Shown here: positions 1-64,000 of the stretch, in pieces
How positions within the stretch are numbered: position 1 is the first letter of the stretch
How the letters are laid out: the number at the start of each line of letters is the position of its first letter
Source of the DNA: a virus
Taxonomy: Duplodnaviria > Caudoviricetes
Reading direction: 5' to 3' (one strand)
Virus record (IMG/VR): IMGVR_UViG_3300028833_000058
Length of the DNA: 64,000 bases
Program-made: the position numbers and the translations under genes
Notes under the pieces: generated by a model
Told to the model about the DNA's origin: nothing
Databases searched by the model: none
Seen by the model: the letters and a program-made list of their open reading frames with translations, nothing else

Positions 1-975
1 ATTCACAAATTGTTGAATTATTTCGATTTCGTCTTCACTTGTGACTTCACTGTCATTATTGTCTTTATGGTTCGCTGTTATTCTTGAAACATCAATGTGT
101 AAATCACTGTCTTTCATCTGTTCAACCTTTTCTTTTATTTCGTCTGTGTATAAAATATCCATACTTAAATCGACCTTTACATAGTTATCATTATCTATTT
201 GTAAAATCTCGTTAACATTATCATCTGTAAAAGTTAACCAATCTGGACAATTAAAACTTTCTCTTTTTATTCTACCTGTTTCCTCGTCATATAACACGAT
301 ATTGTTTCTTGAAACACCTTTGTCTTTAAACGATAAGCGTTGTGTAGAACCACAAACAATAATATTTTCGCCTATCTGTGTAAATCCATGATAATGAGCT
401 TCAAACACTTTTTTAAATTTATCTAATAAGTCTATTTTTACACCTTTGTTTGTAAAGATGCCACCGATACATAAATCAGCTATATCAACATGTGAAAAAA
501 TTATTTTGTTCTTTTTGTCTGGAATGTTTTCCAAAAAATTAGATAGATATTCATCGTCATAAGAAAAAGGTAAATAAACATAATCTCCATCTATCACTGG
601 TTCTTCATATAACTTGACATTATCAAAATATTTAAATGGAGCCAATTTGTTTATTCCAAAAACAGTTGCGTCATGAATTATGTCATGGTTCCCAACTATC
701 ATTTCTAAAGGTATATTGTAACATTTACACTCTTTAGCTAATTCTGAAACAAATTTAATCACAGCACATTGTGTCTCACCAGATATATTATCTCCAACAG
801 GGCCATACATGTCCCCACCGAATACACATTTGGTAATTTTATTTTCTTTCAATACTCTTTTCAACGAATCCAGACAAGATAAGTGCTCATTTTCTCTCGT
901 TGTAAACCCATTTCCTGTAATAGAAGAAAATCTATGACCACTTCCAAAATGTATATCACCAAAAAATAAAATCAT
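1..975 (-). CDS. SbcD/Mre11/T4 gp47-like recombination nuclease subunit (partial, runs off the left end)
   Basis: Not in the ORF track. Manual translation from ATG at 975 gives MILFFGDIHFG..., with metallophosphoesterase motifs GDIH, GGDMY, VGNHD, FSH and AHYH. Lies directly downstream of the SbcC-like gene. Confidence 0.85.
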   Translation of the reverse strand, partial: MILFFGDIHFGSGHRFSSITGNGFTTRENEHLSCLDSLKRVLKENKITKCVFGGDMYGPVGDNISGETQCAVIKFVSELAKECKCYNIPLEMIVGNHDIIHDATVFGINKLAPFKYFDNVKLYEEPVIDGDYVYLPFSYDDEYLSNFLENIPDKKNKIIFSHVDIADLCIGGIFTNKGVKIDLLDKFKKVFEAHYHGFTQIGENIIVCGSTQRLSFKDKGVSRNNIVLYDEETGRIKRESFNCPDWLTFTDDNVNEILQIDNDNYVKVDLSMDILYTDEIKEKVEQMKDSDLHIDVSRITANHKDNNDSEVTSEDEIEIIQQFVN

Positions 976-976
976 C

Positions 977-3040
977 TTATATTTCCTCTATTTGTGTACA
1001 ACCTAAAGACTTTTTACAAATAATTTTATGTGGTATTACTTCTGACACCATGGCGTTGTTTGTAATCCAATAAGCTGTTTCAACTCTTTCTGACAAATCT
1101 TCTATAATACCAATTAGTTGCTGGCACCCAAGAGAATCTAATTGAGCTTCAATTTCATCTAAACAAAGGATATTAAAACTAATCTGTGATGTAGATTGCA
1201 ATAAGTCATATAATGCAAATTGGATAGCTAGGTCCAAGCGTTTCTTTTCACCACCAGACAGTTTAGACACGCTTTTTTTAATCCCTAGGCTGTTTATATC
1301 AATTTCGATAGAAGCACCGCTTAAACGTAAACATACCTCTGTATTCTTGAAAAAACTATGTATATAACGTTGCATATACGCATTTAAATTTTCAATATCT
1401 CTATTCAAAAGATATGGCCTTAACTCACCTTTGCTTCCAAGTAATTTGTAATAATAATCGGACAACTCACGTTTACTCGTTAAATCATTTATTGCTGACC
1501 TAAGTGCTTTTCCATTCTCTACTATTTGGGCTATTTCTTGCTCATGGTTTGACTTATTTTCTTTTAACTTCTGTATTTTAGACTTTAAATTTTCAATCTG
1601 TTGTTCAAGTTTAATCTTTAAGCCATTGACTTCACCTATTTTTGCTTCTAATCCACTGACTTCTTGTCCAAGTTTATAGACCTTTTCTTTAGATTCTTTC
1701 TGTTTTTCTTGTTTTTGTTTATATTCTTCATTTATCCCTCTCGAATTTTGTTCATGACTTTCGTTTAATTCTTTTAACATAGATTCGTAGTCTTCTTTTG
1801 ATGATTTAATCAAATCATCAAACTGTTTTACGGCATCGTTCAACTCTGTTTCTTTCTTTAAGATTCTTTCATTGTTTGATTTAATTTCGTCATCTAATTT
1901 AGAAACACTTGATTTTAATTCTTCAAGTTTTGATTTTTTATCAGCTACTTCTTCATCTGTTCTTATTAAAGGACGACCACAAGTAGGGCAATTCGGACTA
2001 TCGAACCACTTTTGTAATTCATTCGCCTGCCTATTCAAATCTTTTTGTTCAAACGATAAGGTTTGATTCTTTGATTTAACACTTGTTATTTCTTCTTTAA
2101 TCTCATTTAATTTCTTTTGATGGGTTGAATTTATTTCATCGTTAATCAACTTAAAACTATTATCTAATTCTGATTTTAATTTGTTATATTCAGCATTAAT
2201 GTCATTCAACCTTTCTGTATAACTTGATAAGTCTTCCAATTGAACTTTTTGGGCTTCTTCTAGTTCAACTTTCTTTTTTTGTAATTGTTCTGAATAACCC
2301 TTTGTTTCATCAGTATAATTTTTTAATTTTTCTTCGCCGTTTAAAGAAATTTCATCTTGTAACGCACTGTTTATTTCTTCTTCAGTAGTCTTAATCAATG
2401 CTTCATAAGTTTTATAACTCCCAGTCATCTCATTGATTAACTGTGTTTTTTCATTGATTTCTTTATCACACTCTTTGATGTCTTTGTTAGCTTCATCTCT
2501 TACTTTATCCCAGATAGAATAATCACGGATACTTTCAAGAGTTTGTACACGTTGTTGAGGAGACAAATCCGAAAACGCTGACTGTATGTCATGCGTCATC
2601 ATAATCGTACTATGTAATAAGTTAAATGGAATTTTTATAAGTTGATTCAGTCTTTCTTGTGTATCAGCTATTTTATGACACGATACATCTTGACCATCTA
2701 TTTTAAGTATGAGATTGTTTCCAAACTGTGAATGTTTTCTGGTACGAGTTAATTCAATCTGAGTTTCGTTAGATTCGATATAAAGGGTAACGTAACAATC
2801 TTTTCCAGCAGTTTCATTAACAACTTCGTCTGCCAGAACCTCATTTGTTAGAGTCGAACCTGTTAAACACCAATAAATAGCTGAAATTATAGAACTTTTA
2901 CCACACCCGTTTGTAGAAGAAGGTTCATCCAAATTTATACCTTCAATAGTATAAAGGCCTGGCTTAATTTCTAACTCAACCTTGTCTTTTATACTTCTAA
3001 AACTTTGTATCTCAACTCTTTTTACATTGAATTTAGTCAT
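977..3040 (-). CDS. SbcC/Rad50/T4 gp46-like ABC ATPase recombination subunit
   Basis: Walker A (NGCGKSS), long coiled coil with central zinc hook CPTCG, signature LSGGE, Walker B LCLDE. Confidence 0.92.
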   Translation of the reverse strand: MTKFNVKRVEIQSFRSIKDKVELEIKPGLYTIEGINLDEPSSTNGCGKSSIISAIYWCLTGSTLTNEVLADEVVNETAGKDCYVTLYIESNETQIELTRTRKHSQFGNNLILKIDGQDVSCHKIADTQERLNQLIKIPFNLLHSTIMMTHDIQSAFSDLSPQQRVQTLESIRDYSIWDKVRDEANKDIKECDKEINEKTQLINEMTGSYKTYEALIKTTEEEINSALQDEISLNGEEKLKNYTDETKGYSEQLQKKKVELEEAQKVQLEDLSSYTERLNDINAEYNKLKSELDNSFKLINDEINSTHQKKLNEIKEEITSVKSKNQTLSFEQKDLNRQANELQKWFDSPNCPTCGRPLIRTDEEVADKKSKLEELKSSVSKLDDEIKSNNERILKKETELNDAVKQFDDLIKSSKEDYESMLKELNESHEQNSRGINEEYKQKQEKQKESKEKVYKLGQEVSGLEAKIGEVNGLKIKLEQQIENLKSKIQKLKENKSNHEQEIAQIVENGKALRSAINDLTSKRELSDYYYKLLGSKGELRPYLLNRDIENLNAYMQRYIHSFFKNTEVCLRLSGASIEIDINSLGIKKSVSKLSGGEKKRLDLAIQFALYDLLQSTSQISFNILCLDEIEAQLDSLGCQQLIGIIEDLSERVETAYWITNNAMVSEVIPHKIICKKSLGCTQIEEI

Positions 3041-3096
3041 AAAAATCTCCCTGTTTATTTATGGTTACTTTATTACCAATTCAAAGTAAAGACAAT

Positions 3097-3657
3097 TTAT
3101 AAAGTGTTTTTATCCACTTCATCATAAAGTTCATAAGCGTTGGGAACAATTTGGTCAAAACTTAACACTCTTTTTTCTGGGCTTTTGATAAATCTTTTGT
3201 ATTCTTCTATCGTATCAAGTTCAATCTCTGTATAAAACATTTTGTTGAACAATTCTATGGCTTCCTGAGCTTGTTCTTCTTTGCTAAAGACTATCCACAT
3301 ATCACTTTTATTTTTGTATTTGTTACGCTTATAATTGGCATCTACTACGCTGATACACCAACCCCAAAATTCTGGTAATTTTTCAACAATTTCATCTGTG
3401 GATAACCCAGAAAACTTTTCATTCTTCCAATTTACACGAATCTTACATATCCCTGTCGGCTTTGTTAATAAATCACGTGTTTCTTTAATCAATGGCAAAC
3501 AATTCTTGTAATAAAGTGTAGTTCCTACCTTATGGTATTTCTCAGAAATCTTAATCTTACTTTTTTTCAATAATTCTTTTACAGCTTGTAATTTCTTGTT
3601 ATATTTTTCATCTTTGATTTTACTTTCTGGATTTAAAGCTAAATACATCAAATTCAT
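3097..3657 (-). CDS. hypothetical protein
   Basis: 186 aa ORF with a strong RBS (AAGGGGAG); no recognised motif. Confidence 0.6.
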   Translation of the reverse strand: MNLMYLALNPESKIKDEKYNKKLQAVKELLKKSKIKISEKYHKVGTTLYYKNCLPLIKETRDLLTKPTGICKIRVNWKNEKFSGLSTDEIVEKLPEFWGWCISVVDANYKRNKYKNKSDMWIVFSKEEQAQEAIELFNKMFYTEIELDTIEEYKRFIKSPEKRVLSFDQIVPNAYELYDEVDKNTL

Positions 3658-3740
3658 GTATATTCTCCCCTTTTGTTAAAATACTATTTATTTAGAAATA
3701 TTTAAATTTGAGTATTTTAGAAATTAAATTTCCATTTATC

Positions 3741-4262
3741 TTACATGAACGGAAAATTGTGAATGTAATCGTCATATATGTTAGAAACATCTAATGTTCT
3801 TCTAACTTCTTCATCATCAAACCTTGTAAAGAACTTATCTGTATAAGAATACAATTTATCTCTGTACTTTATAGCTTCTTTTGCCAAATCTTTATAACTC
3901 TTGATTGTTGACGAACTAAAACTTATAAGCTCAAGAAAAGAATCAAATCCCTTACTTGCAGCATATTTCTCTAATTCTATTATTATTTTCTTTTTAGATT
4001 GTTTTCTAAATAAAACTAAACTGTCTTCTAACTTCTGCTCTATTGTTTTCTTTGGAGCTTGTGATTTAAAATAACACTTACCATCATCAGCTTCTACAAT
4101 TTGTTCATAAGTTGCGATAATCGTTCGATTGTACCAATCTTTGTTGTTTGGATTAGATACATAAGCTTTAGCAATTTCTAAATCAGAAACCCATCTAATA
4201 CCTTTATCTGGTGTATCAACACAAAATTTAGTAGCATGTTTCAAATCACCGATTATTTTCAT
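3741..4262 (-). CDS. hypothetical protein, possibly tail-fibre assembly/chaperone-like
   Basis: RBS AAGGAGGAG and an upstream AGTTCTA motif. The C-terminal pattern (LEKYAASKGFDS...YRDKLY) loosely resembles tail-fibre-associated chaperones. Confidence 0.45.
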   Translation of the reverse strand: MKIIGDLKHATKFCVDTPDKGIRWVSDLEIAKAYVSNPNNKDWYNRTIIATYEQIVEADDGKCYFKSQAPKKTIEQKLEDSLVLFRKQSKKKIIIELEKYAASKGFDSFLELISFSSSTIKSYKDLAKEAIKYRDKLYSYTDKFFTRFDDEEVRRTLDVSNIYDDYIHNFPFM

Positions 4263-4291
4263 AAATCTCCTCCTTTTGTTATAACATCAAT

Positions 4292-4298
4292 TAGAACT
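4292..4298 (-). promoter_or_regulatory. AGTTCTA putative late-promoter motif
   Basis: TAGAACT on the + strand, about 30 nt upstream of the ATG at 4262. Confidence 0.6.
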
Positions 4299-4442
4299 AT
4301 AACTTTAGAACGAAGATTAGATAAAATTTTAAAATTGAATATATTTTATTTTTGTCAAAAATTCTGTCGAATTAAAGAAAAGTAACAAAAGAAATTAATG
4401 CTCTATAGGTCCTTATAAGCTTTAAAAGAAAGAAAATATAAA

Positions 4443-4482
4443 ATATACTCGTATAATGGACAAGCCATTATACTTCGTATAT
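4443..4482. repeat. Nested inverted/direct repeat in non-coding region
   Basis: atatac-tc-gtataatgg-acaag-ccattatac-ttc-gtatat: a perfect 9 bp stem flanked by two TATAC(T)TCGTATA direct repeats. Confidence 0.7.
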
Positions 4483-4542
4483 AAGAAAGAAAAACCGATT
4501 CGTGATTAGTTGTCAACGATTTTTTTGAAGTTATCCACAGAC

Positions 4543-7332
4543 TTAAATATCGATTTCAGAGAGGTCTTTATACTCAATTTCACCAGAATCTAAATTCTTA
4601 ACTTTAACTCTAATATTATCATCTTTGTCTGTCAAGACATCTACTATCTGAAATTGTTCTTGTGGCATAGACATATCCATAGAATCATCTTCAGAACTTC
4701 CATCTTCTGGTCCATAACCACCAGTATCAATATTTAAATCTCCAAAATCTCCTAAAGAATCTTCTCCTTGGCTATCTCCCTGCCCTAAATCTACAGTATC
4801 ATCTTGTTGCATATCATTAGATGATAAACTTTTATTTGTGGGGGCATCCACACTATCTGTTGAATTATCAGAACCAAATCCAGCGTTAGCTTGAATAGAA
4901 GCATCAAAATTAGAAGCTACATCTGTATCATCTTCTTTTAATTCTTTTAACTTATCTATAAAAGCTCCTTTCTCTAGAGATTCTCTTTTTTTATTTTTAT
5001 ATAAATATTGTACAGCGGTGCCTAAACTAGCTGAAGTTGTATCCCCCATGTTACCACAACAGAAATCTTCTTCTATTGCAGATTCTTCTTTATTCCTATA
5101 TTCATCTTCAGATTGACCAATAGCGTCTAACCCTAAAACCTTTGTCCATATACCTAAACCGTTATATTTAGCTCTAGGGTCATTATCTGCATAAACAATA
5201 TTATCATAATTAATAAGGTCATTTACATTGTTATCAAATTTCTTTTGATAGTCTTTATAACTGGGGTCAAACGTACCAACTTTAGAATCATGTTCTTTAT
5301 GAATATCAACAATAGATTGTTTATTAGCAGCAAGTTGTTGTTTTAACGAATTATATTTCTCATATTCGTTTTCTAAATTATTAGAAACATTGATTAAATC
5401 TTCTTTCTCTTGCTTATGTTGATTAATAACATCTTGTAATTCTTGTTTTCTTTTATCTAACTTATTGTATTTATTATCTAATCTTGTTCTTTTTATATTA
5501 GATATATCTGACTTGTTTCTTTCTGCATCAATTTGCTCCATTTCAGCATCAATCTTTTCTATATCCTTTTCTAAATAAAGAATTTTTATACCAAAATCGT
5601 CAGCTTTATCTTTTAAATTATTTTTTATGTCTTCTTTTGAGGAGCCTTGCTTGAATAACCAAGATTTGTTATCAAGTTCTTTTTCTAATTCTTTGTTTTT
5701 ATCAGCTAAATCTTTTATTTCTTCCCATCCAGCTGTTTTGTTTATATCAGCTTCTTTCAAATCGATACTTTCATGTAACTGAATATTCTTTGGAAGCGGA
5801 TATCTGTGTTCTTTTAACCAGTTGTGTAATTCAGCAACAGATTTAAATATCTCAATTTTATCGTCATGAGAGAGACATAAGTTTAAATTTTGTTTAAAAA
5901 TTTTAGCGTTTTTACTGGCGAGAGTAGCAGTATTACCTTCTTCATTAACAACCCATGTGTTATAATCATTGTGATTGTTAATTTCTCTTATTTCATCTAA
6001 AATGTCTTGAACTTCTTTGTTTAGCTTTAAAGAATCGTTGATTTTATCAAGAACCTCTTTGGTCAATTTATTCTTTTTAGCTTCATCTTTTTCAGACATG
6101 GCAGAAGTTTCTTCATCGTTAAATACATCTGAAGTAACTTTACTTGGGTCAAATTCATTTTCGTTTGTATTTATAGAATGAAAAGTGTTACCTTCTTGTA
6201 AAACTGTACGATTATTGTTATTCATGGTCGATTCCTTAGCATTAAATCTAAATAATCCGTTGAGTTTATCAAATATTTTATAGTCACCGTTGTGGGTTAA
6301 CCAGTTACTTTCATGTTCATCAGCACTTTCTACTATTTCTGGATTACGTCCTTTGTATGTTCTTATCATATCAGCCAAATTGTCTTCTGTATCTGTATAT
6401 TTACCCTTAAGGTCTCTGTTATTTTGTAATTGTCTAAGTAAATTTCTCATTGTATTATAAATTTGTTGTTTAGAATAATTGTTTTTGACCGTCCCATTGG
6501 CTAACATCTTAAGGTCAATAAGTGTTTTAGCTGGTGTTTTTGAGAAATTGTTAACAATTTCGTTGATTACACTTTTATCGTAATCTTTAACTGGTTCAAA
6601 TTTAATTTCTTTTCTATCGAATTCTTTTTTACCTTCCATCTCATGAGTAACATACATTTTATAAGCGTCTTTAAGGTCTTTTCCTTCGTTACTATGGTCT
6701 TTTAACCAAGGTACAAAGTAATTATCACGCCAAATAATAAATTGTTGTACGTTGTTTGGTAAACTGTTTATATCAGCTTTTTTAGATATTTTTGAAGATT
6801 TAAACATTGATTGAGTTGGGTCCAGATGAAGACCATATTTTTTGTTTATTCTTTCAATTACATCTTCATGACCTGGTTTAATCATACCATTTTCATCTAG
6901 GTAACTTGCTAATTTATTGGTATTTGGGTCAATATAATACCACATTGTATCTGTATATGTATTTGTATCACCAGGTATTAATGGTGTATTTCTTTCTGTT
7001 ATTCCATTGTTTACGAAAGCTCTCTTCAATTGACTAGTACCTTGCCAAGTGTAACCAGCTTGATTAGACAGCCTTGATGATGAAACTTTATCAATGTTAC
7101 TCAAGATTCTTTCTTTTTCTTCTTCACGGATTTTTTCACATTCTTCGGGACTTTTGTTTCTACACCATCTCTCACAATTCTCATCATAATTGTATATGGC
7201 ATCCCACAGTTCATGTAAGGTACCATTTTTTTGCCAATCGTTCGAATCTTTACTAATGGCTCTTTTTATAGCTTTATCGCTTTCGTTAAAGATTTCAAAT
7301 AAGTGTGGCGCAATAAAATAGTCGTTTTTCAT
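4543..7332 (-). CDS. large acidic/coiled-coil protein, probable head-internal protein
   Basis: 929 aa with an upstream AGTTCTA motif. Many x-x-E|(S/G/A/D) sites (FNE-S, IVE-S, LQE-G, LHE-S, LKE-A, IEE-D, LKE-D) and an acidic C-terminus. Confidence 0.5.
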   Translation of the reverse strand: MKNDYFIAPHLFEIFNESDKAIKRAISKDSNDWQKNGTLHELWDAIYNYDENCERWCRNKSPEECEKIREEEKERILSNIDKVSSSRLSNQAGYTWQGTSQLKRAFVNNGITERNTPLIPGDTNTYTDTMWYYIDPNTNKLASYLDENGMIKPGHEDVIERINKKYGLHLDPTQSMFKSSKISKKADINSLPNNVQQFIIWRDNYFVPWLKDHSNEGKDLKDAYKMYVTHEMEGKKEFDRKEIKFEPVKDYDKSVINEIVNNFSKTPAKTLIDLKMLANGTVKNNYSKQQIYNTMRNLLRQLQNNRDLKGKYTDTEDNLADMIRTYKGRNPEIVESADEHESNWLTHNGDYKIFDKLNGLFRFNAKESTMNNNNRTVLQEGNTFHSINTNENEFDPSKVTSDVFNDEETSAMSEKDEAKKNKLTKEVLDKINDSLKLNKEVQDILDEIREINNHNDYNTWVVNEEGNTATLASKNAKIFKQNLNLCLSHDDKIEIFKSVAELHNWLKEHRYPLPKNIQLHESIDLKEADINKTAGWEEIKDLADKNKELEKELDNKSWLFKQGSSKEDIKNNLKDKADDFGIKILYLEKDIEKIDAEMEQIDAERNKSDISNIKRTRLDNKYNKLDKRKQELQDVINQHKQEKEDLINVSNNLENEYEKYNSLKQQLAANKQSIVDIHKEHDSKVGTFDPSYKDYQKKFDNNVNDLINYDNIVYADNDPRAKYNGLGIWTKVLGLDAIGQSEDEYRNKEESAIEEDFCCGNMGDTTSASLGTAVQYLYKNKKRESLEKGAFIDKLKELKEDDTDVASNFDASIQANAGFGSDNSTDSVDAPTNKSLSSNDMQQDDTVDLGQGDSQGEDSLGDFGDLNIDTGGYGPEDGSSEDDSMDMSMPQEQFQIVDVLTDKDDNIRVKVKNLDSGEIEYKDLSEIDI

Positions 7333-7361
7333 GTTTAATCCTTCAAGTGTAATCTTATATT

Positions 7362-7368
7362 TAGAACT
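7362..7368 (-). promoter_or_regulatory. AGTTCTA putative late-promoter motif
   Basis: TAGAACT on the + strand, about 30 nt upstream of the ATG at 7332. Confidence 0.6.
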
Positions 7369-7457
7369 TTTTTAGATAAATGGAAATTTAATTTAAAAAT
7401 TATAAAAAATTCACATGTTCTTATAAACAGTTGTTAAAAAGAAGGAGACCTAATTTT

Positions 7458-8192
7458 ATGTGGAGTGGAAATAGTGATATTCTTAACCACCAGTCGTCTA
7501 AAAATTACATGTACAATGATAAAGTCTTTATTTTAGATGAAATTACTGACGAAAATTGTGCATATCTGATTGGTGATTTGAGCAACTTTATCTTTGATGA
7601 ACAAAATAAAGGTAAACAATTAAATTTTTTCATAAACAGCCCTGGTGGTGAAACTTATGTTATGATGTCCATTATTGGACTCATGAACATCGCTAAACTT
7701 TATAACATTGAACTCATAACATTTGTTTTAGGAACAGCTGCTTCTGCTGCTTCCATGATAGCTGTACAAGGTGATAAACGTTTTATGAGCAATATTTCAC
7801 GTCATCTTGTACATTTTGGTTCAATTTGGGACGTTACGACTAAAAATAGCGAGATTGAAAAGATTTATGAACAAAACAAAGAGTATGCTGATAATTTAGA
7901 TAAGCTTTATTTAACAGCTTGTAGAGGAAAACTGACTAAGACAGTGCTAGATAGATTGAAAAGAGATGAACGTGGCTATCTAAACGCTGAAGATTGTTTA
8001 AAATATGGTTTTTGTGATAGCATTATTGAAGATGAATTAACTCAAAAGAGATATTATGATATCCAGAGAGATAGTTTTGATAGAAATTTTATGCAGGGCA
8101 TTGTTTCTAAACCAAAAAAGAAAAAAGTCGTCAAAAAAACTTCAAAATCCGTAAAAACTCCATCGAAGAAAGGAAAAACAAATGGTAAATAA
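7458..8192 (+). CDS. clpP: ClpP-family protease with a Lys-rich C-terminal tail
   Basis: Motifs INSPGG, AASAAS (catalytic Ser), LVH and YLNAEDCLKYGFCD. Start moved from 7431 to ATG 7458 because of AAGGAG at 7442-7447. Confidence 0.85.
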   Translation: MWSGNSDILNHQSSKNYMYNDKVFILDEITDENCAYLIGDLSNFIFDEQNKGKQLNFFINSPGGETYVMMSIIGLMNIAKLYNIELITFVLGTAASAASMIAVQGDKRFMSNISRHLVHFGSIWDVTTKNSEIEKIYEQNKEYADNLDKLYLTACRGKLTKTVLDRLKRDERGYLNAEDCLKYGFCDSIIEDELTQKRYYDIQRDSFDRNFMQGIVSKPKKKKVVKKTSKSVKTPSKKGKTNGK

Positions 8193-9687
8193 GGACGAAA
8201 TATTAGAGTATTATCATCAGTTATGTCTTTTGAGTAAAAAATCATTAACTCGTGAACAATATAGAAGTATGAATCCTAGATTTTCATCTGGTTTGATTGA
8301 AAAGTTGTGGGGAAATTGGAAAAATTTTGCTTTAGCGAGCTATTCTTACAGTAGAAATTTGGTAAGAGAAGAAATTCATATACCGAACAGTGTTTCACAG
8401 AGTAAAATTGTCATTGTATCAAGTGTGTTTTCTGGTGAATCTTATGATGAATCTGCATTTGAACTGTTAAAGGGTATGGCAAAGCACTTAAACGCTGATT
8501 TACGTCTACTTTATATCAATACGAGTAAAAAGAAAAAGTTTACAGAGCAACAGTTGAACGAATTAGAACCATATTTAGTGCAAGATTTATCGTTTACACA
8601 AGACAAATATTGTGTTTGTAAAAGTATTGACCTAAAATCAAGTTGTAAAAAGCCTTTAACAAATGTTGAAAAGATTTCACATGATTATAATCTTATTGTA
8701 ATTTCTTCTGCCAAACAACAATGTAAGATTTTACCTTATGATACTGCAAATGAAACATTTAAGGTTGCTTATTCTACTGGTACAATTTCAAAGTTTGATT
8801 ATAAAAACACCATAAATGGTTACATAGATAGAGAATATAACAAATGTGGTGCTGTTGTCTTGGAATATGATGAAACGAAATCTAGATATTTACCAAGAAA
8901 TGTAGAAGTAGTAAACAATGAGATATATGATAAAGACAATATTTTCTATTTTGATAACAATGGTGATGTAAGGGTTAAAAAAACTAATATAGACGCTTTA
9001 GTTCTTGGAGATTTACATTTACCAGAAGCTGAATGGACATCTGTTGCAGAATCTATAACTCAAATTCGTGCTTATAAACCAAAGTATGTTTTAATTGGAG
9101 ATTGGTGTTCTTTCAACTCTATAAATCATCATGAAGCTAATAAATATTTAGATAAAGTTAGGAATTGTCAAGAACCTTTAGCAAAAGAATTAAATGAATG
9201 TATTACACAATTGAATCACTTCGTAAATATGACTGAAAATTGTGAATTTTTAATTATTCATTCTAACCATGATGAGTTTTTAGACAAGTGGTTAAACAGT
9301 GGTGAAATGTTTAAAGAAAAAGATAACGCTGTTATTGGCTGTGACTTGTTTTCTTGTTTATCTAAGAATGAAAACCCTTATTTTTATTATGAGTTAGATA
9401 GTAGAGTTAGATTTTTAAAGAAAGGTGAGAATTTTACTTTACATGGTATTGTTCTTTCTAATCATGGTCACGTTGGTTTATGTGGTACTAGAGGAAATTC
9501 AAATACTTATGTAAGAACTTACCAGAAATCTGTTACTGGACATACTCATTCTCCAAAGATAGAAGATTCGAATTATACTGTCGGAACTTGCAGTAGAATT
9601 AACTTGTCATACACAGACCATTTGAGCAATTGGGCTTTTGCTAATGCTTTTGTTCATGAAAATGGTACTGTTCAGTTAATATTTTAG
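8182..9687 (+). CDS. calcineurin-like metallophosphoesterase
   Basis: C-terminal motifs GDLH, IGD, SNHD, HGH and GHTH. Confidence 0.8.
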   Translation: MVNKDEILEYYHQLCLLSKKSLTREQYRSMNPRFSSGLIEKLWGNWKNFALASYSYSRNLVREEIHIPNSVSQSKIVIVSSVFSGESYDESAFELLKGMAKHLNADLRLLYINTSKKKKFTEQQLNELEPYLVQDLSFTQDKYCVCKSIDLKSSCKKPLTNVEKISHDYNLIVISSAKQQCKILPYDTANETFKVAYSTGTISKFDYKNTINGYIDREYNKCGAVVLEYDETKSRYLPRNVEVVNNEIYDKDNIFYFDNNGDVRVKKTNIDALVLGDLHLPEAEWTSVAESITQIRAYKPKYVLIGDWCSFNSINHHEANKYLDKVRNCQEPLAKELNECITQLNHFVNMTENCEFLIIHSNHDEFLDKWLNSGEMFKEKDNAVIGCDLFSCLSKNENPYFYYELDSRVRFLKKGENFTLHGIVLSNHGHVGLCGTRGNSNTYVRTYQKSVTGHTHSPKIEDSNYTVGTCSRINLSYTDHLSNWAFANAFVHENGTVQLIF

Positions 9688-9695
9688 ATTATTGA

Positions 9696-9725
9696 CTTTA
9701 CAAATATGTTTTTGACAACTATTTT
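9696..9725 (+). promoter_or_regulatory. sigma70-like promoter candidate CTTTACA-N17-TATTTT
   Basis: Upstream of the glutaredoxin-groES-groEL genes; the same -35-like heptamer occurs at 53796-53802 and 54826-54832. Confidence 0.35.
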
Positions 9726-9764
9726 CTTATCAGAGATTGAAATTTTAGGTGAGGGCGACTATAT

Positions 9765-9977
9765 ATGAAAATAATCAAAGGTAAATTTTGTATGCCGTGT
9801 CGTATGTTATCTCAATGGCTTAGTGATAATCATATTGACATTCCAGAAGAATTTTCAGATGACAATCCAGACGTTGAAAAATATGGAATTAAACAGACAC
9901 CAGCTTTAATTACAGATGATGGGGTTGTTATTCAAGGTTTAGAAGACATTAAAGAATATTTAGAAGAGGAAGAGTAA
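9765..9977 (+). CDS. glutaredoxin/NrdH-like redoxin
   Basis: 70 aa with a CMPC active site and a downstream TP cis-Pro motif (KQTPAL). Confidence 0.75.
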   Translation: MKIIKGKFCMPCRMLSQWLSDNHIDIPEEFSDDNPDVEKYGIKQTPALITDDGVVIQGLEDIKEYLEEEE

Positions 9978-9978
9978 C

Positions 9979-10272
9979 ATGAAAAAGTTTTATGCGGTTG
10001 GTAAAAATGTTTTTGTAAAAGAAATTGAACAAGAGAATATTGTCGGGGGGTTTGTAATTCCAGATTCAGTAAATATAGATTTTACAATTGGAGAGATTGT
10101 TTCTATTGATACTGGATATTATGAAAACGGTATGTATATTACAAACCAGTTTACAGTAGGTAATGTAATCGCTTTTCCTAAAGTAGCTGGTACAAAAGTT
10201 ACATTGAATGGCGAAAAGTTGATTCGTGTTATGGCAAATGATATCGTAGCTGTTGAAAGAGAAGGAGAATAA
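9979..10272 (+). CDS. groES: co-chaperonin GroES-like
   Basis: 97 aa with GGFVIPD mobile loop and VGNVIAFPKVAGTKVTLNGEKL; adjacent to groEL. Confidence 0.85.
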   Translation: MKKFYAVGKNVFVKEIEQENIVGGFVIPDSVNIDFTIGEIVSIDTGYYENGMYITNQFTVGNVIAFPKVAGTKVTLNGEKLIRVMANDIVAVEREGE

Positions 10273-10275
10273 TAT

Positions 10276-11925
10276 ATGTCAACAAGTGCATATTTTGATA
10301 AAGAAGCTCAAGATGCTTTAGTAACAGGCTTAAATTTAGTTAGTAAGGCTGTTGGAAGTACATTAGGTCCTGCTGGTAGTACTGTTGTTTTTCAAGAAAA
10401 AGATAAACCAGTGGTTATCACAAAGGATGGTGTAACAGTAGCTAAACAGATTAACCCTAAAGATGAGAAAGTCAGATTAGGTGCTGAACTTGCTATCAAC
10501 ATTAGTAAGAAGCAACTTGATTCTGTTGGTGATGGTACAACTACTGCTTGTGTTTTAGGTAATGCTATTGTAAATACAGGTGTTCGTCAGATTGAATTAA
10601 GTGATTCTAAAGTAAATCGTACTGCTGTTCGTCATGGTATTGAAAAAGCAAGAGATTATGTTATTAATAAACTTGTTTCTTTAGGTAAAGGTATCGAAAC
10701 AGATGAAGATTTAGTTAACATTGCAACTGTTTCAGCGAATGGTGACGAATCACTTGGTAGAATTGTTGCAGAAGCTTATAATAGAGTTGGTAAAGACGGC
10801 ATTGTTCAAGTTGAAGAAACAAAAGACCGTACGACTTATTTACAATTCAAAGAGGGTATGACTTTTGCCAAAGGTTGGACTTCACAATTCTTTGTAAACA
10901 ATCATGAAGACCAAACAGTTGAATATGATAATCCAAAGATTTTGTTATGTGAATCTAAGATTTCTAACTTTGCAACTCTTGTAGATGTTATTCAAGGTAT
11001 CAGTAAAACTGGTGCTCCTGTTGTTGTTATTGCTGAAAGTTTTGATTCTAGCGTAACACAAGGTCTTGCTATGAATATCATTCGTAGTGGTGGTCAACTT
11101 AAGGTTGCTTGTGTAGAAGCTCCTGGCTATGGTGACCGTAGATTAGATTTATTACGTGATATGGCTGTTTATTTAGGTGGTTGTGTAGCAGATGACCCTC
11201 TTGGTAAAAAATTAGAAACTATTTCACCTATTGACTTTGGTTCTTGTGAAAAAATTATCATTAAAAAAGATGAAACAATTATCCGTGGTGGCATGGGTAA
11301 TCCAGAACAAATTAAAGAACGTATCAATAGTATTCAAGGTGTTATAAGCAATCTTAAAGAAAATAATACATTTGAAAAAGAACAACTTGGTAAACGTATT
11401 GCTGCTTTGACTACTGGTGTTGCCGTAATTAAAGTAGGTGGTAGCTCTGAAGAAGAAATTAAAGAACTTAAAGACAGATTAGACGATGCTCAATGGGCTG
11501 TTAAGTCTGCTCTTCAAAGTGGCTATTTACCTGGCGGTGGAACAACTCTGCTTCACATTTCTGAAACAGTACAAGAAAATGTTAAAACAGACAACGCTGA
11601 TGAAAAATTGGGTGTTGAAATTGTAGCTAGGGCGTTAAAGGCTCCTTTCCGTACAATTCTTGAAAATGCTGGAATTGACCCAGAATCTACAATGAAGAAA
11701 GTTTTGGAACAGAAAGATATTAATGTTGGCTATGATGCACGTAACCTTGAAGTTAAAAACATGGTTGAAGCTGGCATTATTGACCCTGTTAAGGTTGTTA
11801 CAGGTAGTATTTACGCTGCTACTTCAATTGCTTCTGTTGTTTTAACTTCAGATGTTATCATCACAACAGATAAAGAAGAGAACACTGGGTTATCTTTAAA
11901 TATGATGCCTGGTGGGATGATGTAA
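10276..11925 (+). CDS. groEL: chaperonin GroEL
   Basis: Motifs TLGP, ITKDGVTVAK, GDGTTT, APGYGDRR, GIIDPVKV and a C-terminal MMPGGMM tail. Confidence 0.97.
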   Translation: MSTSAYFDKEAQDALVTGLNLVSKAVGSTLGPAGSTVVFQEKDKPVVITKDGVTVAKQINPKDEKVRLGAELAINISKKQLDSVGDGTTTACVLGNAIVNTGVRQIELSDSKVNRTAVRHGIEKARDYVINKLVSLGKGIETDEDLVNIATVSANGDESLGRIVAEAYNRVGKDGIVQVEETKDRTTYLQFKEGMTFAKGWTSQFFVNNHEDQTVEYDNPKILLCESKISNFATLVDVIQGISKTGAPVVVIAESFDSSVTQGLAMNIIRSGGQLKVACVEAPGYGDRRLDLLRDMAVYLGGCVADDPLGKKLETISPIDFGSCEKIIIKKDETIIRGGMGNPEQIKERINSIQGVISNLKENNTFEKEQLGKRIAALTTGVAVIKVGGSSEEEIKELKDRLDDAQWAVKSALQSGYLPGGGTTLLHISETVQENVKTDNADEKLGVEIVARALKAPFRTILENAGIDPESTMKKVLEQKDINVGYDARNLEVKNMVEAGIIDPVKVVTGSIYAATSIASVVLTSDVIITTDKEENTGLSLNMMPGGMM

Positions 11926-11944
11926 AGTTATCACCGCAAGCCCG

Positions 11945-11978
11945 AAGGTCAATAGTGTAAAAGCTATTGACCTTTTTT
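11945..11978 (+). terminator. Rho-independent terminator after groEL
   Basis: 11 bp stem AAGGTCAATAG/CTATTGACCTT followed by a T tract. Confidence 0.85.
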
Positions 11979-12031
11979 CGTAATACAATTAGTGGTTTAA
12001 TAACATTTTTGTCGTCAATTAGTAAAATTTA

Positions 12032-12038
12032 AGTTCTA
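12032..12038 (+). promoter_or_regulatory. AGTTCTA putative late-promoter motif
   Basis: About 30 nt upstream of the ATG at 12068. Confidence 0.6.
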
Positions 12039-12067
12039 ATTGTTATGTTAAAAATTGGATAATTCAT

Positions 12068-13201
12068 ATGGCAAAAAGTTCTTCTAAATCAAGATTGAAA
12101 GAAGTTGATTTTTCTTCGTATAACTTGAGAGACGCATATATTACAGATAATGTTAGCTATATTGCTGCGTTACGTGATGAAGCTTTATTTTCTAATTGGG
12201 GAATTAAAGTTCTTGTTCGTGTGCCTGCTCATGAGGAAGATATAAATGAGAATAATGTAGATGAATATTCGAACTTTGTTGATATTGAATGGATTGATAC
12301 AGTAGAAACAGTGGTTCCGAAGTTTAATGATTACCGTATAAATGTTTCTGATGAAGGAATGACAGCAGATGGTACTACTGGGGTTTATCCATTAGAGATT
12401 TTGATACCAACAAAGTTACATCTACCAAGAAATTCAAGAATTGTTTTAAGTGAACATGACGCTTATGAAAATAAAATTGCTCGTGAATGGGTTGTTTTAA
12501 GTACTCAAATGAAGCAATTGAGTGGAAGTAAATCTTATTCTCAAATTGCTGATTGTACGCCTGCAAGAAGAACAACTTACGATAGTGCAAATACATCATA
12601 TTTATCAGAGTTCTGGTTTGATTATGCCATTGACGTTCCTGTTAAAGTAGATGAAATCAAGGCACAAGGTATCATTTGGTTCTTAAGAGAAGGTATACCA
12701 CGTAGTAAACTTGTCATCGGTAAAAGATATGGAGAAACCTACGAACAGGTTAATGATATAAGTGAATACGTAGAATACGTTAGAGTTCCAGTTTATTATG
12801 ATAATAGAATCAAGAATTTGGTTAATTCTGGTAGTGGATTTGTCGTTGGTGATGTCCATGAATTGTACGATAAAGATGGGAAGAAGTTATATGTCATAAT
12901 AGATGATGAGGAAAACATTAGAGTACCATTGTCAGTTAAAATTACAAGTGTGGGACAAAATGGTGAAATAACTGGATACGAATACAACGTTGAAAGAGGA
13001 TATACTTTATTTGGAAAAGATGGTGTTTTACAAGTTACCATTAGAAACGCTGTTTTAGATATAAATTGTGTGGATGTGAATAATCAAACATATCAAGAAA
13101 CAATTACATCGTTGAAAGTTTCTTCTCCACGATATATTTACCCACAAAATAAAATTGCAAAATTTTCTGGAAAACGTATCGCAATTTCAGTTCTTATATA
13201 A
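12068..13201 (+). CDS. putative virion structural protein (possibly head-closure/neck)
   Basis: 377 aa, first gene after an AGTTCTA motif in the head module; only weak resemblance to neck proteins. Confidence 0.35.
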   Translation: MAKSSSKSRLKEVDFSSYNLRDAYITDNVSYIAALRDEALFSNWGIKVLVRVPAHEEDINENNVDEYSNFVDIEWIDTVETVVPKFNDYRINVSDEGMTADGTTGVYPLEILIPTKLHLPRNSRIVLSEHDAYENKIAREWVVLSTQMKQLSGSKSYSQIADCTPARRTTYDSANTSYLSEFWFDYAIDVPVKVDEIKAQGIIWFLREGIPRSKLVIGKRYGETYEQVNDISEYVEYVRVPVYYDNRIKNLVNSGSGFVVGDVHELYDKDGKKLYVIIDDEENIRVPLSVKITSVGQNGEITGYEYNVERGYTLFGKDGVLQVTIRNAVLDINCVDVNNQTYQETITSLKVSSPRYIYPQNKIAKFSGKRIAISVLI

Positions 13202-13216
13202 TATAGAGGAAGAAAA

Positions 13217-13672
13217 ATGGCTATTTATGGTTTACAAACAAATTACATGAATAAGATACTTAAAACTTACTTTGGGTCTGAAAAGCCTGAATTAGTTAAC
13301 AAATATGCTTATGTCGGTTTAGGTTTAACTCAAGATGGAGCATTGATAAATACAGAATGTTTCAGTGAAGTTTTTGATGGGAAACCTGTTGGTAATTATA
13401 GAAGAGCTAGAGCTGTATTTGGAGAAGCTGTTGATGGCCAAATTTCTAATCTTAATGAAATTGTATTCAATACAGCTGGTGAGGATTGGACAGAAGCTTC
13501 TAAAACTGTTTGTATGGTTGGAATTTTTGATACATTAGATTATCAAGATGAAGAAGGAAACATGGTTGAACCTTTAATTGTTTTGAAACTTCCAGATTCA
13601 ATAACTATTAAAGAGGGTGAAACAATCTTTTTGACAGCAGGCTCTCTGAATTTAACATTGACGGATGAATAA
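13217..13672 (+). CDS. small virion structural protein (paralog 1)
   Basis: Pattern YVGL..EV..GNYRR..ISN..EIVF..A..DW..VGIFD, typical of small beta-rich phage structural proteins; similar to the next ORF. Confidence 0.55.
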   Translation: MAIYGLQTNYMNKILKTYFGSEKPELVNKYAYVGLGLTQDGALINTECFSEVFDGKPVGNYRRARAVFGEAVDGQISNLNEIVFNTAGEDWTEASKTVCMVGIFDTLDYQDEEGNMVEPLIVLKLPDSITIKEGETIFLTAGSLNLTLTDE

Positions 13673-14135
13673 AATGACAGATTTAGTAAATTTTGAATTA
13701 TCACCATCTTTTTTAAATCGTATATTAAATAACGAATTTGGTACACCAGATTTATCTTATGATGATTATAGTGTTTATGCTGGACTTGGTATAGAGTTCG
13801 ATGAAGATAGTTTTAGTTTTACGAAAGAACCAGTTTCTAAAGGTTTTACAATCTTAAGTACACCAGTATTATTTTCTGAACCAATAAATGGAATATTGAG
13901 AAACTCTAGTCCTTTAGAGTGGCCAAAAGCTACTGTAGATTGGACATCAGGAACGGATACAATAAAATATGTCGGTTTATATTATCGTAAAGAAAATATT
14001 AATTTTGCTGTTAATCATAAATACGATTACGAGCTTGTTGCTGTTTTACCTTTATTACCAGAGGAAACGGTGAAAAAAGGTGAAAAAGTAACGTTGAATA
14101 CAAATGCGATAGAAATAAAATTATCAAACCGCTAA
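13665..14135 (+). CDS. small virion structural protein (paralog 2)
   Basis: Shares YAGLG, F..P.NG...N, A..DWT, VG.Y and KGE elements with 13217..13672. Confidence 0.55.
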   Translation: MNKMTDLVNFELSPSFLNRILNNEFGTPDLSYDDYSVYAGLGIEFDEDSFSFTKEPVSKGFTILSTPVLFSEPINGILRNSSPLEWPKATVDWTSGTDTIKYVGLYYRKENINFAVNHKYDYELVAVLPLLPEETVKKGEKVTLNTNAIEIKLSNR

Positions 14136-14150
14136 TCTAGGAGAATTGAC

Positions 14151-14342
14151 ATGGAAGATAAAAGTAAAGAAAGATTTTTAATGACAGAATCCACTAAAAA
14201 AATCATGGATGAAGTTATTACAGAGGATATTGAAAATTTAGATGACTATGAGCTTGTTAGAAGAATAAATGAGACTAAGAAGCTTGTGGCAAAATTAACA
14301 GAATCTGGTCAGATAGAAGTGAAAATGGTTTTGTTTGACTAA
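14151..14342 (+). CDS. small acidic hypothetical protein
   Basis: 63 aa with RBS AGGAG; contains MTE-S, ITE-D and LTE-S sites. Confidence 0.5.
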   Translation: MEDKSKERFLMTESTKKIMDEVITEDIENLDDYELVRRINETKKLVAKLTESGQIEVKMVLFD

Positions 14343-14364
14343 TTTTACAAAGGAATACTAATCT

Positions 14365-14826
14365 ATGAAAGAAAAGAACTCTATAACTTTTCCATTTTTG
14401 TGTATCTCATATTACGCTTCTTCTAAAAATGAAATAGATAACAGACATTCATTCGACTATTGGATGAGAAGTAAGCTTGTGCGTATTGTTTCTGACAAAA
14501 GTTTCGCACGTGGGGACGTTTTAAAAGTAAATTCTGTTGAAAATACTTCATCTGGGATAGTCATAAACGTAGAAGTACAAGAGGAATGGAATTCAGAACT
14601 CCCTGTTCTTTGTTTTGTTTCAAGTCGTTTAGTTTATAACAGATGGTCGAAATTTCAATTTAAACCAACAGCAGGTATTCAGATTATAGAGCCAATTGAA
14701 CAAGTTTTGTCTGGAAACTATTCGATTGGTTTAATTTTGCTATGTTATAAATCTGGTAAAATATCTTGCCAAGATACCGTTGGTCACAATGATTTTGACG
14801 TAATTGTGAACTTGAAATGGGAATAG
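14365..14826 (+). CDS. hypothetical protein
   Basis: 153 aa ORF with RBS AAGGA. Confidence 0.55.
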   Translation: MKEKNSITFPFLCISYYASSKNEIDNRHSFDYWMRSKLVRIVSDKSFARGDVLKVNSVENTSSGIVINVEVQEEWNSELPVLCFVSSRLVYNRWSKFQFKPTAGIQIIEPIEQVLSGNYSIGLILLCYKSGKISCQDTVGHNDFDVIVNLKWE

Positions 14827-14840
14827 GGATACAATTTTAA

Positions 14841-14847
14841 AGTTCTA
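14841..14847 (+). promoter_or_regulatory. AGTTCTA putative late-promoter motif
   Basis: Upstream of the portal ATG at 14886. Confidence 0.6.
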
Positions 14848-14885
14848 TATAAAATACTCTTTGGATTGTATATAAAGGTGAAAAA

Positions 14886-16673
14886 ATGGTTAAAAGTGTA
14901 ATTAAAACATTGTTAGAAAGCTCTGCTTATGATGAAGATACAAGAACATTGTTTATCTCTAACCCAGGAATTTCGTTTACTGGTTTAAAGGCTCTGGCTA
15001 AAAAACATAATTTTACAATTGGGACTACCCAATCTGGTGAATATGTTGCTGTTCCTACTTCTTTTAAGTATAACAATGAAGATGTATCTCTTTATGATAA
15101 CTTTTTAGACACTTATACACATTATGATACGAATTATGGTACTCTTTTAACTGTATATAAAACTGTAGATTTGATGACAGAAAATCTTGCAGAAGTTGAT
15201 TTAATTTTAAACACTTATGTAGCAGAAGTTCTTGGTCAAGGTTTCATTGACAATCCATTGAATATTACAATTTCTAATAAAAAGGCTCAAGATTTAATTC
15301 AACGTGTATTCTATAAGAATAGAATTTATGATAGATTACCTAATATCACATATAATCTTGCCAAATATGGTAATTATGGGTTTGCATTGTGTTATCCTTA
15401 TTTAGAAAAATGGATGACAGATGAAGAAACACAAGATTTTCACAGAATAGATGTTTTAGAAGATTTGACTATTGCTTTTGTTAACCCGCAATATTTTAGA
15501 GTTAACACTGACGAATATTACAATCCAATTAACTATGTTACTTCAATGCCTAACACATTTGTTTCTGATACAAAGAGTTCTGTGTTAAACAATAAAGTAT
15601 GGCAACCATGGCAATTTTCTCATTTCTTGCTACCGTCTGATATAACAGAACCTTATGGAAAATCGATGCTTTGGTCTATGCGTTCTGCTTTCGACCAGTT
15701 ATCAACCTTGGAATCATTGCTCGGTATTTCTCGTGCCAGTATGATTCAACGTATCGTATTTTACGTTCCACTTCCTGCTGGATTAAATGTTGTAGATTCT
15801 TACGGTTTTATGAATGAGTGGAGGTCAAATTATCTAAATACAATCTTTACAGATACACAAGGTGTTAAAGCTGGTCGTAAAATTCCAGGTGCTTTATCAA
15901 TTCTAACATTACCAGAATCTGCTGATGGAAAGAAAGTGTCTTTTGAAACAATCCAGAATACAAACCAGGGTTTACTTGAAACAGATGATGTTGATTACTT
16001 CTTAGATAAGATTTTGAGAGCTTCTGGGCTTCCTAAAGGTTATTTGGTTGGTGATGAAACGATTACAACTGCTCAGGCTCTTTCTGCTCAAGACTTGAAG
16101 TTAAAAAGAACACTTATTCCTCTTAAAAAAGGTTTATTAAATGGTATTTTGAGCTTAACAGAAAACGTTTTAACACATGCTGGTTACGATGTAGACAAAC
16201 TTGATATTGAAGTCAGCTTAAATGAACCAGTTCAAATTTCTGCTGATACCATTGAAAAATACAGTAATCTCATTGACATTGTAGGTAAATTCAGAGAGTT
16301 TAATCAACAAATGACAGACATCAATGCGTTTCAAGCTTTGATTAAAATGGGTATGCCGATTGAACTTGCTTCTCTTGTATGCTCTACTAATAGTATAAAT
16401 ACTTTATCTGATAAAACTGATTTAGCTAAATTCTTGAAAGGCCAAAAGTTAAAGAGTACATCTAATATCACTAACCCAGATGCAGATACAGACATGGGAG
16501 AAAGTGTTGTTGGTTATAAAGTTTCTTCAAAAACATTCTTGAAAGAAAATGATTACTTAAGTAAGTCGTTAAAGAAGGCTTATAGTATTATAACAGGAGG
16601 AGATGACAAGGTTGAACTAAAAGAATCAGTCTATCGTTCTAAGAAAGCTGGTGTTTTAGATGAATCAAAATAA
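14886..16673 (+). CDS. portal protein (T4 gp20-like)
   Basis: Motifs KYGN, PYGKSML..MR..F.QL..LE..R....RIVFYV and DDVDYFLDKILRASGLPKGYL. Confidence 0.85.
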   Translation: MVKSVIKTLLESSAYDEDTRTLFISNPGISFTGLKALAKKHNFTIGTTQSGEYVAVPTSFKYNNEDVSLYDNFLDTYTHYDTNYGTLLTVYKTVDLMTENLAEVDLILNTYVAEVLGQGFIDNPLNITISNKKAQDLIQRVFYKNRIYDRLPNITYNLAKYGNYGFALCYPYLEKWMTDEETQDFHRIDVLEDLTIAFVNPQYFRVNTDEYYNPINYVTSMPNTFVSDTKSSVLNNKVWQPWQFSHFLLPSDITEPYGKSMLWSMRSAFDQLSTLESLLGISRASMIQRIVFYVPLPAGLNVVDSYGFMNEWRSNYLNTIFTDTQGVKAGRKIPGALSILTLPESADGKKVSFETIQNTNQGLLETDDVDYFLDKILRASGLPKGYLVGDETITTAQALSAQDLKLKRTLIPLKKGLLNGILSLTENVLTHAGYDVDKLDIEVSLNEPVQISADTIEKYSNLIDIVGKFREFNQQMTDINAFQALIKMGMPIELASLVCSTNSINTLSDKTDLAKFLKGQKLKSTSNITNPDADTDMGESVVGYKVSSKTFLKENDYLSKSLKKAYSIITGGDDKVELKESVYRSKKAGVLDESK

Positions 16674-17016
16674 TAAATTAATTACTGGTGTTTATTTAGT
16701 TGAAAGAAAGTGGGGCCTTATTTGGTTAAAAAATAAGCTAAAGAATGTCAATGAAACTGTGAAAGACGATAAGTTCTATGTAATGTTACTTCAATGCTTT
16801 GGAGCAGATTATACTGCAAAGATATTAGAAGCGTTGAGTGAAGAAAAAAAGCTGTTAATAGATTTTGATAAAGAAAAGGTTAAAGTAGTTGACACGAAAG
16901 ATGTTCCATTTGTTAAGAGTCTTGCGTTTTATTTTAATCCACAGAATATACAAGCAGAACTTGATAGCGGTGAACAGATAGATATATATGGTTATAATAA
17001 GGAGGAGGACTTATGA
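16660..17016 (+). CDS. hypothetical protein
   Basis: 118 aa ORF overlapping the portal stop. Confidence 0.55.
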   Translation: MNQNNKLITGVYLVERKWGLIWLKNKLKNVNETVKDDKFYVMLLQCFGADYTAKILEALSEEKKLLIDFDKEKVKVVDTKDVPFVKSLAFYFNPQNIQAELDSGEQIDIYGYNKEEDL

Positions 17017-17375
17017 GTAAAATAAACCCATTTACAGATGGAAGAAAGATACCAGAAATTTCTATAAACGTTAAAGTTAAAGTAGATACAGAATCTAACG
17101 AAGATAATGAGAATTGGAACAAAGTTTTTGGTTATTTAATGAGAAAACCAAGAACTAAGGTTGAATTTATAAATGTTGCAGATATACGTAAGTTATCTTT
17201 GGACAATATTACAGTTGAAAGTATAAAATCTCACATTCAACAAGAGGATTATGAGAAACTTAAGACTATTGAATCCATTTTTAACGAAAAATTAACTCAA
17301 GACGTTAAAGCGTTTGTTTTATCAATTTTGAAGGTTAAACCAACAACCATTGAATCACTTGTAAACTCGTTATAG
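17013..17375 (+). CDS. hypothetical protein
   Basis: 120 aa, strong RBS AGGAGGAGG, ATGA overlap with the previous gene. Confidence 0.6.
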   Translation: MSKINPFTDGRKIPEISINVKVKVDTESNEDNENWNKVFGYLMRKPRTKVEFINVADIRKLSLDNITVESIKSHIQQEDYEKLKTIESIFNEKLTQDVKAFVLSILKVKPTTIESLVNSL

Positions 17376-17429
17376 TTTGTTAAAATTTACACTTTTAAGA
17401 TAAATGGAAAACTTACGATTAAATTAGTA

Positions 17430-17436
17430 AGTTCTA
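17430..17436 (+). promoter_or_regulatory. AGTTCTA putative late-promoter motif
   Basis: About 31 nt upstream of the ATG at 17468. Confidence 0.6.
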
Positions 17437-17467
17437 AACAAATATCAATGTATTAGGGTAAATTAAA

Positions 17468-20400
17468 ATGGCAACAAAATTATTCCCAAATTTAGAAAGA
17501 GTTACAATAAAAGAACACGCTAAATCAAATAATTACGAAGATTACATAGGTGTTGTACTAGATAAAAAGAACAACACTTTTAAGGTTGTTGAGGGTAGAT
17601 TTACAGACAAAAAAGACATGTACGAAAAGATGAAGGCACGTGGTCTCATCTTACGTAAAGCTTATGAAAGAAAAGTTTGGGAATGGATTGAAGCTAATGC
17701 CGATGGTGTTATTATCGCTTATCTTATGCTAAGTACTGCTTTTAGTAAATGGCGTTCAAACAATGTGTTGCATAAATATTATCAAAAACTTCTTACAGAT
17801 ATTCCAGAATTAAATCGTGAAAGAGACAAAGGTAACCCGAATACTCGTGGTGGTGATTTTATTACAACTGATGATGAAAAATCACCAGAAAGAAAAACTG
17901 AATCTGTTGAATTAGAAGAAGAAAAGAAAGATTATAATGATGATGAAAAACATCTTGTACAATTTTATGGTATCACTAATCCAAAGAAAGATGAAACAAT
18001 TTTAACTAGTGGTAATGTCACTCTTCCAAACAATATAACAAAAAAAGGAACACACGGTGATTTCTTTAGTTTAAAAAATATATACAACATTAAACTATTG
18101 GATTTAATTGATTCTTATTTAACTGGTAAGAATAAAAAAGGCATAAAAAAAGATAAAGTAAAATTAGCAATAACGTTAGAAAATGGTAATGAAGTATTTC
18201 GTATTTATGATATAAAAAATATAAACAACGATAAACAAAAATGTATTAATGCCAAAACTATTCATGTTACAGATAGAAGAGGTAATGATTTTGGTACACG
18301 TTATGATATGGCTGTAAAAGAGTTTGGTTTAAACAAATTTGATTTCAAGCTCATTGGTATCACAGAAGAAAAAGAACTCTTAAATTTATCTAACGAAGAA
18401 CCAGTCGATGAAGAATCAGCTGGAAAGAAAATGAAAGTTTTATACAACAATAAAGGTGAATTAAAAGACCCTGTTGTTGCAGAAATGATAAATGAGTATC
18501 TTAACACAGATAATATAAAAAATAGAACAGGTATAGATACACAAAATAGATATTTTTTAATTGAAGTTTATATTGATGGTGAATTGAAAAAGTCTTATAC
18601 AAAGGCTAGTGTTATAAGTGATTTAAAAGAAATAACAGATGGTGTAGTCAAATATTCAATTGACCCTGATAAAAGTATCAGTTTACAGATAGACCCTTAT
18701 ATCGGAAGGTATAGAAAAGCAATTGAACAGGGTAACACAAAATTAGAAGATAGTGAAGCCTTAAAATTGTTAACTTTACAAAAATTATATTCTTTAAACA
18801 ACGCATCACTTAACACATCAAAAATTAGTGGTTGGCAAGCAAAAGCTGCAAACCAATTAGGTGGGGATTCTGGTGAAAATAGAAGAAAGATAACCGAAAA
18901 CATAGAGTTAAATCACTTTTTGTCTGATTTAACAAGTGACAAAGGTGATACAATCGGTATTGTTAAACAAGATGGTGATGTTGTTGATGTCAATGGACAA
19001 CATATTGGTAAAGTAGAAGGAAATTCAACAAAGGCTTATGATGATAAAGGTAAATTCATTGGATATGTTGATAAAGATGGGCATGTCATTGAAACTTTAT
19101 TACAACAAATGAATCTCTATATAGAGAATAACATCGCTAATCATGAGTTAAACAACACTTTTTATACAGGTATACCTTCAAATCAATTTGTTCCTTTTGA
19201 GATTGGTGAGATTAAGGAAGTAGCTAGAAAACTCCAGATAGGTAAACCGTTAGCAGAAAATGAAAATGAAAGAAAAGAATTACTCAAAAATGTAATTTGG
19301 TATGTTTTAGCATCTTCTAAACAAGAAAAAGAAAGTAATAAAGGCTGGTCTAAAAAAGCTTATCAGAACAATTTGTTAGATTCTATAGACAATGCTGCGG
19401 AACTTATTGAAAAAATGAATTCACCTAAATCTGGTGGTCCAAATCCTAAAACTGGTGGTGGCAATAGATATTATGAAGAACAAATTGGAAGTTTATCACA
19501 AGTTAGAGAAAATCTTTCTAAATTAATAAGTAAAGCAGAACGTAGTGGTTTACAAATACCACCGTTTTATAAAGATTTGACACAAGTAAATCCAGCTAAA
19601 TATCATGAACCTACTCCAGATGAAGTGAAAAGTGCAGAAGATTTTGCTTCTAGTAGAGCTAATGAAATCTCAGCAGAAGCTGAAAAATATAAACAAGATA
19701 AAGAAGATTTTCTAACCAGAAAACCTGATGAGATACCAGAGGTAGAGATACCTTTTGATAACATTAGTGATAAGATAAAAGATTTTGTTTACGAAAAATT
19801 TAATAGGGAAGCTGAAAAAGAAATAAAGAGTCAAAACGAATATGTGGTTTATAACGAAGTTAAATACAGATATAATGTTTACAAAGATAAAAATGAAGAT
19901 GAAGAAGAACAAAGTTTTGAAGATTTCTACAAAGCTAATGTAGATAATGTTAGAAATGAGGTAACAAAAGAATTAAATTTAGATAATTCTGAACAATTAG
20001 ATAAAAGAAAAGAAAAGATATTAGAGCGTGACAAAGAAGAAATACAAAATGAAATAAAACAAATATCTTACGATGTTGTCAATTCAGCTAAAGATTTTGC
20101 TAAAAAGGACGCTTTCGATGAAAACCCTAATGCATCAGAAGAAGATATTAAAAATAAGTTAAAAGATATTAGTTGTTACGAAAGAGCTTTAGAAACTATT
20201 TTATCTGATAAACAAGCTGCACAAAAAGAATCTGTTAAAATAACACAATATGATAACGATGGTGCAACTTTAATGCACAGATACAGTCCATATCAAGGTG
20301 CTGGATTTAACTATAGTGCAGGACCGATTAAGATGACTGGACAAATTGTAGAGGATATGACTAAAACTGAATTGAATCCAAAATTCTTTGAAAATGATGT

Positions 20401-22795
20401 TTTAATTCCAGAAGTTAGAGACGCTTTGTATAAAATTGCAATAGTCTTCAAAGATTATTTGGATTTACCGTTTGAAGTTAAAGATATTTATTTTACTGGA
20501 AGTAATGCAAACTACAACTATACAGACGAAAGCGATATAGACTTACACCTTGTTTATGATTTTGAACAAGCTGGTGTAAATGCCGAATTACTTTCTAAAT
20601 ATTTGGTTGCTGCCAAGAAAGACTTTAATAACAAATATGACATTAAAGTAAAAGGTCAGCCTGTTGAGTTAGGTTGTGAAAACATAAGTGAACCTTTGAT
20701 ATCAACTGGTGTATACTCACTTGGTGCAAATACATGGGTAATCAAACCCACTAACTCTGGAATAGAGATACCAGATGTTGACATGAACGCTTTCAATGAT
20801 TTATCAATGAAAATTGATGATACAATAAAAGCTCAAAACTATTCTGCTATCGAGAATTTATGGAAGAAAATAAGAGAACTTCGTAAGGATAGTTTGTCAA
20901 ATGAAGGTGAGTTTGGTATGGGTAATATGTTGTTTAAGAAATTACGTAATGCAGATTATTTAGAGAAGTTACGTAACAGTATGTATGACGTACAAAGTAA
21001 AGATTTGTCTTTAGAATCTTCTAAAGCTTTAGGTGAAGCAGAATTAAACGACAAAAAAGACTATTCAGAATATTTAAAAGACTTAAAAGATGAGTTGGAA
21101 ACAGAAGAAACACAAGATTTGTTAACAGATAAATCGTTGCTAAAATATTTAGATGGATATAAAGATAGAAGTGATAGACAAATTACTCCAATCAAAGATG
21201 GTGTGCTTGAAGAAGAAGTAGGAGGTAGAGCTTTATCTAAAGCGATAAGATATGCAGAAAACGATATCCCACCAGACATTAGTGACTATGAATATTTTGA
21301 TTTAGACGGAAACATTTGTGCAATCGATTGTGTTATAAAAAGAAATAAAGACACAGGAGAAGATGATGTAAAAATATACAAGTCTCCAGTCAAAAGAGAA
21401 AAGACAGCTAATGGTTCTTTTGCATTTATGAGACAAGCAGACAGTAAAGAAGAAATATCTATTGAAGAGATGAATGAAATCTTAGAAAACAATAGACATC
21501 GTTTGGAAGATACAACTCATCTATACGATAATTTAGACGAAGTTTTAGAAAAACTCTATGCCGAAAGAAATAATAGAAAAACTGATTTTGATAAATGGGT
21601 AGAAGAAAACAACGATTATCTTCATTTAGACGAGATATATCCTAACGAAGAAGATAAGTTTGAACGTAACATGGCTTTACATCAGTTATACAATCTCAAT
21701 AGACATGGTGTTTCTACTCTTGTTTTGCGTAATGAGGTTATACCAGAACAATATGGTGTACAAATGCCAAAACCAGAAATGAAGGTTGAAGAAGATACTG
21801 ATAGGGAAAAACTTAAGGCTGCATACAATCAGTTTAAATTAGATAATACTAAAAAGAAAGTAAGTTACTTACATGTTAGCAATTCTGATGAGTTAAATAA
21901 AATTAATAAGGTGCTTAGAGCACTTGAAATAAGTCCAGATTACTTGACTAGATATATTTATGAGCATGTAAAAGAATACGATAAGACACAGAGAAAGAAT
22001 ATTGACCATGAGAACATTTGGAAAATAGTTGGTGTAGAAGACGTATCAGAGTATCTTACCCCAGAATACCTTAAAAGAGATGGTACGTTTGATGAAGATA
22101 AGTTACCAATTAATCCGAATTCTGTTAAGATAACGATGAGAGATGTATCAAGAACTGGTAATGCGGATATGAATAAGGCTAAAGAATTCACTGTGTCGAA
22201 TGTAAAAAACATAATAAAGGCGTTCCCAGAAGAAAACGATATAGATTCTGATGACGATAAGATATCTGCAGATGTTCTTAATTATTCTTCTAGTAATCTT
22301 GATAGAGTTAGAAGTAATCCACAATCTAACTTCTATTGGCAATTGTTAACAGATGACCAAGTTAAACAAGTTTTAAGTTATGCACAATCTGATAGCTTTA
22401 AATCTAAAATAAAAGAAGAATTAGCAGCCTTGAAGAATGAGATGGCAATGCTAAATGTAGAGTTACCAGAAGATAAAAAAGAACTTTACAAAAAGAAAAT
22501 GCAGTATCGTAAGAAAAATGAAGATTTAATATACATGTCAACTAAAGATTTAATTGATGTATATAACAATCTTACCCCTAATGATAAGAATGGTATTTTC
22601 CTCATAATGAGAGCTTTAGGGTCTGTAAATGATAATGCAAAGCTTAAAACTGGTAAATTAGATACAGCACGTGGTGTTGGTTTCTATATAAAATTACCGA
22701 AAGAAGATAATACTGCAATGGGCGTTAAACATCAAGGCACGATGACTAAGACTAGTGTGTTAGATAAACTTCATAAGAATTCTGGAGGTTTTTAA
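17468..22795 (+). CDS. 1775 aa multidomain protein with an internal pol-beta-superfamily nucleotidyltransferase domain
   Basis: DIYFTGSNANYNYTDESDIDLHLV (GS...DxD) at about 20483-20554; short beta-hairpin repeats at about 18947-19093; coiled coils. Confidence 0.7.
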   Translation: MATKLFPNLERVTIKEHAKSNNYEDYIGVVLDKKNNTFKVVEGRFTDKKDMYEKMKARGLILRKAYERKVWEWIEANADGVIIAYLMLSTAFSKWRSNNVLHKYYQKLLTDIPELNRERDKGNPNTRGGDFITTDDEKSPERKTESVELEEEKKDYNDDEKHLVQFYGITNPKKDETILTSGNVTLPNNITKKGTHGDFFSLKNIYNIKLLDLIDSYLTGKNKKGIKKDKVKLAITLENGNEVFRIYDIKNINNDKQKCINAKTIHVTDRRGNDFGTRYDMAVKEFGLNKFDFKLIGITEEKELLNLSNEEPVDEESAGKKMKVLYNNKGELKDPVVAEMINEYLNTDNIKNRTGIDTQNRYFLIEVYIDGELKKSYTKASVISDLKEITDGVVKYSIDPDKSISLQIDPYIGRYRKAIEQGNTKLEDSEALKLLTLQKLYSLNNASLNTSKISGWQAKAANQLGGDSGENRRKITENIELNHFLSDLTSDKGDTIGIVKQDGDVVDVNGQHIGKVEGNSTKAYDDKGKFIGYVDKDGHVIETLLQQMNLYIENNIANHELNNTFYTGIPSNQFVPFEIGEIKEVARKLQIGKPLAENENERKELLKNVIWYVLASSKQEKESNKGWSKKAYQNNLLDSIDNAAELIEKMNSPKSGGPNPKTGGGNRYYEEQIGSLSQVRENLSKLISKAERSGLQIPPFYKDLTQVNPAKYHEPTPDEVKSAEDFASSRANEISAEAEKYKQDKEDFLTRKPDEIPEVEIPFDNISDKIKDFVYEKFNREAEKEIKSQNEYVVYNEVKYRYNVYKDKNEDEEEQSFEDFYKANVDNVRNEVTKELNLDNSEQLDKRKEKILERDKEEIQNEIKQISYDVVNSAKDFAKKDAFDENPNASEEDIKNKLKDISCYERALETILSDKQAAQKESVKITQYDNDGATLMHRYSPYQGAGFNYSAGPIKMTGQIVEDMTKTELNPKFFENDVLIPEVRDALYKIAIVFKDYLDLPFEVKDIYFTGSNANYNYTDESDIDLHLVYDFEQAGVNAELLSKYLVAAKKDFNNKYDIKVKGQPVELGCENISEPLISTGVYSLGANTWVIKPTNSGIEIPDVDMNAFNDLSMKIDDTIKAQNYSAIENLWKKIRELRKDSLSNEGEFGMGNMLFKKLRNADYLEKLRNSMYDVQSKDLSLESSKALGEAELNDKKDYSEYLKDLKDELETEETQDLLTDKSLLKYLDGYKDRSDRQITPIKDGVLEEEVGGRALSKAIRYAENDIPPDISDYEYFDLDGNICAIDCVIKRNKDTGEDDVKIYKSPVKREKTANGSFAFMRQADSKEEISIEEMNEILENNRHRLEDTTHLYDNLDEVLEKLYAERNNRKTDFDKWVEENNDYLHLDEIYPNEEDKFERNMALHQLYNLNRHGVSTLVLRNEVIPEQYGVQMPKPEMKVEEDTDREKLKAAYNQFKLDNTKKKVSYLHVSNSDELNKINKVLRALEISPDYLTRYIYEHVKEYDKTQRKNIDHENIWKIVGVEDVSEYLTPEYLKRDGTFDEDKLPINPNSVKITMRDVSRTGNADMNKAKEFTVSNVKNIIKAFPEENDIDSDDDKISADVLNYSSSNLDRVRSNPQSNFYWQLLTDDQVKQVLSYAQSDSFKSKIKEELAALKNEMAMLNVELPEDKKELYKKKMQYRKKNEDLIYMSTKDLIDVYNNLTPNDKNGIFLIMRALGSVNDNAKLKTGKLDTARGVGFYIKLPKEDNTAMGVKHQGTMTKTSVLDKLHKNSGGF

Positions 22796-23376
22796 TGTCA
22801 GGGTTTCGTGATATAGTTGAAAGAGTTCTACGTGAAGGAGATAAGAAAATCTTTGATAAAGATTCTGGCTATAACGTATCAGAAGATGAGAATCTTTATT
22901 GTGATTTAATCAAAAAGAAATGGCCAGATGCAGAAAAATCTGTTACTTTCGATGATTTTAGAAACCCAGAGAATCATAGGCCATGGCAAGTGGATATATT
23001 TGTTCCATCTGAAAATATGATGGTTCAAATCCAAAAAAATTGGAAGCACGGTAGAAGACCATATAATCCAGAAGACCCAAGTTGTCAATCTGACGTTGAT
23101 TGGTTGAAGTCTAAAAAAGGTGAATATTATGACAAAGTGTTATACACTTGGACAGAGCTTGACCCGTTGAAAAGAAAGATTGCTAAAGACCTTGGATACA
23201 AATATGTCGAAATTTTTAATCTCGATGAATTTTTAAAATGGTATAAGAATCCAGAGTTAACTTATGAAGAGTATAAATATCCAACAAGTCTTCAATATGA
23301 CAGTGATGAATATTTTAAGCAGAAAGAAAGAGGTCGTGATATTTACGGTAATGATTCAAAACCTTATGCTGCATAA
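22795..23376 (+). CDS. Vsr/DUF559-like nuclease-fold protein with 14 aa leader
   Basis: Pattern SEDE...PWQVDIFVP..MMVQIQKNWKHG...TWTELDPLKRKIAK..GYKYVEI; leader MSGFRDIVERVLRE. Confidence 0.55.
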   Translation: MSGFRDIVERVLREGDKKIFDKDSGYNVSEDENLYCDLIKKKWPDAEKSVTFDDFRNPENHRPWQVDIFVPSENMMVQIQKNWKHGRRPYNPEDPSCQSDVDWLKSKKGEYYDKVLYTWTELDPLKRKIAKDLGYKYVEIFNLDEFLKWYKNPELTYEEYKYPTSLQYDSDEYFKQKERGRDIYGNDSKPYAA

Positions 23377-23386
23377 GGAGTAAACT

Positions 23387-23653
23387 ATGTCTGAATTTCG
23401 TAAATTAGTTGAAAATGTTTTAAAAGAAAACGATGTCGATTGGGTAGCTTTTGATTCTGCTGCTGCAAGACAATTAGATTATGAAAACGAAATGGATAAT
23501 TATGTAGAAGAACTTATTTCTAATGGTGAAGTAAACATAGACGATAAAACTAAACAAAATAAGTTTTTTGATTACATTTATAGTATAGATGATGACATAG
23601 GGTTTGACCCAGAAGATTTAAGAAAGGAAGGTAATCTCATTTATTTGGCGTAA
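23387..23653 (+). CDS. small acidic protein with 14 aa leader (putative internal head protein)
   Basis: Leader MSEFRKLVENVLKE; RBS AAGGAG. Confidence 0.6.
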   Translation: MSEFRKLVENVLKENDVDWVAFDSAAARQLDYENEMDNYVEELISNGEVNIDDKTKQNKFFDYIYSIDDDIGFDPEDLRKEGNLIYLA

Positions 23654-23660
23654 ATTATTG

Positions 23661-23667
23661 AGTTCTA
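23661..23667 (+). promoter_or_regulatory. AGTTCTA putative late-promoter motif
   Basis: About 34 nt upstream of the ATG at 23702. Confidence 0.6.
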
Positions 23668-23701
23668 AATATAAAAGACATTTTAACATAAGGATATGAA
23701 C

Positions 23702-24337
23702 ATGAGTGAAATTAGAGACCGTATAGTTAAAGTTTTAGAAGAATCACATATTTCTTTCATGGAAGAAGGCATCAAAGATTATCTTCCGAGAACAGGTTTT
23801 ATTAGAAATGATGACGAAGATAAAGATTCATCTAAACTTGGTGCTTTTCTTGGTCAAGGAACAGATGAGCAAATGAGAATGGCTAAAATTATTGCCAAAG
23901 TTAAATTTGCTAATGGTGATAGAATGGGTAGAGTTTCAAGTGAAGATTTAAAACATTTTGATGAATACAAAAAGCAATATGATAAAATGTTTGGCTCTAG
24001 TGAAGAAATGGAAGAAGGTTGGAAAGACAATTTGAAGAAAGCTGCTGGTGTTGCTGCTGTAACTGGTGGTTTAATGGCTGGTGGTGCTCAAGCTGCTAAT
24101 AATCAAATATATGTCGACCCTTATGAAGACAATGATATTCCACCATCAGAATATTCTGAATTATTCAAAGGCGTAAAAGAGATTGACCAAATTAATCAGA
24201 CTGTTACTGATGAATATGGTAACGTGTGGACTTTTGATGAATGGCAAGAGTTACAAGATAACATTGACCCAAATGGCGAAGGTAATCCACCAGAGAAACT
24301 TGATAAATTTTATGATTCAAACGAAGAGGATATTTAA
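23702..24337 (+). CDS. putative internal head protein with 14 aa leader and an internal hydrophobic segment
   Basis: Start moved to 23702 based on RBS AAGGA spacing and leader alignment; leader MSEIRDRIVKVLEE. Confidence 0.6.
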   Translation: MSEIRDRIVKVLEESHISFMEEGIKDYLPRTGFIRNDDEDKDSSKLGAFLGQGTDEQMRMAKIIAKVKFANGDRMGRVSSEDLKHFDEYKKQYDKMFGSSEEMEEGWKDNLKKAAGVAAVTGGLMAGGAQAANNQIYVDPYEDNDIPPSEYSELFKGVKEIDQINQTVTDEYGNVWTFDEWQELQDNIDPNGEGNPPEKLDKFYDSNEEDI

Positions 24338-24347
24338 GGATAGTATC

Positions 24348-24656
24348 ATGAGTGAAATTAGAGACCGTGTATTGAAAGTATTAAAAGAATCTCCAATAGA
24401 TTATGTAGCTGCAGTATCAGAAGATGCTAATGGTAACATTGATACATTAACTATGGATATTCCTTTGTTCTTACGTTTACTTGAATATGCTAAAGAAGAT
24501 GCTAAAACAGATTTAGACTTACATTTTGTTACAGAAAATGCTTTAGAGTGCATGAAAGGTAAAGATAAACTTTCGATGGATTGTTATGAAAATATTATCC
24601 CATCGAAAGAACAACAATCAGAAGAAAACAAAGAGGTAGAAAATGAGTCACTTTAG
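24348..24656 (+). CDS. putative internal head protein with 14 aa leader
   Basis: True start is ATG 24348 (RBS AAGGA), not 24183. Leader MSEIRDRVLKVLKE; 24347-24368 is identical to 23701-23722. Confidence 0.6.
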   Translation: MSEIRDRVLKVLKESPIDYVAAVSEDANGNIDTLTMDIPLFLRLLEYAKEDAKTDLDLHFVTENALECMKGKDKLSMDCYENIIPSKEQQSEENKEVENESL

Positions 24657-25146
24657 AACACTCGTTGAAAGTATCATGAATGAATATTGGGGTCATAATC
24701 CATATGACGACAATGACGGTGAAGATGAGTATCGTGATTGGTTAGAAGAACAAGATTATAGAGAGGGTTATGCTGTTTATTTAGGTAAAGATAACGAAGG
24801 TGAAGATGTTTTTGCCACAGCTGATAAATCTATTCCAGAAGAACCAGATTATACCCCATGTACACAAATTGAATCTCAAGATGTTTTCGAGTACAAATGG
24901 GATAATTCACAAGAAGAAGCAGAGGCAAGAAGAAAAGCTGAAGAGTTTGCTAATGAATGGAAAGAACATTTTCCAGATAACAGTGTTGAAATTGTTAAAG
25001 TGTATTCAAAAAATGAAGACAATTGTTTATTTCATAGAACGAAACAAGAAGTATATCCGTTTGAGAATTGGGATTATGGTGAATATTTGAATGACAAAAA
25101 AGCTACTGCATCTGAATTCAATTGGGAATTAGAAAACGGAAAATAA
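24643..25146 (+). CDS. acidic putative internal head protein with 14 aa leader
   Basis: Leader MSHFRTLVESIMNE; RBS GAGG. Confidence 0.6.
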   Translation: MSHFRTLVESIMNEYWGHNPYDDNDGEDEYRDWLEEQDYREGYAVYLGKDNEGEDVFATADKSIPEEPDYTPCTQIESQDVFEYKWDNSQEEAEARRKAEEFANEWKEHFPDNSVEIVKVYSKNEDNCLFHRTKQEVYPFENWDYGEYLNDKKATASEFNWELENGK

Positions 25147-25161
25147 CAGAAGGAAACTAAA

Positions 25162-25956
25162 ATGGCTGATTTTGGTCCAATACGTAAAATAGTAGATAAA
25201 GCGATAGCGTTAGATTTAGCAAATCCTAATCTTGCAATATCAGAAAAGGAAAGTTTGCTAAAAGAAGCAGCTATTTCGTTGGGTACTTTAGACTATTTTA
25301 GAACATTCCCAATGAAAATAGTCTATTGTACGACATATAATACATCAGGTAGTGGTCAGACTACGTTCAACTGGGCTGGTCTTACTCCTCCGTATACTGA
25401 TAACGGGGGTATGTATATCCCTTTCAATGATATTCTTACTAAAGGACAGCCAGCAGTACCAGAAGACCAGCTTGAAAACGCTTATTTTCTCGGTGTTTTT
25501 CGTATTGAAAGACCATATTGGTCAAACTATTCAAATCCATCACTTTGGGAAAAACAAATGTTCGGATTTCAAGTCAGTTCAACTAACTTTGACTTGATGT
25601 CTAACGTTTTGAGTAATACTTACGATGAAATTTCAACTGGTCAACCTGTACATCACATCAATAGAATGGAAAATCGTGTTGAAATTCTAGCTCCATGGGG
25701 ATTCGGACAGCTCGCACTCTATGGTGCAGTTGGTTTTACGTCACCAGAGTATGTTGAAATGTCTAAAGTTGATTACTTGTGTAAATTTATTTCACTTAGA
25801 TTTATCGAATCAATTATCCAAGCTCGTGATGGTGTAAAACTTAGTGCTGATTTTGAAATTTCAACTGCTGCTTTACAAGACAGGTTACATAAATTACGTG
25901 AAGAAGTAGATTCTATAAAGAATTTAACACCTTTAAGTTTAGCACAGTGGGCTTAA
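25162..25956 (+). CDS. putative neck/head-completion protein
   Basis: 264 aa in the head module; size and helical termini are loosely like gp13-type neck proteins. Confidence 0.35.
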   Translation: MADFGPIRKIVDKAIALDLANPNLAISEKESLLKEAAISLGTLDYFRTFPMKIVYCTTYNTSGSGQTTFNWAGLTPPYTDNGGMYIPFNDILTKGQPAVPEDQLENAYFLGVFRIERPYWSNYSNPSLWEKQMFGFQVSSTNFDLMSNVLSNTYDEISTGQPVHHINRMENRVEILAPWGFGQLALYGAVGFTSPEYVEMSKVDYLCKFISLRFIESIIQARDGVKLSADFEISTAALQDRLHKLREEVDSIKNLTPLSLAQWA

Positions 25957-25978
25957 TGTAGACAAAACACCCTTTTTG

Positions 25979-26008
25979 AAAGCAGATTCTTATGTAATCT
26001 GCTTTTTT
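25979..26008 (+). terminator. Rho-independent terminator
   Basis: Stem AAAGCAGATT/AATCTGCTTT followed by a T tract. Confidence 0.8.
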
Positions 26009-26055
26009 GTATCAAATAATTTAAGAACTATTCATAATTAACTCAATAAAATATA

Positions 26056-26062
26056 AGTTCTA
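26056..26062 (+). promoter_or_regulatory. AGTTCTA putative late-promoter motif
   Basis: Upstream of the protease ATG at 26109. Confidence 0.6.
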
Positions 26063-26108
26063 TATTTATATTGAAAACGTTTTGCAAAATAATATAGGAC
26101 CTATATAA

Positions 26109-29100
26109 ATGAACAAATGGGAAGAAAGTCTTACTAATAGTAATGATAAACGTAAACTTTTAATCGAATCATCTGAATTTACATCTAAAATTAAACTAAA
26201 TAAGACTTTAAAAGAGTCTTTAGTTATGCAATCTGGTAAAAACGGTACTTTGATTGTTAGAAATATTCCTGTTACAATTTTAGACCGTGAAAATTTAAAT
26301 GGCCGTATTTATTCTACAGAAACAATGCGTCAAGCTATTGAAGAAGCAAGAGAAGCCATGAGAGATAAACAGACTCTAGGTCAAGCAAATGAACATCCAG
26401 AGTCATCATTTGTTGCTCCAACAGATGCTTCCCATGTAATTATTAATGCTTACATTAAAGAAAATATCAATATTGTTGTTGATGGTAAAAAGGAACGCCA
26501 TAATGTTTTATTTACAGATTGGGAAGTGCTAAATACAACTCATGGTAAAGACTTGAGAGCATTGTTTGAAGCAGAATGTTCATTTGGTACATCTATTCGT
26601 GGCGTTGGTGAATTAAATGGTAAGATGGTTGAGAATTACTCGTTCATTTCAGTTGATGGTGTAGGTAATCCTTCTTCTTCTACTTATACTCGCATGCCTG
26701 TATCTGAATCTGTTAAAGTAGAATTCAAAGACGCTAACGAATTGAAAGAAAATTATACAGTCACATCTTCTTCTACCAATGTTGTTCGTGATTTATCTCA
26801 AGCTGGTATATTACAACAACAATTAAATGCCAATCCTTATGGTACGGTTACAAAAACTTCTACGAAGGTTGACCAAGAAACTGACCCTAAGACTGGTGCT
26901 CAAACTTCGATTACAACAGTTGAAGCTGATACAGAAGATGAAGTCAATAATTTAGCTCAAGCTTTTGATATGGCCCATAAGGCAATGACGAATGGTGTTG
27001 CAAAAGTAACTAGCGTAACCATTGAAGCCAACGAAGATGAAGATGAGCATGGAAACAAGACAGAATCAACAGAAACATTTGATACTGGCATAGAAGCTTA
27101 TGCACCAGAATCTGCTCCAGTAGAAGAAAACGTTGAAGACATTATAAACAGAAAATTTGGTGATATTCAATCTAAATTACCTGAAGATAATATTTATAGT
27201 ATACGTGCTAAAAAAGTTATGGATAACTATAAAAACGGTAAATTAACTCAAAGAGATGTTCTAGCAAGTTTAGAAATACCATCAAAGTTTGCTAACGATT
27301 ACGTTACTAAGCATGGTGTCAACGAAGATGTTGATGATGACATTGAACATATGAAAGCCGCAAGAGAAAATGAACAATATATAAGAGCTATGGGCATCAA
27401 GAGAGACATAGATGCTATAATTCAAGATAAGACTGCTTCAAAAGAAATTAGAAAAAAATTCGTTGAATTGGATAGTGACATAAATCATAGTTTAAGACAT
27501 AGCGATAGTTTTTCAGAGATTGATGAACAATTAGACAAAGCTGTTGATGCTATTTATGATTATTATAATGGAATAAACGAATCTACAATAGTTGAATCTA
27601 AAAAAGAAGAACAAAAAGACCCAAATGAGGGTAAACAATATGTGTTAAAGATTAAAGATAATGACCCAGAGATAAAAGAAGGTGCTGAAAGTGAACCTGA
27701 ATTTGTTGCCATGAAAGGTAATGCGATTAGATTTACTAAAGACCCTAAGAAAGCGTTACACTTTACAAAGGGTATGGAAAACTCTGGTATTGTTCATTAT
27801 GATAACATTCAGAAGTTGCTTGCTGATATGGGTTATGGTGAACAAAATCTTGAAAAATGGTATAAAAAAGATGGTGAAGTTGCTCCTAAAAAAGAAGGTT
27901 CAGTCGGTGGAGTAATTAAAGGTACTGTTTCTAATTGTAGCTTAGGCAGTGACATTGATAACAATTTAACTAATGAAAAAGATGAAAGCACAGAGTTAAC
28001 AGAAGACGGTAACACTAAATATTCTCTTATTCTTGAAATCAATAATAAGGGTGGATTATCAGAAACTAAACCGTTTAGTGTTTCTGCTGTTGACCAAGAA
28101 GCTGTGCTAAAAGAAATAAGTAATCAATGGGACCAACAAGATAGAAGTAGTGACGGACGACAAGTTGTAAAAGCTACTTTGGTCAATAATCAAACTGGCG
28201 AAAGATTTATCTACGATAGAAAAGGTAATACACTTACTCCAGAACAAGATAATGAACAGCAAGTTCAATCAGTAGAAGAACCTGTTGACAATGATGTTAA
28301 GTTTAGTGACCCGAAAGATGTAAATTTAGGTGTAGCTGCTGAATCTGCTGATGGAGAAATTGAACAAAAAGATAATAAACTTTCAATGGATATTGATGAT
28401 AATACTCATGTAGAAAAAGAGTTTGAAACGCCAGCTCAAGCTTCTGTTGCTAAAGCTGCTGTTGAACAAGGTAAAGTTTCTGGTGATGTTTTATTAAGTG
28501 ATGCTGTTGATGATGATAACAATTGGAAAATTTGTGTTGTTTTTGACAAATTAGATTATGACGATGAAGAATTGTTATATAACAATGCTGATTCAGACAG
28601 TGGTCAACATGTATTTAGTGGATTCAGTGATGGTAAACCAGATAAAATACGTGTAACACTTTATCCACAAGAAGTTGGTAATGCAGACAATTGGGCAGAA
28701 ATCTTTTCATTGGCTAGAAATAAATTGAAAAATAATCTTGGAGTATCTGGACATCCTCATGTTGCTGATTTTGACGTTTTTGATAGTAATGAACAATTTA
28801 AAGATGGTATTCAAGAACTTCCAGAATCAACAAATGAACTGAAACCAGGTTGGTATGTTGCTCATGATAAAATTGGTATATCTGGCCCATACGAAACTCG
28901 TGAAGCTTGTATGGAAGGATTAGAAGACTTTGCTGAAGATGTTTCTGTGTATGAAATTACAGAAGATGATTTGAATGAAGTGTTATTTAAAGAACCAAGT
29001 AAACCATCTGATGAGTATATACAAGAACCAGAAGAAGAATCAGTTGTTGAAAGTTCTTTAGTTCCTGTACGTTTCTCAAATATTAAGTGGGATGAAAAAG

Positions 29101-29363
29101 ACGTTGCTTATCGTATGTTTGAAGATATCGAAAAGGATATGCAAGTTAGCCACATCGAACCAGATATAAACAACGCTAATATTTTAGTAGAATATTTTGA
29201 AAATTACATGAACGACCTCAATAACGTTTCAGTTTCGTATAATGTAAATCCAACTAGTATTAAAGAATCTAATAATTATCAAGAAGAAATTATTAAGATG
29301 TATAATGAAGATGAGAGTAGAAAATATCCAAAAATACAAAGTGCTGATATAAATCTCGGATAA
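26109..29363 (+). CDS. prohead core protease (T4 gp21-like) with a long acidic C-terminal extension
   Basis: First ~200 aa contain NLNGRIY, LGQANEHP, ASH, VLNTTHGK, GTSIRGVG and D.VGNPS. Confidence 0.85.
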   Translation: MNKWEESLTNSNDKRKLLIESSEFTSKIKLNKTLKESLVMQSGKNGTLIVRNIPVTILDRENLNGRIYSTETMRQAIEEAREAMRDKQTLGQANEHPESSFVAPTDASHVIINAYIKENINIVVDGKKERHNVLFTDWEVLNTTHGKDLRALFEAECSFGTSIRGVGELNGKMVENYSFISVDGVGNPSSSTYTRMPVSESVKVEFKDANELKENYTVTSSSTNVVRDLSQAGILQQQLNANPYGTVTKTSTKVDQETDPKTGAQTSITTVEADTEDEVNNLAQAFDMAHKAMTNGVAKVTSVTIEANEDEDEHGNKTESTETFDTGIEAYAPESAPVEENVEDIINRKFGDIQSKLPEDNIYSIRAKKVMDNYKNGKLTQRDVLASLEIPSKFANDYVTKHGVNEDVDDDIEHMKAARENEQYIRAMGIKRDIDAIIQDKTASKEIRKKFVELDSDINHSLRHSDSFSEIDEQLDKAVDAIYDYYNGINESTIVESKKEEQKDPNEGKQYVLKIKDNDPEIKEGAESEPEFVAMKGNAIRFTKDPKKALHFTKGMENSGIVHYDNIQKLLADMGYGEQNLEKWYKKDGEVAPKKEGSVGGVIKGTVSNCSLGSDIDNNLTNEKDESTELTEDGNTKYSLILEINNKGGLSETKPFSVSAVDQEAVLKEISNQWDQQDRSSDGRQVVKATLVNNQTGERFIYDRKGNTLTPEQDNEQQVQSVEEPVDNDVKFSDPKDVNLGVAAESADGEIEQKDNKLSMDIDDNTHVEKEFETPAQASVAKAAVEQGKVSGDVLLSDAVDDDNNWKICVVFDKLDYDDEELLYNNADSDSGQHVFSGFSDGKPDKIRVTLYPQEVGNADNWAEIFSLARNKLKNNLGVSGHPHVADFDVFDSNEQFKDGIQELPESTNELKPGWYVAHDKIGISGPYETREACMEGLEDFAEDVSVYEITEDDLNEVLFKEPSKPSDEYIQEPEEESVVESSLVPVRFSNIKWDEKDVAYRMFEDIEKDMQVSHIEPDINNANILVEYFENYMNDLNNVSVSYNVNPTSIKESNNYQEEIIKMYNEDESRKYPKIQSADINLG

Positions 29364-29383
29364 TTTATACAGAAGGATGTGAA

Positions 29384-29794
29384 ATGAGCGTAGCAAGTGA
29401 ATTAGAAAGGCTAAGAACTAATATAACAAATACGTATACAGCACTTCGAGGAAAAGGTGCTACGATTCCTACTAACCAAAATGCAGATAATCTAGCCAGT
29501 ACAGTAAATACTTTGGATGTTAACGACTCTGCAAATGTTATAAACGCTGTAAACCACACAGGTACCACTTTAACAAAAGGTACTAAAGTTTGGATATCTT
29601 TAAGAAACCCTAACACACAGGCAATAGACGGTTATTACATAGTTAATTATGCTGACATAGACGATACGTGTTATACAGCTGTTACTAGTGCCAGTTGTAA
29701 TCCTTTATCTTCGGTAGATGTTTTCACCGTGTTAGATACTAATACGATGACAGCCGCTGATAACGGTGACTTCTACTATGAAGTTATCGAATAA
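29384..29794 (+). CDS. small tail-fibre-associated protein
   Basis: N-terminal helix-KG motif shared with 36773; ends in YYEVIE like the next gene (YYEVLE). Confidence 0.5.
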   Translation: MSVASELERLRTNITNTYTALRGKGATIPTNQNADNLASTVNTLDVNDSANVINAVNHTGTTLTKGTKVWISLRNPNTQAIDGYYIVNYADIDDTCYTAVTSASCNPLSSVDVFTVLDTNTMTAADNGDFYYEVIE

Positions 29795-29843
29795 TTATTA
29801 CTAATTTTTAAGCTTAAAAATTTTTAATTATAGGTGAAAATAA

Positions 29844-30947
29844 ATGACTGAATTGAATGTTCAAATTAAAAATAAAGATGGCGACCTCCTCTATCCTAAA
29901 ACCAAAGCTGCGATTGTTTATAACAATTCTAACGAAAGTTTAGGTACAGTTGAAGCTGGTGCTGAGGTCAACATCATTGAAGAAGTACAAGTAAATGGTG
30001 TTGCTCTTACTCCTGATGCCAATCGTGCAGTTAACGTTGTAATTCCTGCTGCTGATGAATATACAATTGTTAAAGATAATGAAGCTGCTAGTGGTTATGC
30101 TGCTACATATCACTTGACTAAAAACAACGTAAATGTTGGTGCAGCTATTAATATCCCGAAGGATATGGTTGTTCAATCTGGTACAGTTGAAACCTGCGTT
30201 CAAGACGATGTTCCTGTTGCTGGTTATGTAGTTGGTGATAAATATATCGACTTAGTTTTGGCTAATGCTGATAGTTCACACATTTACATTCTTGTATCTG
30301 ATTTAATCGATATTTATACAGAAGGTGATGGTATTAACATTGCTGGTAATGTAATCAGTGTTGATACAACTGATACAGCTATTGCTGATGCTACTCCGAC
30401 TGAAAATTCTACAAAATTAGTTCAATCTGGTGGTGTTTACACAGCATTAGCTGGTAAAGTTAACACATTACAAAGTCCAGAAACTGCTGGTACTTATACA
30501 AAAGTTACTATTGACGCTCAAGGTTTGGTATCTGCTGGTGATACACTTGTAGAAGCTGATATCCCAGCTTTAGCTTCAAGTAAAGTAACATTGATGACCA
30601 GTTATGCAAAAGCTAGTGCTTCAGCTGCAATTGAAACAACTGATACTTTAAACCAAGCTATTGGTAAATTGGAATACAAAGCTGATAACGCAGTTGTAAA
30701 GAACGCTAATATCACTGGTGCTACAAAGTGCAAGATTACTTATGACGAAAAAGGTCTTGTCACTGCTGGTGATGACTTGGCTGCTTCTGATATTCCTAAC
30801 TTAGACTCAGCTAAAGTTACTTCTATGAGTTCTTATGCAAAAGCTCAATCTGCTTCTGCAATTGCTACAACTGATAGTTTGAATGACGCTATGGGTAAAT
30901 TAGAGTACAGAGTAGATAGTGCTTTGTATTATGAAGTATTAGAATAG
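29844..30947 (+). CDS. tail fibre protein
   Basis: Fibre motifs (GAEVNIIEEVQVNG, GTYTKVTIDAQG) and a duplicated ~40 aa unit (DIP.L.S.KVT.M.SYAKA..A.AI.TTD.LN.A.GKLEY). Confidence 0.7.
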   Translation: MTELNVQIKNKDGDLLYPKTKAAIVYNNSNESLGTVEAGAEVNIIEEVQVNGVALTPDANRAVNVVIPAADEYTIVKDNEAASGYAATYHLTKNNVNVGAAINIPKDMVVQSGTVETCVQDDVPVAGYVVGDKYIDLVLANADSSHIYILVSDLIDIYTEGDGINIAGNVISVDTTDTAIADATPTENSTKLVQSGGVYTALAGKVNTLQSPETAGTYTKVTIDAQGLVSAGDTLVEADIPALASSKVTLMTSYAKASASAAIETTDTLNQAIGKLEYKADNAVVKNANITGATKCKITYDEKGLVTAGDDLAASDIPNLDSAKVTSMSSYAKAQSASAIATTDSLNDAMGKLEYRVDSALYYEVLE

Positions 30948-31000
30948 TTCTAATCAGTATGTTATCAAGGGAGGTAGTTTGTTTACTCCTCCCTTGATTT
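30946..31000 (+). promoter_or_regulatory. AGTTCTA motif followed by a strong hairpin (5' leader hairpin or leaky terminator)
   Basis: AGTTCTA at 30946-30952; stem ATCAAGGGAGG/CCTCCCTTGAT at 30964-30998 with only a short T run. Confidence 0.55.
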
Positions 31001-31043
31001 AAAGATTTATAAGTTTATGGAAAAATAAAGGGAATACCGCATT

Positions 31044-34000
31044 ATGGCTGGCGAAATACATATATCAAGAAAAATTGTATTAAAAGGAATAAATGGTGGA
31101 GAGACAGAATATTATATACCATATGTTAACAACGCCACCGAAGAGCTTGCTGGTTTAGTTAAGCCAGATAATATAACAACTGTTGTTGATAGCAACGGTG
31201 TTCTTTCTGTAAACACTGCTTCGTTACAACCTGCGAATACAGCTGTTACACATACGGAAAATACAGCTGTTGGTTCTACTACGCAACCTGTTTATATAGC
31301 AAGTGATGGAACTGCTACTGCTACAAGTTATTCTTTAGAAGCTTCTGTACCAAGTAATGCTGTATTTACGGATACAACATATAGTGCTGGTACAGGCATA
31401 GATATTACAAACGAAGTAATTAGCGTTGATGGTCAGCAAGCTAGTTATGTTACTCTTTCAAATGTTGCTACTTCTGGTGATTATAACGATTTATCAAATA
31501 CTCCTGACCTTTCGAGTTATCAACAAAGTTCAACTGCTGTTACACATGCAGAAAACACTTCAGTGGGTTCTTCTATTCAACCTGTTTACATCAACAGCGA
31601 TGGTACAGCTACAGCAACCACATATACTTTAGAAGCTTCTGTTCCTAGTGATGCTGTATTCACAGATACTACTTATACTGCTGGTGATGGTATTTCTATC
31701 GATAATGGTGTGATTTCTGCTACTGGTACTGGCGGTTCTTCTGAATGGGGAAATATTACTGGTACACTGTCAGACCAAACTGATTTACAAGACGCTTTAG
31801 ATGACAAACAAGACGTTTTAACTGCTGGTGTTGGTATTAATATTACAGACAATACAATAAGTGCAGATACAACTGAGACAAATTTAATAGATACAAAGCA
31901 AGTAGTTGCTTTACCACTTGCAAATGTAGCACTTACTGGTTCATATAATGATTTAGTTAACACACCTAGTATTCCAACAAAGACATCTGATTTAAATAAT
32001 GACAGTAATTTCGCTACTTTGTCTGATATACCTACAGATAACAATCAATTAAACAATGGTGCTGGGTATCAGACTTATGATGATGTTCAAAATGCTATTT
32101 CTGGCAAACAAGATATTTTGACTGCTGGAACTGGTATAGACATAACAAACAATGTAATCTCAAGCACACAATCAAGTGCTGAATGGGGAAATATTAGCGG
32201 TACTCTTTCAGACCAGACAGATTTACAAGATGCTTTAGACGATAAACAAGACATTCTTACAGCTGGTACTGGTATTGATATTACAAGTGATATTATTTCC
32301 ATTGATGGAGAAGAAGCTGAGTTAGTAGATTTACCAGTTGTTAACGATGCTGTTTTAACAATTGAACAAAATAATACACAAATAGGAACATTTAGTGCTA
32401 ACGCTAGTAGTAACGTTACAATTAATATTTCTGTACCTACTGACGTTAGTGATTTAAACAATGATTCTGGATACCAAACATACAGCGATGTAGAAAGTAT
32501 GGTTTCTGGTAAGCAAGACGAATTAACAGCTGGTACAGGAATAGATATAACAAACAATGTGATTTCTTGTACACAGTCAAATGCAGAATGGGGTAACATA
32601 ACAGGTACGTTGTCTGACCAGACAGATTTACAAGATGCCTTAAATGATAAGCAAGATACTCTTACGGCTGGTCTTGGTATCAGTATTAGTGGAAACACAA
32701 TATCCACTAATAATAAAATGGCCATAGCCACATCTTTGGCAACTGTGGCTACATCTGGTGATTATAATGACTTGTTAAATAAACCTACGATACCGACAAA
32801 TACTTCTGACTTGAATAATGATGAAGGTTTTATTACACATATCGATTCAACTGACGTAACAACAGCTCTTGGTTATACACCTTATGATAGTTCAAATCCA
32901 GATGGATATACTACAAACGTTGGTACAGTAACAAGTGTAAACAATAGTTCTCCAGATTCTAACGGTAATGTAACATTATCAATTCCAGCAGCACAAGTAA
33001 ATTCAGACTGGGATGCTGTAAGTGGTGTTGCTCAAATTCTTAATAAACCAACTCTTGGAACTATGGCAGCTGAAACAGCTTCAGATTATACTAAAACATC
33101 TGGACTTGCTACAGTTGCAACGAGTGGTGCTTATAGTGATTTAAGTGGAACACCAACTGTTGACCAATCTTATTCTGGTGTTTCTACAAATGCTCAATCT
33201 GGTGTTGCTGTTAAATCTGCTATTGACGCTGCCATTGCTTCTGTTTATAAACCAGCTGGTTCTGTTGCTTTTGCTTCATTAGTTAATCCATCATCTGCAA
33301 CAGAAGGTTATGTTTACAATATTACAGATGATTTTACAACAGACAATAGATTTATAGAAGGTTCTGGTGTTTCTTATCCTGCTGGTACAAACATTGTTGT
33401 AATAAATACAACTGGAACAACATATAAGTTCGATGTATTAGTTGGTTTCATTGATTTATCTGGATATACACCATCTTCTCGTACAATTAATGGTAAAGCT
33501 CTAACTTCAAATATTAGTTTAACAGCTAGTGATGTTGGAGCTGTTTATACTGCTGGTACTGGTATTGTGGTTAGTAACAATGAGGTTAGTGCAGACGCTT
33601 TAGCTGTTCAAGAATTAGATACAGAACAAACAAGTGAAATTACATTAGCTACAGTTGCTACAAGTGGTAGTTATGAAGATTTATCTAACAAGCCGACAAT
33701 ACCTGCCGCAACATCTCAATTGACGAATGATAGCGGATTTATAACAGGAATTACCTCAAATAATGTAATAACTGCTTTAGGATATACTCCGTATAACTCT
33801 AGTAATCCGAGCGGTTATCAAGCTAACGTAATTGAAACGGTTAAAGTCAATGGTACAGCTTTAACTCCGACAAATAAAGCCGTAGACATCATTGTTCCAA
33901 GTGCCGTTACAGAGGCAACTGTTAGTGGTTGGGGATTTACTAAAAATGTTGGTACAGTAACATCTGTAAATAACAGTTCACCTGACGCAAATGGTAACGT

Positions 34001-34283
34001 AAGTCTTACAATTCCAACAGTAGACCAAACGTATTCATCAAGTTCTACCAATGCTCAATCTGGTACGGCTGTAGCAAGTGCTATTAGTGGAAAACAAGAT
34101 AGTAGCACAGCTGTTACACATACTAGTTCTACAGCAGTAGGTAGTACATCACAACCTGTTTACATTGCAAGTAACGGTAAAGCTACAGCTATTAGTTATA
34201 AATTCTGGGTAGGAACTCAAACTGAATATAATAACATACAAACAAAAGACAGTAGTACAATTTACTTCATTAAAGCTTCTTAG
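31044..34283 (+). CDS. long repetitive tail fibre protein
   Basis: S/T/D/N-rich with several internal repeat families; C-terminal WVGTQTEY..I..KD..TIYFI motif. Confidence 0.8.
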   Translation: MAGEIHISRKIVLKGINGGETEYYIPYVNNATEELAGLVKPDNITTVVDSNGVLSVNTASLQPANTAVTHTENTAVGSTTQPVYIASDGTATATSYSLEASVPSNAVFTDTTYSAGTGIDITNEVISVDGQQASYVTLSNVATSGDYNDLSNTPDLSSYQQSSTAVTHAENTSVGSSIQPVYINSDGTATATTYTLEASVPSDAVFTDTTYTAGDGISIDNGVISATGTGGSSEWGNITGTLSDQTDLQDALDDKQDVLTAGVGINITDNTISADTTETNLIDTKQVVALPLANVALTGSYNDLVNTPSIPTKTSDLNNDSNFATLSDIPTDNNQLNNGAGYQTYDDVQNAISGKQDILTAGTGIDITNNVISSTQSSAEWGNISGTLSDQTDLQDALDDKQDILTAGTGIDITSDIISIDGEEAELVDLPVVNDAVLTIEQNNTQIGTFSANASSNVTINISVPTDVSDLNNDSGYQTYSDVESMVSGKQDELTAGTGIDITNNVISCTQSNAEWGNITGTLSDQTDLQDALNDKQDTLTAGLGISISGNTISTNNKMAIATSLATVATSGDYNDLLNKPTIPTNTSDLNNDEGFITHIDSTDVTTALGYTPYDSSNPDGYTTNVGTVTSVNNSSPDSNGNVTLSIPAAQVNSDWDAVSGVAQILNKPTLGTMAAETASDYTKTSGLATVATSGAYSDLSGTPTVDQSYSGVSTNAQSGVAVKSAIDAAIASVYKPAGSVAFASLVNPSSATEGYVYNITDDFTTDNRFIEGSGVSYPAGTNIVVINTTGTTYKFDVLVGFIDLSGYTPSSRTINGKALTSNISLTASDVGAVYTAGTGIVVSNNEVSADALAVQELDTEQTSEITLATVATSGSYEDLSNKPTIPAATSQLTNDSGFITGITSNNVITALGYTPYNSSNPSGYQANVIETVKVNGTALTPTNKAVDIIVPSAVTEATVSGWGFTKNVGTVTSVNNSSPDANGNVSLTIPTVDQTYSSSSTNAQSGTAVASAISGKQDSSTAVTHTSSTAVGSTSQPVYIASNGKATAISYKFWVGTQTEYNNIQTKDSSTIYFIKAS
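31743..32705 (+). repeat. three copies of an EWGNI.GTLSDQTDLQDAL.DKQD.LTAG.GI.I module
   Basis: Copies start at about 31743, 32181 and 32586 and are visible in both protein and DNA. Confidence 0.8.
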
Positions 34284-34291
34284 GAGTCAAT

Positions 34292-34960
34292 ATGTCAGTC
34301 ATTGCAGATTTATCTAATGTAGACAGTATTTATTTTGGTACAACAGAGATTGTTGGAGCTTATGTAGGTACAGATTTATTGTATCAAAAAAGTACGTCTC
34401 CTTATCAAATTGATGAAGTGGTTTTTCAACGTTCTACATCTGGTACAGAAACATTGAATTTGTTAGCTACTGGTAAATACGAAGTGTACTGTATTGCTGG
34501 CGGTGGTGGTGCCGTTTCTATAACTGGTGGTTTCTTCGCTATGGGTGTAGGAGGAGGTTCTGGTTCTGGTTTTGTTGGTATAATCAACATGACACAAGGT
34601 ACTTATAGTTTAACTGTTGGTAGTGGTGGTACCGCATTATCAACAAGTTCTCAAAGCGGTGTAGCTGGTAGTGGTGGAAACTCTTCAATAGGAACGTTAG
34701 TAACTGCTTATGGAGGAGGAGGTGGTAACGCTGGTAATGGTAGTGGTGCTGCTGGTACTGCTCCTAGTATAACTGCTACTATAATTTCATATACTGTAAA
34801 TCGTGCAGGTAATTCTGGTAATCGTAGTAGTGCTGCAGGTGGAACAACAGGTGGTGCTTCTGTATATAGTACATATGGAAAAGGTGGAGATTATTCACAA
34901 GGTAGTAGTCCAGCAAATGGTACAGCTGGTTTTGTAAAGATTGTATATAAAGGTACGTAG
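34292..34960 (+). CDS. glycine-rich tail-fibre tip/adhesin protein
   Basis: Glycine-rich-domain pattern IAGGGG, GGGSGSG, TVGSGG, GGNSS..TAYGGGGG, G.AGFVKI. Confidence 0.7.
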   Translation: MSVIADLSNVDSIYFGTTEIVGAYVGTDLLYQKSTSPYQIDEVVFQRSTSGTETLNLLATGKYEVYCIAGGGGAVSITGGFFAMGVGGGSGSGFVGIINMTQGTYSLTVGSGGTALSTSSQSGVAGSGGNSSIGTLVTAYGGGGGNAGNGSGAAGTAPSITATIISYTVNRAGNSGNRSSAAGGTTGGASVYSTYGKGGDYSQGSSPANGTAGFVKIVYKGT

Positions 34961-34969
34961 GAGTTATAA

Positions 34970-36400
34970 ATGACAAAAATTCAAGTCAATTCTCAAGGAA
35001 AAGCTTATTTATCAAGTGCTGGAAAGGTTCTCGTATCTTCGGGTGCTGGAACTGGTGGTGATACCGTAACTATTGCTGGAAGTGATATACCATACGGTCA
35101 AAAGGCTTTGATAAGATTTGATACATCTAAACAGCCTTATTTAACTCATTATTACAATGCTTACACTTATACAGGTGCCTCAAATGGAGACGGTACTTTT
35201 AAAATAGCTTTACCCGACCCGTTACCGTATTTACAGAACTATATAGTAAATGGCAGCATAACTATTTCAGATGACCTTGATGGTACTGGTTGGAGTTCTT
35301 CAAACTATTTAAGCAACATTATAGAACCGTCACAAGAGGTAAATCTTGAAATAATCGGTAAAGTTAACTTCTCATCAGGCACAGGTGTTAGGGTTATTTG
35401 TCCATACGCTGCTATGAGTTCAAGGGGCTTGTTTACATACTTTGATTCAAATACTTCTTGGGATAGAGCAGCAACTGAAAGAAGTATGTCTACTTATACT
35501 TTTTATTGGTTTAGAGTTAGAATTATTAATGGCATTGCTATCGGTTGGACACTTAAGGATAATGGATATGTAGAAGGCACATTGCCTGACATTGATAGTT
35601 GGACAGGACATTTTGTTACAAATAAAAATACCGAAAATTTAGCTGTAACAATCGGTAAAACTTTTGGCTCTAATGGTATAAACTGGAACGAGAAAATCGT
35701 ATTGGGCACTTTAAAAATTTATAACTTGAATATTGAAAACGGTACAAAACAGTTAATGTGGCAAATGTACAGTCCGTTTAATCTAACTTTACCAGATATG
35801 ACAAAGTATATACCGAGTGGGGATTGGTACATTAAGTCAGGTCAAGGCACTCCTATTAATAGTCCACACCCGTTAGGATTTAGAAAAGGTTTTGATGATT
35901 TTTATAGAGATAGTTCAACATCTTTATATCCCTGTGCAAAAACCTTTAGGTGGAATTTAGCAGGTGCTAAATCAATTTATTGTAAGGGACATTTCAAAAC
36001 TCCGTCAACTTGGGTGTCTAATGTACATCAACCTATTCTAGCGTATACTACCACTAATTACGCTAACCCTGTATATGTTTATAGCGATATGAATGACCAC
36101 ACTTTATCTGGCTCTTTTGGAAATATTATTCCTGTTGAAATGTCAACAAATACCGAATACTGGTTTGAAGCAACTTTAGATAGTCAGGGCAATAGAACTC
36201 ATAAATATTCAACAGACGGTGTAAACTGGACAACGAATACTGAAACAGTTGCAGCTCCAACTTGGGAAGATTACACAGATATTCCTACTGTTGGTTATTG
36301 GGGTGTTGGTAAATTTACTTGGCGTGGTACAATATATGATGTAGAGTGTGGCTACGTTGACGCTAATGATGAAACACACACATTTAAGCTGTGGAAGTAA
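34970..36400 (+). CDS. putative receptor-binding protein with lectin-like beta-sandwich domains
   Basis: Shared N-terminal motif; aromatic-rich beta domains (TEYWF, YSTDGVNW). Confidence 0.55.
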   Translation: MTKIQVNSQGKAYLSSAGKVLVSSGAGTGGDTVTIAGSDIPYGQKALIRFDTSKQPYLTHYYNAYTYTGASNGDGTFKIALPDPLPYLQNYIVNGSITISDDLDGTGWSSSNYLSNIIEPSQEVNLEIIGKVNFSSGTGVRVICPYAAMSSRGLFTYFDSNTSWDRAATERSMSTYTFYWFRVRIINGIAIGWTLKDNGYVEGTLPDIDSWTGHFVTNKNTENLAVTIGKTFGSNGINWNEKIVLGTLKIYNLNIENGTKQLMWQMYSPFNLTLPDMTKYIPSGDWYIKSGQGTPINSPHPLGFRKGFDDFYRDSSTSLYPCAKTFRWNLAGAKSIYCKGHFKTPSTWVSNVHQPILAYTTTNYANPVYVYSDMNDHTLSGSFGNIIPVEMSTNTEYWFEATLDSQGNRTHKYSTDGVNWTTNTETVAAPTWEDYTDIPTVGYWGVGKFTWRGTIYDVECGYVDANDETHTFKLWK

Positions 36401-36472
36401 ACAACATATAACTAATTAACTAATAAAACAGTGAGAACCATAACAAAAACGTAAACATATTTTGATATTTTA

Positions 36473-36479
36473 AGTTCTA
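36473..36479 (+). promoter_or_regulatory. AGTTCTA putative late-promoter motif
   Basis: Upstream of the ATG at 36527. Confidence 0.6.
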
Positions 36480-36526
36480 ATGTAATAGCTATATGACTAT
36501 ATTCAATCCATGGAGAATATATAAGA

Positions 36527-36769
36527 ATGTTAAAAGTAATAACCGATTTAGAGGGTAATGTATATCTTGATAACGGCCAAGCTCTTTTGATAGATGTAAG
36601 TGGTGAGGAATCAGGAAGTAGTGCTGGTAGCCCAACTGCTCAAGAAATTATGGACGCTACTAACAATGTTAATGCAATACTTAAATCAACAGAAGGCCAA
36701 CCAATCCCTGATGATTCTCTAGTGATTGCACAAAGTATTTCAAAATTACAAAATATCATAGGAGATTAG
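36527..36769 (+). CDS. small adaptor-like protein carrying the shared adhesin N-terminal motif
   Basis: MLKVITDLEGNVYLDNGQALL followed by an S/G linker and short helices. Confidence 0.5.
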   Translation: MLKVITDLEGNVYLDNGQALLIDVSGEESGSSAGSPTAQEIMDATNNVNAILKSTEGQPIPDDSLVIAQSISKLQNIIGD

Positions 36770-36772
36770 TTT

Positions 36773-37867
36773 ATGACTGCATTATTAGATTTAATTGATG
36801 AAATTGAAGATATAAAAGGCGATTTAAGAACTGCTATTAACAATAAAGGTGGTTCTTTAACAAGTTCTACACCATTTGCAAATTATGTTACTGCTGTTGA
36901 CAATTTACCAACAGCAGAAGCAGTATTAGCAAAAACGTTATCAGGTGCACAAACTTTCAATGTACAGACGTTAGGTGATTGTGGTTTAAGTAATAACCAT
37001 GAAATGACATCAATATCTTTACCGAATTGTATACACATGGGTGAAAGATGTATACAAAATTGTGGAAGTTTATTATCTGCTTCTATACCATCTTATGAGG
37101 GTGCTACTTTAACTCTTACTGACAATGGTGACGTACAAGTTAATTACAATGGTGGACATTACTGTTTCGAATATTGTATTAATTTAACTACAGCATATTT
37201 ACCATCTTTAAAAATCATGCCATCAGACTTTTTTGCAGATTGTAGGTCTCTTACAACATTTACTGCTCCCAATCTATACGGAATGGCTGGTAACGCTTTT
37301 AGAGAGTATGAAGAACAGACACCAGTCTATCGTAGGGTTACTGCATATGACCAAATTAAAGCATTTGGTTTAAACTTTATGAATTATAGATATTTAGAAT
37401 CAATGACAGATGTATTGAGAAACTACATTAGGGATACAGATAATAACGTTACAGATACATTAACATTTAATAATTTACAATATTGTCGTGAATTGTTTAG
37501 ATATGAAGATTGGGATAATCCAGCAGACCCACTTTATGCTATTACAACTGTAAATGTTCCAGATTTAAGACAAATTGGAGACTGGTCAAACAATAGATGG
37601 AGAGTTCAAACGTTGAACTTACCTAAAATAAGAAGACTTAATAACCACTCTTTTGATGGTTGTGATAATTTAACAACTATTACAATTGGTAGTAAAATAA
37701 AATATATTGCATGGGAAGCATTTTCTAATTGTCAAAATGTAGAAACGGTTAACATTGACATTGATGAAAATACACAAGACCAAGAGATTATTAATAATGT
37801 TATTAATACAGCTCCATGGGGATTAGACCAATCTGTAACAATCAACTGGACAGGTTCAGAAGAATAA
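36773..37867 (+). CDS. BspA-type leucine-rich repeat (LRR_5) protein
   Basis: Repeats such as TSISLPNC..MGE, FEYCINLTTAYLP, SFDGCDNLTTITIG and AFSNC; terminal APWG. Confidence 0.75.
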   Translation: MTALLDLIDEIEDIKGDLRTAINNKGGSLTSSTPFANYVTAVDNLPTAEAVLAKTLSGAQTFNVQTLGDCGLSNNHEMTSISLPNCIHMGERCIQNCGSLLSASIPSYEGATLTLTDNGDVQVNYNGGHYCFEYCINLTTAYLPSLKIMPSDFFADCRSLTTFTAPNLYGMAGNAFREYEEQTPVYRRVTAYDQIKAFGLNFMNYRYLESMTDVLRNYIRDTDNNVTDTLTFNNLQYCRELFRYEDWDNPADPLYAITTVNVPDLRQIGDWSNNRWRVQTLNLPKIRRLNNHSFDGCDNLTTITIGSKIKYIAWEAFSNCQNVETVNIDIDENTQDQEIINNVINTAPWGLDQSVTINWTGSEE

Positions 37868-37891
37868 TTAAAGTCATATAGGAATAGATAG

Positions 37892-38746
37892 ATGACGAAA
37901 CTGTTAACAAATGCACAAGGAAAAGTTCTTCTTGCTAACAATAAAGCTTTTCTTTCTCCTGGCGAGAAGTATGGTTGTGGAATAGACAATTTGTTAGGTG
38001 ATGTGGACTCAAGTGGTGTGTTACAATTACCATCTGAACAAGTTAATGGGCTTACGTTCACTGGTGTTAAAGATATTAGTTATCGTGGGTTATATTATAA
38101 ATTTGCTAGTTGTCAAAACATAACTGGTTTAGTAAGCTTTCCAGATTTAGAGCAAATCACTGGTGCTAATGCTATATATTTTGCATTTGAGAATAGTGGT
38201 ATAACAGGTGTATCTTGTCCTAAACTTACAGCAGTGAGTAATGCTCAAGGATATGCATTTCAAGGATGTACAAATTTAACGAGTGTTTCTTTCCCATTGT
38301 TAGCTAACATAAGTAGTGGATATGCTTGTAATTCTTGGTTTGGAAGTTGTACTTCTCTTACCACTATAGAATTTCCAGAATTACTTGGTTTTGCACAATA
38401 TACTTATGATGGCTTTTACAATATATTTAACGATTGTACTAGTTTAACAACAGTTCGTTTTCCAAAATTAACAAACTTAGATGCTAACAAATGTATGGAA
38501 CAAGCTTTTAATGGATGTACAAGTCTTGAGAATGTATATTTCAATGGATTAACAACATCTTCTTTTGGAAGCAGTTTCAAAACTCAATTTACCAATTTGA
38601 TGAGAAACACAGGTGATTCTACAACACATACTTTACACTTTCCGTCAAACTTACAGTCAACTATAGCAACACTGTCTGGTTATCCGTTATTTGGTGGAAC
38701 AGATGGATATGTTACATTAGCATTTGACCTTACAGCTACTTCATAG
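37892..38746 (+). CDS. BspA-type LRR protein
   Basis: Repeats FxxCTxLTxVxFPxL. Confidence 0.8.
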   Translation: MTKLLTNAQGKVLLANNKAFLSPGEKYGCGIDNLLGDVDSSGVLQLPSEQVNGLTFTGVKDISYRGLYYKFASCQNITGLVSFPDLEQITGANAIYFAFENSGITGVSCPKLTAVSNAQGYAFQGCTNLTSVSFPLLANISSGYACNSWFGSCTSLTTIEFPELLGFAQYTYDGFYNIFNDCTSLTTVRFPKLTNLDANKCMEQAFNGCTSLENVYFNGLTTSSFGSSFKTQFTNLMRNTGDSTTHTLHFPSNLQSTIATLSGYPLFGGTDGYVTLAFDLTATS

Positions 38747-38756
38747 GAATAATTAA

Positions 38757-41063
38757 ATGACAAAAGTAATCACAAACGCACAAGGTAAAGCATACGTTAC
38801 TTCAAACGGAAAAGCAATAGCTACATCTGGTGGTGGCGGTGGCGAATGGGACGGCTGGATTGAAACAGATGAATATGGTATAATGCCAGATATTAAATTA
38901 AGAACATCTTCTGCGTTAACAACAGTTGATACAGGAAACATGAATGAACGTTATAGATATGTTCCAATTTCTATAGCCAATCTGTCAAGTATCAGAAGTG
39001 TTACATCCAGAGGATTATGGGAAACATTTTCTGATAACTATCGTTTAAGAACTGTCAACATAAGTAATTTAACTTCAATAACAGGTTATGAAGCTCTAAG
39101 AGGAACATTCAGAAGTTGCTCTAATTTATCATCTATAGATGTATCTCATATTGCAACAGCTACAGGGTTAAGATGTTTACATTACACGTTTGGTGACGAT
39201 TGTGGTGTTACTTCATTAAATTTTAGTTCTTTATCAAATTGTGCAGGTGATAGTGTATTCGCTGAGATGTGTAGATATAACACAAGAATGGCTAACATAT
39301 CTTTTCCAGCTCTTACAACAAATTCTTTTGGTAATTACACAAGCCAATTTGATAACATGTTATATGGTGTAACGGGATGTACTGTACATTTTCCAGTTGA
39401 CATAAAGCCGTTAACAATAAATTGGAATAGTTTTGCAAATGGGTTTGGTGGAGTAAATACACATATAATGTATGACATCGGTGGCGGTATAGTTGATTTT
39501 ACTACTAACCCAAACAACGTTGTTCATCTATACGCATTTTATGAAGATTACACTAATGGTCAAAGTTATCAAAACTTTGTAAAAGTAGGTTCTGTTAATG
39601 TAAACAGAACTACAGGTCATTGTAGTGGTTTCAATACTGATAATTATCTTCAACTGCCTGATACTTATAGTTCTGAATCCGAAACAATAGAAACAAAGAT
39701 ATGTTTTACGACAAGTAATAATACTGGAGATACTCAATCTTTGTGGTATGGTAATAGAGACGATAATTCTTCTAGTGTTAACATAATAAGTGGTGAAATA
39801 TATTTTTGTCATAAACAAGAAGGTGGTGGTCCAGAATATAAGGGAACTGGTCTTTATGTATCAACTAATACAAAGTATTATCTAAAATTGGTAGAAACAT
39901 CTAATACTGTTACACCTTATCTTTCGACAGATGATACAAATTATACACAAGGTAATGATTTTTATCGTGAGTATCCATTTGGTATAAATATAGGTCAAGG
40001 TAGTAATAACGATGACCCATACACTTATTTCACTGGTTCATATGAATTATCTGATTGTTATATAAAAATTGGTTCAACTGTTGTTTGGTCACCTCTTGGT
40101 AATGATACATCAAATCATCTTTCTATCTATGCTCCAGCTGACCAAAATCTTACTTATGTAGCTCATTATGAAACAGCTAATGTTATTTATTATGGTACGG
40201 TTACTGGTATAGTTGAAGGTGAAACAACATATGTTAATGTTCCATTGCCAACTCAAAACGATAGCACTTTCCAAATAAATATAACAAATGACCCAGGTAT
40301 CCAAGAAATGACTTTGGACCTTGGTGAGGGTGCTGTAATAACATTAGGGTTAACTTCTGGTTCTTCACAAGTTGTAGGGTTAGAAAACGGTATTGGAAAA
40401 ACAATTCATTATACGATACCAGCTACATCAACGACAAGAAAGAAAATAGATTCTTTCACTATTCAAAGCGGTACGAATACAATTGATGTTACTTTGGAAC
40501 CAGGATTACAAGAAAATTTCACAATTCTAGGTAGTCCAATTGTAACTGATGAGTATGTTGCTTCAAGATTTGATTCAAATAACCATTTATTGGCAACACT
40601 TTCTAACATACCTTCTGATGGATTTGATTTAATCATGCATTGGAATTTAACCAATAACGACTATTGTCCAGCGTTTGGTTCCATATCAAATGGAGCCTGG
40701 TGGGGTTCATTCCCAAATGGCGTAGGTATGTTTACTGGTGGTTACGACTGTAGTGACTGGAACACGAGAAATGGTAAGGGCTGGTATCTATATAGACAAA
40801 CAAATTCAGAGTTTTTAATATACTATTTGCAAGACGATTATGATACTTACACACTAAGTACTTTACCAAATGTATCTGATTGGACTTTCATTGCATCAGG
40901 AAGTGATACAGGTATATTATCAAATGGTGATTATCGTATAGGTATGAATCCAGACCTTGGATATGATTATCAATATTTCCGTGGTTACATTTATCTTGAA
41001 GATATGGTAATTAGAGATACATCTAATGGTACAATATACTGGAGAGCAGTAGGGACATTTTAA
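38757..41063 (+). CDS. LRR plus lectin-like beta-sandwich adhesin
   Basis: N-terminal LRRs, then two 'GS.....SGF..NYL/NHL ... G.I.L.D..I....W' domains. Confidence 0.7.
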   Translation: MTKVITNAQGKAYVTSNGKAIATSGGGGGEWDGWIETDEYGIMPDIKLRTSSALTTVDTGNMNERYRYVPISIANLSSIRSVTSRGLWETFSDNYRLRTVNISNLTSITGYEALRGTFRSCSNLSSIDVSHIATATGLRCLHYTFGDDCGVTSLNFSSLSNCAGDSVFAEMCRYNTRMANISFPALTTNSFGNYTSQFDNMLYGVTGCTVHFPVDIKPLTINWNSFANGFGGVNTHIMYDIGGGIVDFTTNPNNVVHLYAFYEDYTNGQSYQNFVKVGSVNVNRTTGHCSGFNTDNYLQLPDTYSSESETIETKICFTTSNNTGDTQSLWYGNRDDNSSSVNIISGEIYFCHKQEGGGPEYKGTGLYVSTNTKYYLKLVETSNTVTPYLSTDDTNYTQGNDFYREYPFGINIGQGSNNDDPYTYFTGSYELSDCYIKIGSTVVWSPLGNDTSNHLSIYAPADQNLTYVAHYETANVIYYGTVTGIVEGETTYVNVPLPTQNDSTFQINITNDPGIQEMTLDLGEGAVITLGLTSGSSQVVGLENGIGKTIHYTIPATSTTRKKIDSFTIQSGTNTIDVTLEPGLQENFTILGSPIVTDEYVASRFDSNNHLLATLSNIPSDGFDLIMHWNLTNNDYCPAFGSISNGAWWGSFPNGVGMFTGGYDCSDWNTRNGKGWYLYRQTNSEFLIYYLQDDYDTYTLSTLPNVSDWTFIASGSDTGILSNGDYRIGMNPDLGYDYQYFRGYIYLEDMVIRDTSNGTIYWRAVGTF

Positions 41064-41080
41064 TTCTATTGGGGTAGAAT

Positions 41081-42673
41081 ATGAGCGAAACAAAAGTACA
41101 AGCAAATTCACAAGGTAAGTTATACATATCCAACGGAAGACTTTTATCATCTTCTTCTGGGGGTTCATCTGGTGTTATCGATTCATTAAACGTCACACCA
41201 ACGACATCTGCTCAAACTATTACGGCTTCTGGCGGTGTTGACGGTTATTCTCCTATTAACGTAAGTGCTGTAACAAATTCAATAGATTCAAACATTGTTG
41301 CTGAGAATATTAAAGACGGTGTTACTATCTTGGGCGTAACTGGTAACTATCAAGGCTGTGATACCATATACTTACCGAATGAATCAGGTGCAACGATTAA
41401 TGCAGGTGATAAGGTATTGTTCACGCTTGGTACAAATGATTCAGCAGGTGCGGAAACCTTTACAACTGTATATAAATCAAGTTTACCTACATATAGTCCT
41501 ATTTGTATTCTTGATAATTATTCCTTTATTATTGCAGGTAGGTCAGACTCTTCAACGTACAATGGATATTTATTTACAAAGGTGAATAACAGCTGGTTAC
41601 AAGGAAGTCTTAATAACATTTATACTACAGTAGGTGCTAATTCTGTTTTCCAATATTTTGAGAATGGAGACATTATCAACAACAGCTATCGTAATGATTA
41701 TGAGGGATTTATTACATCTGTCGGAAGAAACAAAACAATACCTGGGAGAGATGATTGCAGATATATTGGAGATTATAACGGAACTTCATTTCTTATTTAT
41801 TGGTATTCTGGAAGTATTAGAGTTTGCACATGGGATAAAGCGGCAGGTACATATTCACAAGTGTTGGCAATAACAGATTTCTCCAGCAAAGATGGTTTAT
41901 ATAGAATATTTACCGATACATCCTTTGGTACGAGAATGATTGCAAACAATAATAAGAATTATAAAATCTATACCTTATCTGGTACAAGTACGTTTACACT
42001 TTTATCTCAAGGAAATATTGGTACAGATTCAAACATAACGTTTATTGGTGCAACAGGTCTAGCAACAGGTGATGTTGTGTTCGCAGTAGATAATTATACA
42101 TACAATTACAATGCTTATGCAATGGCTTCTGGAACTATCCCATCAGCTTCTTCTCACTTATTCTGTTACAAGATGCAAAGTGATGGTTTGTTAGCTTATT
42201 ATGGAGACACACAGTTAAAATTGTTTGAGAACACACCGTGCTACGTTGCTTATGACAACCGTTCAAATATTCTCTCAATCGGTACAAAGGATGAAGTTTA
42301 CTTCTATGAGTTTGATACAACGAACAAAGCATTTAACAGAATCTCTGTATTTCATACTCCACTTCCGACACCGACAAGCAATGTACCTTTAAGAGTACAG
42401 ATGACACCTGATAAAAGTACGTTTGTGGTGTATGGTTATAGTTCTTCGGCAAACCCTGTATATGTTTACACAAACCAAGAATCTTATCAAAGGATTGTAC
42501 CAAACTCTCAATACTACTACGATTTAACAACATCATTTACAGGTATAGCAACAGGGGAAACTGACGAAGATGACAACTATGAAATCAGTACAGTTCTTCC
42601 ACCGATTGTTGATAGTAAGATTATAACAGACCTTGAGCCTGATGAAGTAATAATTAAGGGGAATGCAGAATGA
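41081..42673 (+). CDS. putative receptor-binding protein
   Basis: Shared N-terminal motif and an AENIKDGVTILGVTG fibre repeat, followed by a beta-rich region. Confidence 0.6.
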   Translation: MSETKVQANSQGKLYISNGRLLSSSSGGSSGVIDSLNVTPTTSAQTITASGGVDGYSPINVSAVTNSIDSNIVAENIKDGVTILGVTGNYQGCDTIYLPNESGATINAGDKVLFTLGTNDSAGAETFTTVYKSSLPTYSPICILDNYSFIIAGRSDSSTYNGYLFTKVNNSWLQGSLNNIYTTVGANSVFQYFENGDIINNSYRNDYEGFITSVGRNKTIPGRDDCRYIGDYNGTSFLIYWYSGSIRVCTWDKAAGTYSQVLAITDFSSKDGLYRIFTDTSFGTRMIANNNKNYKIYTLSGTSTFTLLSQGNIGTDSNITFIGATGLATGDVVFAVDNYTYNYNAYAMASGTIPSASSHLFCYKMQSDGLLAYYGDTQLKLFENTPCYVAYDNRSNILSIGTKDEVYFYEFDTTNKAFNRISVFHTPLPTPTSNVPLRVQMTPDKSTFVVYGYSSSANPVYVYTNQESYQRIVPNSQYYYDLTTSFTGIATGETDEDDNYEISTVLPPIVDSKIITDLEPDEVIIKGNAE

Positions 42674-44733
42674 CACATGAAACAAACGTAAGAGCCTATA
42701 AGAATATACCTTTTGAATATAGACTTAAAAAAGACGGCTATTATGATATTACAGGTACTCTTAAAGGTGGTTGGAGTGTTTTTAATCTAGAGTTTCAGGC
42801 TTTCAACGGACTTAATATGAGTTATGAACAATTAAGCGGTTCACCAATGGTTGTTAAAGCAAACGCTGGACAATTGCCTGACTTAACCAATATAAATGGT
42901 GTTACAGGGTGCTTAAAGGAAGTAGGAGTAGGACCAGGTATCTATACCAACTATACGATAAATGGCTCACCAATAATAGATATTTACACAGGTATTGTAT
43001 CAAATTTAAGCGGTAGTAACTATCTATCTGCACAGGATTTGGGATTGGTAACACCTGATAATAACAAAACTTGGGAAGTTGTAGTAAAATTTACAACAGG
43101 TACAAGTATACCTAGCAATGAAATGAACGTATTTTGTACATCAGGTAGGTATAGTTCATACATATTACAATTAAGAAGTAACAACTTATATGCATTTTTA
43201 AGTTCTAATGGTAGTTCTTGGGATATTGCAAATGGTGCAATAGTTATGAGTATTACCGCAAATACTACTTATAAGATTAAGATAGAATTTACAGGAACAG
43301 AATATAATTGGTACTCTTACGAGAACGATAATTGGGTTTTAAAATATACTGTAACAAGTTCTGTTTCTGTTTATGCAGGTGCTAGATATGTAATAGGTGA
43401 TGGTTTTGTAAATGGCGGGATAGTAGATTTATCTGAAACGTATATGAAAGTAAATGGACAAATCGCTTGGACTCCTGCTGTTGGTAATGGATATGTAGCA
43501 AAAGTGTCAGCAGATAATTTTACCCTTTTTGGAAGTCCAACAATAGACTCTGATAAAGTGGTTTCTGGTTTTTCTACGACAAGTGGGTTAAGACTTCCTG
43601 AAACAACACCAAGTACAATTACAGATTTAGATATTATCTTTAAGGGTAATCTAACAAATGTATCTGCTAATAGCGTCATCTTTGCACATGCTTCTTCAAA
43701 TCAAAGATATGTTGGTATAAGAGGTACTGGTAAATTCGCTATGTATATAGGAAGCTGGGTAGAAGGTACAACGGCTTTATCAACTAATACAGAATATTGG
43801 TTCAGAGTTATTAAAGACGGAAACAACTATAAAGGCTATTTATTAGTAGATAACAACTACACACTAGATACTTTACCTGCTTTAAACGATTGGTCACAAG
43901 AATTCTCTACAACAACAAACATCTTTAACGGATATCTTTTCGATGTCGGGTACAATTCATATTCAACAGGTGAGTATTTTAAAGGTTCTATTGACCTCAA
44001 AGGTTGTAGCGTGAATATTAACGGCAGTGAGTTTTGGAATCCATTTGTTAAGAAAATGCCTGTTGAGGGATTGCTTCCGAGTGGCGTAACCGATGACGGC
44101 TCTGCACAAACTTGGAACTTGTTTTATAACAACGGCGATTACAGACTTAATACAGCAAGTACGATGACAGGATATACTTGGGTAGGTTCTGTTGCAATAC
44201 CTGCACATAGTTCTCCAACACCTGCACCAACTCCGACTAAATCTTATGATGTAATTGGTACTTTAACTAACGACAATGGTGTATATAGTGGATTTAGTGA
44301 CAACGATTATATTCAGTTGTCTACAGATTTGTTAGTACCTGGTAATACATTTGTATTCAAATTTACAACAGGTAGCGACCTTACTGATTTCCAAAATATA
44401 CTTGCGCCTGATAATTGGTTCGAGTTATATGTTGAGAATGATAATTTATACGCTTGGATAGAATCAGAGGGAGGTCCGATAAGTTGCGGCTCTGTATCAA
44501 CAGAAACAACGTATTGGGCGAAAGTTGAAACAACTTCTGATTCAGTTACACTGAGCTATTCAACAGATGGGGTAACATATACAGGTGCGGTATCAAGCCA
44601 TTGTGTAAAAGGTACAATACAACAGTTCAATGTTGGACACGGAATATTTGATTATGCAAACAGAAATTGGAGCGGTAGTATTGATATAACTAATTCTTGT
44701 ATAAAGAATAGCAGTGGCACTGTCATTTGGTAA
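42670..44733 (+). CDS. tandem lectin/LamG-like beta-sandwich adhesin
   Basis: Three repeats of the 'GSP.I...VS.FS..NY ... KFTTG ... GSIDL..C.I..W' domain and a PTPAPTP linker. Confidence 0.65.
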   Translation: MTHETNVRAYKNIPFEYRLKKDGYYDITGTLKGGWSVFNLEFQAFNGLNMSYEQLSGSPMVVKANAGQLPDLTNINGVTGCLKEVGVGPGIYTNYTINGSPIIDIYTGIVSNLSGSNYLSAQDLGLVTPDNNKTWEVVVKFTTGTSIPSNEMNVFCTSGRYSSYILQLRSNNLYAFLSSNGSSWDIANGAIVMSITANTTYKIKIEFTGTEYNWYSYENDNWVLKYTVTSSVSVYAGARYVIGDGFVNGGIVDLSETYMKVNGQIAWTPAVGNGYVAKVSADNFTLFGSPTIDSDKVVSGFSTTSGLRLPETTPSTITDLDIIFKGNLTNVSANSVIFAHASSNQRYVGIRGTGKFAMYIGSWVEGTTALSTNTEYWFRVIKDGNNYKGYLLVDNNYTLDTLPALNDWSQEFSTTTNIFNGYLFDVGYNSYSTGEYFKGSIDLKGCSVNINGSEFWNPFVKKMPVEGLLPSGVTDDGSAQTWNLFYNNGDYRLNTASTMTGYTWVGSVAIPAHSSPTPAPTPTKSYDVIGTLTNDNGVYSGFSDNDYIQLSTDLLVPGNTFVFKFTTGSDLTDFQNILAPDNWFELYVENDNLYAWIESEGGPISCGSVSTETTYWAKVETTSDSVTLSYSTDGVTYTGAVSSHCVKGTIQQFNVGHGIFDYANRNWSGSIDITNSCIKNSSGTVIW

Positions 44734-44782
44734 ACTTATTAGCAAATTTAATTTTGTTTAATATGTTTATAAACAATGTGAT

Positions 44783-44789
44783 AGTTCTA
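44783..44789 (+). promoter_or_regulatory. AGTTCTA putative late-promoter motif
   Basis: Upstream of the ATG at 44853, followed by a small hairpin at 44797-44819. Confidence 0.55.
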
Positions 44790-44852
44790 TATTCTTAGAT
44801 AGTAAGTTGTTTATTATCTGTTAACTAACTAGAATTTAAAGGAAAGATTATA

Positions 44853-45575
44853 ATGATGACTAAAGAAGAAATGTTGAAGATGCTTAAAGAAAACGCATTA
44901 AACGTTAAGAAAGCAGAAGATACGATTGAAAACATTGACGCTAAAGAAGTTGATGGCGTTGATAAGGCTGAAGGAATTCAAGGTTTGGATTCTGAATTAC
45001 CTACACAGAAAGATGTAGAAGCTTATGTTGCTAAAGACGAAGGACCGATGATTCCTGTTGACGCAGACGGTGTTTCTAAAGATGGTGGTGAAGATGACCG
45101 CATGGAAGCAGATAAAGTAGAAGCTGAACGTAAGAAAGAAGATAATGGTATTAAAGATGTTATCAATGTTTCTTCTCGTAAAGTTGAAGAATCTGCAGAA
45201 GTAAACAACGAACTCTTAGCTCAACTTCAGGAAGCTGCTGTTCGTGAAGAACAATACAAAGCTAAAATCGCTAAAATCAATGGTCTTTGCGAAAAAGCTT
45301 TGAAGACACAAGCAGAATCAATCACAAAAGAGCATGCTAAAGAAGTTTATGAAATCTTCGAATCTGTGATTGCTGAAGGTGAGAAGTTTGAAGCCGAATT
45401 GAAAGAAAGTGCTGCTAAAAATAAGAAATTGTATTTGACAGCTAAGAAACTTTACGAAGGCTCAAACAAATTGAACAAAATCTTGCTGGAAGCTGTTAAG
45501 AAAGCTCAACCAGAAAGAAAGATGACTAGATATTCAACACCTGCTTATCGTGCTGTAATGTCAATGTCGAAGTAA
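44853..45575 (+). CDS. putative prohead core scaffold protein (gp22-like)
   Basis: Charged and helical with dense x-x-E|(S/A/G/N) sites (LKE-N, VEE-S, LQE-A, IFE-S, IAE-G, LKE-S, LYE-G, LLE-A); has its own promoter motif and terminator. Confidence 0.55.
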   Translation: MMTKEEMLKMLKENALNVKKAEDTIENIDAKEVDGVDKAEGIQGLDSELPTQKDVEAYVAKDEGPMIPVDADGVSKDGGEDDRMEADKVEAERKKEDNGIKDVINVSSRKVEESAEVNNELLAQLQEAAVREEQYKAKIAKINGLCEKALKTQAESITKEHAKEVYEIFESVIAEGEKFEAELKESAAKNKKLYLTAKKLYEGSNKLNKILLEAVKKAQPERKMTRYSTPAYRAVMSMSK

Positions 45576-45607
45576 TTATGTTTTAATTATTCGTTTTGCA
45601 GTTCTCG

Positions 45608-45644
45608 AAGGAGTTGGATTCCAAAGTCTAACTCCTTTTTCTTT
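45608..45644 (+). terminator. Rho-independent terminator
   Basis: Stem AAGGAGTTGGA/TCTAACTCCTT followed by a T tract. Confidence 0.8.
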
Positions 45645-45659
45645 CATCTGGAGGGGAAA

Positions 45660-46370
45660 ATGTTATTAGATATCATAAAAGCGATTTTAAGCCTTTTCAG
45701 TAAGCAAGAAGAACATAAACCACAAGTTGTTGCTGAAAAACCAAAATTGCTTACCTACGAGCAAATTTTGGCCATTAACGATAATAAAAATCCAGATATG
45801 TGTAAATATTACATCGATGCTTTAAATAAAGTACTTCCAGAGTATAAAATTGATACAAAATTAAGACTTTCACATTTTTTAGCTCAGATTCTTCATGAAA
45901 GTGGTAACTTTAGGTATAAGTCAGAGAATTTAAACTACTCTGCCACTGCTTTGCGTTCTGTCTTTCCAAAATATTTTAAGACAAACGCTATTGCAAATGA
46001 ATATGCAAGAAAACCAGAGAAGATTGGTAACAGGGTTTATGCCAATCGTATGGGAAACGGTAATGAAACTAGTGGAGATGGGTTCAAATATCGTGGAAGA
46101 GGTCTAATTCAGCTCACAGGTAAGTCAAATTATAGGGCCTGTGGAGAAGATTTAGGTATAGATTTATTAAAATTACCAGATTTGATTATATCAGACCCAG
46201 AAATTTGTGTAAAAACAGCCTGTTGGTTTTGGAATAGGAATAATTTGAATAGTTTAGCTGACCAAGACGATATTAAAACCATAACAAAACGTATAAATGG
46301 TGGTTTTAATGGTCTAGAAGATAGACAAAGGTTGTTGGCACGAGCTAAACAAGTTTTATTTACTTCCTAA
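45660..46370 (+). CDS. glycoside hydrolase family 19 endolysin
   Basis: Motifs FLAQILHESG, ENLNYS, YANRMGNG, YRGRGLIQLTG..NY and TKRINGG.NGLEDR. Confidence 0.93.
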   Translation: MLLDIIKAILSLFSKQEEHKPQVVAEKPKLLTYEQILAINDNKNPDMCKYYIDALNKVLPEYKIDTKLRLSHFLAQILHESGNFRYKSENLNYSATALRSVFPKYFKTNAIANEYARKPEKIGNRVYANRMGNGNETSGDGFKYRGRGLIQLTGKSNYRACGEDLGIDLLKLPDLIISDPEICVKTACWFWNRNNLNSLADQDDIKTITKRINGGFNGLEDRQRLLARAKQVLFTS

Positions 46371-47381
46371 CCAGTTATAAAACATTTTTAATGCACAATT
46401 TTTAGATTTTGACTTTATATGCATCTTACTAGCCATACAAGGTAATCTACAAAATGGATAATATTGACAATTTGAACATTTTAAGTTGTTTATAGCTATT
46501 TCAAATTGTCTTTTTGTGCAATTGTCGTTATCATAACATTCTGTTAAACTCATTCCGTATTCATTTAACATACTTAATGTACCAGACCTTAATAAACACG
46601 AGAATACAAGACGATTATTGATAAATGAGCAACTGTTTTTACATATACAATATCTTCCATTCGGATTATTGTAACTTTCAACTATGTGTTTAACTTCTTT
46701 TATGTTTTCAAATTTGTTTTCATAACAAAATTTATAAAATTCAAATAGGTCTTCTTCTGAAGGAGCATATTTTTCCCAATTTAAGTTATAAATGTAATAT
46801 TCTGGGTATATTTCAAACTTTCTTAAACGTTCTAATTGATTTCCTCTAATATATTCGTGTATACAATCTTTTGTTAAGGTTATTGATATCACTCTTGGAT
46901 TAAAAATATCAATGTTTTTCCACCAAATTTCTTCTGTGTTACCATGAAATCTAGATATTGGGTCGTAAGATGTCGCTATATAACAATCTTTTTCTAATAA
47001 GTCATGTACTCTAGTTACTTTATTGAACACTAAATTTGTTGAAAAGCAAAATTCACATTTATAATTATTGCTGTTACACCAGTCTCTTAAAATGGTTACC
47101 ATTTGTTTATAGCAGGTGAAATATTCATCACCTAAAGAATCCATAAACAACTCCCCACCCCAAAATCTAAAGACAAGATTTTTAATCTCTTTTCTCTTTT
47201 GTTTGATTGTGTCTAATTCATGTATCAAAACGAATGTAGAATCGATAATTTCTTCACACGTTTTCAAATCAGTATGTTTTTCAAAACAGAACTTACAGTG
47301 TAAATTACATCTATCAAAGAGAATTACACATATTTCTAAAGTGTCGTTGTGTTTATAAAAATTATCAAATAGATTATTCAT
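46356..47381 (-). CDS. radical SAM protein 6 (SPASM-like tail)
   Basis: CNLHCKFC, WGGE, C-terminal CSNCQYYPFCRLPC. Confidence 0.9.
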   Translation of the reverse strand: MNNLFDNFYKHNDTLEICVILFDRCNLHCKFCFEKHTDLKTCEEIIDSTFVLIHELDTIKQKRKEIKNLVFRFWGGELFMDSLGDEYFTCYKQMVTILRDWCNSNNYKCEFCFSTNLVFNKVTRVHDLLEKDCYIATSYDPISRFHGNTEEIWWKNIDIFNPRVISITLTKDCIHEYIRGNQLERLRKFEIYPEYYIYNLNWEKYAPSEEDLFEFYKFCYENKFENIKEVKHIVESYNNPNGRYCICKNSCSFINNRLVFSCLLRSGTLSMLNEYGMSLTECYDNDNCTKRQFEIAINNLKCSNCQYYPFCRLPCMASKMHIKSKSKNCALKMFYNWLGSK

Positions 47382-48537
47382 CGTTTACTATCTCAAACAG
47401 CATTTTATTAATACATTCTTTTGGTTTCCAAATGAACTGATGATTTTGATAACACCCACGTAAATTTCTTTCTGAACACCACGGTTTATATTTACATAAG
47501 TTACATTTATATCTCTTATTGAAAAATGTTTCAACATGCTCATGATGTTTTAGACAGGTAAATTCACCATTCAATTTGTTTTTTATTATGTTTTCTTTTT
47601 TAATGTCATCGTGTTCTGGCCAAAAGATGTAAGGAATTAGTTCACACGGTGATTCTTCTCTGCCAAACATCGGTATAAATTCAACTGTTTCACAATACGA
47701 TTTGAAATCATCTTTGTTTATTTTAATATCAATATTGTGTGACATGAAGACATTTAACTCAATTCCATGCCTATTCTTAATTTCATTATAGAAGTTACGA
47801 TAATCGTCAAAGGTAGGCACTTCTGACATACTATTAGAATTATAAGGTTGATATTCGTTAAAAACAAGTGACAATCGTTTGTTTTTATCCATTTCTAATA
47901 ATTTATCAAAGAGAATGACACTATTGTTATTTTTGTCTTCTATGTATTTGTTCATAGAAGATTTAGTCAAAATAGTCTCTATTAACAAATCATCTTCTTT
48001 TACCAATACCTTTTCTAAATTGTTTTGCCAAATTTTTAACGATAAATCATTTTTAAATCTTCCGTGTACATCATAAGAAGTTGCTATGTTGACTAACTTG
48101 TTTTTTTGTGATATGTAATCAAATAAGTTAAATAATCTATCTAATCTTTCTTTTTCTAATATTAAGTTTGAAAACAACGTATTGTGGAGTTTTACTGGCT
48201 TATTAGTGGTTATTTCATAGAGTGAATCAAACAATTTGTAAAAATAATCAAAATATTCTTTCGGCAACACTCCTATTTCACCACCGATAAAATAATGCTT
48301 TAACAATGTTCCGTTAGGTAATCTGTCTATATTTTCATTTAGCCATTGTATTTCATACTCTCCGATTTTTTTAAACTCTTCTAACGACATTAGTTTGTTA
48401 TCGTGTATTGATTTTAAACAACAAAAATCACAATTGTTATTACACTGAGCAAAAGTAAAAGCATAAGGGAGTAATCCTAAAACTTTAGTCTTTTGTACCA
48501 TCTCTATTAAATCGTTAGTACGTTTATCACTTAACAT
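47374..48537 (-). CDS. radical SAM protein 5
   Basis: CNNNCDFC, IGGE, C-terminal CNLCKYKPWC...GC...C. Confidence 0.88.
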   Translation of the reverse strand: MLSDKRTNDLIEMVQKTKVLGLLPYAFTFAQCNNNCDFCCLKSIHDNKLMSLEEFKKIGEYEIQWLNENIDRLPNGTLLKHYFIGGEIGVLPKEYFDYFYKLFDSLYEITTNKPVKLHNTLFSNLILEKERLDRLFNLFDYISQKNKLVNIATSYDVHGRFKNDLSLKIWQNNLEKVLVKEDDLLIETILTKSSMNKYIEDKNNNSVILFDKLLEMDKNKRLSLVFNEYQPYNSNSMSEVPTFDDYRNFYNEIKNRHGIELNVFMSHNIDIKINKDDFKSYCETVEFIPMFGREESPCELIPYIFWPEHDDIKKENIIKNKLNGEFTCLKHHEHVETFFNKRYKCNLCKYKPWCSERNLRGCYQNHQFIWKPKECINKMLFEIVNDE

Positions 48538-49523
48538 TGTAAATTTTCCTTTATTTTGTCAATTAACATTTTTAACCCTGGACACCCTGTTTTATCGAAA
48601 CTTAACTGACAACATTCGCCTCTACATATGTTGTAATAGGAACAAGTTAAACATCTCTCGTTCAATTTTCTTTCTTGTGATATCAATTTCTTATGTAATG
48701 ATTCATTGTACCCATTGTTGTCAACAATGTGAATATTTGATATATTAGGGCAAGTTGCTATAGTACCATCAGTATTAACTGTTATGACATTCTCCATACA
48801 TCTTCTTTCTCTGCAACCAATTGGGTCATTTCCTTTTATAATGTTTTCTAGTTCTTCAAAAAGTTGTATTTTGATGTCATGGTGTTGTAAATTGTAAATA
48901 TATAGTTCTGTTAACCATTTATCTATATCTACGTTATCTGGTTTTATTTTTACAACAGCAGCTCTACCAGTTTCTGTTATTCTTTCAAAATTTATAATTT
49001 TTATTCCTAATTCTTTGAAATAGTTCATTAATTTACTTGGTTTATGTGACAAAGTAAATTTATTCAATGTAACAATTACTTCAACATCGAATCCTTTTTG
49101 TAACAAAGATTTTACATTATTTTCCCAAATGTTACGTTGATTAACTGTTGTGAACCTATAGTCATCAACATCCCAACTTGTTTTTAGAAATTTTTTGTCA
49201 AAAAGTGAAAAAAGTTCTATTAGTTTATCAGTGAGTTTGTATGTTAAGTTTGTTGTAGCACTCCATTTTATAGTTGGGTAACTCTTAATCAATTCGATAT
49301 AATTTTGTATTGTATTGTCTTCTGCTTGAAAAAAAGGTTCTCCACCATGGAATACACACTCTATTTGTTTAAATTTGTTTACATGTGAGTCTAGGATGTT
49401 TCTGATTACATTTACATCAAGTCTTTTTTTATCAGAAAATATACCAGAGTTCATATAGCATCCTTTGCAATTTAAATTACATTGGTTTGTCATACATAGA
49501 TAGATTTTCTTATACTCATTCAT
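48531..49523 (-). CDS. radical SAM/SPASM protein 4
   Basis: CNLNCKGC, HGGEP, C....C...ITVNTDG.IATCP, CLTCSYYNICRGECC. Likely start 49523 (track gives 49547). Confidence 0.92.
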   Translation of the reverse strand: MNEYKKIYLCMTNQCNLNCKGCYMNSGIFSDKKRLDVNVIRNILDSHVNKFKQIECVFHGGEPFFQAEDNTIQNYIELIKSYPTIKWSATTNLTYKLTDKLIELFSLFDKKFLKTSWDVDDYRFTTVNQRNIWENNVKSLLQKGFDVEVIVTLNKFTLSHKPSKLMNYFKELGIKIINFERITETGRAAVVKIKPDNVDIDKWLTELYIYNLQHHDIKIQLFEELENIIKGNDPIGCRERRCMENVITVNTDGTIATCPNISNIHIVDNNGYNESLHKKLISQERKLNERCLTCSYYNICRGECCQLSFDKTGCPGLKMLIDKIKENLQC

Positions 49524-49527
49524 GTTA

Positions 49528-50457
49528 TCACCATCTTTCGTTTTCAATATCTTCAGCTACTTTTAAAAGGTTTTTACAGCCATCACATTTTATTTTAGTT
49601 AAGTGTTCTGTCCAACAATTTCCATAATATTTACAATTTCCACATCTCTTTATATACTCCATACGTTCTTTTTTAGCGTCAGCTATATAACTTTCTACGT
49701 CATCATACCACTTAAAATACTCTAAATTATCGTTAGTGTAATAAACTGCACCAAACTTTCCATCTGGTGAAATTCTTATACACTGGTCATTCGTAGCTAT
49801 AGGATATGTTCGATTTAAACAAGATTTTAAACCGTTTTCTAAACACAATTTGTAGTCAAAATCCTTTTCGTGAGACGTGTAATAAGTTAAAATATTTATA
49901 AGAAAGTTTTCATATTGGTCTTGTGTGATTTTATATACATCGCCAGTGTTTATACTCGGATAGTATTTTACGAAAGACACCCATTGTATATTCAAACCGT
50001 TATATCCATCTAAAGCATCTTTTGGGGTTTTTCTTATGAGAGAAGGACTAACTATACTCAAAACTGTTAAATTTTCTAAATTTACACCTTTCTTCAGGAT
50101 AGACTTTATATAATCATAATCTGGTCTTTCTTCGTTTAAAGATGTTGAAAAGAAAGTATTCTTGAATATATGTAACTTTGAGATGTCATAGAAGTTCGTA
50201 GTTAAATAATTCTTACATTTGTATTGAATTAATATATCGTTTAACTCTTTTAAGTATGTATTCGGTAAGAGTGTTATCTCTCCACCATACAGATTAAATT
50301 TTTCAATTTCAAAATATTGTGAAATTTGTTTAAGTCTTTGTTTTAATGTATTTAAGTCCAATATTGATTCACCATGGTGATTGTTTAAATAACAAAACTC
50401 ACAATTGTTATTACAAAGGTACGTTGGAAAAATTGAAACGATTATTTTATTTTTCAT
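49528..50457 (-). CDS. radical SAM protein 3
   Basis: CNNNCEFC, YGGE, CIRISPDG, CGNCKYYGNC...CDGC. Likely start 50457. Confidence 0.9.
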   Translation of the reverse strand: MKNKIIVSIFPTYLCNNNCEFCYLNNHHGESILDLNTLKQRLKQISQYFEIEKFNLYGGEITLLPNTYLKELNDILIQYKCKNYLTTNFYDISKLHIFKNTFFSTSLNEERPDYDYIKSILKKGVNLENLTVLSIVSPSLIRKTPKDALDGYNGLNIQWVSFVKYYPSINTGDVYKITQDQYENFLINILTYYTSHEKDFDYKLCLENGLKSCLNRTYPIATNDQCIRISPDGKFGAVYYTNDNLEYFKWYDDVESYIADAKKERMEYIKRCGNCKYYGNCWTEHLTKIKCDGCKNLLKVAEDIENERW

Positions 50458-51268
50458 TCCTGACCCTTTCATAAAATTTTGGAAAGAAAGAACATCTTGT
50501 ATGTAATTTACAGGGAATACAATTTTTATTATACATACATGTAAGACATCTTTTTAAAACATGCGGCTTGTAGTTTTCTGCAAATACACATTTTTCTTGT
50601 ATCGTTCCGTTTGGTAAAATTGTTTTTGTATTGCAATTAAAATTCCAATTTAATATCTGTTCTTTTATTAAATTTTTTATCATCAAATTTTGAATTGTCC
50701 ATTCTTCATCTAATTTACATAACCAATCGTCTACTGTGTTTTGAAAATCGTCATTTAAGTCATTGTCAATGAGACATTCGAAAAGTATACTGTCAATGTT
50801 TTCAAAACTTTTAATGATTTCAATGAGATGTTCTGGATTCATTTTAACAACATCTTTGTCTAACGTTATCAATAGCAATGGTGATTTTTTTAAAAGTTTT
50901 AAGTTATTTAGCCAGATTTTAAACAATTCATTTGACGAAAATCTATTTGGATTCCAACTTGTTGCTACACTCAAGTCATGTTTGTTTATTTCGTCTATAA
51001 TTTGTTTATCTGTAAAGATAAGATTTGTTGTAATAGAGGTTATTACATCTGTATCTAAGATTTCTATAAAAAGTTTCTTATTAAGAGTAGGTTCCCCACC
51101 ATGAAGAATAAAATTTGCTTCTGGATATTTATGTTTTTGGGACAACATTGTTTTGAAAAAAACTTCTTTGTTAAAACTATACGGTTTATTTTTCACTGTA
51201 CAGTGCGAACAGTTTAGATTACATTTCCAACTAGGTACGATGTAAAATGTTAATTCAGATGAGTCCAT
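50447..51268 (-). CDS. radical SAM protein 2
   Basis: CNLNCSHC, HGGEP, TILPNG...C, CLTCMYNKNCIPC. Likely start 51268. Confidence 0.9.
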   Translation of the reverse strand: MDSSELTFYIVPSWKCNLNCSHCTVKNKPYSFNKEVFFKTMLSQKHKYPEANFILHGGEPTLNKKLFIEILDTDVITSITTNLIFTDKQIIDEINKHDLSVATSWNPNRFSSNELFKIWLNNLKLLKKSPLLLITLDKDVVKMNPEHLIEIIKSFENIDSILFECLIDNDLNDDFQNTVDDWLCKLDEEWTIQNLMIKNLIKEQILNWNFNCNTKTILPNGTIQEKCVFAENYKPHVLKRCLTCMYNKNCIPCKLHTRCSFFPKFYERVRNEK

Positions 51269-52205
51269 ATTTTGATAAATCATTGTAGTTTTCTTTCATC
51301 CATTTACATTGCTCATTCTTATATTGTTTAGAATAAAATACGTTTAGTGAGCAAGAATTACACAAATGGAACATTTTACATGTTAAACATTTTTCAAAAA
51401 GAACATCTTTTTGTATATTTATTTCATCTTTTGAACTTATAATATCTTCACAATGGTGTTCTATTAATTCTCCAGAGTTATTTACATAAACAACTTTATT
51501 GTATAAGCAATGTTTATACGACTTCGGATATGGACATTTTCCGTTATAAAATGCGTCTAAGCTTTCTAATTGGTCACCATATCCATTTTTTATAATATCT
51601 AAATATAGTTTGATTAACTTATATCTAGGATAGAAAGATTTACTTAACCCAAGTGGCATTTGTTGATTTAATTTAAATGTAGTACCTAGTTTTTTTGCCA
51701 ATTCACCTGCTTTTAGTACTTCGGTTTCATTGTTTTCGTTGACAATGTAAATAAACATTAGTTTTTCATTGTACATTTCATAAAATTTGTTAAAAATTTT
51801 TACAAATTCGTCTTCTGTGAACACTGAATTTTCTCTTCTGTCTTCACCATATTGAAAACTAGTGACTACCCCAACATGAGGGTTAGTAAAAAGATATTCA
51901 AATTTTTCTGGGTCTTTATACCATAGCGTTAAATTAGACGTTAATGACAAATTGTAATCAGTTCCATTCTGTTCTAAACAATTTATCAAGTCTAAAAAAT
52001 ACGTCTTTGGATTAACCAATGGTTCACCACCAGTTATAATTACATCAGATGGTTTATATTCTTTTAAAAACTGTTTTAATTTTTCAGGAACGTATTCGTG
52101 TAAAGGTATATTTAAAAGTTTAGCACTACAAAATGTACAATTAAAGTTACAAACACTAGTTGGTTTGATAATAAGTGTTTTTTTACCAAATTCTTTTTGA
52201 TTCAT
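51255..52205 (-). CDS. radical SAM protein 1
   Basis: IIKPTSVCNFNCTFC, TGGEP, CLTCKMFHLCNSC. Confidence 0.92.
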   Translation of the reverse strand: MNQKEFGKKTLIIKPTSVCNFNCTFCSAKLLNIPLHEYVPEKLKQFLKEYKPSDVIITGGEPLVNPKTYFLDLINCLEQNGTDYNLSLTSNLTLWYKDPEKFEYLFTNPHVGVVTSFQYGEDRRENSVFTEDEFVKIFNKFYEMYNEKLMFIYIVNENNETEVLKAGELAKKLGTTFKLNQQMPLGLSKSFYPRYKLIKLYLDIIKNGYGDQLESLDAFYNGKCPYPKSYKHCLYNKVVYVNNSGELIEHHCEDIISSKDEINIQKDVLFEKCLTCKMFHLCNSCSLNVFYSKQYKNEQCKWMKENYNDLSKYGLI

Positions 52206-52216
52206 GCCAGTAACCT

Positions 52217-52888
52217 TTATACTAATCCAAAAATTCTCACAGAAGGTAAAGATAACATAGCCTTATAAAATCCGAATTCTTTGGATATATTCTTTATAAT
52301 GTATTCGTATAAAACATGCTCATAGTCATTTGTGTAATATAGCCTAATCGCATCACATTCGATTGGATATTTTATTAGTATGTGTTTAATCGTTTCATAA
52401 AAAACAGGTTTTTCCTTTACAATCTTCCCCTTATAGGAATCGTATTCTATTAATTTATTATCTTTATTTTTTTCTAACAAAAATGTTACTTCATCTAAAG
52501 ATATTAAAAATTGTATTATGTCTTTTATTAATTCTTGATTACGATTTCTAAAAATCTTTATTTCATCTTGTGATAGTATTGATTCTCTAAAGATGATTTC
52601 ATTTGATACAAGATTCAATATACATTGATTAAATTGGTCTATACCCTTATCTAACATCAAATTTGCTTTTAAATATGTTAATAACCATAACTCTTTTGTT
52701 TCGTAGTCACAATTTTCAAAATCAAAAGAACAATTTAACTCTAAGTTTCTTATGTAGATGATTGCTGATAAAATCTGGTTATCCACATCTTCAAATTTTA
52801 TGTCATTGGGATTGATTACATACATGTTAGAAGAGTAATCTGTATCTTCAATGTATTCTTCATTCAGTGGTAATCCAGTGTGTTGCAT
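52217..52888 (-). CDS. hypothetical accessory protein of the radical SAM operon
   Basis: 223 aa, separated by 11-12 nt from both neighbours; no CxxxCxxC motif. Confidence 0.65.
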   Translation of the reverse strand: MQHTGLPLNEEYIEDTDYSSNMYVINPNDIKFEDVDNQILSAIIYIRNLELNCSFDFENCDYETKELWLLTYLKANLMLDKGIDQFNQCILNLVSNEIIFRESILSQDEIKIFRNRNQELIKDIIQFLISLDEVTFLLEKNKDNKLIEYDSYKGKIVKEKPVFYETIKHILIKYPIECDAIRLYYTNDYEHVLYEYIIKNISKEFGFYKAMLSLPSVRIFGLV

Positions 52889-52900
52889 GTTTTTCCTTTC

Positions 52901-53710
52901 TTATCTTCTGCTTCTATGGTTACTGTGGCAATTACTATGACAGTTAGAATGACACCAATATTTAACAAAAGTTACACAATTACTACCGTTTGGAGTTGAA
53001 GAACTACCATTCCACATCCATGAAGCATTGTTTACATCATCACAGTCTCTTTTAAAGTTGTCTAACTGTTGTTCTACATTTGCTATCGCTTTTATCAATT
53101 TGTTAATAGACATTGATGATATCTTCGTTGTGTTTAACACATACGTTGTATTATTGTTCCAATTTACAGAGCCTAACGGGTCTGATGAATATCTAGTAAC
53201 ATCTGTGTCTTTATTGTTAACTTTTGGTGGTAACTGTTCTGCGGTGCTAGTATATTCGTTTACAGATTGTTCGTTTACACGTGTGATATCAAAAGATTTT
53301 TTAAAATACGCCCATTTTACTTGCTCAATTGGTTTATTTAAATCAGATGGTAAAACTTGTTCTCCAGTTCCAGAAACGCTTTTTATATAAAGTTTTTTAC
53401 ATCTACCAAGTTCTACAAATACTTTTTTTATAAGTTCGTACGTAGTGTTAGCTTCAGGTATTTTGTTAGTATTGATAGTTGTGTCATTGTTTATAACATT
53501 GGCTATATCGGACAACAGTTCATTTCTTGAACATAAATATTTTTTATCAATGGCATCTGGAACAGAAGTAGTTGAATCCCAATAGTTAGTTTTAGGAAGT
53601 ATGTCATTGCATAAACTGTATAATCTGTCTTTAAAAGATGGTACAATTATGTCGTCTTTAGAAGTTATAACAGTGTTACCAGAAAGCTTTTTAGTAGTTA
53701 TTTGTACCAT
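52901..53710 (-). CDS. putative radical SAM substrate with a C-terminal (CHSN)3 repeat
   Basis: Ends ...KYWCHSNCHSNCHSNHRSRR*; first gene of the operon. Confidence 0.75.
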   Translation of the reverse strand: MVQITTKKLSGNTVITSKDDIIVPSFKDRLYSLCNDILPKTNYWDSTTSVPDAIDKKYLCSRNELLSDIANVINNDTTINTNKIPEANTTYELIKKVFVELGRCKKLYIKSVSGTGEQVLPSDLNKPIEQVKWAYFKKSFDITRVNEQSVNEYTSTAEQLPPKVNNKDTDVTRYSSDPLGSVNWNNNTTYVLNTTKISSMSINKLIKAIANVEQQLDNFKRDCDDVNNASWMWNGSSSTPNGSNCVTFVKYWCHSNCHSNCHSNHRSRR

Positions 53711-53742
53711 TTTATCCTCATTGTTTGTATTAATCTGTTATA

Positions 53743-53749
53743 TAGAACT
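53743..53749 (-). promoter_or_regulatory. AGTTCTA putative late-promoter motif
   Basis: TAGAACT on the + strand, about 33 nt upstream of the ATG at 53710. Confidence 0.6.
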
Positions 53750-53773
53750 TAACTGAATAACTAGTTTGATTAG

Positions 53774-53802
53774 AGTATAACTCAAAGTTATGAAATGTAA
53801 AG
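53774..53802 (-). promoter_or_regulatory. sigma70-like promoter candidate CTTTACA-N16-TATACT
   Basis: Read on the minus strand upstream of the rSAM operon. Confidence 0.4.
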
Positions 53803-53880
53803 TTAAAAAAACACAAAATTGTCTTTAATATTTTTAAAAATTTTATATTCTAATATATAGGAACATTAGAGGAGATTTGA

Positions 53881-54360
53881 TTGGAGATGAGTGGAAGTAA
53901 ATACGGGTCAAAAATAGATATAAACGAGATATTTCCTGCAGAATGGTACGAAAATGTAACCAATGCTGCTAATTACGTTATAAAAAATATTGATATACCA
54001 GATGAAAGGTTAGAAGATGTAATATTACATGTTATAGATTACAATATTAACAAACAAGTTGAATCAAAACTTCTTGATAAAGCTGCTGATGATTTACCTA
54101 ATTATTTTTCTTTTGTAGATGTATCAAGCGCAAGACTTTTTAATGATTTTAAGGAAATTTTAGACATTTGTAGCGTATGTCCCTCGTTTAAAGAACATGT
54201 CATTTATTTTCAAATTTATGACATGGAATACGATAAAAAAAGACTTAATTTTTGGAAGAAAATAGTCAAAAACGATTACCCTAACTTATCTATAACCACA
54301 CGAGAGTTGAAGGCCCAAGATTGTATAAAGTTAGTTATTCGTAAAATTTGTAAAGAATGA
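53881..54360 (+). CDS. hypothetical protein
   Basis: 159 aa with RBS GAGGAG before a TTG start; divergent from the rSAM operon. Confidence 0.55.
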   Translation: MEMSGSKYGSKIDINEIFPAEWYENVTNAANYVIKNIDIPDERLEDVILHVIDYNINKQVESKLLDKAADDLPNYFSFVDVSSARLFNDFKEILDICSVCPSFKEHVIYFQIYDMEYDKKRLNFWKKIVKNDYPNLSITTRELKAQDCIKLVIRKICKE

Positions 54361-54555
54361 TATAGGAATCTCAATGAACTGTTGACTTACACACTCTGGT
54401 GTCGATACAGTGCGGATAAGACCACCAGGAACTCTTAAATAAGTGACTTCACAACCAACTTTATTTGTGTCACAAACTACGTATTCAAAGCGTTTTAAAG
54501 CTTTTAGTTTTAGCTCATCTACCTCTTTGAAATTAGGATTTTTCTTTTTGAACAT
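54331..54555 (-). CDS. small hypothetical protein
   Basis: 74 aa ORF directly downstream of 54560..54778. Confidence 0.5.
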   Translation of the reverse strand: MFKKKNPNFKEVDELKLKALKRFEYVVCDTNKVGCEVTYLRVPGGLIRTVSTPECVSQQFIEIPISFFTNFTNN

Positions 54556-54559
54556 GCTA

Positions 54560-54778
54560 CTACTCGAACTGACGTTTTAAATAACTAAGAACGCTTGGAA
54601 ATTCTTTAACGTCTTCATCTGATAGCTGTAACATCTTTTTGTCAAATATCAACTTATCACCATCTATGGTGTAATTCTTCTTAATAAGGCTCTTAACTTC
54701 ACTCACAGATAAGTAAAGTTGATGCTTCGTAGAAGAAATCATCTTTATACCAGTTTCGTCTAAATTGATTATTCTCAT
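54560..54778 (-). CDS. small hypothetical protein
   Basis: 72 aa with RBS GGAG and an upstream promoter candidate. Confidence 0.55.
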   Translation of the reverse strand: MRIINLDETGIKMISSTKHQLYLSVSEVKSLIKKNYTIDGDKLIFDKKMLQLSDEDVKEFPSVLSYLKRQFE

Positions 54779-54802
54779 GGCGTTCTCCGTTTAATTTTCT
54801 AT

Positions 54803-54832
54803 AGTTTACAGTCCAATTGTGAAATTGTAAAG
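54803..54832 (-). promoter_or_regulatory. sigma70-like promoter candidate CTTTACA-N17-TAAACT
   Basis: Correct spacing, located upstream of the ATG at 54778. Confidence 0.5.
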
Positions 54833-54858
54833 TAAAATTTTATGATTAAACGAATTTA

Positions 54859-57168
54859 TTAAAAGGATGGCTCCCAATACGTTGTGGTACCGTCAATACT
54901 TCTGATACAAGTATCATTCAAGAGTATACACATATCATAACCAGGATTACTCCAGTTTGAACCAATCGTCATTGTTCCTGTTCCAGATGTGATTGGGAAT
55001 GTACCACCGTACATATTTATATCAAAAGAGTTGAGCGTCATCCATGCGCTAGAAGGAATATTGTCTTTTGTCCATTCGTTGTTATAATCTTGCGCATATA
55101 ATACTTCAACCATTGAACCGCTTTGAGTATATTTGAAGAACACATACATATCCATTCCGTCAAATGTTACACCACTTGCTAATTCTCCAAATATTGGAAC
55201 GTTTGCACCAAACATTTGACTATATGGGTCATTTACATTCCAATAACATAACGAGTTACCTGATATTTCAAAAGCACTCGCTTGTCCTATTGCCCACGAG
55301 CTTGAATCATAACTTAGTTTAACCTTTGTTATAAACTCAAACTCATCTGTTGGTAGAGTATAATCAGATGTAGCATAGTTGCTATAGTCTGTAGAAGATA
55401 ATATACCAGTTGTTGTATCTAATGTAGGAGTTCCTACCAAAGTAATATTAGAGGTTGGCAACGGGTCTAACGTAATCGATTCAGTTTGATTAGAACCTGT
55501 TAAGGTGATTGTTCCAGTTGTAGCTGCTGTTGTTGAAGTTCTTGCCACTGAATAGTCAATGGTTTTACCTGCACCATTTGCGATATTGATTGTATAAGTA
55601 CCACTAGATTTTGTAACAGGTATTTCTATATTACCAACTGTGAACTTTATAGAATCCACAGGGTCATTTGTAATTGAAACTGTTAAAGTTACATAAGATT
55701 GTGGTTCAGAGATACTGACATTTCTCGTTTCTCCTTCTGTGAGGTTATCAACTGTTTGATAATCAGCGATGTTACTACTTGGGAAATATGTTTGATATGG
55801 GAAATCACCTACACCAAAACTTGAGTATGTATTTATACCAGGTACTTGTGGATTCCAATATACATCTGTGCCAGTTTTTATATAACAATCTGCAAGATGA
55901 ATTGTTCCTGAGAATTGACCTGCAGCATTGTCATATCCAATCATATCACCCCAACCAAAATCTGTACGAAGTGTTAAGCTGTTAGAACCTTGTGTGTATG
56001 TTATTCCATCTGTTGACAGATATCCGTCAATAGTCATATTTGTTTCATCTATAACAAATTTAAACCAATATTTAGTATTTGGTGATAAACTGTTTAATCC
56101 AAAATCTAGAAAATTGTAACCATATTCATATTCCATGATTCCTATTGAAGTACCATCAAGTATGACACTGTAATTCATTGGACCATTTGCTCCATAGAAA
56201 AGTCCTTTCCATCCAGTTAAATCTGATGGAGTTGTAAAACAAATAACTGTTTCTATAGGAACAGATGAAGAAGGTTTTTGTACATCATATAAATAGTTAT
56301 TTGAATTAAAGTTTGATACATCACCAGTATAAACATCTAAAGTAGGATTACCTTGAATACTAAAGTTTGAATACTGTCCTTTGTTACTTTTTACAAAATC
56401 TTTATAAGATAAACAAGTAACTATATTTGGGTTCATACTAAAGTTAATTGTGGCAGCACCAATGTCATATAGGATAGTAGTATTAGTTCCACTAAACCCG
56501 TTTTTAACATCATCCCAGTTTTGTAATATACTTTCTAGTGTATATGGGAAGTGAACACTACATCCTGTAACACCTCTTAACATACCGTTAAATTGATTTG
56601 TATATGTGTTTCCGAAACTATTGGTTGTTAAAGCTGGAAAAGATAAAGATTGTAAAGATGTACAATCAGCGAATGCATATTGAAGAGCATTGTCTGAAGT
56701 AATAGATGATAAAAGTGGCAAAGAAACAGAAGTGAGTGATGAACAACCCTCAAAAATATCATAAAAACAGCTTGAACCAGATAAACTTGTTAAACTTGGA
56801 AAAGACGCTGATGTTAAATTTGAACAACCCATAAAAGTTTGATAACAAGCTTTTTCGTTTGATACACTAGTTAAGTCTGGGAAAGAAACTGTGGAAATAG
56901 TGCTGTTAGGAGCATGTTCATACCAAACACCACCAAATTGATTATACAATACACGACTTCCAATATCCCGAACACCTGTGAATACTAAATTTGTAGTAAC
57001 TCCAGATGGGTTTTGTAATACACCATTAGAATCTACATTACCAAGCAGACCGTCAAGAGTGGCACCATATTTAGTAGAAGTACCACCGCCACCTTCTTGC
57101 ATAAGAATGGCTTTACCATCGTCTAAAATTACTTCACCTGATGTATTAACTAAAACTTTTGTTGTCAT
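54859..57168 (-). CDS. LRR plus lectin-like adhesin (paralog of 37892 and 38757)
   Basis: Shared N-terminal motif, BspA-type LRRs and two beta-sandwich domains. Confidence 0.72.
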   Translation of the reverse strand: MTTKVLVNTSGEVILDDGKAILMQEGGGGTSTKYGATLDGLLGNVDSNGVLQNPSGVTTNLVFTGVRDIGSRVLYNQFGGVWYEHAPNSTISTVSFPDLTSVSNEKACYQTFMGCSNLTSASFPSLTSLSGSSCFYDIFEGCSSLTSVSLPLLSSITSDNALQYAFADCTSLQSLSFPALTTNSFGNTYTNQFNGMLRGVTGCSVHFPYTLESILQNWDDVKNGFSGTNTTILYDIGAATINFSMNPNIVTCLSYKDFVKSNKGQYSNFSIQGNPTLDVYTGDVSNFNSNNYLYDVQKPSSSVPIETVICFTTPSDLTGWKGLFYGANGPMNYSVILDGTSIGIMEYEYGYNFLDFGLNSLSPNTKYWFKFVIDETNMTIDGYLSTDGITYTQGSNSLTLRTDFGWGDMIGYDNAAGQFSGTIHLADCYIKTGTDVYWNPQVPGINTYSSFGVGDFPYQTYFPSSNIADYQTVDNLTEGETRNVSISEPQSYVTLTVSITNDPVDSIKFTVGNIEIPVTKSSGTYTINIANGAGKTIDYSVARTSTTAATTGTITLTGSNQTESITLDPLPTSNITLVGTPTLDTTTGILSSTDYSNYATSDYTLPTDEFEFITKVKLSYDSSSWAIGQASAFEISGNSLCYWNVNDPYSQMFGANVPIFGELASGVTFDGMDMYVFFKYTQSGSMVEVLYAQDYNNEWTKDNIPSSAWMTLNSFDINMYGGTFPITSGTGTMTIGSNWSNPGYDMCILLNDTCIRSIDGTTTYWEPSF

Positions 57169-57190
57169 AAATCTTTACCCCATGCTAAAG

Positions 57191-57523
57191 TTATTTTGTT
57201 TCTATTTCTTCGTTTTCTTCGATTTGTTTTCTTTTTCTTTTCATTATGAGTTTTGTTAACCATTCTCTAATGAAGTTGTTCAACCAGTCATACAATGGTC
57301 TACTGCATAATATGACAAGACCAGTTATACCTACTCTTGTTCTGCTGTCATTTATCCAGTAGTTTAACGCCAAATAACAAGAAGAACCTATTACAATAGC
57401 TATCAACATATCTTTGAAAAATTGTTTTTTTGTTTCATATCTTATTATACCTGTCATCAAGCAGACAAAGATAAAAAACCCAAATATTGTGATGTCTATT
57501 AACAATTTTTCATTTTCTAACAT
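57191..57523 (-). CDS. putative holin / small membrane protein
   Basis: 110 aa with three hydrophobic segments and a highly charged C-terminus. Confidence 0.55.
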   Translation of the reverse strand: MLENEKLLIDITIFGFFIFVCLMTGIIRYETKKQFFKDMLIAIVIGSSCYLALNYWINDSRTRVGITGLVILCSRPLYDWLNNFIREWLTKLIMKRKRKQIEENEEIETK

Positions 57524-57544
57524 TGATTCACCTCGTTATCAAAA

Positions 57545-59344
57545 TTATGAGCCACCGTTTATTGCTGCATAAATTTGTTGTATTAAAGCATCTACTTCTG
57601 CTTTTGTGTAATACTCTTGTTTAAGTTCTCTCCAAACAGCTCCATTTGTAGAAATTGTATAATCTTGCGATGCTGGAATGGTTGAACTACTAGTAGATGG
57701 GAAAGCTTCGTTATGACGAATACGCCAAGGAGAGTTTGATGCATATTCTTTATCTTCATTTGACATACCTTGTAAGTTGCTAAGGTCATTCTTTAAAGCA
57801 CCAGCACCACCGTTTTCGTTATATATTTCGCTTGTTACATTTAATTGTGCAGATAAATCACCAGATGATATGTTTATTGTATCTGTTACAGGTGTTAAAC
57901 CATTTTTAGGTTCAAATCTAACATTTCGTATAGTACCGTCACTTGATACATCTGATATTATAGCTATAAGATTTCTATATGCGATGCTTAATGGTTTATC
58001 ACTTGAATTTTTTGCCACATAATCATTGTTTGCTACAAATCCAGTTCCACTACTTGTAATAGTATCCAATTGATAACTATAAACGTTGTTACTTACATAT
58101 GTTGAAGTCAATGTAAAAGTAGCATTAACATTAGTTTCAGAAGTTATGGTTAAAATATCACTAGATGTAAAGTTTTTATATCCACAATTCTGTTTTAAGC
58201 TCATAGATAAAATTGACCCATTTGCATCAACAGAGTCTATTTGAATAGTTAAGTATCCTGTTGGGTCATCAGTTAAAAGTATATCTGTAAGAAAACTATC
58301 ACCATCTGAGAAGCCTTGTGAACTACTTACTACGTTAGCAGAATATGAAACTATCGGGGTTTCTGGATTATAGAACATTGCATCCCAGTCTGATACATTT
58401 GTTAATGTATTATTTGCAAATACATTGCTGTTATTTAAAGTTTGTTCTACGTATGATACAACAGCTTGTGTTTCTGGATATCTTCCAGGTTGAAGTTGGT
58501 TTATATCTATTGATGAATCTTTGTTTGTTGTTTTTTCTATGTTTAATGCTGGTTTATTTACAATTTGTTGAAATGTATTATCAGAAACATTAGATAAATC
58601 AGATGCAGCTAACACTGGCCCACTCATTTCGCTTGGTCTATTTGACTGGTCTAATGTCAAATTTGTAGTATTAACATTTGCCAAGTCATTGTATGATAAA
58701 GGTTTATTTCCGCTAGTTCCATCATGGATTGTACTGCTAACTAAACTAGATGTGTTAATGTTAGATGTATCTGCATAACTTAATGGTTTATTACCACTTG
58801 TACCATTATGTTTTGTAGAATCTACTAAGTCAGCAGTGTTAATATTTGATGTGTCAGCATAAGCTAAAGGCTTATTTCCATCTACTCCATTATGAATTGC
58901 AGATGACACCAAGTCTTTTGTATTTAAATTATTCGTAGATACATTAACTTTTGTTTCTAACAACTCATCTACTTCAGATTTATCTGCAAGACCATAATCA
59001 ACTAATGTTTCTTTAATTTTTTCTCGTTCAGTTGAATCATTTGTTTCTTCGATATTTGATAAATCAGCACATGCTAAATTCTTTTCCCCTACTTCATGGC
59101 GGTCTTTTGTCAATAAGTCGGTACTGACATTAAGCATATCAGCTCTAGCCATAGGAATACCACCTCTAGTGATACCATTGTGTAACCTTAAAGTTGCGTT
59201 AGCGTCTGTACCAAGTTCTCCTGTATCTGCATCTGGGTTACCTAAGTCAACAACTACTTCACCTTGAACTCCAGTAAAAGCCAAGTTTTCGTTATGATTT
59301 CCTCTTCTTAGTGCTACAGCTTTTGTTTCTACAATAGATGCCAT
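57545..59344 (-). CDS. tail fibre/spike protein with an Mtd_N-like N-terminal domain
   Basis: Pattern LRRG..ENLAFTGVQGEVVVD...LRLHNG.TRGGIPMAR. Confidence 0.7.
   Translation of the reverse strand: MASIVETKAVALRRGNHNENLAFTGVQGEVVVDLGNPDADTGELGTDANATLRLHNGITRGGIPMARADMLNVSTDLLTKDRHEVGEKNLACADLSNIEETNDSTEREKIKETLVDYGLADKSEVDELLETKVNVSTNNLNTKDLVSSAIHNGVDGNKPLAYADTSNINTADLVDSTKHNGTSGNKPLSYADTSNINTSSLVSSTIHDGTSGNKPLSYNDLANVNTTNLTLDQSNRPSEMSGPVLAASDLSNVSDNTFQQIVNKPALNIEKTTNKDSSIDINQLQPGRYPETQAVVSYVEQTLNNSNVFANNTLTNVSDWDAMFYNPETPIVSYSANVVSSSQGFSDGDSFLTDILLTDDPTGYLTIQIDSVDANGSILSMSLKQNCGYKNFTSSDILTITSETNVNATFTLTSTYVSNNVYSYQLDTITSSGTGFVANNDYVAKNSSDKPLSIAYRNLIAIISDVSSDGTIRNVRFEPKNGLTPVTDTINISSGDLSAQLNVTSEIYNENGGAGALKNDLSNLQGMSNEDKEYASNSPWRIRHNEAFPSTSSSTIPASQDYTISTNGAVWRELKQEYYTKAEVDALIQQIYAAINGGS
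58667..58912 (-). repeat. three tandem 28 aa (84 bp) repeats
   Basis: LV.S..H.G..GNKPL.Y.D..N.NT repeated three times. Confidence 0.8.
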
Positions 59345-59365
59345 CTTACTTTTCCTTTATAATTC

Positions 59366-61663
59366 TTATTTGTTATCAAAATCTATACGAATAACACATT
59401 CTACTAAACGTTTCGTTCCAGGGTCTCTATCTATGATTTTACCTATACATCTACCGTTTTTAACAGTCGATGCTGTACCAGGTTTTATTCTTGATAAATA
59501 TATTTTATCACCAAAGTAGTTTATAGAGTTTCCATCCATTAAAACAGGAACTCTACCGACCAAAGCTACAGGTAAATAGTTCTCATTTTTCTTTTCACCT
59601 AACTGAAGACCTGGTTTACTTGAAATAACACCATCAGCTTCAAATTGAGCCTTAGAAATTTCTTTAGTACCTGCACCAAATGTAATCAAAGTACCAGGTT
59701 CGTAAAACTTATCTGCTTCATAATATTCAGCTAAGTCGGCCCATTCAGCACGATAAGCTTTTCCCCAGAAATCAACTTTACCATTATCCCAATGTGTCGA
59801 TTGCTTTTCAGTTGTTATATCAACATTTTTACCGACAACCATTTGTTTCCATTGAATGTAAGTGTTTACATAGATAGGATTATTCCAACTATAACCAGCT
59901 TGGCTAGAATCAGTAGGTAGAGTTTTCTGAATATAATTGTTTTGAAGAGTTTGTGGTGTTACAGAATATTTACTAGCAGCTTTTCTATTTATTACTACAT
60001 CTTTGACTTGAGCGTCTGTTGCATATCTAGTTGTACCATAATTAGTTTCACTTGCTTCATTACGTAAGTCTAAAGCTAACTGCATTGAATTTTGACCAGT
60101 AACCCAACCTAAGAAACAATCTGTACGTCTTAAAGTAGGTTTACCTTTATCATCACCTCTGCCACAATATACAGGTTTGTTTAACCATTGTGAATCAAAG
60201 TTCCATACATATCTATTTGTTTTTGCAGAACTAACTTTAAATCTTGCCCCATTACCATTTCTAGGCATTTGAGAATTTTTGTCATAGTATACTGAATCAC
60301 AAATATATGAATCATTACCTAAATCAATAGCACCAGAAGTTGGTCCAAGCAAAAAGATACCATCTTCTTCAACACCTGTTGTAATTTCACCGTCATTGGT
60401 AACAATTTTTACTTGTACCTTCAATATGAGGTTTTCTTTTACAACAATATCTAAAATATCACCAGATTGGTATCCGCTACCACCGTTGTATACTTTTACT
60501 TTGTATGTATAGCTATCTTGGAAGTTACTAACTTCACCAGAATATACAATGTTATCACCTACACGAAGACCAATAGGCATTTGCTCATTTAACGTTAAAT
60601 CTTCATCTGTTTCGTAAATACCTTCTGCTCTTTCGTACTTTTGTGTTTCATCACTCCAATATACAAACATGTAGTCTTGCACATCATTAGCGAACTTATC
60701 TTGACCTACATATATATAGTTAGTTGTTGGTTGAAAATACGCCCAGTCACCTGTGTAACCAGTGTAATCACCTGTTCCAGTATTTAACGGTCTAGGAACT
60801 GCTAAAGCTGGCATATTAGAACCAAAAAGGTTATCCACTAAGTAACAGTTATGCGGCATGCGTGAAGAATCTGTTGGGTTGTCTAATAACGTTTCGTTTG
60901 GAACTTCTGGTAAGTCCATTTCGTAATCTTCTATAACGTCTAAATTAGAAACAAAACCTAAGTTACTTAAAACTGTGTTCATATAAAACTTAAGTCTGTT
61001 ACCAATTCTTGTTTCACCTACAGCGTATTTTGTGACAACAGAAGGTAATGTAGCTATAGCAAACAATATGTCATGAACACCGTCTGCATCTTTTACATAT
61101 AATCCAATTGTACCAATGTCCCATTCTTCTTCACCAGTATCTGAAATTGCATCGATAGGTAAATCTAAAAGATATTGTAATCCACCAGTAGAATTATTGT
61201 ATCTCCATTTCAAAATACGTTTAAGGTCTTCTACGTTATGTTTAGCATTTAGTGTTCCTACAGTGTAAACAATGTTACCACTTGCTAAAAGATTTTCATC
61301 TGTCCATTCTATAAGAGGTATACCTGGATTGTTAACGGTTTGGTCGATTATTTTTATACCACTTATGGTGAGTTTATATCCACCTATGACTGTGTCAGTT
61401 AACGATTTTAAGCCTTCTGAAGTAATAACAAGTCTATAAGTCTCATCTGGTGCACAAATTACCCAGTTTACACCGTTATATTGCTCTAATTCCCAACCAT
61501 CTGTATCATTACCAATGGCACAATACATACCTGCTTGCAATTTATTTGGAAAATTTATAAAATATTGGTCACGACTTATAGGGTTACCTGCACCAGTACG
61601 TCTAGCGAACCAAAATTCGCTGTCTATCTCATAGACTTTCAATTGCTCTTTTGTAACTAACAT
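59366..61663 (-). CDS. tail/baseplate-attached fibre protein with a C-terminal intramolecular-chaperone (peptidase G2-like) domain
   Basis: N-terminal fibre-attachment pattern (LVITSEG..., IGTIGLY..., LFAIA); C-terminal WADLAEYY...GVISSKPG...PVALVGRVPV. Confidence 0.72.
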   Translation of the reverse strand: MLVTKEQLKVYEIDSEFWFARRTGAGNPISRDQYFINFPNKLQAGMYCAIGNDTDGWELEQYNGVNWVICAPDETYRLVITSEGLKSLTDTVIGGYKLTISGIKIIDQTVNNPGIPLIEWTDENLLASGNIVYTVGTLNAKHNVEDLKRILKWRYNNSTGGLQYLLDLPIDAISDTGEEEWDIGTIGLYVKDADGVHDILFAIATLPSVVTKYAVGETRIGNRLKFYMNTVLSNLGFVSNLDVIEDYEMDLPEVPNETLLDNPTDSSRMPHNCYLVDNLFGSNMPALAVPRPLNTGTGDYTGYTGDWAYFQPTTNYIYVGQDKFANDVQDYMFVYWSDETQKYERAEGIYETDEDLTLNEQMPIGLRVGDNIVYSGEVSNFQDSYTYKVKVYNGGSGYQSGDILDIVVKENLILKVQVKIVTNDGEITTGVEEDGIFLLGPTSGAIDLGNDSYICDSVYYDKNSQMPRNGNGARFKVSSAKTNRYVWNFDSQWLNKPVYCGRGDDKGKPTLRRTDCFLGWVTGQNSMQLALDLRNEASETNYGTTRYATDAQVKDVVINRKAASKYSVTPQTLQNNYIQKTLPTDSSQAGYSWNNPIYVNTYIQWKQMVVGKNVDITTEKQSTHWDNGKVDFWGKAYRAEWADLAEYYEADKFYEPGTLITFGAGTKEISKAQFEADGVISSKPGLQLGEKKNENYLPVALVGRVPVLMDGNSINYFGDKIYLSRIKPGTASTVKNGRCIGKIIDRDPGTKRLVECVIRIDFDNK

Positions 61664-61734
61664 TTTTATCTTAAATCCTTTGGTTTAAATCATATATATA
61701 AGAACTAAAAAAGAATGTCTTATACGTTAAAAAA

Positions 61735-64000
61735 TTAACTATTTTGTTCATCTTGGTTAGGTATAATGTCTATTGCTACACTTTTTGTAGATTGAGTATA
61801 ACTAATTCTAGCTACTTTACGTAATCTTTCACGAATGTTTGAATTACTAGAATTTTCTGGTATGTCTCTATAACTAGTTGTAGTGCTCAATTTCTGTAAT
61901 ATATACATGTTATCTAACTCTTCTTCTGCGTAAAATTTAGGTTCACATTCGTTACCTTGGTCATCTAAATTGAAGAATTTATAAATATCATGTCGTGGAT
62001 ATTCATCGTGATGATACTTTACAATGTTACCGTTTTTATACCCACGGATAGTGATGCTAACATCTTGTGATGATTGTACACCTGATACACTACCTAAAAA
62101 GGCACAATATAAGTCGAAAATTATGACATCATCGAAATCGTTCTTATATAAGTCATCTTTGAATGAATTTACATTTATTATAACGTTTTCTGTTGTATAA
62201 TAGTATGGCGACCCTTCATGCGTTCCTTGGTTGTGTCTACACCATTGTACCAAAGCGTCAGGGTTATATGCCATTTCACTTGTCCAACTGCCAATTTTAG
62301 TACTAACATATGGTATTTGTGCATAATCTCCTGTATAGTGACCAACAGCTATGTTGTAATTAGAGTTTTTACTATTAACAATCCTTGTAAATGTATCTAA
62401 GTGACTGCCATGACCAGGTATATGTGTATAACCAAATATCAAATAATCTACATCTTTTACTATGATTTGTTTAGAAACTGTTCCGTATGTATTGAATGAA
62501 AGAGTTGTTCCATTGTGGGTACTTGTCAATGTATTTGTATAATACCAACGATTTGTTGTTTGTTGAGATGTATCTTTCTTAAATTCTGCTTTAGAGCTTG
62601 TGAAGTTATATCTCATGTCTGTAAAATTGTATCTTACCCCATTGTTGTTATTTACATATGTCATGTTTGTAGGTAAAAGAACAGTAAGATTATCTATTTC
62701 AGTGCTGCCATTGTATACTTCTACAGTATCGTTGATTGTATATTTAGCTAAATCACAACTCCATATTGCATTGTCTTTAGTGTAAGAATAATGTTTGGTA
62801 TAATCTTCGTCATTTAGATTAAAACCATATTCTATTCTTGAATATACATTCTTACCATCGTTTAGACTTATGTATATTTTATTGTTTTGATTCAACATAC
62901 TTCTTAAACCTCTGGTCGGTTGTACACTATTCTCAATTTCTAATTTACTATCTACAATCACTTCATTGTAGTTTCCGTTATTCCAACCGACAGCTTGAGC
63001 TTCAGCGAATGTATACCAACCTAGACCAGTTTCAAGTGTCTCTTCTTCATTTTGAGGATTGTCGTTATTCATTGTAGCGAGTTTCCATTCGAATCTTGAA
63101 AACTCCTCGTTTACAGTAGCGTATCCTAAAGTCCAGACACCTTTTTCACAAAATACACTGTTTGGCCTTACATATTCAAATCTATTGTCTTTTACTATTT
63201 GTAATTTTCTTATCGTAGAACTATCTATCACCTTGGTTACATTTGATAAATCTTTACTTACGATATAACCCTCTTCTTTGTTATCATAATTTATAACAAC
63301 TGCGTAGAACCAATCTGTTCTGTCGTTATTTGGTGTGCATGTGACTGTAATAGTCGGCACATTATCTGTTATACCACATGATAAATTTGTTATAATAGGT
63401 GTTTCGTTTACATTTTTCTGTGTAGATACCCAATCTGTATGATTCAATTCTTCACATGGGAAGACACCAGTGACTCTTTCTACAATCTCAATGTCTTTTT
63501 CTTCTCCAGTCTCTCTATATAACTTTTCATCTCTACCGTAGTTTTGATAAAAATCTACAGAAACTTCCAATTCGTTATTATTTTTATATGAGAACGTAGG
63601 ATTTGTAAACATGTATGATTTTAACTCTAAAGGTGTGTTAGAAATAGCTTTTCTATATGGTAAAAAGTCAGGGTCATTACTGAAATATTGTTCTTCTACT
63701 TGATAAGTCTGTGTAGTCAATAAACTCATTGGTTGGACAGGCTCAGAACCATTGTTATTTGGGTTACCGAATACATACATTTGAGTTATTTGATGAATAT
63801 ATACGACAGTAGAAGCCATTTCGTAGAAAGTGTCTTTGAATATATTCATAAACGTATCATAGTCTAATTCTATTGGTATTTGTGCATAGATTTCGACATG
63901 GTTTGTTGGATACCAATTTTTATTTCTATCCCATTCATACCATGTAACCCAATGGCCAGAAATTTGTTCAGCTACAGAACCGAAATCGTAAAAATCAACT
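61735..64000 (-). CDS. putative baseplate protein (partial, starts beyond the window)
   Basis: The frame stays open upstream of the track's ATG at 63849 to the window end (...WDRNKNWYPTNHVEIY...); lies in the tail/baseplate block. Confidence 0.5.
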   Translation of the reverse strand, partial: VDFYDFGSVAEQISGHWVTWYEWDRNKNWYPTNHVEIYAQIPIELDYDTFMNIFKDTFYEMASTVVYIHQITQMYVFGNPNNNGSEPVQPMSLLTTQTYQVEEQYFSNDPDFLPYRKAISNTPLELKSYMFTNPTFSYKNNNELEVSVDFYQNYGRDEKLYRETGEEKDIEIVERVTGVFPCEELNHTDWVSTQKNVNETPIITNLSCGITDNVPTITVTCTPNNDRTDWFYAVVINYDNKEEGYIVSKDLSNVTKVIDSSTIRKLQIVKDNRFEYVRPNSVFCEKGVWTLGYATVNEEFSRFEWKLATMNNDNPQNEEETLETGLGWYTFAEAQAVGWNNGNYNEVIVDSKLEIENSVQPTRGLRSMLNQNNKIYISLNDGKNVYSRIEYGFNLNDEDYTKHYSYTKDNAIWSCDLAKYTINDTVEVYNGSTEIDNLTVLLPTNMTYVNNNNGVRYNFTDMRYNFTSSKAEFKKDTSQQTTNRWYYTNTLTSTHNGTTLSFNTYGTVSKQIIVKDVDYLIFGYTHIPGHGSHLDTFTRIVNSKNSNYNIAVGHYTGDYAQIPYVSTKIGSWTSEMAYNPDALVQWCRHNQGTHEGSPYYYTTENVIINVNSFKDDLYKNDFDDVIIFDLYCAFLGSVSGVQSSQDVSITIRGYKNGNIVKYHHDEYPRHDIYKFFNLDDQGNECEPKFYAEEELDNMYILQKLSTTTSYRDIPENSSNSNIRERLRKVARISYTQSTKSVAIDIIPNQDEQNS

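What the first reader, a model, noticed from the sequence alone, without database searches (positions are those of the whole stretch)
46356..53710. Phage operon with six radical SAM enzymes and a (CHSN)3-tailed substrate: candidate RiPP-like protein-modification system
Seen: eight co-oriented genes with overlaps or gaps of 12 nt or less. They encode a 269 aa protein ending W(CHSN)3HRSRR, a 223 aa unknown, and six divergent CxxxCxxC/GGE radical SAM proteins, each with a C-terminal CxxC-x5-C SPASM-like cluster. No transporter, peptidase or standalone PqqD-sized ORF is recognisable. The operon lies between the endolysin and tail genes. Established: rSAM-SPASM enzymes install thioether or C-C crosslinks in Cys- or aromatic-repeat peptides (sactipeptides, ranthipeptides, triceptides; CXXX-repeat and His-Xaa-Ser systems). 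Inference: the phage post-translationally modifies the tail of a full-size protein, possibly a virion component, rather than making a secreted peptide. Six enzymes for a 12-residue repeat suggests multi-step chemistry or a heteromeric complex. Radical SAM clusters do occur in some large phages, so novelty must be checked.
Basis: partly seen in the sequence, partly recalled or inferred. Interest (0 to 1): 0.92.

Follow-up and report, generated by a model that had tools for sequence, protein, structure and literature searches.

The report
Radical-SAM cassette maturing Cys-His-tailed phage protein
This large uncultured phage carries a divergent copy of a very widespread but unstudied gene set, in which several iron-sulfur "radical SAM" enzymes travel with one protein ending in a near-invariant Cys-His repeat tail; a homologue of that protein is found in virus particles, so the enzymes probably modify the tail chemically before assembly.

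Summary
Eight tightly packed minus-strand genes (46356-53710) encode:
- a 269-aa protein (T) ending W(CHSN)3HRSRR;
- a 223-aa unknown protein (U);
- six intact radical SAM proteins with Cys-rich SPASM-like C-termini.

This is not a one-off.
- The tail (consensus [V/I]-CHxS-CHxS-CHxS-R[G/S]RR-COOH) ends more than 150 proteins in viral contigs.
- The T family has 868 clusters at 50% identity.
- T nearly always sits with a U homologue and with four ancient radical SAM orthogroups (R1, R3, R4, R6). The window adds two lineage-specific paralogues, R2 and R5.
- Cultured carriers include Atu_ph07, the RSL2/RSF1/FLC/SURPRISE13 group, Phosso and pPa_SNUABM_DT01.
- The core also lies in chromosomes of predatory Bdellovibrionota.
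- In the published Atu_ph07 virion proteome the T homologue gp170 is present with 8 peptides, mostly in the top gel band. The enzymes and U are absent from that proteome.

Best reading (about 0.6): U and the enzymes cross-link the tail of a virion protein. The chemistry has not been shown. No curated family fits. The closest characterised analogue is the bacterial HXS system.

This scan has already flagged the same system on at least ten other genomes. This copy is a divergent, oxygenase-free CHSN/RSRR subtype.

The parts
52901..53710 (-). T: 269-aa protein with the C-terminal (CHSN)3-HRSRR tail; proposed substrate and probable virion protein
   Evidence: ORF. Close relatives keep 2-4 CHxN repeats plus RxRR. 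Its central helix/strand motif is homologous to the large type-A T family (hhalign 98.6%). No Pfam or NCBIfam family matches. The homologue Atu_ph07 gp170 is in the virion proteome.
52901..52957 (-). Tail core W-CHSN-CHSN-CHSN-H-RSRR plus the stop codon
   Evidence: In the family logo the positions the search left free are Ser or Asn in 97% (140/144) of tails at each of the first two repeats and 94% (135/144) at the third. Cys, His and Arg were fixed by the search pattern.
52217..52888 (-). U: 223-aa protein of unknown fold, a conserved partner usually encoded just downstream of T
   Evidence: Homologues lie in 126 of the fetched loci (cluster c2) and next to T in Atu_ph07, RSL2 and Bdellovibrionota. 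Equivalent to phrog_20767, unknown function. No PDB, Pfam or NCBIfam match.
51255..52205 (-). R6: radical SAM/SPASM-like enzyme of the R6 orthogroup
   Evidence: Pfam Radical_SAM 55 bits; motifs; clade support 99.
50447..51283 (-). R5: radical SAM/SPASM-like enzyme, a lineage-specific paralogue grouping with R3
   Evidence: Orthologues seen only in L009, L189 and L206.
49528..50472 (-). R4: radical SAM/SPASM-like enzyme of the R4 orthogroup
   Evidence: clade support 100.
48531..49547 (-). R3: radical SAM/SPASM enzyme of the R3 orthogroup; in most other cassettes this gene sits directly upstream of T
   Evidence: Near full-length but sub-threshold alignment to anSME (60 bits) and PapB (58 bits). 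Carries CX2CX5CX3C. R3-T adjacency.
47374..48537 (-). R2: divergent radical SAM enzyme, a long-branch paralogue within the R1 clade
   Evidence: Pfam Radical_SAM 21 bits, below cutoff, but CX3CX2C, GGE and 8 C-terminal Cys are intact. Groups with L009_2520. dN/dS 0.08.
46356..47381 (-). R1: radical SAM/SPASM enzyme of the R1 orthogroup
   Evidence: phrog_1802 E=1e-18; CX2CX5CX3C; clade support 96.
59366..61663 (-). 765-aa fibre-like protein upstream, with a C-terminal domain shared with the fibre (c4) genes that precede the cassette in other phages
   Evidence: BLASTP E=5e-12 over residues 636-712 to L145 c4. The region of L145 c4 that overlaps this match is its Peptidase_G2 IMC-domain hit, which is marginal (24.5 bits against a cutoff of 25).
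54859..57168 (-). 769-aa probable fibre or receptor-binding protein just upstream of the operon
   Evidence: Weak BspA-type LRR hit, 26.8 bits against a cutoff of 27.7; position.

Best explanation
The operon is a divergent copy (CHSN/RSRR subtype) of a widespread phage and Bdellovibrionota protein-maturation cassette.

Shown:
- T, U and four radical SAM orthogroups (R1, R3, R4, R6) are inherited together.
- The only strongly conserved part of T is its last 16 or so residues.
- In one cultured phage, T is in the virion and the enzymes and U are not.

Inferred:
- During late infection T is made in the cytoplasm with a flexible C-terminal tail.
- The leaderless, anSME-like SPASM enzymes, possibly with U as an adaptor, each abstract a hydrogen atom from a defined carbon in the repeated C-H-x-S/N units.
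- This creates intramolecular links: Cys-S-to-carbon thioethers and/or His-to-C-beta three-residue cyclophanes on the H-x-S/N motif.
- The result is a rigid polycyclic, cationic (RxRR) C-terminal knot.
- Matured T is then built into the particle near the fibres or baseplate, whose genes always flank the cassette.
- R2 and R5 are lineage-specific duplicates that add or split steps.
For: Co-occurrence:
- Tail-motif scans found 30, 3 and at least 120 viral contigs. Tail-ending ORFs were found in all but three of those loci, and in about 39 of the 47 genome contigs.
- 114 of 129 viral and 31 of 38 genomic loci with enough flank have at least one radical-SAM-like ORF within 9 kb; 77 viral loci have one directly adjacent.
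- The gene order cupin-R3-T-U-...-R1-R6-R4 recurs.

Conservation:
- T bodies are about 20% identical, but the tail is near-invariant. The fourth residue of each unit, which the search did not fix, is Ser or Asn in 94-97% of tails.
- The four orthogroups each contain the window's enzyme, phage isolates, viral contigs and Bdellovibrionota.
- All six window enzymes keep their catalytic motifs and are under purifying selection (dS not resolved for R4).

Enzyme type:
- CX3CX2C starts at residues 19-32, so there is no fused RRE.
- The best full-length similarity is to anSME, PapB, DynA and cyclophane synthases.

Virion evidence (Atu_ph07 Table S5):
- gp170 (31.9 kDa, the T homologue) has 8 unique peptides and 35% coverage.
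- It is most abundant in band 1, where 75-140 kDa proteins run.
- gp164, 165, 168, 169, 171 and 172 are not listed.

Precedents:
- HXS, in which rSAM enzymes mature a full-size HxS-repeat protein (PMC13128918).
- rSAM His-C2-to-C-beta cyclophanes made by HtkB and HaaB (PMC11499958).
Against: - No mass-spectrometric or biochemical evidence of any modification exists for any member.
- None of the enzymes reaches the cutoff of any curated maturase family, so the chemistry cannot be read from homology.
- Pfam's SPASM model is not matched by the window proteins.
- The folds of T and U are unknown: AF2 pLDDT was 45 and 61.5 with no convincing structural neighbour.
- Three Cys plus three His could simply bind metal.
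- Virion presence is shown for one distant homologue only, not for this phage.
- An earlier scan note records that part of the same claim, made on other DNA, failed a later check. I could not find out which part.
Confidence: 0.6

Rival explanations
1. The (Cys-His)3 tail is an unmodified metal- or Fe-S-binding module. T would act as a scaffold, carrier or redox partner, while the radical SAM enzymes work on something else, such as the neighbouring fibre protein, a glycan or a small molecule.
For: Cys and His are classic metal ligands. The cassette always lies beside fibre genes. Most cassettes also carry cupin and 2OG-Fe(II) oxygenases, which could hydroxylate a fibre. No modification has been shown.
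Against: Ser/Asn at the fourth position of each unit is as conserved as a ligand would be, yet is not a ligand. R3 is translationally coupled to or adjacent to T in most loci. In Bdellovibrionota the T-U-enzyme core persists while the fibre-type neighbours vary. T is in the virion and the enzymes are not, which does not fit a role as the enzymes' redox partner.
Confidence: 0.17
2. It is a phage version of the HXS idea. Matured T would not be structural but would act in the infected cell, with its basic His-x-Ser tail engaging DNA or the envelope, to exclude superinfecting phages or counter a defence.
For: The family consensus C-H-x-S is a His-Xaa-Ser repeat followed by basic residues, like HxsA's SHRSS motif. 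HxsA is a full-size protein matured by two rSAM enzymes plus a small partner. The type-A R3 hits the HxsB N-terminal region at E=1e-11.
Against: All HXS family HMMs are far below cutoff, and no HxsA or HxsD match exists. T has no signal peptide or peptidoglycan-binding domain. The cassette sits in the late structural module. gp170 is a virion protein.
Confidence: 0.1
3. T is a precursor from which the modified tail is released as a peptide-derived cofactor or toxin, in the manner of PQQ, mycofactocin or a RiPP.
For: A conserved C-terminal core with a variable N-terminal body resembles cofactor precursors, where the conserved core is at or near the C-terminus. Multi-enzyme tailoring is typical of RiPPs.
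Against: No peptidase or exporter is conserved in the cassette. The body is 125-360 aa and carries its own conserved motifs. gp170 peptides covering 35% of the protein are found in virions.
Confidence: 0.06

Closest known systems
HXS antiphage system (HxsA with rSAM enzymes HxsB and HxsC plus HxsD; TIGR03976-03979; Li et al., Nat Commun 2026, PMC13128918)
   Same: Several radical SAM enzymes plus a small accessory protein mature a full-size protein, not a short peptide. That protein carries tandem His-Xaa-Ser units rich in basic residues, and a covalent change (+8 Da) maps to one SHRSS unit. The phage family consensus is C-H-x-S repeated three times, then RGRR.
   Different: There is no HMM-level membership: HxsB and HxsC score 14-24 bits on the window enzymes and 44 bits on the type-A R3 orthologue, against cutoffs of 268-370, and there is no HxsA or HxsD hit. 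Each unit is preceded by an invariant Cys. The repeats sit at the extreme C-terminus. There are 4-7 enzymes rather than 2. T has no signal peptide or peptidoglycan-binding domain. The system is encoded by phages and predatory bacteria, and T's homologue is in the virion. In this window the unit is CHSN, so it is not even a strict HxS.
Anaerobic sulfatase-maturating enzyme (anSME, TIGR03942) and QhpD-type minimal SPASM protein maturases
   Same: These are leaderless SPASM enzymes without an RRE that act on Cys/Ser in a short motif of a full-length protein. anSME is R3's best NCBIfam hit, aligned nearly end to end (residues 20-319).
   Different: The score is 60 bits against a cutoff of 349. The C/S-x-P-x-R target motif is absent from T. 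Here four or more different paralogues are needed.
PapB ranthipeptide maturase and sactipeptide/ranthipeptide thioether synthases
   Same: These are SPASM enzymes that link Cys sulfur to a carbon of a residue a few positions away, in repeated CX3-type motifs. PapB is R3's second-best hit (58 bits; 55 bits for the type-A R3).
   Different: Far below the cutoff of 340. There is no leader peptide or RRE. The substrate is a 125-360 aa protein, and acceptor Asp/Glu residues are absent.
Three-residue cyclophane synthases (triceptides; His-specific HtkB and HaaB, PMC11499958)
   Same: H-S-N and H-x-S fit the aromatic-X-X motif. His-C2-to-C-beta links made by rSAM enzymes are established. R3 weakly hits AmcB, YhhB, GrrM and FxsB.
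   Different: All hits are far below cutoff. The invariant Cys has no role in triceptides. This is a protein substrate, not a secreted RiPP.

Membership tests
Radical SAM superfamily (PF04055) | CX3CX2C cluster motif near the N-terminus plus a GGE SAM-binding motif; Pfam model above its gathering score | tested here: met
   All six have CX3CX2C at residues 19-32 and GGE. PF04055 is above its cutoff for R3, R4, R5 and R6 (31-55 bits against 29.5) and below it for R1 (13.7) and R2 (21.1). R1 and four others hit phrog_1802 'radical SAM'.
SPASM subfamily (TIGR04085 / PF13186) | C-terminal seven-Cys motif CX9-15GX4C ... CX2CX5CX3C ... C that binds two auxiliary 4Fe-4S clusters | tested here: inconclusive
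   R1 and R3 carry an exact CX2CX5CX3C. All six have CX2CX5C and 7-11 C-terminal Cys. No window protein hit Pfam SPASM at E<=0.1. The type-A R3 orthologue passes TIGR04085 (34.5 bits against 27).
HXS system (HxsA/B/C/D) | HxsB (TIGR03978), HxsC (TIGR03977), HxsD (TIGR03976) and the HxS-repeat HxsA (TIGR03979) | tested here: not met
   HxsB/HxsC score 14-24 bits on R4, R5 and R6 against cutoffs of 268-370. T and U hit no HxsA or HxsD model at E<=0.1, and the same holds for type-A members.
Anaerobic sulfatase maturase (TIGR03942) | Equivalog HMM above 349 bits; substrate motif C/S-x-P-x-R | tested here: not met
   R3 scores 60.2 bits. T has no CxPxR motif.
PapB ranthipeptide maturase (NF047865) | Equivalog HMM above 340 bits; short precursor with Cys-X3-Asp/Glu repeats | tested here: not met
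   R3 scores 58 bits. The tail has no acidic acceptor residues.
CXXX-repeat peptide maturase system (TIGR04115) | Equivalog-domain HMM above 350 bits, next to a CXXX-repeat peptide | tested here: not met
   The model does not appear in the lists shown for the window enzymes, although only the best 25 of R3's 46 hits were shown. The type-A R3 scores 33.8 bits. The Cys spacing i, i+4 does resemble the target.
Classical RiPP pathway | Short precursor with a leader; an RRE/PqqD domain; a leader peptidase and/or exporter | tested here: not met
   T is 269 aa. No PqqD, peptidase or transporter was found in the operon or the small flanking ORFs. The CX3CX2C motif lies at the extreme N-terminus, so no RRE is fused.
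Uncharacterised phage/Bdellovibrionota 'CHxS-tail' cassette (phrog_35144 T, phrog_20767 U; defined here and in earlier notes of this scan) | T with a C-terminal (CHx[S/N])n-RxRR-COOH tail; a U homologue; orthologues of R1, R3, R4 and R6 | tested here: met
   Tail. T core motif matches by hhalign at 98.6%. U homology to L009, L021, L027 and type-A U. Four orthogroups in the tree. The window's T and U are too divergent to hit the PHROG models themselves.

The most novel reading that the evidence does not exclude
The radical SAM enzymes turn the Cys-His tail into a covalent, possibly metal-binding prosthetic structure. This structure staples T into an SDS-resistant high-molecular-weight fibre or baseplate assembly, and it acts at the prey or host envelope. 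That would be a new class of enzyme-built virion 'warhead' shared by jumbo phages and predatory Bdellovibrionota.
Probability: 0.2. Interest if true: 0.92.

Novelty: new variant of a known kind. Interest (0 to 1): 0.78.

Why it matters
Radical SAM maturation of proteins is known for a handful of enzymes and RiPPs, and since 2026 for one antiphage effector. It has not been described for a virus-particle protein.

- The family is large: 868 clusters at 50% identity.
- It needs four conserved, non-redundant radical SAM enzymes for a 16-residue tail.
- It is present in cultivable phages of Agrobacterium, Ralstonia, Burkholderia, Pseudomonas and Sinorhizobium.
- It is shared with predatory bacteria that, like phages, must breach another cell's envelope.

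The system therefore offers new radical chemistry on Cys/His/Ser motifs, a new step in virion assembly, and a tractable test system. The window's oxygenase-free six-enzyme subtype gives a natural minimal comparison.

Tried and rejected
- DNA-level similarity of the operon to cultured phages: none.
- tblastn of the window's T against cultured phages: none. The body is too divergent; only the motif scan found relatives.
- AF2 of the window's T with a 9-sequence alignment: pLDDT 45, unusable.
- AF2 of a type-A T with 66 sequences: pLDDT 61.5. Foldseek against PDB gave nothing at E<=0.001. VIA-align wide gave a best Z of 5.3, which is within noise. BFVD returned only uncharacterised family members, including Atu_ph07 gp170.
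- Profile searches of T and U against PDB sequences: nothing below E=0.07.
- ESM Atlas search for U: scores of 0.89 or less to DUF2357-type clusters and TM below 0.4; treated as noise.
- Complex prediction of T with U: no verdict (score 0.00), so it is not evidence either way.
- The portal protein has no close cultured relative.
- Literature searches found the genes listed only as 'accessory/unknown'.
- QueE, NrdG, MoaA and viperin assignments were considered and rejected. These hits cover only the N-terminal cluster-binding region, at 15-33 bits.
- I could not establish which part of the earlier claim 'fell' on checking.

Full report
**Observation**

The window is part of a large uncultured tailed phage. 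It is about 30% G+C and encodes a portal, a prohead protease, a GroEL-like chaperonin, an SbcC-like nuclease and many fibre-like genes. It has no close cultured relative.

At 46356-53710 the minus strand carries eight genes. Neighbours overlap by 7-29 nt or are 11-12 nt apart. In transcription order they are:
- T (269 aa);
- U (223 aa);
- six radical SAM proteins, which I call R6, R5, R4, R3, R2 and R1.

T ends WCHSNCHSNCHSNHRSRR, and the three CHSN units use different codons.

Each enzyme has CX3CX2C at residues 19-32, a GGE motif, and 7-11 further C-terminal cysteines including CX2CX5C. R1 and R3 carry the full SPASM signature CX2CX5CX3C. Because the cluster motif sits at the extreme N-terminus, none has a fused RRE/PqqD domain. 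No PqqD, peptidase or transporter was found in the operon or in the small ORFs beside it.

A syntenic relative from another metagenome has the same eight genes in the same order. Seven of the eight give dN/dS of 0.08-0.27; dS for R4 was saturated. None of the six enzymes is decaying.

**Family assignment**

Pfam calls four of the six enzymes Radical_SAM above threshold and two below. No NCBIfam model reaches its cutoff.

The only near full-length alignments are R3 to the anaerobic sulfatase maturase (60 bits against a cutoff of 349), to PapB (58 against 340), and to DynA and several cyclophane synthases. Hits to MoaA, NrdG, QueE and viperin cover only the N-terminal cluster region.

T and U match nothing in Pfam, NCBIfam, PHROGs or PDB sequences.

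**The system is widespread**

A tblastn search with R3 led to Agrobacterium jumbo phage Atu_ph07. There a 296-aa protein, gp170, ends CHSSCHASCHNSRSRR. It lies between an R3 orthologue (gp171) and a U homologue (gp169). R1, R6 and R4 orthologues follow, and a cupin (gp172) precedes. Ralstonia phage RSL2 has the same arrangement, with ORF068 ending CHSSCHTSCHGSRGRR.

Back-translated tail patterns gave the following:

| Pattern or collection | Hits |
|---|---|
| ...RSRR-stop, viral contigs | 30 contigs |
| Window-type tail with one extra residue, viral contigs | 3 contigs |
| General pattern, species-representative genomes | 47 contigs, about 39 with genuine tail-ending ORFs |

Across 145 distinct tail proteins (124-364 aa) the consensus is [V/I]-C-H-[S/A/T]-S-C-H-[S/T]-S-C-H-[G/S/T]-S-R-[G/S]-R-R-COOH. 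Cys, His and Arg were fixed by the search. The fourth residue of each unit was not fixed, yet it is Ser in 79-90% of tails and Asn in most of the rest. The family unit is therefore Cys plus His-Xaa-Ser, and the window carries the rarer Asn variant.

A profile of type-A T proteins finds 868 clusters (50% identity) at E<=0.001 and 629 at E<=1e-10 among 1.84 billion representatives. Of the 150 best hits listed, nearly all are stand-alone proteins of about 175-230 aa.

T bodies are only about 20% identical. They nevertheless share a central helix-strand motif with the window's clade (hhalign 98.6%).

**Cassette anatomy**

Clustering all ORFs of the fetched loci shows that T, U (126 loci) and the radical SAM genes travel together. 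With strict motif criteria, 114 of 129 viral and 31 of 38 genomic loci with enough flank have a radical-SAM-like ORF within 9 kb of T. In 77 viral loci one is directly adjacent.

The architectures are:

| Architecture | Gene order |
|---|---|
| Common (type A) | large DUF4815 protein, fibre-like protein with a weak (below-cutoff) Peptidase_G2 intramolecular-chaperone hit, cupin, R3, T, U, an unknown of about 360 aa, R1, R6, one or two 2OG-Fe(II) oxygenases, R4 |
| Second (type B) | fibre gene, two tandem T genes of about 126 aa, then 4-7 radical SAM genes |
| Window's clade (L009, L021, L027, L189, L206) | no cupin or oxygenases; R3 placed downstream; R5 and R2 added |

The fibre neighbourhood is kept in the window. 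The 765-aa protein at 59366-61663 shares the C-terminal domain of the type-A fibre gene.

**Enzyme phylogeny**

I built a maximum-likelihood tree of 74 enzymes. It is a quick search with SH-aLRT support, and the careful search did not finish. It resolves four deep clades:
- R6 (support 99);
- R4 (100);
- R1 with R2 (95);
- R3 with R5 (88).

Each clade holds the window's enzyme, viral contigs, Atu_ph07 and/or RSF1, and Bdellovibrionota. 'Six enzymes' is therefore four ancient, non-redundant orthogroups plus two lineage-specific duplicates. This argues for several distinct steps rather than redundancy.

**Predatory bacteria**

About 27 of the genuine genomic hits are in Bdellovibrionota, including contigs of 1.3-2.8 Mb. 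There the T-U-R1/R3/R4/R6 core, often with a cupin and a 2OG oxygenase, lies among cellular genes. Neighbours include:
- a Peptidase_S74 fibre-like protein;
- a 2355-aa RCC1/Big_2 surface protein;
- a clostripain;
- a transglutaminase-like protein;
- an MFS transporter.

The system is sporadic in the phylum: U was found in 7 of 201 sampled genomes. T has no signal peptide there.

**Virion evidence, checked here**

Supplementary Table S5 of the Atu_ph07 paper (PMC6102473) lists gp170 (31.89 kDa, matching the 296-aa T) with 8 unique peptides and 35% coverage. The neighbouring fibre-like gp176 and gp177 are also listed. The radical SAM proteins gp164, 165, 168 and 171, U (gp169) and the cupin (gp172) are not listed (gene identities).

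This is the pattern expected for non-structural maturation enzymes and a structural substrate.

gp170 is also recorded in bands 1-9 and as most abundant in band 1. In the same table, band 1 holds proteins of 75-140 kDa, while typical 30-kDa proteins peak in band 8. This suggests an SDS-resistant oligomer or a covalent adduct. That is my inference from a published table, and many proteins smear across bands in that gel.

**Mechanism**

Shown:
- T, U and the enzymes are co-inherited.
- The tail is strongly conserved.
- The catalytic motifs are intact.
- One T homologue is localised to the virion.

Inferred: leaderless SPASM enzymes, like anSME, act directly on the flexible C-terminal tail. The tail has low pLDDT in both models. 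U possibly acts as an adaptor. The enzymes would install intramolecular links.

Two chemistries fit the motif:
- Cys-sulfur-to-carbon thioethers, as in sacti- and ranthipeptides, where SPASM auxiliary clusters bind substrate Cys (established knowledge, not tested here).
- Three-residue His-to-C-beta cyclophanes on H-x-S/N, for which His-specific rSAM enzymes exist (HtkB and HaaB, PMC11499958).

The closest characterised system is HXS. There HxsB and HxsC, with HxsD, mature the full-size HxS-repeat protein HxsA, and a +8 Da change maps to SHRSS (PMC13128918). Membership in HXS fails at the HMM level, so this is a functional analogy, not a family assignment.

I put 0.6 on 'the tail of a virion protein is modified by these enzymes'. 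The rivals are:
- an unmodified metal-binding tail with another substrate for the enzymes (0.17);
- an HXS-like intracellular exclusion effector (0.10);
- a released peptide or cofactor (0.06).

**Novelty and status**

The papers I could search only list these genes as accessory or of unknown function. PHROGs labels T and U 'unknown function'.

This scan has already reported the same system on at least ten other genomes. Those reports include the Bdellovibrionota link and the HXS analogy. One note says that part of the claim failed a later check on other DNA, and I could not learn which part.

What this window adds:
- a divergent, oxygenase-free CHSN/RSRR subtype with six enzymes;
- the four-orthogroup tree;
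- the direct reading of Table S5, including the band-1 migration.

I class it as a new variant of a known kind (radical SAM/SPASM protein maturation), with high interest because it is widespread, experimentally tractable and chemically undefined.

Noticed in passing
PMC6102473 Table S5 (Atu_ph07 gp170, the homologue of window 52901-53710): The 31.9-kDa T homologue is recorded as most abundant in gel band 1, where 75-140 kDa proteins run, whereas other proteins of about 30 kDa peak in band 8. This suggests an SDS-resistant multimer or a covalent adduct.
   Followed up: partly
L036, L054, L061, L111 and other loci (for example L111:4689-5452): A second cassette architecture has two tandem T genes of about 126 aa directly after a very large fibre gene (up to 2037 aa). 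They are followed by 4-7 radical SAM genes of a separate cluster (c3) and an unknown protein of about 367 aa (c12).
   Followed up: partly
L203 (G001:C2:433000-453000), L204, L205: Chromosomal copies of the T-U-radical-SAM core occur in Bdellovibrionota. Their neighbours include a 2355-aa RCC1/Big_2 protein, a Peptidase_S74 fibre-like protein, a clostripain and a transglutaminase-like protein. One locus also has a B12-binding radical SAM protein (L205:17172-18911).
   Followed up: partly
window 10276-11925 (+): A phage-encoded GroEL-like chaperonin (phrog_5725, E=1e-126) lies in the head-gene region.
   Followed up: no
window 17468-22795 (+): A 1775-aa protein whose only hit is phrog_36119 (unknown function) over residues 965-1182. 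It is possibly a giant virion or ejection protein.
   Followed up: no
window 38757-44733 (+) and 54859-63849 (-): Two convergent blocks of large fibre-like genes (530-769 aa) flank the lysis gene and the radical SAM operon. They have almost no Pfam signal apart from a weak, below-cutoff BspA-type LRR hit in 54859-57168. Several look paralogous, with shared 'GFS...T' and 'Y/WNP' segments in the translations.
   Followed up: no
L184 (Dysosmobacter segnis assembly, 4.3-kb contig) and L189 (249-kb contig binned as a Bacilli MAG): Cassette copies assigned to gut Firmicutes. L189's enzymes are closest to the window's and it has three R1 paralogues; it is probably a jumbo-phage contig binned into a MAG. 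L184's T shows extra internal CHxS units.
   Followed up: no
window 48531-49547 and 49528-50472: The longest ORFs of R3 (TTG start) and R4 are 32 and 18 codons longer than the genes called in the syntenic relative L206. The true starts are probably internal ATGs, which would shorten the apparent overlaps.
   Followed up: partly

Follow-up and report, generated by a model that had tools for sequence, protein, structure and literature searches.

A repeated Cys/His tail on a gut phage protein as a probable modification site of a phage-encoded radical-SAM cassette

The C-terminal tail of P0001, a 269-residue protein of a sheep-gut giant phage (Caudoviricetes; IMGVR_UViG_3300028833_000058), is probably, if by no means certainly, where a dedicated maturation cassette encoded by the phage modifies the protein. 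A three-part core, composed of the tail protein, a partner of about 240 residues and an r4-type radical-SAM (rSAM)/SPASM enzyme, recurs across hundreds of loci, together with further rSAM/SPASM enzymes. The version encoded in the window, by which we mean the whole 64,000-nt stretch of DNA that was analysed, is an oxygen-independent variant of this widespread, uncharacterised phage system.

Results

The gene for P0001 lies on the minus strand (52901..53710), and its last codons (52901..52960, minus strand) encode Y251-R269, Y-W-(C-H-S-N)x3-H-R-S-R-R, followed by a TAA stop; here we place the proposed site of modification. Read as its reverse complement, 52901-52957, which covers W252-R269 and the stop codon of this open reading frame (ORF), gives TGG, TGT CAT TCT AAC / TGT CAT AGT AAT / TGC CAC AGT AAC, CAT AGA AGC AGA AGA TAA. 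Any two of the 12-nt units differ at 3-4 of the 12 bases, all differences are synonymous, and the TCT/AGT serine switch among the units needs two base changes, which argues that the C-H-S-N repeat is maintained at the protein level. A sequence-only reading of this DNA had taken the repeat for a selected peptide motif and not for recent DNA slippage, and the codons bear it out; the repeat is far beyond chance. The same reading drew attention to W-M-W-N and Y-W-C, both of which are indeed found upstream of the repeats in P0001. They are, however, lineage-specific and not general sites, since V, I or L and not Y-W precedes the first Cys in the broad family described below.

An exhaustive search with the P0001 profile through 1.84 billion representatives yielded only 20 matching proteins. 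In an alignment of 19 sequences the columns average 33% identity, whereas Y251, C253, H254, N256, C257, R266, R268 and R269 do not vary at all and W252 and H262 hardly do, in agreement with the earlier expectation of a conserved tail on an otherwise variable protein. No other stretch of the family is as conserved as the tail, which always stands at the extreme C-terminus and is retained in P0021-P0023 despite their diverged bodies. Tails of this type contain 2-4 repeat units, with just two Cys in P0005, P0010 and P0014. H254-x-N256 is invariant around a variable X2, and later units follow H/Y/W-x-N/S/D, the rare replacements of the later His (Tyr four times, Trp and Asn once each) being mostly aromatic. 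Fixed His and Asn around a varying X2 suit the proposal that H-S-N follows an aromatic-X-X pattern, although the argument from aromatic replacements is a modest one because neutral replacement of His, too, is most commonly by Tyr.

The body of P0001 has no match in Pfam, PHROG or NCBIfam (the last at E up to 0.01), Pfam revealed no peptidoglycan-binding domain, and the N-terminus, judged by eye only, is unlike a signal peptide. Structure prediction gives a folded, conserved alpha/beta domain (pTM 0.69) of no recognisable fold, with a beta-strand at 245-252 that runs into the tail, itself modelled as disordered (pLDDT <50). Foldseek against the PDB returned no useful match for this model (best E 1.0), and no fold could be assigned from BFVD (best E 5e-3, to a 173-aa phage protein) or from VIA wide (best Z 5.0, to helical designs). 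Among GenBank phages, nothing was found by tblastn with P0001 or by blastn with the operon DNA; only the r4 protein gave matches.

The next gene in the operon (52217..52888, minus strand) encodes a helical partner protein of 223 aa and of no known family; in about 98 other loci, with Atu_ph07 gp169 as one example, the tail gene is likewise followed by a homologue of it. A broad-family partner profile matched the gut-lineage partners at about E 1e-9, and an iterated search from Atu_ph07 gp169 recovered them at E 2e-18 to 3.5e-26. The partner has no NCBIfam match, and neither fold nor function could be assigned from its model by VIA wide (best Z 4.6) or by the Atlas search (only scores <0.9); hhalign gave a probability of 0.4% for relationship to the rSAM paralogues. 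Prediction of a complex between P0001 and the partner scored 0.48 (runs 0.48, 0.73 and 0.00), as compared to 0.00 for the best control, and at least 1% of the contacts are shared between the runs, with a partner pLDDT of at least 49. Of 80 solved complexes 58 reached the mark for such predictions, as did 2 of 110 mismatched pairs, but at scores of 0.60 or below just 7 of the same 80 did so, together with both mismatched pairs, so that the prediction gives weak support for an association of the two proteins.

Six rSAM genes follow, all on the minus strand: r1 (51255..52205, 316 aa), r2 (50447..51283, 278 aa), r3 (49528..50472, 314 aa), r4 (48531..49547, 338 aa), r5 (47374..48537, 387 aa) and r6 (46356..47381, 341 aa, 23 Cys). 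All retain CX3CX2C, located at residue 19 in r1, 21 in r2, 20 in r3, 32 in r5 and 25 in r6, as well as a C-terminal CxxCx5C; r2, r3 and r6 have a C-terminal Cys cluster. In r4 the full seven-Cys SPASM motif (C-x9-15-G-x4-C, gap, C-x2-C-x5-C-x3-C, gap, C) is found as C250-x10-G-x4-C266, C299-x2-C-x5-C-x3-C312 and C322 and is invariant among five orthologues, which places this enzyme in the SPASM subgroup, while the C-x2-C-x5-C and further Cys of the other five fit either a full SPASM or a twitch domain. The Pfam SPASM domain itself matched none of the window rSAMs. With PF04055, r1, r2, r3 and r4 score 55.2, 31.3, 34.4 and 31.7 bits, above the gathering threshold of 29.5, and r5 scores 21.1, below it; r6 has no Pfam match but matches phrog_1802 at E 1.4e-18. 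The window enzymes are thus members of the radical SAM superfamily and, since all keep CX3CX2C and the C-terminal CxxCx5C and r4 the full SPASM motif, they look active.

Between lineages r1-r4 are 1:1 orthologues at 50-61% identity and yet only about 20% identical to one another; the window rSAMs are old, separate lineages. The r1 orthogroup shares 51-60% identity across gut lineages and also occurs in 28 of the loci whose tails are of the C-H-x-S (CHxS) type, and that of r3 (58-61% identity) is present in 22 CHxS loci. Identity for r2 is 51-52% within the gut lineage, with partial matches only elsewhere, and r5 is the most variable, at 22-28% identity to its counterparts and duplicated in the loci L002 and L005. 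Relatives of r6 occur in 47 CHxS loci. Full-length relatives of r4 (26-31% identity) were found in 70 CHxS loci and also in cultured jumbo phages, where an r4-type gene stands directly before the tail-bearing gene (Atu_ph07 gp171/gp170, RSF1 ORF070/071, DT01, Phosso), and on the short contig L003 r4 is the sole rSAM seen beside the tail gene, the longer related L178 having several more. For these reasons we regard r4 as the core enzyme. In profile comparison r4 matches best, in both cases over the full length, the triceptide synthase ChlB (E 3.6e-10) and anSME (E 8e-10), and its partial NCBIfam matches are to peptide-modifying rSAM/SPASM families only; r4 thus resembles peptide- and protein-modifying enzymes. 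No curated NCBIfam peptide-maturase model reached its cut-off with any cassette protein, and an RRE/PqqD domain was found in none.

At least 140 proteins, from 61 to 364 aa long, have a tail of the form (C-H-x-S/N)x3-R-x-R-R-stop, and the corresponding DNA pattern, C-H-x-x (x3)-R-x-R-R-stop, is present on at least 120 IMG/VR viral contigs. Similar tails occur in the cultured jumbo phages Atu_ph07, RSF1, pPa_SNUABM_DT01 and Phosso and in Bdellovibrionota genomes. With tails removed, the CHxS protein bodies were not detected by the body profile of the P0001 family. Within the tails X2 varies and the His and the third residue (S or N) are fixed. Two sets of matches were discarded as chance: the IMG/VR match L008 to W-C-H-x-N-C-H, which is the antisense strand of a Pro/Thr linker, and ten matches among genome contigs in which no ORF ended in the tail. 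The literature searched contained no description of the phage (C-H-x-S)x3-R-G-R-R family; phrog_35144, which covers the RSF1 ORF071 type only, is listed as function unknown, and RefSeq describes RSF1 ORF071 as a hypothetical protein, without virion structural annotation.

Tail and rSAM genes were found together in each context that was informative. An rSAM/SPASM ORF was found in 102 of the 117 loci with a tail ORF, and it lies on the same strand within 3 kb in 46 of the 53 IMG/VR loci with room on both sides. As to the closer relatives, rSAM genes accompany the tail gene in the window, L001, L002, L003/L178, L005/L006 and L011: synteny is kept at 33-68% identity, L001 running from tail gene through partner to six rSAMs, with six also in L011 and seven in L002 and in L005/L006. 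Co-occurrence with rSAM genes had been anticipated, and neither of the outcomes named beforehand as fatal to the idea, an unconserved tail or homologues commonly without rSAM genes, was encountered. A correspondence between repeat and rSAM number (four units with seven rSAMs, three with six) breaks down in L011, where a two-Cys tail accompanies six rSAMs.

With its tail form and with an r4-type enzyme and a gp169-like partner beside the tail gene, the window belongs to the phage (C-H-x-S/N)x3-R-x-R-R tail system, and it shares tail architecture, r4-type enzyme, partner family and fibre-gene neighbourhood with the CHxS phages. The gut lineage differs from these in having H-x-N instead of H-x-S, Y-W before the first Cys, 2-4 units, a body without detectable sequence similarity, and six or seven rSAMs, and in lacking the cupin, the 2OG oxygenase and a 371-aa protein. 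Cupin or 2OG oxygenases occur in most other loci and in none of the window lineage, whose oxygenase-free state fits anaerobic hosts.

Fibre genes flank the cassette in the window and in the wider loci. The fibre cluster to which a tail-fibre-like protein of 765 aa (59366..61663, minus strand) belongs stands beside the cassette in 63 IMG/VR loci. The virion proteome paper on Atu_ph07 names a virion-protein cluster 'CDS 170-215', whose first member by the gene numbering is the tail-bearing gp170; we take this as a hint only. Two small upstream ORFs (54331-54555 and 54560-54778) were considered as precursors and rejected, being neither Cys- nor aromatic-rich and separated from the operon by a plus-strand gene. 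Promoter-like and terminator-like sites are no commoner than in shuffled sequence, and an RNA library gave cover for parts of the operon only.

Discussion

But what would such a cassette do to the tail? We suggest that the partner and r4 recognise the amphipathic beta-strand and the tail and that the rSAMs install crosslinks in every C-H-x-N unit. The most likely chemistry would be that of three-residue cyclophanes, with the aromatic (His) carbon bonded to the beta-carbon of residue three of the unit; a second possibility would be thioethers from Cys to this residue, alone or in addition. The product would keep the full length of the protein, bear a rigid knob of Cys and His and end in a cationic R-x-R-R, and its likeliest destination would be the virion, near the fibres. 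The window lineage would represent the all-rSAM, oxygenase-free version suited to anaerobic gut hosts. Then again, the rSAMs could act on another protein, for instance a fibre.

The near-total conservation of Cys and His would fit a metal site equally well. The tail might thus be an unmodified Cys/His site for Zn, Fe or Fe-S, perhaps between the subunits of an oligomeric virion protein, with the rSAMs acting elsewhere or being mere neighbours, and the invariance of C253, H254 and C257 and near-invariance of H262 point this way, as does the retention of the His of units 2 and 3 in 142 of 145 broad-family tails, even where the search pattern did not force it; the i, i+1, i+4, i+5 spacing would moreover align Cys and His on one side of a helix. 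We nevertheless consider an unmodified metal site unlikely, for some members (P0005, P0010 and P0014) have only two tail Cys, a His is replaced by Trp in one member and by Tyr in several, and the third residue (S or N), not a usual ligand, is about as conserved as a ligand. It also leaves unexplained the tight and ancient linkage to between one and eight rSAM/SPASM genes and a dedicated partner.

A core-like motif C-terminal to a long N-terminal region, enzymes of the peptide-maturase rSAM/SPASM type, and tandem precursor-like paralogues, two per locus, in L004 and many IMG/VR loci would all be expected of a classical RiPP, in which the 250-aa body served as leader or carrier and the tail was cut off as a small crosslinked cationic peptide, to be released at lysis as an antimicrobial or signal. 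This is very unlikely in our judgement, and the very long leader or carrier of the sequence-only reading finds no support either: Pfam and PHROG searches recognised no protease or exporter in the operon or among its conserved neighbours, the invariant R-x-R-R follows the repeats and does not mark a leader-core junction, the body is folded and conserved, and similar tails end proteins of very different size, without detected body similarity, that adjoin fibre genes. Because of these body and protease/exporter findings the tail has the look of a portable module that full-size proteins carry at their C-terminus, and not of a RiPP core preceded by a leader. Among full-size proteins there is the precedent of HxsA, whose HxS repeats are rich in basic residues and which is matured by rSAM enzymes with a small partner, binds DNA and blocks the entry of phage DNA (Nat Commun 2026, PMC13128918). 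The H-x-S units and following R-G-R-R of the broad phage family might by analogy form a His-rich basic tail that binds DNA and blocks entry of competing phage genomes (superinfection exclusion), or that counters an HXS-type host defence, and that would in neither case be structural. We rate this as quite unlikely, since P0001 has neither a peptidoglycan-binding domain by Pfam nor, by eye, a signal-peptide-like N-terminus, its enzymes are nearer ChlB and anSME, and the cassette has fibre genes for neighbours and is found in predatory bacteria too.

Modification of the tail by the cassette therefore remains our preferred reading, and it may be taken further. In this form, which is conceivable although we doubt it, phages and predatory Bdellovibrionota would use rSAM batteries to turn the Cys/His tail of a virion- or fibre-associated protein into a welded polycyclic knob that possibly binds metal, and the enzymatic maturation of virions would thereby gain a new class. 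Its strictly anaerobic form would be that of the gut lineage, in which the extra paralogues r2 and r5 replace the oxygen-dependent cupin/2OG oxygenases of the phages of aerobes, and the six enzymes would carry out six distinct modifications. If the tail is modified as we propose, hundreds of phages sampled from gut, marine and soil sources, as well as predatory bacteria, would encode a post-translational chemistry that has yet to be described for any phage protein. The system is directly testable in the cultured carriers RSF1, Atu_ph07, pPa_SNUABM_DT01 and Phosso, and with the gut version, which has six rSAMs and no oxygenase, aerobic and anaerobic routes to a possibly identical product can be compared as they occur in nature. 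Tail, enzyme and partner together could serve as a compact tag for enzymatic peptide crosslinking.

Comparison with known systems

Thioether-forming rSAM/SPASM enzymes (PapB, acting on C-x3-D in ranthipeptides, CteB and QhpD) likewise deal with regularly spaced Cys in short repeats, and the PapB model NF047865 aligns to r4 over its full length (58 bits, below the cut-off of 340). Different from the PapB type, however, a possible acceptor in the tail stands at +3 (S or N) and not at +4 (D or E), a position occupied by the next Cys, so that the C-x3-D/E motif of PapB substrates is absent. The substrate of QhpD is not a released peptide: the enzyme crosslinks the gamma subunit of quinohemoprotein amine dehydrogenase. 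Like r4, anSME (TIGR03942; PDB 4k36-4k39) is a compact rSAM/SPASM enzyme without RRE; it acts on Cys or Ser of a full-size folded protein and is the best NCBIfam match of r4, at 60.2 bits over the full length but below the cut-off of 349 bits. Its substrate motif, C/S-x-P/A-x-R, is absent from the tail, and the window differs in having several paralogous enzymes and a partner protein.

Histidine cyclophanes on H-x-x motifs are established chemistry (PMC11499958). The triceptide enzymes (ChlB, HaaB, HtkB; PMC11499958; PDB 9gm3) modify aromatic-X2-X3 motifs with a variable X2 and a fixed third residue and accept His (HAA, HTK), and the tail contains motifs of this kind. In contrast to triceptide precursors, the window substrate is a 269-aa protein without a short leader and has an invariant Cys in each unit, and its crosslink is only proposed; with the NCBIfam cyclophane-maturase models the scores stay at 43-47 bits, far short of the cut-offs (425-450).

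Of the known systems, the HXS defence system of bacteria comes closest. It is made up of the effector HxsA, the rSAM enzymes HxsB and HxsC, and HxsD, and its modification maps to one H-x-S unit (PMC13128918). Both systems combine a full-size protein bearing tandem H-x-S-type units and basic residues with more than one rSAM and a small non-enzymatic partner, and while the units of the window are H-S-N, H-x-S itself is present in the broad family. The HXS models themselves find little in the cassette: HxsC gave 23.8 and 20.8 bits (cut-off 267.9) and HxsB 20.1 (cut-off 370), over the N-terminal region only, and the HxsA model (TIGR03976-03979 set) matched neither P0001 nor, at E up to 1, any of ten broad-family tail proteins. 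Different from HxsA, the window tail has an invariant Cys before each His and Asn as the third residue, its repeats stand at the extreme C-terminus and are followed by R-x-R-R-stop, and the protein has no detected peptidoglycan-binding domain or apparent signal peptide; the enzymes are of SPASM types nearer ChlB and anSME, and the system is phage-encoded, beside fibre genes and with six or seven rSAMs. If our reading is true, HxsA, a single defence effector of bacteria, would be joined by phage proteins as full-size substrates of rSAM maturation.

Results

The tail-bearing protein P0001 (269 aa; 52901-53710, minus strand) ends in Y-W-(C-H-S-N)x3-H-R-S-R-R, followed by TAA. As the sequence-only reading had listed, its three 12-nt repeat units use different codons; between units, 3-4 of the 12 positions differ, and all of these differences, the TCT/AGT serine switch among them, are synonymous. 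Because of this the repeat must be maintained at the protein level rather than stem from recent slippage, in agreement with the selected peptide motif that was proposed there. A word-based search together with an exhaustive profile search across 1.84 billion representatives yielded only about 20 relatives of P0001. The expected pattern of a conserved tail and a variable remainder is borne out by the alignment of 19 sequences, in which Y251, C253, H254, N256, C257, R266, R268 and R269 are invariant, and W252 and H262 nearly so, as compared to a mean column identity of 33%. Position 255 (X2) varies freely in this close family, whose tails contain two to four repeat units; the third Cys is missing in three members, which retain an H-x-x unit there, and the later His residues are replaced once by W and twice by Y. 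The body of P0001 is modelled as folded (AlphaFold pLDDT 65, pTM 0.69), with a β-strand running into the disordered tail, and fold searches with this model matched no known fold. The tail-less bodies of P0021-P0023 are distant homologues of the P0001 body (E 4e-10 to 8e-22). Two of these proteins (P0023, 304 aa, 38-952; P0022, 235 aa, 959-1666) are encoded as tandem tail-bearing paralogues on one short contig, L004.

Seven more genes follow directly downstream of the P0001 gene on the same strand, separated or overlapping by a few bases. They encode a 223-aa partner without family match (52217-52888) and six radical-SAM (rSAM) enzymes of 278-387 aa (r1-r6, 46356-52205), each with CX3CX2C inside the first 40 residues as well as a C-x2-C-x5-C cluster at the C-terminus. 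Four of the six pass the Pfam Radical_SAM threshold and five match phrog_1802; none reaches a curated NCBIfam cut-off, and the partial matches in that collection are all peptide- or protein-modifying rSAM/SPASM enzymes (anSME, PapB, DynA, AmcB, YhhB, DarE, HxsB/C). The r4 enzyme (48531-49547) contains the complete seven-Cys SPASM motif, and its profile aligned full-length with the triceptide synthase ChlB (E 3.6e-10) and with anSME (E 8e-10). A promoter-like TTTACA-16-TATACT lies at 53774-53801 on the minus strand, 64 nt upstream of the P0001 start codon; the window contains no more sites of this kind than shuffled AT-rich sequence does. Five short contigs from a sheep-gut metatranscriptome library are identical to the window (52901-53650, 48139-48289, 49173-49346), three of them in the P0001 gene, of which one stops exactly at the stop codon, a weak hint at transcription given possible DNA carry-over.

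The layout of tail gene, partner and rSAM genes is identical in every context long enough to judge. Six rSAM genes follow the tail gene and partner in L001 (68% identity to P0001) and L011 (about 33%), and seven do so in L002 (35%) and in the 231-kb IMG/VR phage L005/L006 (33%). Since r1-r4 have one-to-one orthologues across lineages with 50-61% identity as opposed to about 20% among themselves, these paralogues are old and functionally distinct, at odds with a local expansion. The single rSAM gene preceding the tail gene on the short, divergent contig L003 is an r4 orthologue (28-31% identity, E 1e-43 to 3e-46), and a longer related locus from a Bdellovibrionaceae MAG (L178) contains at least four rSAM genes.

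The window is part of a large phage, has a G+C content of 32% and encodes GroEL, a portal, a prohead protease, SbcC and an endolysin; the GroEL-type chaperonin is full-length (10276-11925; phrog_5725, E 1e-126). The partner recurs identically on a 246-kb contig, and the phage comes from animal gut, a sheep gut metagenome being the probable source of the window. In a gut metagenome of another study, a relative with 94% identity spans the whole operon (46356-53900) with 428 substitutions and only three indels (52215, 52890 and 53737), each intergenic, which fits purifying selection on all eight ORFs.

Beyond the close family, tblastn with r4 revealed full-length homologues, about 30% identical, in cultured jumbo phages infecting Agrobacterium, Ralstonia, Burkholderia, Sinorhizobium and Pseudomonas. 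The four of these lineages that were inspected share the order cupin, directly followed by the r4-type rSAM gene, a (C-H-x-S)x3-R-x-R-R protein, a protein of about 260-356 aa and further rSAM/SPASM genes. The protein after the tail gene is a gp169-like partner in three of the four, the exception being RSF1, where the 356-aa ORF072 belongs to a separate 371-aa family. The RSF1 cassette (L015, 65821-82828) also adjoins two dihydrofolate-reductase genes, an HNH endonuclease gene and a 2OG-Fe(II) oxygenase gene.

A DNA pattern for C-H-x-x-type tails matched at least 120 IMG/VR contigs with at least 140 tail-bearing ORFs (61-364 aa, median 184), frequently in tandem pairs, many of them made up of two tail proteins of about 125 aa each. 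As third residue, which the pattern does not force, about 90% of the units among the matches listed carry Ser and about 10% Asn, and with a pattern that did not require His in units 2 and 3 it is absent from only three of 145 tails (Y, Y, N). Again among the matches listed, 102 of 117 loci contain an rSAM/SPASM ORF, and of the 53 loci with enough sequence on either side, 46 have one on the same strand no more than 3 kb away; recurrent neighbours are cupins (61 loci), two families of 2OG-Fe(II) oxygenases (26 and 18), the 371-aa protein without known function (44), fibre proteins with a Peptidase_G2 intramolecular-chaperone domain (63) and DUF4815 structural proteins (25). In about 98 loci, Atu_ph07 (gp169) among them, the gene that directly follows the tail gene codes for a member of the window partner's family. 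One-genome-per-species data yielded 37 genuine tail ORFs (L138-L184), about 27 of them in the predatory Bdellovibrionota on contigs of up to 2.8 Mb, where they sit in the same module of rSAM, tail and partner genes. A 249-kb contig assigned to a 'Bacilli bacterium' MAG, which may be a mis-binned jumbo phage, encodes six or seven rSAM-type ORFs and then a tail protein, and on a contig from a Methanobacteriota bin there is a tail ORF together with three rSAM/SPASM ORFs (L171 and L184).

How does the gut lineage differ from this wider family? Its units have Asn, not Ser, as third residue, the first Cys is preceded by Y-W, each locus has six or seven rSAM genes, and full-length counterparts of r2 and r5 are few or absent outside the lineage. 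Among the matches listed, 75 of 115 CHxS loci encode at least one oxygen-dependent enzyme, whereas neither the cupin, the two oxygenase families nor the 371-aa protein has a homologue in the full 64 kb of the window or in four gut relatives of 20 kb each. We infer that the gut lineage represents an anaerobic version of the proposed tail-modification pathway. The fibre-like ORF 59366-61663 of the window falls into the fibre cluster that is found repeatedly next to the cassette in other loci.

Discussion

The three-part module of tail protein, partner and r4-type enzyme is conserved, the Fe-S motifs are intact and the tail is fixed at the C-terminus; the tail of P0001 is very probably an rSAM substrate. 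In this respect the sequence-only reading, which saw the tail as a modified core behind a leader of about 250 aa, holds. The long leader does not, as the same tail type ends proteins of widely different length and is thus a portable module on full-size proteins. The tail may alternatively, though with lower probability, be a Cys/His metal site, the other reading offered. As rSAM substrate, the P0001 strand-plus-tail would be docked by the partner and r4, and the rSAM enzymes would crosslink each tail unit with the conserved third residue as acceptor. The bond might join a carbon of His (or another aromatic residue) to the β-carbon of the third residue as in triceptides, of which HAA and HTK are known motifs (PMC11499958), or else the Cys sulfur to the third residue as in thioether-forming enzymes. 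Prediction of a P0001-partner complex gave a score of 0.48 (runs 0.48, 0.73 and 0.00; best control 0.00), with at least 1% of contacts agreeing between runs and partner pLDDT of at least 49. Of 80 solved complexes, 58 attained the mark, as did 2 of 110 mismatches; at scores of 0.60 or under, it was attained by only 7 of the 80 and by both mismatches. This lends weak support to the putative complex. As for the product, the Atu_ph07 proteome paper names a virion cluster 'CDS 170-215' (PMC6102473). By the numbering we checked, this cluster begins at the tail-bearing gp170, which together with the fibre-gene neighbourhoods points to a possible virion role.

Among described systems, the bacterial HXS defence system comes closest. 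Its effector HxsA has five basic HxS repeats, one of which bears a +8 Da change; maturation requires HxsD alongside the rSAM enzymes HxsB and HxsC, and HxsA binds DNA and keeps phage genomes from entering (PMC13128918). The logic of the two is alike. However, the phage system does not belong to it: the window proteins fall short of the HxsA-D models, the phage enzymes come from another rSAM/SPASM lineage, and the phage tail differs by its invariant Cys and its C-terminal R-x-R-R. The literature searched held no description of the phage system. The tail proteins form a widespread, undescribed phage family that would belong to a kind already known, the rSAM-matured repeat-bearing proteins.
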